The notes: generated by a model not told the origin, from the sequence alone. A stretch of DNA of 38,586 nucleotides from a virus (IMGVR_UViG_3300030330_002763:1-38586), one strand, 5' to 3'. Counted from the first letter of the stretch, positions 1 to 38,586 are shown. Numbers and translations are program-made.

Positions 1-384
1 CGGTTGATGGTCATCTATGGGTCGCCCAGTAGTATCTTCCCCTTGGTAAGTATCGTAGTTACAGATATTTACAGTAAGTCCCGATGGGTCGCCCATATAT
101 TCAACCGTACCTAACTCCATTAGTTTTGCGAGTCCTCGCCTTATTTGGGGCCTACTATACGTCTCAGTACGAAAACCAGACTTCCAAGATAGGCCATTTT
201 GTAGGTCTTTTATTGTACCATTCCATTGTCCTCGGTCAACCCCATATTTGTCATCCTTCTTCTTTCTAGTTTGCCAACCAGCATTCATCAAGAGCCATAT
301 AAATAACTCTCTTACAACCGGAGCTGACCGATAGACATCACTTCTCATTATTCTTCTTCTTAATTTTATGTATGACTCTGCCAA
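1..384 (-). CDS. Phage replication initiator / replisome organizer, N-terminal part (runs off the window start)
   Basis: Not in the ORF track. Manual translation from TTG at 384: MAESYIKLRRRIMRSDVY...ELFIWLLMNAGW...VDRGQW...YSRPQIRRGLAKL...TVNICNYDTYQG, with no stop before position 1. YIKLxR, xRGQ and TIxNYDxYQ-like motifs are typical of phage initiator winged-helix N-termini. Confidence 0.8.
   Translation of the reverse strand, partial: MAESYIKLRRRIMRSDVYRSAPVVRELFIWLLMNAGWQTRKKKDDKYGVDRGQWNGTIKDLQNGLSWKSGFRTETYSRPQIRRGLAKLMELGTVEYMGDPSGLTVNICNYDTYQGEDTTGRPIDDHQP
17..95. repeat. Two 12-bp direct repeats ATGGGTCGCCCA (17-28, 84-95) inside the initiator gene; possible iterons
   Basis: Exact repeats seen in the sequence, each quasi-palindromic (TGGG-TCG-CCCA). 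The position within the initiator gene is analogous to lambda O iterons. Confidence 0.45.
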
Positions 385-499
385 TTCCTATATCGCTCCA
401 TTAAGTCATCAATTGCTTTTGGTATAAGAATAAGAGAGCCTACCACAATCATTAAGCTCGTAGCAAATATCCAAAAGTTTAAAAGTAGTATATGTATAT

Positions 500-697
500 T
501 CACTTGTCCTTATCCTCCTCTTTCATTTTTATTGCACCTAATATCATTGCATATTTTTTAAACTCAGCTCGAATCTTTTTAAGCTCAGTTCGTATGTGCA
601 TTTTCATTAAAAAGTAAAACGGTATTATGCAGACTACTGCAATGATAACGTCAAATGCTTGAGTCTGTAATATTTCCAGTATGTAATATTTGACCAT
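500..697 (-). CDS. Small membrane protein, hypothetical
   Basis: ORF track; hydrophobic stretch VIIAVVCIIPFYFL; overlaps the upstream gene as expected in an operon. Confidence 0.6.
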   Translation of the reverse strand: MVKYYILEILQTQAFDVIIAVVCIIPFYFLMKMHIRTELKKIRAEFKKYAMILGAIKMKEEDKDK

Positions 698-869
698 ACT
701 CTGGCCTCCAGTATTCTATTTGTGAACGATGATGTTCTTCTTGAATTAGTTGTTCTTCATATAAACATTTTTCTGAACAGTATTTATTATGCTCGTCCCC
801 TATTTCATATGTACCATCATCTGGTAGAAAATCATTATCGCACATTGGGCATTGTATTTTATCCATCAA
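651..869 (-). CDS. Small zinc-finger protein
   Basis: CPMC...YCSEKC cysteine pattern; overlaps both neighbours. Confidence 0.7.
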   Translation of the reverse strand: MMDKIQCPMCDNDFLPDDGTYEIGDEHNKYCSEKCLYEEQLIQEEHHRSQIEYWRPEYGQILHTGNITDSSI

Positions 870-1308
870 AACGCTCGAAATATCTTAAAGGTATGTAAGC
901 CATAGGCTCTATATCATTTGACCGTTTACGGTCTGTTCTACCACCCCATTTAATTATAATCTCATCACTATCATTGTATCGCCAGACATAAAGGGAATCG
1001 ATAAACTGGACATATAGAAATACTGGTTTGTTAAATGTATCGTGTATCTCTTTTATACCTAAATATTTATAGGCTGATACCATCGGGGCATCATATTTAG
1101 TAGACTTAAAATACCTACATTTTATTTCACCAAAACATCTTAATGTACCAGTACTGTCAAATGCAGCGAAATCAACGTGGTAATTCATTTTTAATTTTTT
1201 TACGGTAAGGTTATATCTGTTTTCTATCTTTTCGCAGACCAGTTTTTCTGGCCCTAAAAATGGTTTTTCTAAATCTTGTTTTTTATAATTCTTCGAGAGG
1301 GCAATCAT
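859..1308 (-). CDS. PD-(D/E)XK-fold endonuclease-like protein
   Basis: E...VDF...EIKCR core and C-terminal GGRTDR..DIEP..YIP motif, common in phage nucleases. Start position uncertain. Confidence 0.7.
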   Translation of the reverse strand: MIALSKNYKKQDLEKPFLGPEKLVCEKIENRYNLTVKKLKMNYHVDFAAFDSTGTLRCFGEIKCRYFKSTKYDAPMVSAYKYLGIKEIHDTFNKPVFLYVQFIDSLYVWRYNDSDEIIIKWGGRTDRKRSNDIEPMAYIPLRYFERFDG

Positions 1309-1362
1309 TGTTGTTTGACAACCGATGTTGGAGGATTACTGGTTAGTCGTGACTGCCCTCTC
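1295..1362 (-). promoter_or_regulatory. Long-loop hairpin downstream of the SSB gene
   Basis: GAGAGGGCAATCA (1295-1307) and TGACTGCCCTCTC (1350-1362) form a 13-bp stem on the minus-strand RNA with one G-U pair. Confidence 0.6.
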
Positions 1363-1372
1363 ATCTTTGCAC

Positions 1373-1867
1373 CTAAAACGGTAATTCATCTCCGATGAGT
1401 TCATTAACGATTTTTAGTGCTGACTCCAAATGCACTTTAGCCTCATTAAGACCAGCGTTTGTAGATGGTTGCGAAGTCCCTACTGCACCCGGAGCAAAGG
1501 GTGCTGGTGCTGGTGTTGATTGTAGTTGTGGTTGAGGCGTTGGTTGTGCTACTGGAGCTGCTGGTGGGGGAGTACCTCCCGGTTGCCCACCAAACAATTC
1601 TGTGGCAGTTTGCCCGTTAACAGTAAAATGAGTCTTACCATCTGGCCCTACTCTTTTACCAATGTTAACTGGTACATTAGCTTTTACACCAATATGCTCG
1701 CACATTTTTAGCAAGGTTGCTGATGCTTGTACATACTGGCCATCGGTAGTCTGCCACTTATTATTGCCGAACTTATCAGTATACGGCCCATCATAGGTGA
1801 AGACACATTGTACCGGAGGAGCTGGCTCGACCGGTATGTCTTTCCTAATCCATTGTTGTTCTGTCAT
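1373..1867 (-). CDS. ssb: Single-stranded DNA-binding protein-like
   Basis: Beta-rich N-domain, Pro/Gln-rich linker and acidic-aromatic C-terminus GDELPF; directly follows the exonuclease gene. Confidence 0.65.
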   Translation of the reverse strand: MTEQQWIRKDIPVEPAPPVQCVFTYDGPYTDKFGNNKWQTTDGQYVQASATLLKMCEHIGVKANVPVNIGKRVGPDGKTHFTVNGQTATELFGGQPGGTPPPAAPVAQPTPQPQLQSTPAPAPFAPGAVGTSQPSTNAGLNEAKVHLESALKIVNELIGDELPF

Positions 1868-2706
1868 TTAGACTCCTTATTCTGTTTAACTAAGCTAAAT
1901 TTTCTTCTGGGTAGATATCCAAATTTGATAACTGGAACCTTAAATTCGTTTACATACCAATCACAATAATTAAGATATCGCTCTGGATTAGCATCAATCA
2001 TCTTGAAACTATAATTTGGTTTTTTTCGATAATCTTTTTTCAAATACAGTACACCAACTTTGGTGCATTTATATTCTTCTGGAGCGTAATAAGTATTGTA
2101 GATATGAGCATATCCTAGTCCTTGTATCCAATGGTAGTCGTGAGCAGTACCAGTTTTATTATCTACTAGGACAATTTCTGTTTCCCCGGTCTTCTCATCA
2201 GTTATTTTATATAACTGGTCTGTACGTCCGGCAAATAAATGTTCTTCATTATATAGCTTAAATTCAGAGCCAATGCATACTGGTTGAAACTTATCATACC
2301 AAGCAAAAAAACTTTCCATATACCGTAAGCAGCTATTAATTATAGTTGTCTTATTAGACTCTAATCTCCAGCCTATTTTTTCTTGTTCCATTAGAGCTAT
2401 TTCAAACCAGACATCATCAATAGTTTGGCCTTGGAATAATAAATCAATCGCATCGTGAACTAAATTCCCGGGAACTATTGCAGTATCAGATAGCATCTTA
2501 TGCCAGTATCCAGATTTAACACCCCATTCAAATAACCCCGGGCCTTTTGGGTAAGCCACGTTAAGACCCGAGGTCATTGACATTCTATAAGTGGGTTCCG
2601 GATTGCTACTATCGTAATACCATCGATGACCGTTCATCATCTTGGTTTTGATACTATCTTGCTTGTTGAGTATGTCGACTATATTAGTCGGATATGGATT
2701 GACCAT
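1864..2706 (-). CDS. PD-(D/E)XK exonuclease (lambda-exo/Cas4-like recombination nuclease)
   Basis: GNLVHDAI, SEFKL, FAGRTD, VLVDNKTG and Q..GY motifs of RecB-like PD-(D/E)XK nucleases. Confidence 0.85.
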   Translation of the reverse strand: MVNPYPTNIVDILNKQDSIKTKMMNGHRWYYDSSNPEPTYRMSMTSGLNVAYPKGPGLFEWGVKSGYWHKMLSDTAIVPGNLVHDAIDLLFQGQTIDDVWFEIALMEQEKIGWRLESNKTTIINSCLRYMESFFAWYDKFQPVCIGSEFKLYNEEHLFAGRTDQLYKITDEKTGETEIVLVDNKTGTAHDYHWIQGLGYAHIYNTYYAPEEYKCTKVGVLYLKKDYRKKPNYSFKMIDANPERYLNYCDWYVNEFKVPVIKFGYLPRRKFSLVKQNKESK

Positions 2707-2884
2707 TCTTCAGACCCCTAACATATTTGTTCCAGTCATCTAAAGAAATCAGCCATTTCAGACCCATTTGGAAAGCACCTTGGATTTCGCCCTTGGATAT
2801 TCTATTATATATAGTGAGATATGATAGACCCGTAGCACGTTGCAAATCCTTAATCTGTAAATACGGTACGACTTGTCGTTTCAT
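2684..2884 (-). CDS. Excisionase/MerR-like HTH DNA-binding protein
   Basis: YLQIKDLQRATGLSYLTIYNRISKGEI..AFQMG.KWLI is a Xis-type winged HTH pattern. ATG at 2884 is preceded by AAGGA (the ORF track uses TTG 2908). Confidence 0.8.
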   Translation of the reverse strand: MKRQVVPYLQIKDLQRATGLSYLTIYNRISKGEIQGAFQMGLKWLISLDDWNKYVRGLKNGQSISD

Positions 2885-2909
2885 TTGATTCCTTAGTATG
2901 TGTATCAAA

Positions 2910-2939
2910 AACCTATAAATACGAAAGTAATTGTGTCAA
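2910..2939 (-). promoter_or_regulatory. Sigma70-like promoter for the replication operon
   Basis: Minus strand TTGACA (2939-2934), 18-nt spacer, TAGGTT (2915-2910), just upstream of the HTH gene RBS. Confidence 0.6.
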
Positions 2940-3009
2940 GATAAAAATTTAAATAGTACTATAAAACTCATAACATATGTAACAAATGTTTTATAAACCA
3001 TAAATAGAC

Positions 3010-3219
3010 TGTGACATAAATGTGACGTTGAAAGAATATAAATAGATATAAAACTATATAAATGTTTATAAAACAAATGTTACATACCCTCGAAAGGCTC
3101 TACCCTCGATAAACATAAAATTAGTACGCTGCACTCGAAAGATAGTGCATAAATTAGCTTTTGCTCCTCGGTAGATTGTTAATTTGACTAAAATAAATGT
3201 GTCGTAACTGTGACGTTAC
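3010..3219 (+). repeat. Two pairs of TGTG(A/T)C(G/A)T direct repeats with 11-bp period flanking TACCCTCGA repeats; candidate attP or regulator-binding region
   Basis: TGTGACATAAA-TGTGACGTT (3010-3029) and TGTGTCGTAAC-TGTGACGTT (3198-3217); TACCCTCGA at 3085 and 3101; AT-rich non-coding gap between the HTH and lysin genes. Confidence 0.5.
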
Positions 3220-3234
3220 TTTATTTTACTAAGT

Positions 3235-3301
3235 GGCCCCAGTCATTGCAACCGGGGCCATTCACCTTTAAAGAAAGGATAATTTCTGTAGAAAAAGGTG
3301 A
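3235..3301 (-). terminator. Two tandem hairpins ending the late operon
   Basis: TCACCTTT/AAAGGTGA (3262-3269, 3294-3301) and GGCCCCAG/CCGGGGCC (3235-3259) directly after the endolysin stop. No strong U-tract, so termination is inferred. Confidence 0.55.
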
Positions 3302-3309
3302 GGTCTAAA

Positions 3310-3726
3310 TTAACCTCTTATTTCAAAGTGAACAAGGTCATCGAACCGTTGGGTCTTATCAGCTCGTTTAGTACGTCCACTAAATCTTTGGTCTTGATTC
3401 CAGTCTCCACCCCAGCGAATAGTATAGCCTAATTTTTTACTAGCCATTTGCATCATACCAGCTAAGTAGTAGAAATCTTTTGTTGCCTCAAAGTCTATTG
3501 GATATGCAGCTATATCTACTGCTCTGCCAAGCTGATGATTACTTTTTCTGGTAACCCCATCTAGTTTGGATTTGCCATCGGCAAACAATTTTCGTTGTCT
3601 TTCAGCCGAACGTAATCCCTCAATAATAGTAATATCATAATGCTTGACAACTTCCTCTAGTACTTCTCTAAGGCGAGAATCAACACCTCTAAGTCTTTCT
3701 TTACTTCTTCTGCCGAATCTAGGCAT
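3310..3726 (-). CDS. Endolysin, peptidase M15 family (L-Ala-D-Glu peptidase-like)
   Basis: EGLRS..RQ, SNH..GRAVD, IRWGGDW and D.VHFE zinc-peptidase motifs. Confidence 0.92.
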   Translation of the reverse strand: MPRFGRRSKERLRGVDSRLREVLEEVVKHYDITIIEGLRSAERQRKLFADGKSKLDGVTRKSNHQLGRAVDIAAYPIDFEATKDFYYLAGMMQMASKKLGYTIRWGGDWNQDQRFSGRTKRADKTQRFDDLVHFEIRG

Positions 3727-3896
3727 TAGAGCTTTTTCATTAATGATGACTTAACGATACCCCAGATAGCTAACATAATCTTTCTCTCTACCTTTTCAGA
3801 GAGTAGAGGTATGTCTATAGATTTATTCCAGCCATCTATTACTTCGTCTCTTACTTCATCAGATAATAACTCTGCTGCTATAAGTTCTTTTAACAT
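3726..3896 (-). CDS. Small hypothetical protein (56 aa)
   Basis: Manual translation MLKELIAAELLSDEVRDEVIDGWNKSIDIPLLSEKVERKIMLAIWGIVKSSLMKKL; AAAGGA upstream; TAATG coupling to the endolysin start. Confidence 0.75.
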   Translation of the reverse strand: MLKELIAAELLSDEVRDEVIDGWNKSIDIPLLSEKVERKIMLAIWGIVKSSLMKKL

Positions 3897-3911
3897 TCCA
3901 TTTTTCCTTTA

Positions 3912-4145
3912 TCACAGTATCCCCCTCATCAGTATATTTATAATTATGGGAACAAATAGAATAACGATTCCTCCCCAAGTTAAAATTTTTGTCAATTGGT
4001 TTTCGTGTTTAGCCACCTTACCATTTAATTCTTTTAGATGCATTTCAATTTTATCTACACGATTAAAAATAGTCCTTTGTCTTTCATTTAATTGTGTAAG
4101 TAGCTTTATAACTTGCTCCCTATGACTTTCAGTTCGCACATCCAT
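3912..4145 (-). CDS. XhlA-like / holin-like membrane protein
   Basis: Coiled-coil N-terminus with one C-terminal TM helix (ILTWGGIVILFVPIIINIL), next to the endolysin. Confidence 0.65.
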   Translation of the reverse strand: MDVRTESHREQVIKLLTQLNERQRTIFNRVDKIEMHLKELNGKVAKHENQLTKILTWGGIVILFVPIIINILMRGIL

Positions 4146-4450
4146 TATTGTCTAAATCCTCCATTAGATAGCTTGGCCTTTATAAATGAAAGGTCGTCAC
4201 TTATCTCCCTCCAAAATTCTTCTCTTTTCTCATCACTTCGATTTAGTCTATCTATAAGTTTTACATTTATACCCATACTAGAATCCAGTACTGATTCCAT
4301 TTTGTGAATACTTTGTTTTATTTCTTCTAGGTCTTCCGATTGAGCTTTGTTTATATTTATAAGATTTACAATTGTAAAGGCAAGCAGCATAAAGCAAAAG
4401 CCGGCTGCTCCTAACTGGATGTATATATCTGCTATTTCTTGCATTTCCAC
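4145..4450 (-). CDS. Membrane protein, possible holin
   Basis: N-terminal TM (LGAAGFCFMLLAFTIV) then coiled coil; lysis region; TAATG coupling to the next gene. Confidence 0.6.
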   Translation of the reverse strand: MEMQEIADIYIQLGAAGFCFMLLAFTIVNLININKAQSEDLEEIKQSIHKMESVLDSSMGINVKLIDRLNRSDEKREEFWREISDDLSFIKAKLSNGGFRQ

Positions 4451-4523
4451 CTCGCCTCACGATTCACCCAATATGTATGACCCATAATTTCATCATCCAT
4501 CCACTTTTCTTCAACCCACCATT

Positions 4524-4868
4524 TTATTTCTTTTTCTTTTTTCGCCAGCTTAATGGATTTAGGTTTAACTCTTTTTGAAACCAAGCGAGCTGCTCTTCCA
4601 TTTCCCTTACTTTCACAACATCCTCTTGTATGTGTTTGTCTACTAACTCGGATAATTGACTTTGGGCCTCGGATAAGTTTCTTTCTAATTCGTTTAATTT
4701 TGTTTCTAATCGGTAGTAGGAGTAAACCAACATTCCAACGAGCATTAGGATTTGTATTAACCATTTTATATTTATGTTTACTTGGAACGAATCATCAATT
4801 ACGGTTCCATTAAAACTTCTAGCTCCTCCTTTGTACTCGTTTTCTTCCATTTTTTTTAAGTCCATCAA
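4524..4868 (-). CDS. Single-TM coiled-coil protein (lysis-associated or spanin-like, tentative)
   Basis: TM WLIQILMLVGMLVYSYY followed by a coiled coil; alternative start ATG 4850. Confidence 0.65.
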   Translation of the reverse strand: MMDLKKMEENEYKGGARSFNGTVIDDSFQVNINIKWLIQILMLVGMLVYSYYRLETKLNELERNLSEAQSQLSELVDKHIQEDVVKVREMEEQLAWFQKELNLNPLSWRKKKKK

Positions 4869-5013
4869 CAGACGTGGTAGATTGCCAGTCTATAAATGCT
4901 AAATATCTATTCGATGTTGGGTTCGCCTTATCAAGAGAAATGCCCATAAAAGCTAAATTAGAGGCACTTTTTTTTGGCAGTTTTAAATTTTTTATGCATA
5001 TCGCCAATTTCAT
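4819..5013 (-). CDS. Hypothetical protein
   Basis: ORF fills the gap between neighbouring minus-strand genes. Confidence 0.45.
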   Translation of the reverse strand: MKLAICIKNLKLPKKSASNLAFMGISLDKANPTSNRYLAFIDWQSTTSVDGLKKNGRKRVQRRS

Positions 5014-5019
5014 TCAAAA

Positions 5020-5172
5020 TTACCCCATTCTTGATGCTCTGGCATTATCTACCAGATTTGGATATGGTCTTCCAGCTTTTTTTGCCATTCTTCTAGCCAT
5101 AGCTTTTTGCTTTGGTGTTAGCTTTTTACTTTTCTTTTTTGGATTTTTCTTTTCCCAGAATTTCTTTTTCAT
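5020..5172 (-). CDS. Small basic protein (50 aa)
   Basis: Manual translation MKKKFWEKKNPKKKSKKLTPKQKAMARRMAKKAGRPYPNLVDNARASRMG; ATGA overlap with the upstream gene. Confidence 0.75.
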   Translation of the reverse strand: MKKKFWEKKNPKKKSKKLTPKQKAMARRMAKKAGRPYPNLVDNARASRMG

Positions 5173-5444
5173 CTGCAATTACATCTCCACTTTCGTAATG
5201 CCTTATTTATTCTAGAGTTTGGGTCTCTAGCAGTTTTGGCACTTGTTAATCGTTTCTTCATTCCACACATTCTAGCACAAAATGACTTTCTTCTTTTCTT
5301 AGCTTTTCCTTTTGGGTTTTTACTTGTTACTGGTGCTTTAAGATTTCCACCAGTAGCTCGATTGTATGAGGCCCGACCTTTTTTATTTAATCCTCCAGAT
5401 TTTGATTTGCCAGCTTTACGCTGCCAAGCTGGTGTTTTTGCCAT
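5169..5444 (-). CDS. Conserved basic phage protein (DUF6321-like, tentative)
   Basis: GGLN.KGRA.YN..TG.NLKAPV...RRKSFCARM...SRINKALRKW pattern recognised from marine phage late regions. Confidence 0.75.
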   Translation of the reverse strand: MAKTPAWQRKAGKSKSGGLNKKGRASYNRATGGNLKAPVTSKNPKGKAKKRRKSFCARMCGMKKRLTSAKTARDPNSRINKALRKWRCNCR

Positions 5445-5656
5445 TACGTTAACTCCTCAATAAATCCGGAATCTGATTTTAACTTTGCTACCTCGTCATC
5501 ATCTTCGCATATAAAAGTAGCAATGCAATTATCGTCCTCAATATTCTCTTCCATATTTTCGTATGAAAAAAAATCTTCTGTACCCGGTTCTAAGTTCACT
5601 TCGTCAAACTCATCGGTATATGTTCTTAACTTTACTCTAGCTATAATCTTTTTCAT
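5444..5656 (-). CDS. Small acidic hypothetical protein
   Basis: ATG 5656 with TAATG coupling at both ends; D/E-rich. Confidence 0.7.
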   Translation of the reverse strand: MKKIIARVKLRTYTDEFDEVNLEPGTEDFFSYENMEENIEDDNCIATFICEDDDEVAKLKSDSGFIEELT

Positions 5657-6603
5657 TATGAGAAAAAACCCCTCCACCACCATACTCTAACATCTGGATT
5701 AGATGCAAACCTTGGTATCCATAATCGTACACCAAATAAATCATTATGATTACTGTCGGTGGCTTGTGCCGTTAGTGTATCATTTACAAATACTTTTAGT
5801 TGATTACTAGATGCAGTAGGTGTCCAAGATGCTTTTACTTTTCTTGGAGCATTCGTAGCTGATACAGTTGTTAAATGGGAATTGCTACCGTTTAATCTTC
5901 TGGTAATCCTTACCGAACCTCTGGGACTATCCATAAACATCCAGATACGATAATTATTATTAGATACAAACGGGTTATTGCTACCACCTCCACTAGTTGC
6001 ACTAACAGTTTCAAAATGTAATAATAAATCTTTGTTGCCGGCATTATTATCGCAATACATTTCTACATTCCAAGTACCAGTAAAATTTGCACTTGCTGGG
6101 AATCCTTGGGATGGGCCAATTCTTATATAAGGATGAGTACTATTATTGTCTGGAGCATAATAATAACCATCGCTTGAGTTAAATACAAAATCATTTACCT
6201 CGTATGGTGGCCGTTTAGTAAATGTATTGCTTTTAGAATCTGTAAAGTTTGACATATTTACTGCATATGAACCAGATGCATCTTGGTTAGCAACGCTAGA
6301 ACCTTCGCCAGCAAAAGATGGTCTGCTTGATGATGTTGCTTGTGATGCACTCGTTAAATAAAAATCATCAAAGAAAACACCGTTAAAAGCAGTAGGCCCA
6401 CTACTAGCACTATGGTTGTACCCATAGAATTCACTCATACTATGAGGAGCTGAACCATCTGGTCTATCACTAGATGCAGTATTTATTGTTGCAATAGTCC
6501 CGGTACTAGCATCCTCTAAAGATGTAGATTTATTGTTATTGACACCTAGCTCAACTCCAATATCAGCATTTAATTTTATTGGCCCAGAACTATTTATAGC
6601 CAT
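5656..6603 (-). CDS. Tail fibre tip / receptor-binding protein
   Basis: Likely start MAINSSGPIKL (ATG 6603) with a ...SMSEFYGY N-terminal module typical of adhesins that follow chaperone-bearing fibres; beta-rich C-domain. Confidence 0.65.
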   Translation of the reverse strand: MAINSSGPIKLNADIGVELGVNNNKSTSLEDASTGTIATINTASSDRPDGSAPHSMSEFYGYNHSASSGPTAFNGVFFDDFYLTSASQATSSSRPSFAGEGSSVANQDASGSYAVNMSNFTDSKSNTFTKRPPYEVNDFVFNSSDGYYYAPDNNSTHPYIRIGPSQGFPASANFTGTWNVEMYCDNNAGNKDLLLHFETVSATSGGGSNNPFVSNNNYRIWMFMDSPRGSVRITRRLNGSNSHLTTVSATNAPRKVKASWTPTASSNQLKVFVNDTLTAQATDSNHNDLFGVRLWIPRFASNPDVRVWWWRGFFS

Positions 6604-8896
6604 CGTCAACCATATCCCAAGCCTCACCAAGAAACTCTAATTTTTTATTTAATTGTTTTATTGCCTCTATTAGTACTGGTACAACCTTTTCATAGTTGAC
6701 TGCTTTATATCCGTTATCTCTGGTTTCTACAAGACCCGGTAAATCTAGAGCCTCTATTTCTTGGGCAACAACTCCAACGTCTGCACCAGAATGACTATGT
6801 ACATTTTTAGGTCTGCTTTTTTTCCATTCAAAAGTATATCCATTAATTTTATCTACAAGGTCTAATGGGTTTTCTATAACTTTTAATTTTTTCTTTAATC
6901 TTTTATCTGATGAGAAAAATGCAGTTACATCATTTGTAGCTCTAATTTCTCCAGTTGTTCCAGATGCATTTGTACCTATTCCAAGACTATCGTGTCTTAC
7001 ATCATTAAGAGTACCTAGACCTAAATTAGTTGCTGCACCAGATGCAGAACTTGAGCCAGTACCCCCGTTGTTTACGGCTAAATCTGTTCCACTCCAATTA
7101 CTATTACTAATAGATGATGCAGTAGCTAATGAGCCTAATCCTAAATTTGACCTAGCACCACTTGCATTAGATGCACCAGTACCACCGTTTGTTACTGCTA
7201 AATCTGTGCCAGACCAATTACTATTACTTACGCTGGTAAGGTATCCAGAATTATTTGTCCATTGAGAAATGTTTCCACTTTTATTAGTAAAGGTTTGTGA
7301 ATTGGATGCCGTTGTCGTCCCGGTGTTTGTTGTATACCCAGCACCGTTAGTTAATTGATTATTATTAGTTGGTATAGTCGGAACAACTAAATCTATTGTA
7401 CCATCACCATCTTGATATGTGGCCGTAATATTTGTTTCTGTATTACTAGAAAACATTGCACCAACAATGTCTTGAACTTGCTCGGTAGACAGTTGGGTAT
7501 TAGTATTTGTATCTGTAGAACTTATGGTAACTGTTCTACCACTTTGTGAAACTGATGTTGCTCCAGAACCTTGGAATGTAACTGCTTGCCCATTAGATAC
7601 GCTAGTTGTGCTACCGGCTGCTAATGTCCAAGATGACATAGTTCCGGCTGATGTTAGGTAACCGGCATCATTTGTCCATTGCGAAATATTACCAGATTTA
7701 TTTGTAAATGTTTGTGAGTTAGATGCAGTAGTCGTACCAGTATTAGTGGTATATCCAGCACCATTTGTTAACTGATTATTGTTCGTTGGAATAGTAGTAG
7801 AGTTGTAAGCGTTAGACCCAAATATTTCTGAAAATCTTTTTCTTCTCTCGGCTCCATTATCTAATAAAATTAGCTCATCTTGGTCTTTATTAATGGCTCC
7901 CGTCATATCTGTTAACTCTGACAAGTCTAAACTAATAGTGGCCGTTCCAGTAGAAGTAAAAGTACCACCACCATCAAGACCGGCAGAAGTACTTATAGTT
8001 ATACTAGTAACCCCAGATGATGTAACAAAACCAGCTCCATTAGTGAGTTGGTTAGTATTAGATGGAATAGTTGGTTTGCCAGATAGGCTAGAATACGCCC
8101 CATCAAATATGGGTAATGTAACAGAATTACCACTACTAATACTTAAAGTTGTACCACTTATAGAAAGTGTTTGTGAGTCTGTTTGACTTGTTAAGTATCC
8201 AACATCATTCGTCCATTGGGATATATTACCACTCTTATTTGTAAAAGTTTGACTGTTCGATGCCGTAGTAGTTCCAGTATTCGTAGTATACCCGGCTCCG
8301 TTTGTAAGCTGATTATTGTTAGTTGGTATAGTAGTACTGTTGTAAGCATTACTTCCAAATATCTCTCTAAATCTTTTTCTTCTTTCAGCACCAGAATCTA
8401 ACAAAATTAATTCATCAACATCTGGGTCAATAGCACCAGTCATATCAGTTAATTCAGATAAGTCTAATGAGATATTTGTAAAACTTCCTCCAGCTCCGGT
8501 AAGATTTCCTCCTCCGTCTAGACCAGTTCCGACACCTAAAGAAACAGATGTAATACCGGACGATGTGACATAACCAGCTCCATTAGAGAGCTGGTTATTA
8601 TTAGATGGAATAGTTGGTGTATCATCTAAATCATTGTAGCTAATACCACTTGTGTCTCCAGAGAATGTTGCAGTTCCAGAAAAGGTAGGAGATGCCTTTG
8701 GGGCCTTACCAGTTACTGCTGAACTTCCAGAAGTTAAATAGCCAGAGTTATTTGTCCATTGACTAATGTTACCAGACTTGTTTGTAAACGTCTGGCTATT
8801 ACTCGCAGTTGTTGTACCAGTATTAGTTGTAAAACCAGAATTATTATTTAATTCTGATATATTATCATTTGCTAAGATTACTTTTTTATAAGCCAT
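6590..8896 (-). CDS. Long tail fibre with C-terminal intramolecular chaperone (peptidase S74)
   Basis: S/T/G/N-rich repeats, ARSNLGLG segments, and SDKRLKK...GYTFEW...GVVAQE...VNYEK S74 signature. Confidence 0.9.
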   Translation of the reverse strand: MAYKKVILANDNISELNNNSGFTTNTGTTTASNSQTFTNKSGNISQWTNNSGYLTSGSSAVTGKAPKASPTFSGTATFSGDTSGISYNDLDDTPTIPSNNNQLSNGAGYVTSSGITSVSLGVGTGLDGGGNLTGAGGSFTNISLDLSELTDMTGAIDPDVDELILLDSGAERRKRFREIFGSNAYNSTTIPTNNNQLTNGAGYTTNTGTTTASNSQTFTNKSGNISQWTNDVGYLTSQTDSQTLSISGTTLSISSGNSVTLPIFDGAYSSLSGKPTIPSNTNQLTNGAGFVTSSGVTSITISTSAGLDGGGTFTSTGTATISLDLSELTDMTGAINKDQDELILLDNGAERRKRFSEIFGSNAYNSTTIPTNNNQLTNGAGYTTNTGTTTASNSQTFTNKSGNISQWTNDAGYLTSAGTMSSWTLAAGSTTSVSNGQAVTFQGSGATSVSQSGRTVTISSTDTNTNTQLSTEQVQDIVGAMFSSNTETNITATYQDGDGTIDLVVPTIPTNNNQLTNGAGYTTNTGTTTASNSQTFTNKSGNISQWTNNSGYLTSVSNSNWSGTDLAVTNGGTGASNASGARSNLGLGSLATASSISNSNWSGTDLAVNNGGTGSSSASGAATNLGLGTLNDVRHDSLGIGTNASGTTGEIRATNDVTAFFSSDKRLKKKLKVIENPLDLVDKINGYTFEWKKSRPKNVHSHSGADVGVVAQEIEALDLPGLVETRDNGYKAVNYEKVVPVLIEAIKQLNKKLEFLGEAWDMVDDGYK

Positions 8897-9068
8897 CGTC
8901 CATCATTGGAGCTATTTTTTTTGCAACCTTTTGCAGTTTCTCTATGCCCTTGGCTACAAGTATAGCATCCTTTCCTCTAATTGTTGCAGATTCCAGAGAT
9001 TGTAATAATAACAATACTTCTGCATCTGAAAGTCTAACCGTATGCAATGCTGGTTTATCACTCTTCAT
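8886..9068 (-). CDS. Small hypothetical protein (fibre-associated)
   Basis: Overlap-coupled ORF in the tail module. Confidence 0.6.
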   Translation of the reverse strand: MKSDKPALHTVRLSDAEVLLLLQSLESATIRGKDAILVAKGIEKLQKVAKKIAPMMDDGL

Positions 9069-9276
9069 TTCCTAGGTTCCTTTGATGTAAAGTCGCAACC
9101 TTATTTAATGTGCCAAATGCTTGCTCCAGCTCTTTTCCAGAAAACTCTGACCTATAAAAAACTTTAAGAATAAAATCTGTATCCTTTACATTTAGTTTAG
9201 GCATAGGAGTTTTCTCTTCTGCTACACCCGATGGTTTATTTCGGGTGTAGACTTTACCTTTAGTACTTATTGACAA
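9058..9276 (-). CDS. Small hypothetical protein (fibre-associated)
   Basis: Abuts the upstream stop; TTG start; weak similarity in layout to the next small ORF. Confidence 0.55.
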   Translation of the reverse strand: MSISTKGKVYTRNKPSGVAEEKTPMPKLNVKDTDFILKVFYRSEFSGKELEQAFGTLNKVATLHQRNLGNEE

Positions 9277-10494
9277 TTACGATGTCCTTACATATAAGTC
9301 TGAACCATCAAATTGAAAATGTCCTATTGGTACTTTAGTTAAACTGTTACTGAATGAACTATTAACGTGAACTAATGCCATATCAGCGTGATATGTTCCA
9401 CCACTCGCAGATGCTAATGTTTGATTATTGCTATTTACACCAACAATAAATCTATCTTTTGCCTCTTGAAATACAAGTGAAAAGTCATCTCCACCAGACC
9501 CTCTTTCTACTACAAAACCAGCATCAGCAGTTCCAGAGTTATCTGAATTCAAAACTAATGTGTTGTTTTTGATTAGAAGTGTTTCTGTATCAGTAGTTAT
9601 TGTATTACCATTAACTGTAAGGTTTCCAGATAACGTAAGGTTGTTAAATGTTGGACTTGCACTAGTAGCTATATTCTGGCTTGCATTGAAAGATATAGAA
9701 TTATTCAAGTTAGTTACACTCATTCCAGTACCACCAACAAAGGTGAAATCTGCACTACCAGAACCATCTGATGCTTTACTACCAGCCCCAGAATCTGTTG
9801 TAATTGTTACTGCCGTAATGTCACCAGAGTTTGTAGTAAATCCAAAACTTTGTATCTTATCTTGTATTGCTGCTGAAGTCATTATACTAGTGTCATCATC
9901 TGAAAAAGATTCACCACTAGTTTGAATTGCACTTCCAGCAAACTCTGAAACAGATAAACCAGATACGTTTAAAGTAACTGCACCACTTTGACCACCACCA
10001 GACAATCCAGTTCCAGCAGATACGCTTGTGATATCTCCAGTATTTGTTGTGTAACCAAAAGATTCTATTCTGTCATTTAATGCTTTAGCAGTCATAAAAG
10101 CATCATCCGTATCACTAAAAGACTCAGAGCTTGTAATTACTGCGTTCCCGTTAAAGTCTGCAACTCTAACATTACCACTAGCTGGGAAACCAGCAGTTAC
10201 AAAGGCGTGTATTTGGTCTCCAGTTGCCAATGTACTGGCTCCATCTGCTACTGCTGCCGTGTTAGCTGATATAGTACCACTTCCCGTAATAGTACCACCA
10301 GATAATCCAGAACCAGCAGTTACAGATGTTACTGTACCCGTTCCACTTTGTGCCGAAATTCTATCATCAATAGCAGCAGCAGTCATCAAGACGGTGTCAC
10401 TATCGCTAAAACTTTCGCCACTTGTTTGAATCGCTGCACCAGTAAATGAAGAAACTGCTGCTTCTCCCTCTAGTACAATTTTCTTAAAAGCCAT
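9277..10494 (-). CDS. Tail fibre / structural protein with internal repeats
   Basis: Three A(I/V)xTSxESFSDxDxxxMTxxA repeats and GDITxV / G.GLSGGG motifs; AGGAG RBS. Confidence 0.8.
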   Translation of the reverse strand: MAFKKIVLEGEAAVSSFTGAAIQTSGESFSDSDTVLMTAAAIDDRISAQSGTGTVTSVTAGSGLSGGTITGSGTISANTAAVADGASTLATGDQIHAFVTAGFPASGNVRVADFNGNAVITSSESFSDTDDAFMTAKALNDRIESFGYTTNTGDITSVSAGTGLSGGGQSGAVTLNVSGLSVSEFAGSAIQTSGESFSDDDTSIMTSAAIQDKIQSFGFTTNSGDITAVTITTDSGAGSKASDGSGSADFTFVGGTGMSVTNLNNSISFNASQNIATSASPTFNNLTLSGNLTVNGNTITTDTETLLIKNNTLVLNSDNSGTADAGFVVERGSGGDDFSLVFQEAKDRFIVGVNSNNQTLASASGGTYHADMALVHVNSSFSNSLTKVPIGHFQFDGSDLYVRTS

Positions 10495-10522
10495 AGCTTA
10501 TTCTCCTATTTGTTGTAGAACA

Positions 10523-11182
10523 TTAAGCATCCACGAATAATGTCCCGTTTTGATTAACAATATCGCCTTGTTGCACATCGGTGCTTGGTAAAGATGATAC
10601 TGTCTGCATTCTAGTTGTACCGTTGTCTTTTGCCGTGAAAAGTTCTTTAGTACCTTTATTCATTGAGACTTTTGAGTCTTCAAATTTCATTTTTCCTTTG
10701 TCACCAGATTTACCAAAATCTGCATTAGCAGCACTTAGTGTCAAATCATCGTGACCAGATTGACTAAAAGTTAATGCACCTTTAGTTTGTAAATCAGAAT
10801 TCAAGATAATGCTACCAGACGTATTAGTTGTAAAAGCTGGTACGCTAGTTCCTTGAGTAGTTACCATAGTCATTTGAGTAATATTTGTTAGAGCTGCACC
10901 TTGAGAATTAACTGTCATTATTGGAGCAGTAGTACCGGAACTGCTATCGGTTTCTACAACGAATCCTCCAGCTTGAACATTACCAGAAAAAGTTGCAGTA
11001 GTACCAGTAACTGGGCCAGTAAACTCTAGGGATGTCGTACCTAATTTTAAAGCACTAGATATTCCCTCTCCATCTATAACGGTTTTCGTTGTTGATTCTA
11101 ATCCTTGGTTATCATTACCAGCACTATTAACAGTTAATAAATCTTTATAGGTATCTGCTACAGTTTTATTAGTCAATGACAT
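10523..11182 (-). CDS. Tail / virion structural protein
   Basis: MSLTNKTVADTYKDLL...DGEG..SAL N-terminus and T/S/G-rich beta composition; tail module. Confidence 0.7.
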   Translation of the reverse strand: MSLTNKTVADTYKDLLTVNSAGNDNQGLESTTKTVIDGEGISSALKLGTTSLEFTGPVTGTTATFSGNVQAGGFVVETDSSSGTTAPIMTVNSQGAALTNITQMTMVTTQGTSVPAFTTNTSGSIILNSDLQTKGALTFSQSGHDDLTLSAANADFGKSGDKGKMKFEDSKVSMNKGTKELFTAKDNGTTRMQTVSSLPSTDVQQGDIVNQNGTLFVDA

Positions 11183-11212
11183 ATTGTATTATATTCCTTT
11201 ATCCACTTTTCA

Positions 11213-14200
11213 TCAAGGTGTTGTATCAGCCGTCCTACGTTCCATTTCACCTTTCAATTCGCCTAGGGCATCCTCCAATCCTACTCTAGTTTTCTTGACC
11301 TTTGGTCTGTTTGTTCTTCTAGCACCTCGTACAGTTGGTAGTCTACCAACATCTACAGTTGCTCTTTCTTTTAATAACTTTCTTAATGATTTTGGTGTAG
11401 CTAATAATCTTGCTTGATTATCTAAAATCTGGTCAAATATTTTATTGTATTCATTCAAACCAATAACTCCATCAGAGTACAAGCCTCTTATAGATTCTTC
11501 TGCTGCCGTAACTTCATAACTATTTAACATTCTTCTTCTACTTTCTCTAACGGCTCTTTGATATCTTGATTGTCTTAAATCTTTTGTAGGTTTATAACTC
11601 CAGAATCTTCTTATAAAAGGTGTCTTTGATGGATTGAGGCCATCGTAGGTTTTATTTAAAATTCTATTATAATTTGTAACCTTATCACCTAATCCTATGG
11701 TGTTGTTCATAAATGTATAAACACCAGTAAAAGCTCGACCAAAAAAGTAATCTAGTTCTGCTGGACTTATATCTAATGTGCCTCCATCCATATAACTAAT
11801 TCTACCTAGAGGGTCACGATTACCATTAGGAGTAAGGCCGGGATTTCCGGGTAATGGGGCATTAGCTATAATATAGGATAAGTCTCTAAGGTCTGCCGGG
11901 GTTTTACCAAACTCTAGCTCAAAATCACTTATAATAGGGTCGTATTTATAAGGTTTGATTGTTCTACCTAATGCATCCTTATTTCGTATTAGGTCTGATG
12001 CCATAGATAATGGTAGCGTAGGCATACCAGATGCTGGAGCAAAATTACTAAACATAATATCATATGCTCTAGACCAATAATGGCCATCAGCCATTTCCTC
12101 ATCTGGTAATAATTTTTTTCTTTCGTAATTATAATCAGAAATCATAACACCTAGACCAGCAAACATTCCCCAGCCATATGCCATTCTAAAAGGTATATGC
12201 CCTCTCTTTTCACCCTCTACATTTGTAAATATATTATTAGGTATCTGGAAGTAATGGTCTCTTTCCCATTCCGATTTCTTTTCCCATTCCTCCTCATCGT
12301 GAGACCTACTCATTTCTGCAAGGTAGTATCCAGCAAACATAAAAGCTGATGACATAGCTGCTGCTTTCTTAGGGTTAGATTTCATTACTTGACCCATTCT
12401 ATATATATTGTTTACTCCTACCTTAGAAAACATATACATAGATTCCATTATACTGGCCAGCTCTCCACGTTTGTTAAAATCAATAGTAACGTCTCTGGCA
12501 GCAATAGCTGATTTTTCTGCTGGGTATCCATTTTGTCGCATAGCTATATATGTAGCTAATCTCATTTGGCCCTCAAAAACTTCGTTGACAGATTGTATAT
12601 ATTCCAGAGCAATTTTTAGATTAGACTTTGCTTGAGCTTTATCGCCCATTTTTTCCATACGTTTGCCAATGTCTTTATACTTATCCTCAAACCCTTTAAA
12701 ATCAAAGAAACTTATCTTTCCACCGTATGCTATCATTTCTTTATAGAATGCAATTGTATCTGTATCTGGCCTATCCTTTGGGTCGTTAAAATTATATTGA
12801 CGTATAGCATTCGCAGCCTTTGGAATATTTAGAGCTGCTTGAGCTGCAATCTTTACGCTATTCTCAATACCTAGATTTGTCAATCCGGTTTGTAAATCTG
12901 ATTGTACGTTACCAATAAAGAATTCTGGACTCCAAGAAGTCGCAGTTTGTTTGATAAAATTATTTACAGAGTTAGCAAATAAAACAATTGGATTCTGGCC
13001 AAAAACAGAATGCTGCTTAAATGACCTAGCAAGATTATCATTATTTATAGTTACAATATATTCTATACCATCCTCTTTCATTAGCATCTGGTTATCTGCT
13101 AATTCTGATGCATAGATATATTTAGGATTACCAAACTTATCGTAGTATTTACGGTCACCTCTATCTACTTGCTCAAACTCAAAAAGGGCCACCTTACTGC
13201 CGTTTTTATTCACAAAAACATCTGTGGCTCGTAATACATTAAGTAGCTTTAAATTAGTTTGATTTGCCTCTGCTCTGGTCATTCCCATCAGTAGGTTTTG
13301 CATACCCATTTCAAATATAGATTTTCTTTGTACTTGAGCATCTGTACCTCGGACTCTTTGGGACTCCGGGCCATTCAGAGAATGACCCTTTGTACCATCT
13401 ACATTCTTAAAGATTCCACCTACTCTTCCATCATCCTCTAGCTCTAAATTGAGAGGGACGTAATTTATAAAGCTGACATTATCTTTGGGGTCTTCAAATG
13501 TTTTGATTGGAGCATCGCCACTATATATTCTTGCTTGCTCTTCAGTAAGTAAGCCACCTTGTAACCTAACTTGTATATTTCTCAAAATAACATTTCGTCT
13601 AAATTCTTTAGCATAATCATCAATAACTGTATCCTTAAATTCATCTAAAATCTCATCGGCCTTTTCATCAGTCATCAATTCACTTTTATTATTATATCCA
13701 GCTCCAGCCTCTATGTCTGGATTCCTTGCTGCTACTAATGCATTTCTTTCTCTAGCGTGTTTAGCGTGCATATACCTATCAAGCATTTCTATGCTTATAC
13801 CACTCTTTGCCATTCTTGCTATAAAATCATCGGCCCACTCTAAGCTACTGTTAAACTTTGCAATTGCTATATTATAACTACGTCTTGCTTGACTGTAAAA
13901 ATCTTCGTTAACTCTTAGTCTACCTTTTTGACCCTCAAACTGTTCCGATAATTTTCTAAGTGGGTCTAGGTTATCATTTAGATATCTAGTAACACTACCT
14001 AATAAACCACCATCATAATAATCTAATTCACCCTCTAACCCTAAATTAAATCTCATTGGATGGTCTGCCTCTTCTCTAGCTTTCTTAGGGTCAAACTCCA
14101 TATATACAACATCTGGACGGCCATTAGTATCTGGATATTCTTTTTTATGATATTCGTACTGCCAATCTGGGGGAGCAAATTCATCATTCCAAGTATCTCG

Positions 14201-17200
14201 TCCAGTTTCTACAAATCCAAATAATTCATAGTAACCCGGTAGTTTACCCTCAAAGGCATCGAGGGTAATTTTATCAGCTCCCATTCTTTGAGCCTTTCTA
14301 ATAGCACTTCTCATCACCTCTTGCCCAGATACTTCTGTATTCTCACCACTAAAAACAGAGGCAATATCTACAGAGGTTGTACCATCTTCAAATTCTTTAA
14401 ATAGTAATGCAGCACCAGACTTGCCATCCTCGGACATTACTAATGTCGGAGTTACTTGTGTTGTGCCGTCAAAATCAACATATGGTTTTTGGTATTGCTC
14501 TAGGTCTTTAAGCTCAACAGAATAACCCTCGTCATCGTTGGCTTTGTGTTCTTCTAGGTTGTTATAAAAGGTTTGTGCTTGGGAGGGGTCTAACTCAGCA
14601 ACTTGTGGTACTTCTTTCGTAAAGAAACCGGGTCGCTTTTTGGGAGTTTCTTGAGTGTCCTCTGTGTCAACACTTCCACTAGGTCGTCCTCCATCTGGTT
14701 CTTGACTATCGGCCTCTTGAGGACTGGTTCCATCTTCTTCTTGAACTGTTTCCTCGCCAACTGCTTTATCGTCTCTAGATAAGATTTCTTCAGCTTTTCG
14801 TTCTTGCTCAAGTCGTTTAGGGTCTCGTATACGTCTAAGTGTGTTTTCATTAAATACTCCACCAGAATTTACTAAATTTTCAGCAACTGACAAATAGTCT
14901 GCCATAGATACGGTACTTCCAGTAGTTCCCATACTGGTAAAAATAGACTTTTCCATATACCAGATAAGAGCTTGAATATCAGCAGCACTAAAGTTTTCAC
15001 CAGTCTCTTTGTTAAATTCTTGTTGTACTGATGTTACAACTTCTCTGTATAACTTAATTCTTTTACGGTTACCATTATCTCTAAAATCTGTTCTAACTAA
15101 ATTGTCGGCCCAGTCTGTTTTTGTAGGGCCTTTATCTTTTGCTCTTTTTAGTTGATAGTTTGCTTGAGCTAATGATTTATTATCAAATGGCTGACCAAGA
15201 TGTGAGGCTATGTTTCTAAGCATCCACAAATCAATCGTAGGTATATCCTCAACCCCAGCTAGGTTTAATGTAAAGGCTCCAACTTTAGGGCCAAAAATTT
15301 CCATACCGTATACTGTTTCTTCAGCAGTTATACCAGATGGTAACGGGCCAACAACCTCACCGGGTTTTTTGCCAGCTTTGATTGTGTTTTTATATAGACC
15401 CATTTCAAATAATTCTTTCTTTAATTCTTTACCGGTCATTCTTCTGCTTAAAAAGTCTAATGCAGCAGTATGCCCACCTTTGTGTTTTGCTATAGTTTTA
15501 AAGGTTGCTATTTGATTAGATACGGCCTCAGAAGTTTTAGTATCAGTAGGAAAACCTTTGTCAATCATAAACTCATTTATGGCATTCATAAGGTTTGGTT
15601 CTGGTGCTTGGCTAGGACTTGTAATGCCTACCAGAAATGTAAAAAATGACCTTTCGTCTTGGTTATTAAGTTCTGGAAATTGTTCTGATAATAAATTTAT
15701 AGTCTGGTCAAACCTATCACCGTACCAAGTAGAGGCATAACTAAATAGTTCTGCATTGCTGGGATTACTGTAAAACTCTACTAGTTCTGGCAGTAATGAT
15801 TCTATACCTCTCTCTTTTACTTTCTTTATATACTGTGGTGATATTTTACCTTTTCTATTATACTTGATTGGTTTGAGACCTAGCTTTTCTAGTCTACGGT
15901 TTGTAATTGCAAGTAACGTATCATTTACTTTTACTGCTCTAGGTTGGCCAGTAGATGTTTGTCCAGCCTCTACAAATTGCCTTACAAAATCATCGTCACC
16001 TTTTACTAGTGGGGTTTCATCTTTTAATTCTATAGGAGGTAATGGATTTGTTCTACTTGATTGAAATTTTCTAGCTAATGCACCAACAGTTCCAATAGTA
16101 GCAACCTCAATAGCAAAATCTTCAGCACTAGGTATAACAAGGTCTCTAAACTCTCTTTCCCATTCTCCAGTATTCTGGTTAAATAATTGGAATCCGGGTC
16201 TTATCTCCATACCCGGTTGGTCAATACCTAAACCACCAATAAGCATATCGGCAGCTCTTTCCTCCATAATCTCTGGGATGATACCGTTAATATTTGCATT
16301 CTCCAGAAACTTTAATATTGTTTCGCTTTCTACATCTGGATTTCTTTTCTTAAAACTTTTAAATAATGCCCCGTTAAATACTTGGCCCAGAATACCTTGC
16401 TTATCTTTACTAACTCTAAATAAATCAAATGCCCCACCTAATCTTTCACTTAAACCCTCTACTACTTGAGAACCTACTGCACTTGTAACGGCATCAACCG
16501 TAGCTTTAGGGTCTTTAAAATTTAGATACTTAACATACTTTTGACCCTCTGGGCCATCAGCTACTTCTACACCAATAAGTTCTTGACTTCTAACTCTATG
16601 TTGTTCGTATGTATTCCAAGTAGCTAAACCTCGTCCGGCTGGATTTACTGCTAACGTAGCCTCAGACTGGACTGCTTGTCTAGCTTTGTTTGCAGCATTT
16701 AAAATTTTCTTTCTAAAATTTGGACTTGTAGCCAATGTCATTGCTCTGTTCATTCGTGGGAATACAGATTTTAGAGCATTCATTGCATTACCTTGCACAA
16801 CCCTACCAGCACCTCTAGTAATAATATAATCGCCCATCATTGTTAGGGCCTCTGCAAACTTATATCCTACAGATTTATCTGCATCAATAGAGTCTAGAAA
16901 TAAGGCAACATCCCGTAAGTCATTTACATATTCTGGTTTAATTAAATCTTGTGGACTTGCTCTATCTAATGCCTCAATCTTATCTGATAATTGGGCCATT
17001 CTAGATAAACCTTTTGCACTACCGTAAAAAGGTATGACATCACTAAAATATCTGGAGGGATGGTCTCTAAGAAAAAAGTCTTTTATATCTAATTGTTGAA
17101 CGTGATTATCTTTACCGGCAAAGTATAGATAGGCATCTTCGTAATCCATTGAACCGTTTTCAATAAATTTATCTACCTCATTAGTTATATCTCTGCCACG

Positions 17201-17692
17201 TTCTTGAAACTCTGATATTAATTTAGATTTATTTTCTAATAGGTCTTCACTTCTTATACGTCTTCTTCTAGCAGCCTCTACCTCTGTTAAGCCTACATCT
17301 TCTCTGTTCTTCTCATCCTCTTTTAACTGAACAAATACACCAGCTAACTCATTTACAGATTCTCTTCTATCTACAGTTTGCTGCTCATTTGAAAGTCTCT
17401 TTACAATTCTTCTCCTAGCTCTCGTTTTATCCATCTCACTTTTGAGAATGGCTGGAGTTTTATAATTATCTGGGTCGTTATCTATTCCAGATAAATATCT
17501 ACTGGTAAGGTCTTTAGCGTGGTCTCCCGGTAGTAATAATAAATCTCTGGTAGATAGCTCTTCATTTCTAGCTACTCTATCAAGTAGATTTCTAGCATAT
17601 TGCTCATATGGAGCATTAGCATCGGGTTGTACGTCTACATCTTTATCTCTGCCAAAAAATGTATCGAGTCTATCTTTTAGGGTTGTACCCAT
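11213..17692 (-). CDS. Giant internal virion (ejection) polyvalent protein: HhH-GPD-like domain, GNAT-like domain and LPD38-like C-terminus
   Basis: 2159 aa, largest of three genes at the ejection-protein position. GPKVGAF...TIDLWMLR...QALIW (about 14950-15760); TLDAF..LPGYY..FGF..GR..W (about 14095-14460); RDVTIDFNKRG and helical C-terminal region typical of large phage internal proteins. Confidence 0.8.
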   Translation of the reverse strand: MGTTLKDRLDTFFGRDKDVDVQPDANAPYEQYARNLLDRVARNEELSTRDLLLLPGDHAKDLTSRYLSGIDNDPDNYKTPAILKSEMDKTRARRRIVKRLSNEQQTVDRRESVNELAGVFVQLKEDEKNREDVGLTEVEAARRRRIRSEDLLENKSKLISEFQERGRDITNEVDKFIENGSMDYEDAYLYFAGKDNHVQQLDIKDFFLRDHPSRYFSDVIPFYGSAKGLSRMAQLSDKIEALDRASPQDLIKPEYVNDLRDVALFLDSIDADKSVGYKFAEALTMMGDYIITRGAGRVVQGNAMNALKSVFPRMNRAMTLATSPNFRKKILNAANKARQAVQSEATLAVNPAGRGLATWNTYEQHRVRSQELIGVEVADGPEGQKYVKYLNFKDPKATVDAVTSAVGSQVVEGLSERLGGAFDLFRVSKDKQGILGQVFNGALFKSFKKRNPDVESETILKFLENANINGIIPEIMEERAADMLIGGLGIDQPGMEIRPGFQLFNQNTGEWEREFRDLVIPSAEDFAIEVATIGTVGALARKFQSSRTNPLPPIELKDETPLVKGDDDFVRQFVEAGQTSTGQPRAVKVNDTLLAITNRRLEKLGLKPIKYNRKGKISPQYIKKVKERGIESLLPELVEFYSNPSNAELFSYASTWYGDRFDQTINLLSEQFPELNNQDERSFFTFLVGITSPSQAPEPNLMNAINEFMIDKGFPTDTKTSEAVSNQIATFKTIAKHKGGHTAALDFLSRRMTGKELKKELFEMGLYKNTIKAGKKPGEVVGPLPSGITAEETVYGMEIFGPKVGAFTLNLAGVEDIPTIDLWMLRNIASHLGQPFDNKSLAQANYQLKRAKDKGPTKTDWADNLVRTDFRDNGNRKRIKLYREVVTSVQQEFNKETGENFSAADIQALIWYMEKSIFTSMGTTGSTVSMADYLSVAENLVNSGGVFNENTLRRIRDPKRLEQERKAEEILSRDDKAVGEETVQEEDGTSPQEADSQEPDGGRPSGSVDTEDTQETPKKRPGFFTKEVPQVAELDPSQAQTFYNNLEEHKANDDEGYSVELKDLEQYQKPYVDFDGTTQVTPTLVMSEDGKSGAALLFKEFEDGTTSVDIASVFSGENTEVSGQEVMRSAIRKAQRMGADKITLDAFEGKLPGYYELFGFVETGRDTWNDEFAPPDWQYEYHKKEYPDTNGRPDVVYMEFDPKKAREEADHPMRFNLGLEGELDYYDGGLLGSVTRYLNDNLDPLRKLSEQFEGQKGRLRVNEDFYSQARRSYNIAIAKFNSSLEWADDFIARMAKSGISIEMLDRYMHAKHARERNALVAARNPDIEAGAGYNNKSELMTDEKADEILDEFKDTVIDDYAKEFRRNVILRNIQVRLQGGLLTEEQARIYSGDAPIKTFEDPKDNVSFINYVPLNLELEDDGRVGGIFKNVDGTKGHSLNGPESQRVRGTDAQVQRKSIFEMGMQNLLMGMTRAEANQTNLKLLNVLRATDVFVNKNGSKVALFEFEQVDRGDRKYYDKFGNPKYIYASELADNQMLMKEDGIEYIVTINNDNLARSFKQHSVFGQNPIVLFANSVNNFIKQTATSWSPEFFIGNVQSDLQTGLTNLGIENSVKIAAQAALNIPKAANAIRQYNFNDPKDRPDTDTIAFYKEMIAYGGKISFFDFKGFEDKYKDIGKRMEKMGDKAQAKSNLKIALEYIQSVNEVFEGQMRLATYIAMRQNGYPAEKSAIAARDVTIDFNKRGELASIMESMYMFSKVGVNNIYRMGQVMKSNPKKAAAMSSAFMFAGYYLAEMSRSHDEEEWEKKSEWERDHYFQIPNNIFTNVEGEKRGHIPFRMAYGWGMFAGLGVMISDYNYERKKLLPDEEMADGHYWSRAYDIMFSNFAPASGMPTLPLSMASDLIRNKDALGRTIKPYKYDPIISDFELEFGKTPADLRDLSYIIANAPLPGNPGLTPNGNRDPLGRISYMDGGTLDISPAELDYFFGRAFTGVYTFMNNTIGLGDKVTNYNRILNKTYDGLNPSKTPFIRRFWSYKPTKDLRQSRYQRAVRESRRRMLNSYEVTAAEESIRGLYSDGVIGLNEYNKIFDQILDNQARLLATPKSLRKLLKERATVDVGRLPTVRGARRTNRPKVKKTRVGLEDALGELKGEMERRTADTTP

Positions 17693-18858
17693 TATTTGTC
17701 TAGCAAGCTCCTCATATTAAAACCACCCGGATTCATATTTTGATTTTTACGTTGTAGTAATGGTTTGATTTGATTTTGCATATCTTGCTGAGTATTAGAC
17801 ATTGGATTCATAGTTTGAGATTTATAACTAGGATTTGGTACACCAGTATTTACAGTTCTAATTTCACCCTCTTCATTCCTAACAAAATCACCATCTTTTA
17901 TAGTTGGTGTTATATACCCAGATGTATAATCTGCCATTACTTTTTGTATATCTTGTTCAGTTTCTCCAGTATACCATAACACCTTTGGTTCTACTAAAAA
18001 TGGTTTACTTTGTTGTTTCTTAATCACATCGTTAACTGCTTTTTTCTGTTTGGCTAAATTCATTCTAAATGGTGCATATTCTTTTTTACCAAAATCCTCT
18101 GTAATGTTTACACCCTCTATATATTTATCGTATTGTACCGGGGTGTATGCTTTTAGAGTTTCGCTATATACCAAACCATCATATTCATCTTTGTCATTAA
18201 TATACATATCCAGATAAATATCATCATTAGCTAGTTGCTCTTTTAGTATGTCTGCTTTAAATCTTAGGTCGGCAGATTTTTTGTTAGTAACGTATTTATC
18301 TATAAGATTTGTTTCTTTTTCTACAATATCTCTATAAAGGTTTTGTTCTTTCTTAATAAGTTTTTTTATCTCTGCATTTTCAAACATTGCAGCATCATAT
18401 ACCTCTTTTTCTATTGGTATTTTTATATCCTCTAATTCTACAGAGGTCACCGTAAAATCTTCTGGTACACCACTTCTAGGTTCTGAAAATAAGTCTTGAC
18501 TTAAACTTCCTCTAGGAGCTTTTACATCACTATCTGCAAATAATATAGAACGTGGATTTTGTCTACGAAGTTTATAATATTTACCATCTTCCTCTAGGTA
18601 ATTAAACTCACTAACCTTTTCTAATCTATCTGTAAGGGTTGATAAAACTTTTCTTTTTGCTATTCTATCTTTAGGCAACTGAGCTAATAACTCATTTGTA
18701 GAAGTTATCTCATTTTCAAACTCTTCTATCTTAGTTTCAAATGCATCTACCAATTGTCTTTTATCGGATTTTCTAATAGAGTTTTTCATTGCTGCCATCA
18801 TAAGCCTTAATTGCAATTTATTATTTAAGGCTATTAGTGATTTTTCTTTTTTATTCAT
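17692..18858 (-). CDS. Internal virion / ejection protein (putative)
   Basis: Helical, charged 388-aa ORF between the small ejection-like gene and the giant protein. Confidence 0.6.
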   Translation of the reverse strand: MNKKEKSLIALNNKLQLRLMMAAMKNSIRKSDKRQLVDAFETKIEEFENEITSTNELLAQLPKDRIAKRKVLSTLTDRLEKVSEFNYLEEDGKYYKLRRQNPRSILFADSDVKAPRGSLSQDLFSEPRSGVPEDFTVTSVELEDIKIPIEKEVYDAAMFENAEIKKLIKKEQNLYRDIVEKETNLIDKYVTNKKSADLRFKADILKEQLANDDIYLDMYINDKDEYDGLVYSETLKAYTPVQYDKYIEGVNITEDFGKKEYAPFRMNLAKQKKAVNDVIKKQQSKPFLVEPKVLWYTGETEQDIQKVMADYTSGYITPTIKDGDFVRNEEGEIRTVNTGVPNPSYKSQTMNPMSNTQQDMQNQIKPLLQRKNQNMNPGGFNMRSLLDK

Positions 18859-19582
18859 CTTTGCCTCTTTGTAACATTTCCATTAGCAATTTCAATGTTC
18901 CTTGGAAGGTTGACATATCAAATTCTAAATCTTTTATAGTATCTAGTTTTAACATAGCAGCATCGATATCACGGGCCTCTACTAAACTTACTGCCTCTTC
19001 TAAGGTGCTTCCAACGGCTTCATTATTTTGTGCCATTGCCATAGTTTCTTTTGTTGCTTGACTAGCTGCATTTTGATTACCGACTTCTATTCCAAAATCT
19101 AAAACTGCATTTATGGTTTGAAATACTGATGCCTCTTTCATTCGCCTTGTTTCTTCATCAAACTGTCGTTTTCTTTCACCTATCTGCATTTGTATATTTG
19201 TTTTACGTTCTGTTGCCTCTCTTCTAAATTGTGCATTTCTATCAGCAATCTGTAAAGCTAAATCAGCTATCTGGCTATTTGACATTTGATTAACTTTATT
19301 TTGAGCAGCTTGTGTAACTGCACTATTTTCTAGACCACCAGAAAAAGCTGCTCCTCTAACTGCTTGTTGCTGGTCGGACGATGTTTGTCTAAACTGATTG
19401 GCAACATTACTAAAACCTTGCTCACCCATACCTAGAGCTGCTTGTTCACTAGCTCGTCTGTTTGCCCTACGTTCTTCTGGGGTCAATTTAAATTGTCTAT
19501 TCTTAGCATTAAGCCAATTCATAACCCCTTTGCCTACACCTACGGCTGCTTTGGCTGCTAACAATGTTTCAACTACTGCCAT
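18851..19582 (-). CDS. Internal virion / ejection protein (P22 gp7- or T7 gp14-like position)
   Basis: Ala/Gly-rich N-terminus and Q/A-rich coiled coil. Confidence 0.65.
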   Translation of the reverse strand: MAVVETLLAAKAAVGVGKGVMNWLNAKNRQFKLTPEERRANRRASEQAALGMGEQGFSNVANQFRQTSSDQQQAVRGAAFSGGLENSAVTQAAQNKVNQMSNSQIADLALQIADRNAQFRREATERKTNIQMQIGERKRQFDEETRRMKEASVFQTINAVLDFGIEVGNQNAASQATKETMAMAQNNEAVGSTLEEAVSLVEARDIDAAMLKLDTIKDLEFDMSTFQGTLKLLMEMLQRGKDE

Positions 19583-19583
19583 T

Positions 19584-19826
19584 TTAATCCTCGTCCATTT
19601 TTTCTAGATTTGCTTGGAACAAAGCTCCAGAATTATTTCTAAATACCAGCTTGATATTTTCACCATCATCAAACATTTGTATTTCATTTCTTTTCATATT
19701 ACCAGAGTTAGGTCTAGCAGATACTGTTTTTATACGGTCTTGTTTTTGTGACTGTAAAAACTCACTATCTCTTCTTAGATTGTGAATAGTCGTATCTAAT
19801 GCATCCGGGTCATCGTACTTAGCCAT
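19584..19826 (-). CDS. Small tail-associated hypothetical protein
   Basis: Coupled ORF right after the nozzle-like genes. Confidence 0.6.
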   Translation of the reverse strand: MAKYDDPDALDTTIHNLRRDSEFLQSQKQDRIKTVSARPNSGNMKRNEIQMFDDGENIKLVFRNNSGALFQANLEKMDED

Positions 19827-21594
19827 AACCTATACTTATCTTTCTTATATCTATGTTGTTCGGTAATCCTTGGTTTGCATACAATCGTATACAAAAATCT
19901 TTTGCTGATAAACCAACTACCTTAGTTTTGGTTGCCATTTGTGCATATGTTGGGGCAACACCAGTAGGGGTAGTAGACTCAAAAAATATATCCTTAGACT
20001 TTGACTCACCATCTGTATATATAGTCATTGTTATTGGTGAGTTAGAATTATATGTCATTGATATTGTGCGAATCATATTAGCACGTTCAGCTACGCTTAT
20101 TCTAAAAGTTTTTGATTTGTATAAATAAGTATTCGACATACCAGCATATACATCATTTGACCTACCTATAATTAAACCTTGGGTAGTAACGCTACCAGCA
20201 TTTCCATAATTAATTTTTTGATTTACAACATTATCAGCATAGACTTTACTACCAGAGGGTGCTGATGTTTGTGTATTGGTTTCATAGTCTACTTGCATAA
20301 CGTAGGTTTGCCAAGGGTTTAAGTCTCCATCAGCTTGAACCACACATTCAGCAGTATAACTTCTATCAATACACCAAGGGTCATTTAGTAGCTCACCAGA
20401 GGTTATATCTGGATTAGTTGCATCTATGCTGCCATAATCAGAATCGTACTCAGACCAAAAGTGACTATCTGTATCTTGATAATATTCAAATCCTACCGTG
20501 CCAAATACTGCATTTACTCTTACATCAATTGGAAATTTTCCCGGCCCAAATCGTTCTGTAGAATTATATTCTAATACTAACCTAGATGATTTATCCCACC
20601 CGGGAGTATCTCTCTGTATTGGTATTTCTTCAGATTCATAGTTTGTACCCTCTACATCGGTATATAATAATTGTATACCACCTACCCATTCGTGAGTATC
20701 ACTACTTGTAAATCCTAGCTCTGATTGTGCAAGATTATAAGACGGGTCAAACCCTCTTACATCCATCTGTAATTGTATACCTACTTTGTTATCAGAGTCT
20801 GCTGTATCAGTTCCAATATCTAATTTTAATATGCCGGGACGTACTCCCCACATACCTCCAGTATCCATAGCAGTTTGTGTTTTAGCAGTATCTACCCGGA
20901 GAGCATCTGTAACTAATGTAATCTCTGTAAATAAATATGAATATATATCACTATTTCCAGATAAAGAAACCAGTCTACCATCTTGGTGTATTGTTGATAC
21001 GTCACCAATATTTCCGGGTGAGGTTTTATAGACTCTTATTTGATTACCGGTTAATATTTTACAAGAAACCGTATCGCCTACCATCGCACCTTTCATTACA
21101 TCAAACTTTGCATAATCTACAAAAGTACCACTAGAATTCTCTGCTTGATATATATCTTTGAAATATTGATTTCTACTTTGACCTCCACCTAGTGAACCAT
21201 CATATAAAAACAATGCATTGTTAGACGGGTCTCTATCCTCAAAATCATTTAGTGGGAAATCAGCCTCGCTTAGTTCCATAGAATGGTCATATATCGGATA
21301 CCTTTTATAACCACCGTTAGCGTGTGTTTTGATGGCAAAGAAAACATCTTTCTCACCTTTCATACTAACGATATATTGAGTATGGCCATTTGTATCTGTA
21401 ACCTTTAGAGCTTTGTAATTACCAAAGTTGCTAAAATCTACATTGGGATGACTAGCACCATCCTCATCAGTTGTTGCAGTTGTCAATGTAAGATTCTCAT
21501 ACTTTAACAAAACTACTTCACCAGTAACAGTAATCGGTGTAGTTATATCCGAGTTTGTTAAGGCAATCTGGTTTGTATTTGTACTTGCAGCCAT
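19819..21594 (-). CDS. Tail protein; C-terminus resembles the end of podovirus nozzle proteins
   Basis: Beta-rich 591 aa; ends YKSKTF...IRTISMTYNS...FCIRL...IDIRKISI. Confidence 0.6.
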   Translation of the reverse strand: MAASTNTNQIALTNSDITTPITVTGEVVLLKYENLTLTTATTDEDGASHPNVDFSNFGNYKALKVTDTNGHTQYIVSMKGEKDVFFAIKTHANGGYKRYPIYDHSMELSEADFPLNDFEDRDPSNNALFLYDGSLGGGQSRNQYFKDIYQAENSSGTFVDYAKFDVMKGAMVGDTVSCKILTGNQIRVYKTSPGNIGDVSTIHQDGRLVSLSGNSDIYSYLFTEITLVTDALRVDTAKTQTAMDTGGMWGVRPGILKLDIGTDTADSDNKVGIQLQMDVRGFDPSYNLAQSELGFTSSDTHEWVGGIQLLYTDVEGTNYESEEIPIQRDTPGWDKSSRLVLEYNSTERFGPGKFPIDVRVNAVFGTVGFEYYQDTDSHFWSEYDSDYGSIDATNPDITSGELLNDPWCIDRSYTAECVVQADGDLNPWQTYVMQVDYETNTQTSAPSGSKVYADNVVNQKINYGNAGSVTTQGLIIGRSNDVYAGMSNTYLYKSKTFRISVAERANMIRTISMTYNSNSPITMTIYTDGESKSKDIFFESTTPTGVAPTYAQMATKTKVVGLSAKDFCIRLYANQGLPNNIDIRKISIGYG

Positions 21595-24146
21595 TATCTA
21601 GTATACGGGTTACTTAAAAATTGTGTATTACTAAAAAATACTACGTTGTTATCAAAATCTTCAGACATTCTGGTAAGTGGTTGTTTTATATTTCTAGATG
21701 ACCAAGTAACGTCACCTTTATCAATATGTAATTGATATACATATCTACTTCCATTTACTAAATCATTTGCTCCAAAATGCCAGCTAATTATTCCCTTATC
21801 AGCCTCATATACAGAACTTGTTTTCTTTTTTACGGCCTCTGGTAAAGAATTATATGTGTCATTAATAGGTTCGCTAACTGGTACAAGCTGACCAACAGAT
21901 GATAAATAGTAAATTGATTTTTCACCAGCAAAAAATATTCTATCTTTTACTTTCAATATACTATTGGAGGCTATGCAACCTATGTTATTAGATACGTTTG
22001 ACAGTACCCACGTTGCTGGGTCTTGACTTCGCATATTGAGTATATAAACTCCTCTGGTCTGGAAGATTACTAGGTCACCTCCCATATCACTAAACCCTAC
22101 TACTTCACCACCTTGTAAATCTTGTATCTGTATAAAATTTTTACTAGGTATTACATCAAACATTGATATTTCAGAAAACAGAATCATATTCTTATGTTCT
22201 TCTTCCTTTTCTGTACCTAGGTTTATTTTGACGTTACCTATAAATCTACGTCCCATAAAACTATGCTGGACTTCAGCACTATGGTTAATAGTATCTTCTG
22301 GGTATGGATGACCCTCAAATTGTACTGGTGATAAATCCCAGATATGTAGCCTACCCCTTACAATATTATTATTAGTATGAGCAGACTGACTAATATCTAA
22401 CATATCCCAGTATATAGGTTCATTTGTCCTATGTATATGTACACCGTTAATTGAGCTTAATCCAGAGGTTTTTATCTGTCGCCATAGTTTATCTCCACTC
22501 AATCGTAAAGCGTGGAAAAACGTCTCATTTCCAGAGGCATCTTTATGTTTGTACATATAACTTTCTACAATGCAATCATATACTGTATTTATACTACGGT
22601 CGCCACTATCGGTATCTGTAATTACACAATTCTGGTAATATCCATCACCCTCACTTTGGTCTGCTGGAACAATAATCCAAGCGTGGCCACCAATACATCT
22701 AACACCACTAGCAAATATAGTTCCAGCACCACTACCAATTGCAGCAGAATTCTGTGTAATAAACCATTCACTTAATAGGTCTGGAACAAAATTAGCACTT
22801 GAGATACTTAAAGTATAGAAACCGTGAGTATCATCATATGCATCTATAGACAAACTTGTCATATTGGGGTCACCATTAGAATCATTTGTCCAGAAATATT
22901 TAAAGTATGCAGTAGTTGGGTCTGATAAGCTACTTGGATGCCTACCATTTAATATGTCCAGAGGTAATACTTTTGTATGGTCAAGCACTTGTAATTGACT
23001 AGTGGTAAACGTAACTCTTTTCATATCAGTTGGACTTCTATCTAATCGATATGTGCCTATTCGTCTTAATGTTGTTTTTTCTCGCATTCTCTGAAAGTTA
23101 CTAGGAGCTACAGAACGGTAAATTGCTATACCAGTTATTCTAGGATTCCAGATAGTTTCCCTTACTACAGAACCCTCTTTTACTGCGATGTTTACATTTA
23201 TTCTTAACTTACAACCAAGACCTCTATTCTTATGTCTAGGTAAAAGATTTTCTTTTATGGTTTCTAAACTAGTAAATGCAGAGGATTCAGATAATGGGCC
23301 TATCTGGTTACCATCATATATCAATGCAAAATTATATTCGTGAGCGTAACGGTTTGTATTAGTACTAGCACTTAAATGAATGTGATTACCATACATAAAA
23401 CTGGCAGATACCAAAGTATCAGAGCCACCTATATCTACCCTTAGAGAAGACGAGCCATTTGTTTCTACCCTTTTTGTAGATTGTATTGCATCAATAATAG
23501 GCTCAAATCCAGTATTACTTATAACAGAATTACTATATGAGTTTCTACCTCTAAAGTAATCCATTCTAGGGTATGCTATATCTGCAAAGTGTTTACTAGC
23601 AGTATTAAGATAAATTATATTACCACTCTGGTCACCTTGATAAGTAAACCAGTTTACATTGTTTATATTCCAGTATCCAAAAAACTTTCTATTGTCTATG
23701 AATTGTAAGTTTACTGGCTCATCTTCACGATTAGCTAATATTCTTATATACCTACCAGATGATAGGAAACTCTGCATAACCTTAAAGGCTCTATTTGCTG
23801 CATTAATAGTAAAAAACCTACTGTTCTGAGTATTGTTACCAGATAAAATTTGTTTGTTACTAAACTGTTTATTGTAGCTTGTGTTTAATAATAATAATTC
23901 ATTGGATGTGTCTTTTATTACAATGATATGTCTAGAATCATCTTGGCTAAAATCTGTCCAGTAAAAAATGCCGGTAAACAGTTCATTGTCAAACTGTTTT
24001 AGAACTTGATAATTGTCGTTATATCGTAGGGAGCCAGCCTTATCAAGTTTAAAGTTTACAAGATTTTGACCTAAATCTGGTCTTATATCCTCCGAATCAG
24101 CATTACTTACAATACCACCGAATAAATCAATATCTATATATTTCAT
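21594..24146 (-). CDS. Tail nozzle / stabilisation protein (P22 gp10- or T7 gp12-like)
   Basis: DLFGGI...N-terminus; ILFSE, GGEVVG, LVIFQ, IGCIA..SI, IFFAG, VSEPI beta-propeller motifs; follows the adaptor gene. Confidence 0.75.
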   Translation of the reverse strand: MKYIDIDLFGGIVSNADSEDIRPDLGQNLVNFKLDKAGSLRYNDNYQVLKQFDNELFTGIFYWTDFSQDDSRHIIVIKDTSNELLLLNTSYNKQFSNKQILSGNNTQNSRFFTINAANRAFKVMQSFLSSGRYIRILANREDEPVNLQFIDNRKFFGYWNINNVNWFTYQGDQSGNIIYLNTASKHFADIAYPRMDYFRGRNSYSNSVISNTGFEPIIDAIQSTKRVETNGSSSLRVDIGGSDTLVSASFMYGNHIHLSASTNTNRYAHEYNFALIYDGNQIGPLSESSAFTSLETIKENLLPRHKNRGLGCKLRINVNIAVKEGSVVRETIWNPRITGIAIYRSVAPSNFQRMREKTTLRRIGTYRLDRSPTDMKRVTFTTSQLQVLDHTKVLPLDILNGRHPSSLSDPTTAYFKYFWTNDSNGDPNMTSLSIDAYDDTHGFYTLSISSANFVPDLLSEWFITQNSAAIGSGAGTIFASGVRCIGGHAWIIVPADQSEGDGYYQNCVITDTDSGDRSINTVYDCIVESYMYKHKDASGNETFFHALRLSGDKLWRQIKTSGLSSINGVHIHRTNEPIYWDMLDISQSAHTNNNIVRGRLHIWDLSPVQFEGHPYPEDTINHSAEVQHSFMGRRFIGNVKINLGTEKEEEHKNMILFSEISMFDVIPSKNFIQIQDLQGGEVVGFSDMGGDLVIFQTRGVYILNMRSQDPATWVLSNVSNNIGCIASNSILKVKDRIFFAGEKSIYYLSSVGQLVPVSEPINDTYNSLPEAVKKKTSSVYEADKGIISWHFGANDLVNGSRYVYQLHIDKGDVTWSSRNIKQPLTRMSEDFDNNVVFFSNTQFLSNPYTR

Positions 24147-25138
24147 AGGGCATCGACAACCGTAACTGGCCCACCGAAATCTTGATTGGCAGTTATGGCT
24201 GCAACACCTATCCTATTTTGATAATATCTGTTATAACATCTATCAGCATCTGTTGCTTGCCCTAACATATCGTAGATTCTAGCTTGAGCATATTCTATCA
24301 TTAGATAATGAAATGGGTCTGGTATTACTGGCGATTCGCCTACAACATCACCATACCCGATTCCATTGCTAGTACCACTTGGACTAAATTGAGTACCAGC
24401 TATAGTAGCTTTACCACCAAAACCTACAGTATCCCAGTTTTCAATTAACTGAGCAAATGTATATCCTAGACCTAATGGAGCTGCTGACGAATATGCAGAT
24501 TGGGAGGCATCAATAGTTACTAATGTGTCACCGTTTTGAAATCCAGAATAACCACCAAGAGTTGTAAGGTCACTTAAAATTAATGTTCCAGAGCCATCAC
24601 CATTAGATTCATCAGTTAATACTTTTGCACTAGCCGTAGCTACTGCTGAATTACTTGCTAATCTTCCCTCTACTACGTCTCCTTGCTGGAATGCTTGGCC
24701 AGAGAGGCCAGTATATCTTAGAGCTTTATGTGCAGATGACTTATCGTATTTTACCGGCAGAGCAACATACTCAAATCGCAATAACTTTGCATTAGTTGGT
24801 TTTGGTACTAATACCATTCTACGGCCCTCAATGCGATAAAACTGAGGACTCCCGGTTGTAAATGATGTACTGTTATGTTTATTGCTAGAGCTGCCAGAAT
24901 CTTGATATCTATCTAATAGAGTACCATCATAATCTGGTCTACCAGCCATCTCAATGAAATCATTTGGTAATGCAAAATTATGTGAGAATTCATCGAGCAA
25001 TGTAACATAAGTCTTTTTAAAGCATTTAGCAAAAAGACCCAAATCTCTCTCAGCATCTTCTAAAAATATTATTGCATCTGCACCGTGATTACCACCAAAT
25101 GGTTTTGTAACTCTGCTTTTGAGTTGTTCCCAAGTCAT
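24143..25138 (-). CDS. Head-tail adaptor (P22 gp4- or T7 gp11-like) with internal insertion
   Basis: MTWEQLKSRV, ALPNDF, GSPQFY, LVPKP, and IPDPFHYLMIEYA motifs; directly after the capsid gene. Confidence 0.75.
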   Translation of the reverse strand: MTWEQLKSRVTKPFGGNHGADAIIFLEDAERDLGLFAKCFKKTYVTLLDEFSHNFALPNDFIEMAGRPDYDGTLLDRYQDSGSSSNKHNSTSFTTGSPQFYRIEGRRMVLVPKPTNAKLLRFEYVALPVKYDKSSAHKALRYTGLSGQAFQQGDVVEGRLASNSAVATASAKVLTDESNGDGSGTLILSDLTTLGGYSGFQNGDTLVTIDASQSAYSSAAPLGLGYTFAQLIENWDTVGFGGKATIAGTQFSPSGTSNGIGYGDVVGESPVIPDPFHYLMIEYAQARIYDMLGQATDADRCYNRYYQNRIGVAAITANQDFGGPVTVVDAL

Positions 25139-25162
25139 CGCATTTATTTAATCCTATAGTTA

Positions 25163-25225
25163 GATAGGGCCAGTAAAAAGTATGGAAGGAATCGTAGTCG
25201 TTTAAGAGTGATTACCGGCCCCATC
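25163..25225 (-). terminator. Long-loop hairpin after the major capsid gene (attenuator or mRNA stabiliser)
   Basis: GATAGGGCCAGTAA (25163-25176) and TTACCGGCCCCATC (25212-25225) give a 14-bp minus-strand stem with two G-U pairs. Confidence 0.6.
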
Positions 25226-25238
25226 AGTTAGTTACCTC

Positions 25239-26339
25239 TTATGAGTATGATGTAGGCATATCAGCAACTCCACCAATCATTCTTGGGTTAGAGTAGCATA
25301 ATGCTCCCATCCATAGGATTTTACCAACACGAATATCTCTATCGACCGGCTTTTCATAACCATCGAAAATGAAATTTCGTTTAGTGTGGTGTTTGAATCC
25401 CATATATTTCTCATTCAAAGCGAATAGCATCTTGTTACCATCTGCTGCATTGACATCATCGGCTGCATCATTATACAAATCAAGAGCTTGGTCTACTACA
25501 ACGGGGATGCCCCTATATAGTAAATTTTGAAAGCCAGCGTCTGCTAAAGTTGCAGAGCTTGCACCATATCTCTTTTGGTCTGTTAATGTTTGCTCATATG
25601 CATCAAATACTACTTGGCTGCAAACCAGCATTGTGGGGGAATCCCCACCGACAGTTAACCTTTGATAAAGGTCTCTGAAGATTTTCTGGATGTAAGCACC
25701 ATCAGTAGCAGTTGTTAGCTTGGTAAAAGTAAGCTGAGTATTATCCGTACCACCAAAATCAGCAGCATCACCGTCAAAGCCACCATCCCACCAAGAATTA
25801 CCGGCAGCATTACTATCAATGCCTCCGAGAACTCTATCTGCTTTGATGACGTGCTGGATACCAGTAAAGGCATCAGCATTAACAGAATGCCCACTTGAGG
25901 CATCTTGGCTATTATCGGAAAAGATAGCTTCTGCGAATTTGTCTCGCATAGTTCTACCTACGTTGTTTACTTTAGCTTGCAATAAATCCAATACGGCTTC
26001 TGGGCCAGCATTGATATTTTCTTCACGGCCACTCATTGTGATTGTACCGTGATGTTGCGACCAGTCATACTCTGCACTTTTAATTATGTCTGATGCTCCG
26101 TAATTCATTTCATCATCGCCTTTATACCAATCAACGTGTGGGTTACTACTTCCACTAGGTGTCTTGGCATATTCTACCGGCTGAACCACTTTGTACCCAC
26201 CACTTACTGGCTGAGATTTAGCTAATAAGCGATAAGTAACGACATTACCTCTAAAGATATTGTCTACCAATTGTGGCACATAATATTTTTTAGTGATGTG
26301 AGATAACTGGTCGTAGTTAATTGTTCCTACTAGGGCCAT
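25239..26339 (-). CDS. Major capsid protein (HK97 fold)
   Basis: 366 aa after the scaffold; LVDNIF, AEYDW, GFQNL.YRGIPVV.D, LNEKY, NPR motifs; strong AAGGAG RBS. Confidence 0.9.
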   Translation of the reverse strand: MALVGTINYDQLSHITKKYYVPQLVDNIFRGNVVTYRLLAKSQPVSGGYKVVQPVEYAKTPSGSSNPHVDWYKGDDEMNYGASDIIKSAEYDWSQHHGTITMSGREENINAGPEAVLDLLQAKVNNVGRTMRDKFAEAIFSDNSQDASSGHSVNADAFTGIQHVIKADRVLGGIDSNAAGNSWWDGGFDGDAADFGGTDNTQLTFTKLTTATDGAYIQKIFRDLYQRLTVGGDSPTMLVCSQVVFDAYEQTLTDQKRYGASSATLADAGFQNLLYRGIPVVVDQALDLYNDAADDVNAADGNKMLFALNEKYMGFKHHTKRNFIFDGYEKPVDRDIRVGKILWMGALCYSNPRMIGGVADMPTSYS

Positions 26340-26358
26340 TTTATAACTCCTTAACTAG

Positions 26359-27270
26359 TTATTTATTTTGTTCAAAAAGTCTGTCTCCAAACTCTTTCAT
26401 CACAAAACTCCTTAAATCTGCTGGCTTAATGGATGCTGGAGTAGGTTCATTTGTACCACCGGCCATCCGACCATCAGATTCTGGAATTGATTTAAGTTTC
26501 TCTGCCTCTTTGAAAGCAGAATGAGCCTTACTTATAGCTGACGTTTCAGCAGCATCATATAGAGCTATCTTATATGCATCTTCTAAGTTTTCCATACCTT
26601 TCTCTACGGCCAAGGATAAAATCTCATCCATACTATCTTCATCAATAGATGGATATTTTTTTACTAACTGTGCCATTTCTAGGTCTAGTTCCTTTTCAGC
26701 TTGCAAATCTTGTATCTGCTCTTGTAGCTCCTCGATAGCAGAATTTGAATTGTATTCATTTTGTTCTGCTGGTATCTCGGTGTTCTGAACTGTACTATTA
26801 GTTTGGGTTTCCGTAGAAACGCTAAACAAAGGATGGTCATCACCAAGGAAGTCTTTCAGAGTACTCATTAGCTTTTCGTCTTGTTGTATCGTCTTTATCT
26901 TTTCAAGTTCATTATCTAGGCTTTTACGATGTTCTGCGAATTGCTGGTCTCGTTCTGTAAATGATTTTTGCCATTTTTCCTTATTGTGATGGTCGTCTAG
27001 AGCTGCAAGAATTTCCTCTTCTGAGTATTCTTTTTCTCCAAACTTATACCCTTGTTGTTGTTCCTCTTTGGTTTGCACTTGAGTGTCGGTGTTCTCCGAA
27101 CCGGTATTCTCCGTTGCCACGCTTTGAGATGAGGCATCATTCATTGCCGGAGCCATCTCTAAATCTTCTCCCTTTACTTCTTTAAAACTATCAGCCGGTT
27201 GAAATCCTTGCCTTAATAAAGCCTCTTTATCTTCTGTGCTGATACTGGTTGCTATATTTGTGTTTTCCAT
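26359..27270 (-). CDS. Capsid scaffolding protein
   Basis: Acidic, coiled-coil, immediately upstream of the capsid gene. Confidence 0.8.
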   Translation of the reverse strand: MENTNIATSISTEDKEALLRQGFQPADSFKEVKGEDLEMAPAMNDASSQSVATENTGSENTDTQVQTKEEQQQGYKFGEKEYSEEEILAALDDHHNKEKWQKSFTERDQQFAEHRKSLDNELEKIKTIQQDEKLMSTLKDFLGDDHPLFSVSTETQTNSTVQNTEIPAEQNEYNSNSAIEELQEQIQDLQAEKELDLEMAQLVKKYPSIDEDSMDEILSLAVEKGMENLEDAYKIALYDAAETSAISKAHSAFKEAEKLKSIPESDGRMAGGTNEPTPASIKPADLRSFVMKEFGDRLFEQNK

Positions 27271-27273
27271 ACT

Positions 27274-27570
27274 TTATGCCTTTGCTATTTTTTTATCTGG
27301 TTTCTTTTCTACGATTTCTAACGGTTTCTTTTCTGGTAAAACTATAACACCTTTTATGGAGCTATCAGTATCCAGAGTAACCGTTTCAGCTTTTAACTGT
27401 GGAGCAATCCTATCCATTAGAAGTTTCCAAGCATTTGTTTGCCTATCATCTGTATCATCCAGAGCAGCAAAAAATATCTTGTCCAGAACTTCTGGAACTT
27501 TAGGATGTTTTCTAATTGCATCACCCCAACCCGTTTTAGGTCTTCCACCTTTGTTAATTGACTTCTTCAC
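27274..27570 (-). CDS. Terminase small subunit-like protein (displaced)
   Basis: GGRPK N-terminus, helical AWKLLMDR, and C-terminal GVIVLPEK strand typical of podovirus TerS; no other TerS candidate seen. Confidence 0.5.
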   Translation of the reverse strand: MKKSINKGGRPKTGWGDAIRKHPKVPEVLDKIFFAALDDTDDRQTNAWKLLMDRIAPQLKAETVTLDTDSSIKGVIVLPEKKPLEIVEKKPDKKIAKA

Positions 27571-29338
27571 CTAATTGTCCTTGCATTGCTTGTGCTAGTT
27601 CCGGGTTCTGTTGTAACGATTCAAAAATACTTTGTGGGTTATCACCCATATCAGCCATACCTTGTTGCTGCTGCATAGCTTGAGCTTGGGCCTCTTTTTG
27701 CTCTTTTAGTTTTCTTAACAGACGTTCCTTGCCGGGAAGTTCCATATGTTCTAAAATGTACTCTTGGTCTGTTAACATACCCATCTGAGCTAATTGTAAA
27801 ATCTTATTTTCTAGGAATTGTCTATTCTCTGGTAACATACTTCCAGCTTTGGCCCGTACTGCCATTTTCCTATCTTTAAATGCAGAGCCTATAACATCTC
27901 TCATTTCTGAAACACCGTCCGGGTCTGTTACAGATACCCAATGTATCTTAGTTCCTAGATTTAAAAACATCATAAGCCACATCTGTCCAAGAGTTTGCAT
28001 ACCTTGGTCTACAACTCTAGATTTAAATTCTATCTTTGTAGATGCTGCTTGTTTCATAATCTGAGCTTGTACACCAGAAGTAACATTAGTATCAGCTCTA
28101 CCTTGCGAGCTAGGATTAATACCAGATACAATCTCAAAGGCATCCATCATCTGTTGATAAAAATTGAAAACATATCCGGGTACTGAACCGGGGGATTGCA
28201 TCGTTACTTGACCCGGCCCTTTTTTACGAATGATACTTCCGGGCCTATTTGTTATCTGGTCTGTAACTTGAGAGGTCTCATCTACTACCCACATTGGATT
28301 AGCAGTAAGTGAAATAGAATCTAATACTTGACTGGTAATTTTATCCATTGCAAGGTTAATACTTTTTAATCTTTTAGGTTCTGGCTTACCCCAGAAAGAA
28401 TGAGCTGAACCGTTGTTTTTTAGATGTACAAATGGGAAGGGATGAGGAATCCCATTATCACGATTAAAAAAAGGATATTTATAATCTCCATCATATAGCA
28501 ATACGTTGTTAGCAATAGTGGTCATCCTCATCTTGTTGGGAGCCTTGGGGTCTCTCATAAAACATTCAATAAGTAATGCTCTAGGTTCTAATTCTTTATA
28601 TGCATCATTGTTGTCATCTACAACAAAATGACCCCCGGTATTACTTTTTAATTTTGCTTTTCTATCTTGTGAGCTGGCATTAGGGTCTTGATATGTTTTT
28701 AGGGCCTCAAATTCTTCTAAATTACCCTCTGGAGCTACGAATTTACCGTTTTCATACATCTCTCTAATCTTATACAAGGGTGTTGGAGCTGCATATATAA
28801 CATATTCTGCATTTTCTAGCTTAGTTGCACTAGGGTTTACATAGAATGCATAAGGGTCTACAACGTCACAATCCGGCATATCATCCTCATTTCTGAAGTG
28901 TACTTTGACTATACCAGTACCATATACTAGAAAATCAAGTAACCATTCGGGCATTACGCTTGTCATATCCCTTACAGTCCATAATTCATCCATAACACCT
29001 TGCATTGTTTCAGCAATTAGCCTATCCTCTTCACTTTCACCGTAAGCAATTACGTCAATTTTTGGAGGTCGGGTAGACAAAATTGGAACCATAGTATCTA
29101 TTGCACTAGCAATTAGGTCTAACGTGAGCTGATTTTTGTAGTTAGGCATATTAAAACCAGACCAATGCTGACCACCATACAGTTCTTCAGCCTCTCGCCA
29201 GAGCTTTAATGCTGGTTCTTTAGACTTTCGAGCTAAATGGAATCTATGTTTTGCAGCTTTTATTACCTTAGATGTCTCTTCATCTGGAGAATACTGAGGT
29301 AAGTTCCCAGCCTCGGGGGTTTTGTAGATTTCATCCAC
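27554..29338 (-). CDS. Portal protein (P22-like)
   Basis: 594 aa; YGGQHW, LVYGTG, VDPY.FYV.P, FWG, ANP, PG.II, SG motifs and Q-rich C-terminus. Confidence 0.9.
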   Translation of the reverse strand: MDEIYKTPEAGNLPQYSPDEETSKVIKAAKHRFHLARKSKEPALKLWREAEELYGGQHWSGFNMPNYKNQLTLDLIASAIDTMVPILSTRPPKIDVIAYGESEEDRLIAETMQGVMDELWTVRDMTSVMPEWLLDFLVYGTGIVKVHFRNEDDMPDCDVVDPYAFYVNPSATKLENAEYVIYAAPTPLYKIREMYENGKFVAPEGNLEEFEALKTYQDPNASSQDRKAKLKSNTGGHFVVDDNNDAYKELEPRALLIECFMRDPKAPNKMRMTTIANNVLLYDGDYKYPFFNRDNGIPHPFPFVHLKNNGSAHSFWGKPEPKRLKSINLAMDKITSQVLDSISLTANPMWVVDETSQVTDQITNRPGSIIRKKGPGQVTMQSPGSVPGYVFNFYQQMMDAFEIVSGINPSSQGRADTNVTSGVQAQIMKQAASTKIEFKSRVVDQGMQTLGQMWLMMFLNLGTKIHWVSVTDPDGVSEMRDVIGSAFKDRKMAVRAKAGSMLPENRQFLENKILQLAQMGMLTDQEYILEHMELPGKERLLRKLKEQKEAQAQAMQQQQGMADMGDNPQSIFESLQQNPELAQAMQGQLGEEVN

Positions 29339-29448
29339 TAGTATCCACCACCACCTTTGCCTTTATTTGGTGAAAATCCTTTGCTAATCTTCTTTTTCAT
29401 AGCTTTCATTTTGGATTTCTTCTTTTTTTTCTTTTTCATCCCGTACAT
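29338..29448 (-). CDS. Lys-rich mini-protein (36 aa)
   Basis: Manual translation MYGMKKKKKKKSKMKAMKKKISKGFSPNKGKGGGGY; TAATG and TAGTG coupling at the two ends. Confidence 0.7.
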   Translation of the reverse strand: MYGMKKKKKKKSKMKAMKKKISKGFSPNKGKGGGGY

Positions 29449-29570
29449 TATTTTTTACCCATCTTTTTTTTCATTGCTTTCATCTTAGACTTTTTCTTTT
29501 TCTTCATCTTAGATGCTAAAATTTTTTCTTGTAAAAACTTGGGGAGCGTTTTTTGTTCACTTGTTAACAT
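29448..29570 (-). CDS. Lys-rich mini-protein (40 aa)
   Basis: Manual translation MLTSEQKTLPKFLQEKILASKMKKKKKSKMKAMKKKMGKK; overlaps both neighbours. Confidence 0.7.
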   Translation of the reverse strand: MLTSEQKTLPKFLQEKILASKMKKKKKSKMKAMKKKMGKK

Positions 29571-29760
29571 TGAGTTCTACCTTTTGTTTTTCTATTTCAG
29601 CTAATACATCTTGAATAGCTATATCTAAGTCGTATCTCCAGATATCCTTGTTTTCAATTTGTGTATCACCTATTACAATTTCAATCTTTATCCACTTTTG
29701 GTCAACGGTATCATACCAACTGACTTGAAGTATATCATTAGGCCCTAATTGTAAGCTCAT
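29557..29760 (-). CDS. Hypothetical protein
   Basis: Overlap-coupled ORF downstream of TerL. Confidence 0.6.
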   Translation of the reverse strand: MSLQLGPNDILQVSWYDTVDQKWIKIEIVIGDTQIENKDIWRYDLDIAIQDVLAEIEKQKVELNVNK

Positions 29761-31132
29761 TTACGTCACTTAGCTTGTCTAGTTTTTCTAGCTCCCTTAT
29801 AACCCAAGGCTTTGCTGGCATTGGTTTATCGGGTCGGCCAATGTGAAAAAGTGTATATCTAGTTAAATCTGCAAGGTGGTCTTCTTGTTTTGTATCTAAG
29901 TCCTCAACTTTAAATTTATCGTGGCTCAATCCGGGTATAGTTCTAATCCAGTTTTCACAGTTTTCAAATATGAATAGCTTTGGAGCCTTAGTGAGTTTCT
30001 TTTTATTTATATCACCCTCCCAATGCAAATATGACCTCATATTGTTCCAGCCGTTTATTCGGTCGTTGTTTGCTTTGACAATCGGAATACCTTTCATTAG
30101 CATAATGTCGGCAATGGAAAGCATACTAGGAAGTTTTTCATCTGTACGGTTTGAGTTTTGTGGGTTTCTAATCCACATAGCTGGGTCACCAATAGTTAGA
30201 TAGATATCCTCATCACCGGTAAGCTCGATTATTTTTCTGATGTGATAATCCAGTACTTGACCAGCCTCATAATGCTCACGATACATAAAGACATCTCCAT
30301 CGTGATTGACTGCAAACCATCCACATCCAAAGTAACTAGTGTATCCATAATCAATTCCTCTATATCTTCTCCAACCATCTGGGATTTTAAAAGGCTCAAT
30401 AACGTGAATATCTCTATTAAATTCTTTAAAGTATTGCCCAGCAAAAGTATCCCAAGAACCATCTAACCAAGCACTTTTTAATTCATCTGGTAAAGACTCT
30501 AGCATATCTAAATATCCGGGGTCTACTTCCATAAGAGTAGGGTTATCATATATACGGCTAGGAATAAATATGCGAGAATTGTTTTTATCATCTATATAAG
30601 TTTTATTGTAAGCTGGGTCTACGAATCGTTCCTTAACCCAATGATGACCCGGGCCACCGGGATTAGTAGTACAGAATACTTGTACTTTAAGTTCTGGTAC
30701 TGTCGTTCGAGCCGAAGAAATAAGCCTTAAATACTTTTCTTCAGTATCAAGAAGTGTAAGCTCCTCAATCCCGATTTTTTGGTATTCGTGTCCTAGGAAT
30801 GCTGACCAAGAGTTTTCATCAGAAAGGTGACCCGTTCTTATTTTAGCTCCACTAGGAAATCTAAATTCTGCTGGATTACCAACAACCTTAACATCAAGAT
30901 ATCGCCACATATGTCTAGCATTATCAATCCAATCTCTTAAATCTGTATAGTTTCTTCTAATAACGAGGCCCCGATAAAGAGGATTTTCAATATAAGATGG
31001 CTCAACCATCCAAGCAGTCATAGCAGTAGATTTGCCCCCTCCTCTACTACCACCAAATAAGATTTCTTTCTCAGACCTTTGTAATACTCTTGTCTGTGGC
31101 CCATCGTGTGGTTTAAATACAACATTCTGCAT
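29738..31132 (-). CDS. terL: Terminase large subunit
   Basis: PHDGPQ, GGSRGGGKS (Walker A), IGIEE (Walker B), TTNPGG, GIDYG, and EDH..D nuclease motifs. Confidence 0.95.
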   Translation of the reverse strand: MQNVVFKPHDGPQTRVLQRSEKEILFGGSRGGGKSTAMTAWMVEPSYIENPLYRGLVIRRNYTDLRDWIDNARHMWRYLDVKVVGNPAEFRFPSGAKIRTGHLSDENSWSAFLGHEYQKIGIEELTLLDTEEKYLRLISSARTTVPELKVQVFCTTNPGGPGHHWVKERFVDPAYNKTYIDDKNNSRIFIPSRIYDNPTLMEVDPGYLDMLESLPDELKSAWLDGSWDTFAGQYFKEFNRDIHVIEPFKIPDGWRRYRGIDYGYTSYFGCGWFAVNHDGDVFMYREHYEAGQVLDYHIRKIIELTGDEDIYLTIGDPAMWIRNPQNSNRTDEKLPSMLSIADIMLMKGIPIVKANNDRINGWNNMRSYLHWEGDINKKKLTKAPKLFIFENCENWIRTIPGLSHDKFKVEDLDTKQEDHLADLTRYTLFHIGRPDKPMPAKPWVIRELEKLDKLSDVNELTIRA

Positions 31133-31139
31133 TAACAGT

Positions 31140-31148
31140 ATTGTAACA
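31140..31148 (-). promoter_or_regulatory. Extended -10 element (TGnTACAAT) 7 nt upstream of the terL ATG
   Basis: Minus strand TGTTACAAT-ACTGTTA-ATG; no SD-like purine run before the ATG. Confidence 0.5.
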
Positions 31149-31295
31149 CAAAGTCCAATACTAAGTAAGCTAAAAGTACGGTTAAAACTCAGAGCGTGAA
31201 AAGTGTATGTGCAGACTTGCAGTCTGTCACCTTGCCTCGGGGGGTGACCTTTGCTCCTTATAATTTGCGAGCAAGTGAGGCTGATTGACTGAGTT

Positions 31296-31314
31296 ACGTC
31301 ACATTCACGTCACA
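31296..31314 (-). repeat. Third TGTGACGT direct-repeat pair (11-bp period)
   Basis: ACGTCACA at 31296 and 31307, the reverse complement of the pairs at 3010 and 3198. Confidence 0.6.
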
Positions 31315-31503
31315 TTATGCGAGCCTACCGAGAGGGATACGCTACTTTTAATGTGCAGCCTACCTCGAATGGCAACCAATTCCAGAAAAGTACGGCACAA
31401 ACCGTGCCTAGTTGACCTAACATTTGACCCGTGTTGCATCGACTGTAAGTCTCTATTTACCGAGGAGGACGGCCCAATCTTATACTATTACATATATATT
31501 TAT

Positions 31504-31532
31504 TTGCATTTGTTACATTTGTAACATAAGTT
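31504..31532 (+). promoter_or_regulatory. Early promoter with palindromic operator in the spacer
   Basis: TTGCAT, 17-nt spacer, TAAGTT; the spacer contains the perfect inverted repeat TGTTACA-TT-TGTAACA (31511-31526). Confidence 0.65.
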
Positions 31533-31538
31533 CTAGTG

Positions 31539-31966
31539 TTGTTTGACAATTCGATTGATTAGTTTGAGGGCCTACGGCACTAGATTCATACTCGTAATAC
31601 TCACGGTATCCAGTCCGGAATCAACAGACCTAAATTACCCCAGACCAGTCATAGCCAGAATAATCGTAGGCACAGAAATACTTCTACCAGATATATATGA
31701 ACCAAAAACGGTTTAGCATAGCAATACAGTAGAATTTGCAACCCTTACCAAGCGTATGACTATAGGTACAAAAGTACTTATCAAGATAGAATCCGACAGT
31801 AACCAGATAACCATAGCAACTAGAAGTAACGTACAGATTCAGATTATTCGCATTATCTTTCTTTCTTTGTCGCCTCGCTACCGGGCGAATATTATCTGGA
31901 TGTACTTGATTTTAGTCTCCAGATAAAATACGGTAGCAAAGATTTCATAAAAAAAAGGATAATACA
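31539..31966 (+). ncRNA. Long structured 5' leader or ncRNA candidate
   Basis: About 430 nt with no ORF of 60 aa or more; stems GCCTACG/CGTAGGC, GATTC/GAATC, TTCTAC/GTAGAA, GCTACCG/CGGTAGC, TTATCTGGA/TCCAGATAA; possible pseudoknot AGTCATA/TATGACT. Confidence 0.5.
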
Positions 31967-32149
31967 ATGCAATATCATACATTACTAGTTTACTACAACA
32001 ATCAATGGTTTATTGAGTTTGGAGATTACGATTACAAAACAGTAGTCGAGGAACGTCAATGCAGTTATGCAGATGAGAGATGTAAAATCATCACGACAAC
32101 AGACGACCAAGCCAGTATTGATAAAGCAGTAGCTAACCTAAACAAGTAA
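31967..32149 (+). CDS. Early hypothetical protein
   Basis: AAAGGATAAT box before the ATG; WFIEFGDYD motif. Confidence 0.8.
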   Translation: MQYHTLLVYYNNQWFIEFGDYDYKTVVEERQCSYADERCKIITTTDDQASIDKAVANLNK

Positions 32150-32208
32150 CCAAGTCCCTCCTATATATGGAGGGCAAGATTTTTTTAATAAAAGAAAGGA
32201 TAATACAA

Positions 32209-32610
32209 ATGAAATACCTATCAGATTACACTAAAGATGCAATCTCAAAAGTACTAAAGGACAACGGTGCATTCTTCGCATTTAGTAACAAGCAATTTGA
32301 CGAACAAAAACAACCGGGTGTCAAGTATGCTGGTTTAGTTGGTGGCCTTGTTTGCCCAGTAGACAATAAACAAACAGTCCTAGATGAAGTAGAACGGGTT
32401 AACACCGAAGGTATCAAGCAAGATGTTGCAGACCATACAGTCCGACAGATTTGTTGGAGAGAATTCGCCAATCACGAAATACAATTTACTGGCGATTTGC
32501 AACCTATATATGATACCTTGTTACTGTACCCAATTGGCAAAGAAGAGATTGACAGACAATACGACAAGTACTATGCACATTGCATAAAACACTCTGACAG
32601 ATACTTTTAG
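32209..32610 (+). CDS. Early hypothetical protein
   Basis: Start moved to ATG 32209 after the repeat RBS box; MKYLSDY...GAFFAFSNKQF motif. Confidence 0.85.
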   Translation: MKYLSDYTKDAISKVLKDNGAFFAFSNKQFDEQKQPGVKYAGLVGGLVCPVDNKQTVLDEVERVNTEGIKQDVADHTVRQICWREFANHEIQFTGDLQPIYDTLLLYPIGKEEIDRQYDKYYAHCIKHSDRYF

Positions 32611-32686
32611 AGTACGTCACATAAGTCCTCTCCCAATCGCATCCCGGGAGAGGCAAGATTTCTATAATAAAAGAAAGGATAATAAG

Positions 32687-33112
32687 ATGAAAACAGTAAC
32701 AATCATCTATGAGGGTAGACGGCATAACAATGCAGTCTGGTTTCATTTCGATAGACAAAAAAACCAAATGACTGGTGAGGCACTTTGGTTCAAACCAAAC
32801 AAGCTAACTACAAGGTTTCCTCCCGGTATGATTATTGACATTGAACACGATGACAAAAATCGCAACTGGAGATTTGCAGATGCAAAATGGGGCGAAATAT
32901 GGGACAACGAAGAAGTTGTTAACCAGATGGTTTTATCTGACCAAATGGAAAAGCAGAAACTATCTGTAAAGCGTACTGAGAATAAGCTAAAAAAGCAGCT
33001 TGGTGAAAACTGGCAAGAGCTTACCATCAAACAGTTTAGAGACCAGTATATATTTATGACTGGTGTAGATAAACAAAATGCACTAGCTTTATTACTGAAG
33101 TCCTTAACGTAA
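32687..33112 (+). CDS. Early hypothetical protein
   Basis: Bounded by repeat elements; repeat RBS box precedes the ATG. Confidence 0.85.
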   Translation: MKTVTIIYEGRRHNNAVWFHFDRQKNQMTGEALWFKPNKLTTRFPPGMIIDIEHDDKNRNWRFADAKWGEIWDNEEVVNQMVLSDQMEKQKLSVKRTENKLKKQLGENWQELTIKQFRDQYIFMTGVDKQNALALLLKSLT

Positions 33113-33169
33113 ATAAGTCCCCCCTTTATAGGGGGGCAAGATTTCTATAATAAAAGAAAGGATAATAAA

Positions 33170-33496
33170 ATGAAGAAACGACTCGGAGCAAATCCAGTAA
33201 AGGTCTTGTTTGAGAACCGTTGGTTTCAAGTAGTTCTATTTGATAACAACTCTCTGGTTGTTAAAAATGGAATGCTTAATTATCAAGTATGTATTCAACT
33301 TGATGATACACCAAAAGAGTTTGAGGATAGACGTAAACGTGGACATATAAACATATCTAACTTCACAACCAATTATGGTAGAAGTCTATTAGATTTATAT
33401 GTAAACGGTAACCATTACGAACCTCAAAACGAACAAAATCATATGCCTTTAGTTATAAAGGACGATGAGAGAGTTGCAACAGAAAATTATCTGTAA
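33170..33496 (+). CDS. Early hypothetical protein
   Basis: Bounded by repeat elements. Confidence 0.85.
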   Translation: MKKRLGANPVKVLFENRWFQVVLFDNNSLVVKNGMLNYQVCIQLDDTPKEFEDRRKRGHINISNFTTNYGRSLLDLYVNGNHYEPQNEQNHMPLVIKDDERVATENYL

Positions 33497-33556
33497 CCTA
33501 AAGTCCCGGTCTATATGGCCGGGCAAAGTTTCTATAAAAAAAGAAAGGATAATAAA

Positions 33557-33946
33557 ATGCAAAATCATACAATAAATGTACCGGTTACATTGTTACCACA
33601 AACAGTAAATGATATAATCATTACTGCCATTGAGGGTGGTATTAATTACTGGTGCGAAACCGTATTAGGTGATAACCTAGAAGTTGGTAACGGTGCAGTA
33701 ATTAAGATTATTGAGGATGGTGGTACTTGGTCATCAGCAGATGACGTAACCCATAAACTAGACCTAGACAAATTTCGTTTGGGGATGTTGAGATGGGTAC
33801 AAAAAAACCCCGATTATGGATGTGTAACAATGGCCAGAGACTCTAAGGGTAAACTCGTCCTTAGTTTTGATGCCGGAATGATTGATGCCGGAATGGCTGA
33901 TTGCATCATTCAGTATGCACTTTTTACCAAGCTGAAATATGCATAA
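33557..33946 (+). CDS. Early hypothetical protein
   Basis: Start moved to ATG 33557; TAIEGGINYW...DA..AD.IIQYALF motif seen in phage early proteins. Confidence 0.85.
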   Translation: MQNHTINVPVTLLPQTVNDIIITAIEGGINYWCETVLGDNLEVGNGAVIKIIEDGGTWSSADDVTHKLDLDKFRLGMLRWVQKNPDYGCVTMARDSKGKLVLSFDAGMIDAGMADCIIQYALFTKLKYA

Positions 33947-34003
33947 CCAAATCCCCCCTTTATAGGGGGGTAAGATTTCTATAACAAAAGAAAGGATAAT
34001 AGA

Positions 34004-34357
34004 ATGCATTACGTTGAAGTAACTGTTGCTAACCAAGATGAAAATATAATCATCAATGAGGCTATAGAGGACGTTTTAGAAAGTTGTCACTATGAGGCCC
34101 AATACAGTTGGGAGCAACCAGACAAACCTAGTGAACCTCATAAAACCGTACTTGCTTTTCATCTAAGGAGGCACGTTGACGATTTCCTATCTGGTTTACA
34201 AAACGCTGAAGAGGATGGAGATATTGATTTTCCATTTAATGCCCAGTCATTCCAGAACTACGATGAGTATGCTGAATACAAGGGTTGGAATGAGGAGCCA
34301 GATGATGAGGATGCAGATGCACAATGGTTAGAAAATGCCTATGGCCCTAATGACTAA
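34004..34357 (+). CDS. Highly acidic early protein (possible DNA mimic)
   Basis: About 30 D/E versus 5 K/R in 117 aa by manual count. Confidence 0.8.
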   Translation: MHYVEVTVANQDENIIINEAIEDVLESCHYEAQYSWEQPDKPSEPHKTVLAFHLRRHVDDFLSGLQNAEEDGDIDFPFNAQSFQNYDEYAEYKGWNEEPDDEDADAQWLENAYGPND

Positions 34358-34459
34358 CACACCGTAACGGGACGGTTCGTTTCCCGTTGTAAGTCCCCCG
34401 TGTCAATCCCGGGCCGGTATCGGGGGCAAGACTTTACTAACTAAAGAAAGGATAAACAG

Positions 34460-34666
34460 ATGGACATACATCTACTACTGGTTGATGGCAGCAATATATC
34501 ATTGCTCTACACCAAAACACAAAAAGCAATAGACTGGATTGAGTCAAACCTAGGTAACGATTACTTGGTGTTTGCAAAAGGAATAGTTATAGAATCACAT
34601 TTAACAGATTCTGTACTACAAGGATTAAAAGCATCTAGTCTTTCCTATCTTATACAGAGGTCTTAG
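34460..34666 (+). CDS. Early hypothetical protein
   Basis: Bounded by repeat elements. Confidence 0.8.
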   Translation: MDIHLLLVDGSNISLLYTKTQKAIDWIESNLGNDYLVFAKGIVIESHLTDSVLQGLKASSLSYLIQRS

Positions 34667-34744
34667 ACCCATAAGTCCCCGGCTTTCTTCTTGTATTATC
34701 CTACCGGGGCAAAATTTTCATTAACTAAAAGAAAGGATAAGTAT

Positions 34745-35737
34745 ATGAAAATATACAAGCGTAGGAATTCTTCCTATTACTGGGTTGACTATGTCAACTA
34801 TGCCGGTAAGAGAATTAGAAAAAGCCTACAGACTAACAAGAAAGTTGATGCGATAACCAGAGCCAAACTTATAGAGAAAAAAGATTGGCTACTTTCAGAG
34901 GGGATGCAAGAATTCGATAGAGAGCCTATTACACTAGGCAAACTACATAGTGAATACATCCCAGAGGTAATTGACGTAAGTAAAAAAGCTGAAAGCAGTA
35001 AGGCAAATGACAAACGACAACTAGAAAGATTTGTCAACCTTATTGGGCCAGATACTTTACTTACTGATGTTACAGAAAGTGAATGTAATCGCTACATCAA
35101 TAAACTGAAAGAAACCCTAGTTGATATCACGATTGTAAAATGTGTTAGCATATGTCGTAGAATGTTTAAGTATGCACTTAAACCACCTTACAACCTAAAG
35201 CATAATCCATTTGAATGGTGTCAATCAGCAAAGGAACTAAATAAGCAAACAGAGAAAAAGCCTATTGTCCCTTGGAATACTATTCTAGGTGCAATTGACC
35301 AAGCTCCGGACATAGATACTAAAATGTTCTGGACATTGTTAGCTTATACCGGGATGGCCCCAGTAGATGCATCTAAGGTAACCAAAGAGGATTTTATTAA
35401 CGGCAGTTACAAGCGTACAAAATCCGGTGTACCTTTTATGCTTTACTACCATCCAGAAATTGCAAAGTATGGAGATGCTATATTTGGATTGTTCCAGAAG
35501 AAATCTCAGCGAGATACTTCCAACAGAAAATTCAAAGCACTTACTGGTCATATCACCTATGACATAAGACGTACTTTTGCGACTAGCGTAATGAATAAGT
35601 TCAAATCAGCAGAAGATGCAATAGCATTTACTGGTCATACGAATGTTAAAACTCTGGTTGACCACTATGCACACGCTGACCCAGAACTTGTTGCAAAGAC
35701 TCTTAGTCAAATCGTACCATCAATGGTACAAGCATAA
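34745..35737 (+). CDS. int: Tyrosine recombinase / integrase
   Basis: N-terminal arm-binding-like IYKR..SYYW...GKRIRKSL.T, helical core-binding domain, and catalytic region YTGMAPVD...RTKSG...YDIRRTFAT...GH.....DHY. Start at ATG 34745 after the repeat RBS box. Confidence 0.9.
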   Translation: MKIYKRRNSSYYWVDYVNYAGKRIRKSLQTNKKVDAITRAKLIEKKDWLLSEGMQEFDREPITLGKLHSEYIPEVIDVSKKAESSKANDKRQLERFVNLIGPDTLLTDVTESECNRYINKLKETLVDITIVKCVSICRRMFKYALKPPYNLKHNPFEWCQSAKELNKQTEKKPIVPWNTILGAIDQAPDIDTKMFWTLLAYTGMAPVDASKVTKEDFINGSYKRTKSGVPFMLYYHPEIAKYGDAIFGLFQKKSQRDTSNRKFKALTGHITYDIRRTFATSVMNKFKSAEDAIAFTGHTNVKTLVDHYAHADPELVAKTLSQIVPSMVQA

Positions 35738-35748
35738 GCGAGGGCAAA

Positions 35749-35934
35749 ATGAAAGAGATAAAGCCAGATGAGTTTGAGTGGAATGAGTTAGATTCTATGG
35801 TTCAAGTACTGCGAGCAGAAATGTCTACTCGCCAGTTTCAAGAGCTAAAGGCACTTGCTGCACTTAATCGCCAAACCCTACAGAAGTTTGTTGGTGGCAT
35901 ACTGAAAAGAGAAATAAGAAACTCTAAGAAGTAG
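35749..35934 (+). CDS. Ribbon-helix-helix (Arc/ParG-like) DNA-binding protein
   Basis: VLRAEM strand, FQELKALAALN helix, TLQKFVGGIL helix. Confidence 0.6.
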   Translation: MKEIKPDEFEWNELDSMVQVLRAEMSTRQFQELKALAALNRQTLQKFVGGILKREIRNSKK

Positions 35935-35941
35935 GGATAAT

Positions 35942-35974
35942 AAAAAGGCCCGGTAGAAATACTGGGCCTTTTTT
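35942..35974. terminator. Bidirectional intrinsic terminator
   Basis: AAAAAGGCCCGGTA-GAAA-TACTGGGCCTTTTTT between convergent operons. Confidence 0.9.
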
Positions 35975-36030
35975 GTTTATTAGAGTTTGACCGGTATAGC
36001 GACATAAACCCTTTTGCTACTATGTCTGGG

Positions 36031-36336
36031 TTACCGTAAATCGTCTCTAATTTTTTGTCTAAATGCTTTATCTTCTGCCTCTTTCTCATTGTCATATGCA
36101 TCAGCAATTTTCTGGTCGTGACTATCTCTTTGACCGGGTGACATCTGGTCATAATTGGTCTCTGCATAATCTGTAGAATGGAATCCAGAGCCTTTAAACT
36201 GTACTGGTGGAGCCTTTAGAAATACTTGTTTCATTATAGAATTGCAATGACCACAAACCGGATGTCCACCACTCATAGGTCTAAAAACTTCTTGTATATC
36301 TTTACACTCTGGACATTTGTAATCATACATCGGCAT
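36031..36336 (-). CDS. FmdB-family zinc-ribbon protein
   Basis: MPMYDYKCPEC...CGHC...VQFKGSGFHSTDY signature. Confidence 0.85.
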   Translation of the reverse strand: MPMYDYKCPECKDIQEVFRPMSGGHPVCGHCNSIMKQVFLKAPPVQFKGSGFHSTDYAETNYDQMSPGQRDSHDQKIADAYDNEKEAEDKAFRQKIRDDLR

Positions 36337-36622
36337 CGATTTTACCTACCTTTTTTAGTTCTTGATATTTTTCCCTTAATTTTTGTAATAACATATTCCA
36401 CTTCATAGGCTCCATAGATTCTAAACGGCCATTATATTTCATATCAAACCTAAGTACCCAGAGACATTGTCTAGGCCCCATAATGTCACAAGCCTTATTC
36501 CATTTAAGAATGTACTTTTTCCACCAGTCCTCATCTACGAAATAATCCTCACTTGTAGTTTTCAAATGTCTGTAACCATCTTTCTGCATCCAGCTTGTAT
36601 TTACTGGAATCATCTTTTGCAA
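36323..36622 (-). CDS. Hypothetical protein
   Basis: Overlap-coupled ORF; start uncertain. Confidence 0.6.
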   Translation of the reverse strand: MQKMIPVNTSWMQKDGYRHLKTTSEDYFVDEDWWKKYILKWNKACDIMGPRQCLWVLRFDMKYNGRLESMEPMKWNMLLQKLREKYQELKKVGKIDADV

Positions 36623-36872
36623 TCTTTTTCATAATCTGTAAAACATTGTCCATTTTTGTAAAATAATAATCTCTGGATTGTAGCATACGAAAATGTTGAG
36701 CAGTCAAATAGACAACCCCATCTAACATTTCTTCAGCAGATTCAGTTAGCCAGTCTCTTGGGTCTGTTGTAGTAATATCATTACCGTATTTCTTCTGGCC
36801 TTTCTTTATTCTTCTTTTAACCTCTTTTACTATTTTGTCATTTAGTGATTGTGGTTTTTGCATTTCGGACAC
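36549..36872 (-). CDS. Conserved phage protein, possibly all-alpha NTP pyrophosphohydrolase (MazG-like) fold
   Basis: G.KKYG...DWL..SAEE.LD..VY acidic helical motif; the functional call is tentative. Confidence 0.55.
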   Translation of the reverse strand: MSEMQKPQSLNDKIVKEVKRRIKKGQKKYGNDITTTDPRDWLTESAEEMLDGVVYLTAQHFRMLQSRDYYFTKMDNVLQIMKKIAKDDSSKYKLDAERWLQTFENYK

Positions 36873-37120
36873 TCCTCCCTAATTTTTCCATAAGTTGGGA
36901 AATCATCGTAGTACAAATTCTGTTTTGATACTCGGTCATACTCCCATACAATATTACATTTTTTACAATACCGTAGCATAGCATCAGCTTTCTTTTTATT
37001 ACTGCTATGGTCACGTTTCTTTTTGACCCCATACTTATAGTCGGCCTTAAAATGATTAAATAACCAGTCTTTGTCGTCACCAGTCACAATTTGCATCTGG
37101 GTCACATTTTGGGTCATCAT
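36842..37120 (-). CDS. Zinc-ribbon hypothetical protein
   Basis: CKKC..VWE...DFPTYG...CPKC. Confidence 0.65.
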   Translation of the reverse strand: MMTQNVTQMQIVTGDDKDWLFNHFKADYKYGVKKKRDHSSNKKKADAMLRYCKKCNIVWEYDRVSKQNLYYDDFPTYGKIREECPKCKNHNH

Positions 37121-37322
37121 TCATAACCGGTGTAGAATCTTCTTTTTTATGATTCTCAATCGCTTTATCAATGTGATTAGTCAATGCCTTTGCCCCAGAT
37201 ACATCCTCGATATCAAGCCACGAACTTTCTTGTGCTTGGTAAACCCTAATTAGCCTCAGTCCTTTTTTTATCAAATCCAATGCTTCCATATCTGCATTAA
37301 TCTTTACTTGTGTATTTTTCAT
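37077..37322 (-). CDS. Hypothetical protein
   Basis: ATGA overlap with the resolvase stop. Confidence 0.65.
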   Translation of the reverse strand: MKNTQVKINADMEALDLIKKGLRLIRVYQAQESSWLDIEDVSGAKALTNHIDKAIENHKKEDSTPVMNDDPKCDPDANCDW

Positions 37323-37624
37323 AACAACTCCATTAGTTTATCTAATTTGATAACTACGAAATTTTCGCCTCTATCTTCCCGTACGATAGTCATATCAGAA
37401 TTTTCATTATCTAGCCATTTTGGTATGGTTTTACGCCTTTTAGCTTGCCATTTAATCTTTTGTCCAGACTTACATAGTTGGAAATATCCATCGACATCTT
37501 CAGTCATTCCCAAGGCCCTACCGTCACTTCCTCTGGCCCTTTCAGAAATATATCCTTTATCAATAAAATAATTAACCAGTTCACGTTCGTAGGTATTTCC
37601 CTTTATTTTACTTTTGCTTGCCAT
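37319..37624 (-). CDS. Holliday junction resolvase (Hjc-like PD-(D/E)XK)
   Basis: MASKSKIKGNTYEREL...SDG...DVD...QAKRRK; start moved to ATG 37624. Confidence 0.8.
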   Translation of the reverse strand: MASKSKIKGNTYERELVNYFIDKGYISERARGSDGRALGMTEDVDGYFQLCKSGQKIKWQAKRRKTIPKWLDNENSDMTIVREDRGENFVVIKLDKLMELL

Positions 37625-38048
37625 ATGTCGATATTGCTCTATGTTCTGGAAAGTCTCTAAATGCATATATCCAATTCCTAGATTGTCTTTGATTATTTTT
37701 TGCATTTTGTACGGCCAGTATGAATTGATTCTCTCCTTGGTATGGTATGTAAGCAATAGTTCCATTGCTGCATACGGCATCAAAGTAATAGATACCAATT
37801 ACATCGATACGCCCAGCACTATGCTTTCTAAGTTTTACATCGATACTGGTTTTGCTTTGTCCAGTTGTAAAATGTGTTTTGATTTGTACACGGCTAAATA
37901 TACCAGATTCTATTTCTACTAATAAATCTACTTGGTCGCAATCTGCGACTGGAGCATATACATTATAACCTCTCTGGATGCAATCTGATGTAATTGCTAA
38001 TTCTCCTATTTTACCTTTTTCTATTGTTGTCAAGTCCGACACCACCAA
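37608..38048 (-). CDS. PD-(D/E)XK endonuclease, homing-endonuclease-like (I-Ssp6803I / PDDEXK_5 type)
   Basis: KGKIGEL...GYNV..P..D...VDLLV...RVQIKT. Confidence 0.75.
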   Translation of the reverse strand: MVVSDLTTIEKGKIGELAITSDCIQRGYNVYAPVADCDQVDLLVEIESGIFSRVQIKTHFTTGQSKTSIDVKLRKHSAGRIDVIGIYYFDAVCSNGTIAYIPYQGENQFILAVQNAKNNQRQSRNWIYAFRDFPEHRAISTYGKQK

Positions 38049-38586
38049 ACCCCTTTAAAAAATTGTTAACCTTTTGAAAGTCCTCGTTATCCCGTACCTC
38101 GGCAAATTTATCTGGTGCTTTGGGTTTAGGATTTCTCTGGGCCTTTTCGTGTTTGTATATAAATTCATTTTCGTAAAAACTTTCCTCACCACAATTATCA
38201 CAAGGTTCGTATCCAGATGGTTTCTCATCAAATGTTTTTGAGTGGTCACATTCAATGCACCACCCAGTCCACTTTTGTTTCTCTATGACCTTTTGTACTT
38301 CCTCGGTTTTATTTCTAGCACGAACTATGTAGCCAGCTATACCTTTTTTGAAAAAGGTATCTGGATTGTAGACCTCGGTTTCACCAGCTTGTTTTAATTC
38401 TACCAAAAGTTCACAAGCAAGTTTGACTGATTCAAATCCGTAGGTCTGGATGGCAATCGCAACGATTGGCCCCCATTTGGAGACTCCACCTAAACCATAG
38501 AAAGGGTCTTTCAAGTTGCCAAACACGGGGGTAATAATATCCAGTATGATAAATGTTTTAGGTTGATTTTCAGAATACGAATCGTG
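38011..38586 (-). CDS. Replication initiator, C-terminal part with zinc finger (continues from 1..384 if circular)
   Basis: The frame is open from 38586 (HDSYSENQPKTFIILDIITPVFGNL...); CIEC and CDNC pairs. Confidence 0.7.
   Translation of the reverse strand, partial: HDSYSENQPKTFIILDIITPVFGNLKDPFYGLGGVSKWGPIVAIAIQTYGFESVKLACELLVELKQAGETEVYNPDTFFKKGIAGYIVRARNKTEEVQKVIEKQKWTGWCIECDHSKTFDEKPSGYEPCDNCGEESFYENEFIYKHEKAQRNPKPKAPDKFAEVRDNEDFQKVNNFLKGFGGVGLDNNRKR

What the first reader, a model, noticed from the sequence alone, without database searches (positions are those of the whole stretch)
31877..35737. Cassette-like array: eight early genes each preceded by the same hairpin+RBS element, ending in a tyrosine recombinase
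Seen: every intergenic gap holds AAGTCCC-[GC stem, variable loop]-GGGCAAGATTTCTATAA-AAAGAAAGGATAA-ATG. Stems differ but keep pairing (CCCTCC/GGAGGG, CCTCTCCC/GGGAGAGG, CCCCCC/GGGGGG twice, CCCGG/CCGGG, CCCCCG/CGGGGG, CCCCGG/CCGGGG), so structure appears selected. Cargo is one small unrelated ORF per unit, and the last unit carries the recombinase itself. Known analogues: integron attC cassettes (tyrosine recombinase acting on folded ssDNA hairpins), T4-type PeSL cassettes, mycobacteriophage start-associated sequences, and T7 RNase III sites. Inference: this may be a phage gene-capture/shuffling platform for host-takeover or anti-defence genes, or a modular mRNA processing/translation unit. The element is not a canonical attC, so a recombination role would be a new system.
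Basis: partly seen in the sequence, partly recalled or inferred. Interest (0 to 1): 0.85.

Follow-up and report, generated by a model that had tools for sequence, protein, structure and literature searches.

The report
Shuffled phage genes with antisense off-switch
An uncultured marine phage joins its small early genes with a repeated hairpin-plus-ribosome-site unit at which its relatives have gained, lost and reordered genes, and the end of its late genes carries an exact mirror image of that shared ribosome site, which likely shuts the early genes off late in infection, while the neighbouring recombinase is likely just the phage's ordinary integrase.

Summary
The repeat is real: seven joints plus a different, larger first leader. 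Thirteen related arrays carry the same joints around gained, lost and reordered cargo (37 of 250 gene-pair orders swapped). The cassette-recombinase idea is not supported. Swap points scatter. The recombinase is a lambda-type arm-binding integrase, and relatives hold a normal attP (tRNA-Leu fragment, arm-like repeats, repressor). A sister clade has a remote homologue but no such joints. The stems favour the mRNA strand (G·U 15, A·C 1), and the sister clade has hammerhead-like ribozymes in the same slot, so the joints likely process or protect mRNA. New here: the 3' end of the late operon holds a hairpin whose loop is the exact complement of the invariant early ribosome-site block (5 of 5 genomes). 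The sister clade has a different block and the matching different loop. This points to a late antisense shut-off of all early genes (inferred; no RNA seen). The scan has noted similar arrays and anti-RBS hairpins on other DNA. Verdict: new variant of a known kind, interest 0.6.

The parts
31504..31532 (+). sigma70-like early promoter with a palindromic operator-like sequence in its spacer (inferred)
   Evidence: conserved block in 7 of 7 aligned genomes, located
31853..31865 (+). near-complement of the RBS block at the 5' edge of the leader
   Evidence: invariant in 9 of 9 leaders
31870..31937 (+). first-unit leader: three helices forming a pseudoknot or a two-state switch
   Evidence: 153 of 153 cells paired, 9 of 17 pairs with double changes, 0 of 500 shuffles; no Rfam match
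31967..32149 (+). cargo gene 1, 60 aa, family F06
   Evidence: other genes stand in this slot in near-identical strains
32150..32208 (+). joint 2 (stem 32156-32174)
32209..32610 (+). cargo gene 2, 133 aa, DUF7659
32611..32686 (+). joint 3 (stem 32627-32653)
32687..33112 (+). cargo gene 3, 141 aa, no family
33113..33169 (+). joint 4 (stem 33119-33136)
33170..33496 (+). cargo gene 4, 108 aa, no family
33497..33556 (+). joint 5 (stem 33505-33523)
33557..33946 (+). cargo gene 5, 129 aa, phrog_2355 (unknown function)
33947..34003 (+). joint 6 (stem 33953-33970; A-T variant of the basal pair)
34004..34357 (+). cargo gene 6, 117 aa, family F16
34358..34459 (+). joint 7 (stem 34395-34426, with an extra hairpin before it)
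34460..34666 (+). cargo gene 7, 68 aa, family F02 (9 copies)
34667..34744 (+). joint 8 (stem 34677-34709); its loop holds a complement of the RBS block at 34694-34702
   Evidence: present after F02 in 9 of 9 arrays and after no other family
34745..35737 (+). tyrosine integrase, 330 aa: arm-binding-like N-terminus, core-binding and catalytic domains; first Arg and first His of the pentad replaced
35749..35934 (+). small RHH-like protein, no joint upstream
   Evidence: ParD-like, E 5e-4, below cut-off
35942..35973 (+). intrinsic terminator closing the early operon
   Evidence: equivalent in 8 relatives
3262..3301 (-). late-operon 3' hairpin with the anti-RBS core (3270-3286) at its tip, just after the endolysin stop (3310)
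3011..3214 (.). attP-like region: two arm-like tandem pairs (3011-3026, 3199-3214); relatives have a tRNA-Leu fragment between them, the window does not

Best explanation
The repeat is a standard joint between the genes of one phage early operon that likely works in the mRNA: its hairpin likely marks a cut or protects the end of the upstream message, and its fixed ribosome-site block likely lets one hairpin at the end of the late transcript silence all early genes. Shown: the joints, their covarying stems, their bias to the mRNA strand, cargo turnover at them, and the late-strand complement that changes with the block between two clades. Inferred steps: (1) one promoter near 31.5 kb makes a ~4.4-kb early transcript; (2) a host nuclease or the RNA itself cuts near the stem base, in the slot where the sister clade has hammerhead-like ribozymes, giving units of linker-RBS-gene-hairpin (about 45%); (3) late in infection the loop of the late 3' hairpin pairs with the 13-nt block and stops early translation, and shorter copies in the leader and after gene 7 act in cis (about 60%); (4) the repeats also serve as short homology for recombination that swaps cargo, as described for PeSLs (about 80%); (5) the recombinase integrates the phage at attP and does not act on the joints (about 85%).
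For: Strand: internal mismatches in 60 distinct stems are G·T 15, A·C 1, other 2. Basal pair covaries: G..C 43, A..T 6, no mixed case of 49. Sister clade (TerL 55-56%) has no joints (0 in 4 loci) but hammerhead-like motifs between stop and RBS (Rfam RAGATH-1-hammerhead 41.2 bits E 2.7e-5 and 27.1 bits). Anti-RBS: 17 nt invariant after the endolysin stop in 5 of 5 genomes reached without using the motif, on stems of different sequence (folding z -4.2 to -6.0); chance of the 13-mer 15 of 2000 shuffles per genome; a sixth genome found by the motif. The sister clade has a different block, and its late terminator loop is the complement of that block. Duplex energies: own pairs -15.9 to -17.2 (window joints 2-8) and -17.8 to -21.6 (sister, n=5); swapped pairs -8.0 to -10.4 and -4.8 to -8.7; best of 46 other-strand window ORFs -10.3; 84 of 110 elements carry the full 13-nt complement; the hairpin folds better on the late strand in 5 of 6. 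Shuffling; scattered swap points. Integrase and attP.
Against: No RNA was seen. The loop-block covariation rests on two clades, i.e. one contrast. In the window itself the anti-RBS hairpin folds slightly better on the opposite strand (-11.0 vs -9.9), and its second hairpin lacks the U tract seen in relatives. One of 25 opposite-strand ORFs in the sister clade pairs at -16.7, close to its early starts. The 15 G·T cases come from about six stem lineages (counted by eye). Both hammerhead matches are below the gathering score of 56.3 and carry the U4C change, reported to lower activity in vitro. Average linkage switches sharply across the invariant TT (A4 z +5.0 with the upstream gene, A7 z +3.1 with the downstream gene), as a fixed crossover would also give. 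The window keeps its integrase although it lacks the repressor and the tRNA core.
Confidence: 0.6

Rival explanations
1. Integron-like system: the integrase recombines the folded joints at a fixed point and shuffles cassettes.
For: The hairpin travels with the upstream gene (p 0.0002) and linkage flips at the invariant TT, like the G/TT crossover of attC. Loops vary from 4 to over 40 nt. The integrase ends the array wherever the 3' end is held, and a distinct first site exists. The window keeps the integrase without a tRNA core. A third arm-like pair lies about 560 bp upstream of the leader in 5 genomes.
Against: Close pairs break at many places: for a shared downstream gene, identity ends in the SD-ATG spacer 8, linker 5, before the stem 2, in the hairpin 1 of 16; L009-8 and L025-8 are identical up to the ATG with different genes after. 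Elements carry 0 of 95 arm-like pairs and 2 of 95 AAC..GTTRRRY. The protein has an arm-binding domain and a short catalytic domain (best fold match lambda Int, IntI rank 20). Canonical attP in 5 of 6 genomes. Slots 1-2 hold the most widely shared families, not the newest. A sister clade has a related integrase and variable cargo but no joints.
Confidence: 0.07
2. The 13-nt block is a DNA site for a phage protein (stoperator-like, or the RHH protein or excisionase), bound at each early gene and once near attP.
For: The lone copy lies 50-100 bp outside the attP arm pair in both clades; all copies lie on one DNA strand; the operon encodes an RHH-like protein.
Against: The lone copy sits at the tip of a hairpin whose stem was rewritten while pairing was kept, mostly favouring the late strand; the block overlaps the SD at fixed spacing; a separate palindromic operator lies in the promoters.
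Confidence: 0.12
3. The joints are PeSL-type promoter-plus-terminator units that transcribe each gene separately.
For: Same shuffling behaviour as PeSLs; sigma70-like matches in 25 of 95 elements against 6.3 in shuffles.
Against: 22 of those 27 matches have the -10 box running into the ATG, the rest end 0-4 nt before it, and none is in the window's own joints. The 8 nt after the stem hold only 2-4 T in 95 of 96, whereas the operon's terminator has a full U tract. One conserved promoter lies upstream.
Confidence: 0.08
4. The hairpin is only an insulator that keeps a strong RBS unfolded; nothing is cut, and the unit spreads by copying.
For: Joints are dispensable: 19 gene junctions in relatives have none; elements are slightly more alike within a genome.
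Against: It does not explain the invariant AA and TT (95 of 95) at the stem base or the bulged basal pair, the ribozyme-like motifs in the sister slot, or the matched late loop.
Confidence: 0.13

Closest known systems
PeSL cassettes of T4-type phages (PMC2839356, passages; PMC4122927, first third of the text)
   Same: Repeated stem-loop and SD units between small unknown genes; cargo gained, lost and swapped at them by recombination without a dedicated recombinase.
   Different: PeSLs contain a sigma70-like promoter and a working terminator; these joints have neither in a usable position. Minicircles were shown for PeSLs, not tested here. No antisense partner in the passages read.
Start-associated sequences (SAS) of cluster K mycobacteriophages (PMC3203893, section 15, part 1 of 2)
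   Same: A 13-bp asymmetric block over the RBS of non-structural genes, conserved beyond 16S pairing; four genomes have one copy in the opposite orientation not tied to a gene start; function left open (RNA or protein partner).
   Different: Different sequence and hosts; here each block is fused to a covarying hairpin, and the lone copy is shown to sit in a hairpin loop at the late 3' end and to change with the block.
P1/P7 c4 antisense RNA (review PMC12197685, passages) and S. aureus icaR 3'-UTR (PMC3868564, abstract)
   Same: Loop-exposed or 3'-UTR sequence pairing with an RBS region to block translation.
   Different: One target mRNA each; here one late 3' end would target every early gene through a standardised block.
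Tandem hammerhead ribozymes in phage-like operons (PMC3088659, PMC6765202, passages); T7 early RNase III sites (recalled)
   Same: Cutting signals between early genes of a polycistronic RNA; the sister clade has hammerhead-like motifs in this slot.
   Different: The joints match no Rfam family and are far shorter than RNase III stems (recalled); cleavage is not shown.
Integron attC/IntI (PMC3518468, PMC8138268, passages)
   Same: Hairpin with a variable tip downstream of each gene, a tyrosine recombinase nearby, a distinct first site.
   Different: No RYYYAAC/GTTRRRY pair, no two-box stem, structure favoured on the top strand, scattered crossovers, arm-binding integrase without the integron insertion.

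Membership tests
Integron (attC/IntI) | Sites bounded by RYYYAAC...GTTRRRY | tested here: not met
   2 of 95 elements with AAC..GTTRRRY (definition)
Integron (attC/IntI) | Folded bottom strand is the substrate | tested here: not met
   G·T 15 vs A·C 1 favours the top strand
Integron (attC/IntI) | Crossover at one fixed base | tested here: not met
   scattered ends of identity in 16+7 close pairs, although average linkage flips at TT
Integron (attC/IntI) | Simple recombinase (no arm-binding domain) with an insertion in the catalytic domain | tested here: not met
   three-stranded N-terminal sheet plus helix, short catalytic domain (definition)
Integron (attC/IntI) | Recombinase-dependent excision of circular cassettes | not testable with these tools
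   needs an excision assay; no zero-gap circular joint at an element in four contig sets, which cannot show absence
PeSL | sigma70-like promoter in each unit | tested here: not met
PeSL | Stem-loop is an intrinsic terminator | tested here: inconclusive
   no U tract at the stem base; activity not measured
PeSL | Cargo indels and swaps bounded by the units | tested here: met
SAS-like block | Asymmetric ~13-bp repeat over the RBS of non-structural genes, one orientation | tested here: met
   definition
SAS-like block | Cluster K consensus sequence | tested here: not met
   different sequence
Arm-binding phage integrase with attP | AB, CB and CAT domains | tested here: met
Arm-binding phage integrase with attP | RKHRHY catalytic set | tested here: inconclusive
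   first Arg is A/S/T and first His is Y/K in 14 of 14; K, second R, H and Y kept; active integrases lacking the first Arg exist
Arm-binding phage integrase with attP | attP: host tRNA fragment flanked by arm-type repeats | tested here: met
   5 of 6 clade genomes; core absent in the window itself
Trans-acting anti-RBS RNA | Loop-exposed complement specific to target RBSs and covarying with them | tested here: met
Trans-acting anti-RBS RNA | RNA is made and represses translation | not testable with these tools
   needs RNA data or a reporter
Known self-cleaving ribozymes | Match to an Rfam ribozyme model | tested here: not met
   none for joints or leader

The most novel reading that the evidence does not exclude
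A fully RNA-run early-to-late switch: the early message is cut into standard one-gene units by an undescribed self-cleaving or nuclease-guiding motif (pseudoknot leader and bulged hairpins standing in for the sister clade's hammerheads), every unit carries the same RBS tag, and the 3' end of the late mRNA silences all tags at once, so any newly captured gene is automatically put under the same timer. The same logic would explain the opposite-orientation SAS copy of cluster K mycobacteriophages.
Probability: 0.3. Interest if true: 0.85.

Novelty: new variant of a known kind. Interest (0 to 1): 0.6.

Why it matters
Phages carry blocks of rapidly swapped early genes, and why their ribosome sites are often identical has been open since SASs were described (PMC3203893). 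A late-transcript hairpin that mirrors the shared site, and changes with it between clades, gives a direct test: one RNA, one compensatory swap, one reporter. If right, standardised joints let a phage capture new genes without rewiring their timing. Showing that the adjacent recombinase has an ordinary attP also removes a tempting false lead of a phage integron.

Tried and rejected
Rfam: nothing meaningful for joints or leader. The single-protein scan and the first motif scan of viral contigs found nothing; the leader scan had a wrong gap length and is uninformative. No integrase relative in GTDB genomes or annotated phages; one motif match in a Clostridiales MAG lacks hairpin and array and was dropped. 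Host not identified; the tRNA-Leu fragment is too general. No tRNA genes in 5 loci. No RNA holder listed. One search shows no zero-gap circle at a joint, but contigs drop rare forms; variation within the window's own population was not examined. Minus-strand terminator reading: rejected by the G·T bias. Hairpin-ribozyme, k-turn, HDV and twister-sister likeness were considered from memory and rejected because key bases are missing. T-tract/A-tract coupling-site idea: not supported. Polarised insertion at the leader: slots 1-2 are the most shared, although 12 of 13 joint-less junctions lie in the 3' half of four arrays, unexplained. The 17-nt anti-RBS scan gave 22 hits: 4 clade members and 18 without endolysin homologue or attP, taken as background. 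The window's attP-like core matches no tRNA. PADLOC was not run on the cargo.
Full report
Setting. The window is a near-complete, circularly permuted 38.6-kb tailed-phage genome: its two ends are the halves of one gene, and it has TerL, a P22/SU10-like portal, capsid, tail fibres and endolysin on the minus strand. Runs that hold the stretch are mostly marine. The host is unknown. The finding is the only plus-strand operon: eight genes with joints, then an RHH-like gene and a terminator.

Observation. Seven joints read stop - AAGT - GC stem with variable loop - CAARRYTT - A/T linker - GAAAGGATAA - ATG; they are far beyond chance. Gene 1 has a larger leader. In 9 of 9 leaders it forms three helices that cross as a pseudoknot or alternate as a switch: 153 of 153 cells paired, 9 of 17 pairs with double changes (the structure was derived from these same sequences, so the slid controls favour it). 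No Rfam family matches.

Relatives. Integrase and motif scans gave loci L001-L030. I parsed 14 arrays including the window, 110 elements, and dropped L003 (the window's own phage), near-duplicates of L001 and L025, fragments without an array and one chance match. Arrays have 8-14 units where complete, start at the leader and end at the integrase. Cargo falls into 27 shared families and 23 singletons. Among seven long arrays, 37 of 250 shared gene pairs are in swapped order. Contigs of near-identical strains (four runs of four studies) show other genes after the same joints (loose ends at 32208, 32682, 33575, 34470) and, in one run, gene 3 joined directly to a joint-5-type hairpin; that contig does not span the next gene. 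Cargo function is unknown.

Is it RNA or DNA? With G·T and A·C treated alike, 60 distinct stems hold 15 G·T, 1 A·C and 2 other mismatches (about six lineages by eye), so the top strand is the folded one. The base two before the stem covaries with the base after it (G..C 43, A..T 6 of 49), giving a basal pair with a one-base bulge; AA and TT at the stem base are invariant in 95 of 95. The joints are neither usable promoters nor U-tract terminators; one promoter-like block with an operator-like palindrome is conserved upstream. A sister clade (L040-L044, TerL 55-56%) has the same layout, variable cargo, one shared cargo family and a remote integrase homologue (28% over 134 aa), but no joints. 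In the same slot it has hammerhead-like motifs (below Rfam's gathering score). Tandem hammerheads that cut phage-like polycistronic RNAs are known (PMC3088659, passages; PMC6765202, passages). I infer a processing or end-protecting role; the nuclease is not identified.

Does the recombinase act on the joints? For: the hairpin travels with the upstream gene (p 0.0002) and the linker with the downstream gene (p 0.0003 without the integrase), with a sharp flip at TT. Against: close pairs end their identity at many places, including whole elements that go with the upstream gene up to the ATG, or with the downstream gene from before the stem; 19 junctions have no joint at all. Elements mutate faster than genes, so a first mismatch is only a rough crossover. 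The protein models as an arm-binding, three-domain integrase (pLDDT 77; best match lambda Int), whereas integron integrases lack that domain and carry an insertion (PMC8138268, passages). Its first Arg and His are replaced in 14 of 14 homologues; active integrases lacking the first Arg are known. After the endolysin gene, 4 of 5 genomes checked, and a sixth found later, carry arm-like tandem repeats around the 5' ~40 nt of a tRNA-Leu, beside an XRE repressor in L001 and L009. The joints hold no arm-like pairs (0 of 95) and no attC motifs (attC features from PMC3518468, passages). Caveat: the window keeps the arm pairs but has neither tRNA core nor repressor. Short-homology recombination, as for PeSLs (PMC2839356, passages; PMC4122927, part 1 of 3), is the simpler cause; the phage encodes an exonuclease, whose role in this is an inference.

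The anti-RBS hairpin. The RBS block recurs once without an ATG, just past the endolysin stop. On the late strand it is the tip of a two-tier hairpin followed by a second, terminator-like hairpin; 17 nt are invariant in 5 of 5 genomes while the stems differ. I then asked whether the sister clade, whose block is different, shows the same. It does: the loop of the terminator hairpin right after its last late gene is the complement of its own block. Matched duplexes are 7-15 kcal/mol stronger than swapped ones, and other-strand starts in the window pair weakly. Shorter complements sit in the leader (9 of 9) and in the loop after family F02 (9 of 9, and after no other family). Limits: two clades only, no RNA data, the window's own hairpin is strand-neutral, one sister off-target at -16.7, and a DNA-site reading remains because the copy lies near attP in both clades.

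Comparison and novelty. It works like a PeSL array in shuffling, like SASs in its RBS block (PMC3203893, passages and section 15 part 1 of 2), and like c4 RNA or the icaR 3'-UTR in the proposed control (PMC12197685, passages; PMC3868564, abstract). It fails membership of integrons and PeSLs on tested features. T7 RNase III sites and RNase specificities are recalled, not checked. I found no paper describing this element or a late-mRNA anti-RBS switch in searches; the library is partial and no supplements were read (the SAS figure S3 lists the opposite-strand sites). The scan's own notes list 95 similar arrays and several anti-RBS hairpins on other DNA, none on this genome or look-alikes; they are unchecked leads, and my anti-RBS reading came. 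Verdict: real feature, new variant of a known kind; interest 0.6.

Noticed in passing
L043:1784-1870 (-) and 2408-2488 (-); L040, L044: Type I hammerhead-like motifs with a U4C core change between early genes of the sister clade; one copy in L040, two in L043/L044.
   Followed up: partly
window 31298-31313: A third arm-like tandem pair, with conserved CCTCGGGGG and AAAAGT..GCAC blocks nearby, in the TerL-leader gap of 5 genomes; could be an RHH site, packaging signal or second integrase site.
   Followed up: partly
window 2908-3310: The window lacks the XRE repressor gene and tRNA-Leu core found here in relatives but keeps the arm-like pairs and operator-like palindromes: a lytic derivative or a changed integration target.
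   Followed up: partly
window 31132-31850: No conserved small-terminase ORF upstream of TerL, whereas the sister clade has a 116-aa candidate there.
   Followed up: no
L001, L007, L009, L025 arrays: 12 of 13 joint-less, overlapping gene junctions lie in the 3' half of the array.
   Followed up: partly
L056:~1830-1880: Sister-clade attP: different arm-like repeats around a tRNA 3' half (identified by eye).
   Followed up: no
window 11213-17692 (-): 2159-aa protein with a weak LPD38 match, probably an injected virion protein.
   Followed up: no
window 7014-8875: Coding repeats in the tail-fibre gene.
   Followed up: no
window 34365-34388: Extra hairpin ahead of joint 7 that is absent after the same gene family in L008 and L017.
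   Followed up: no
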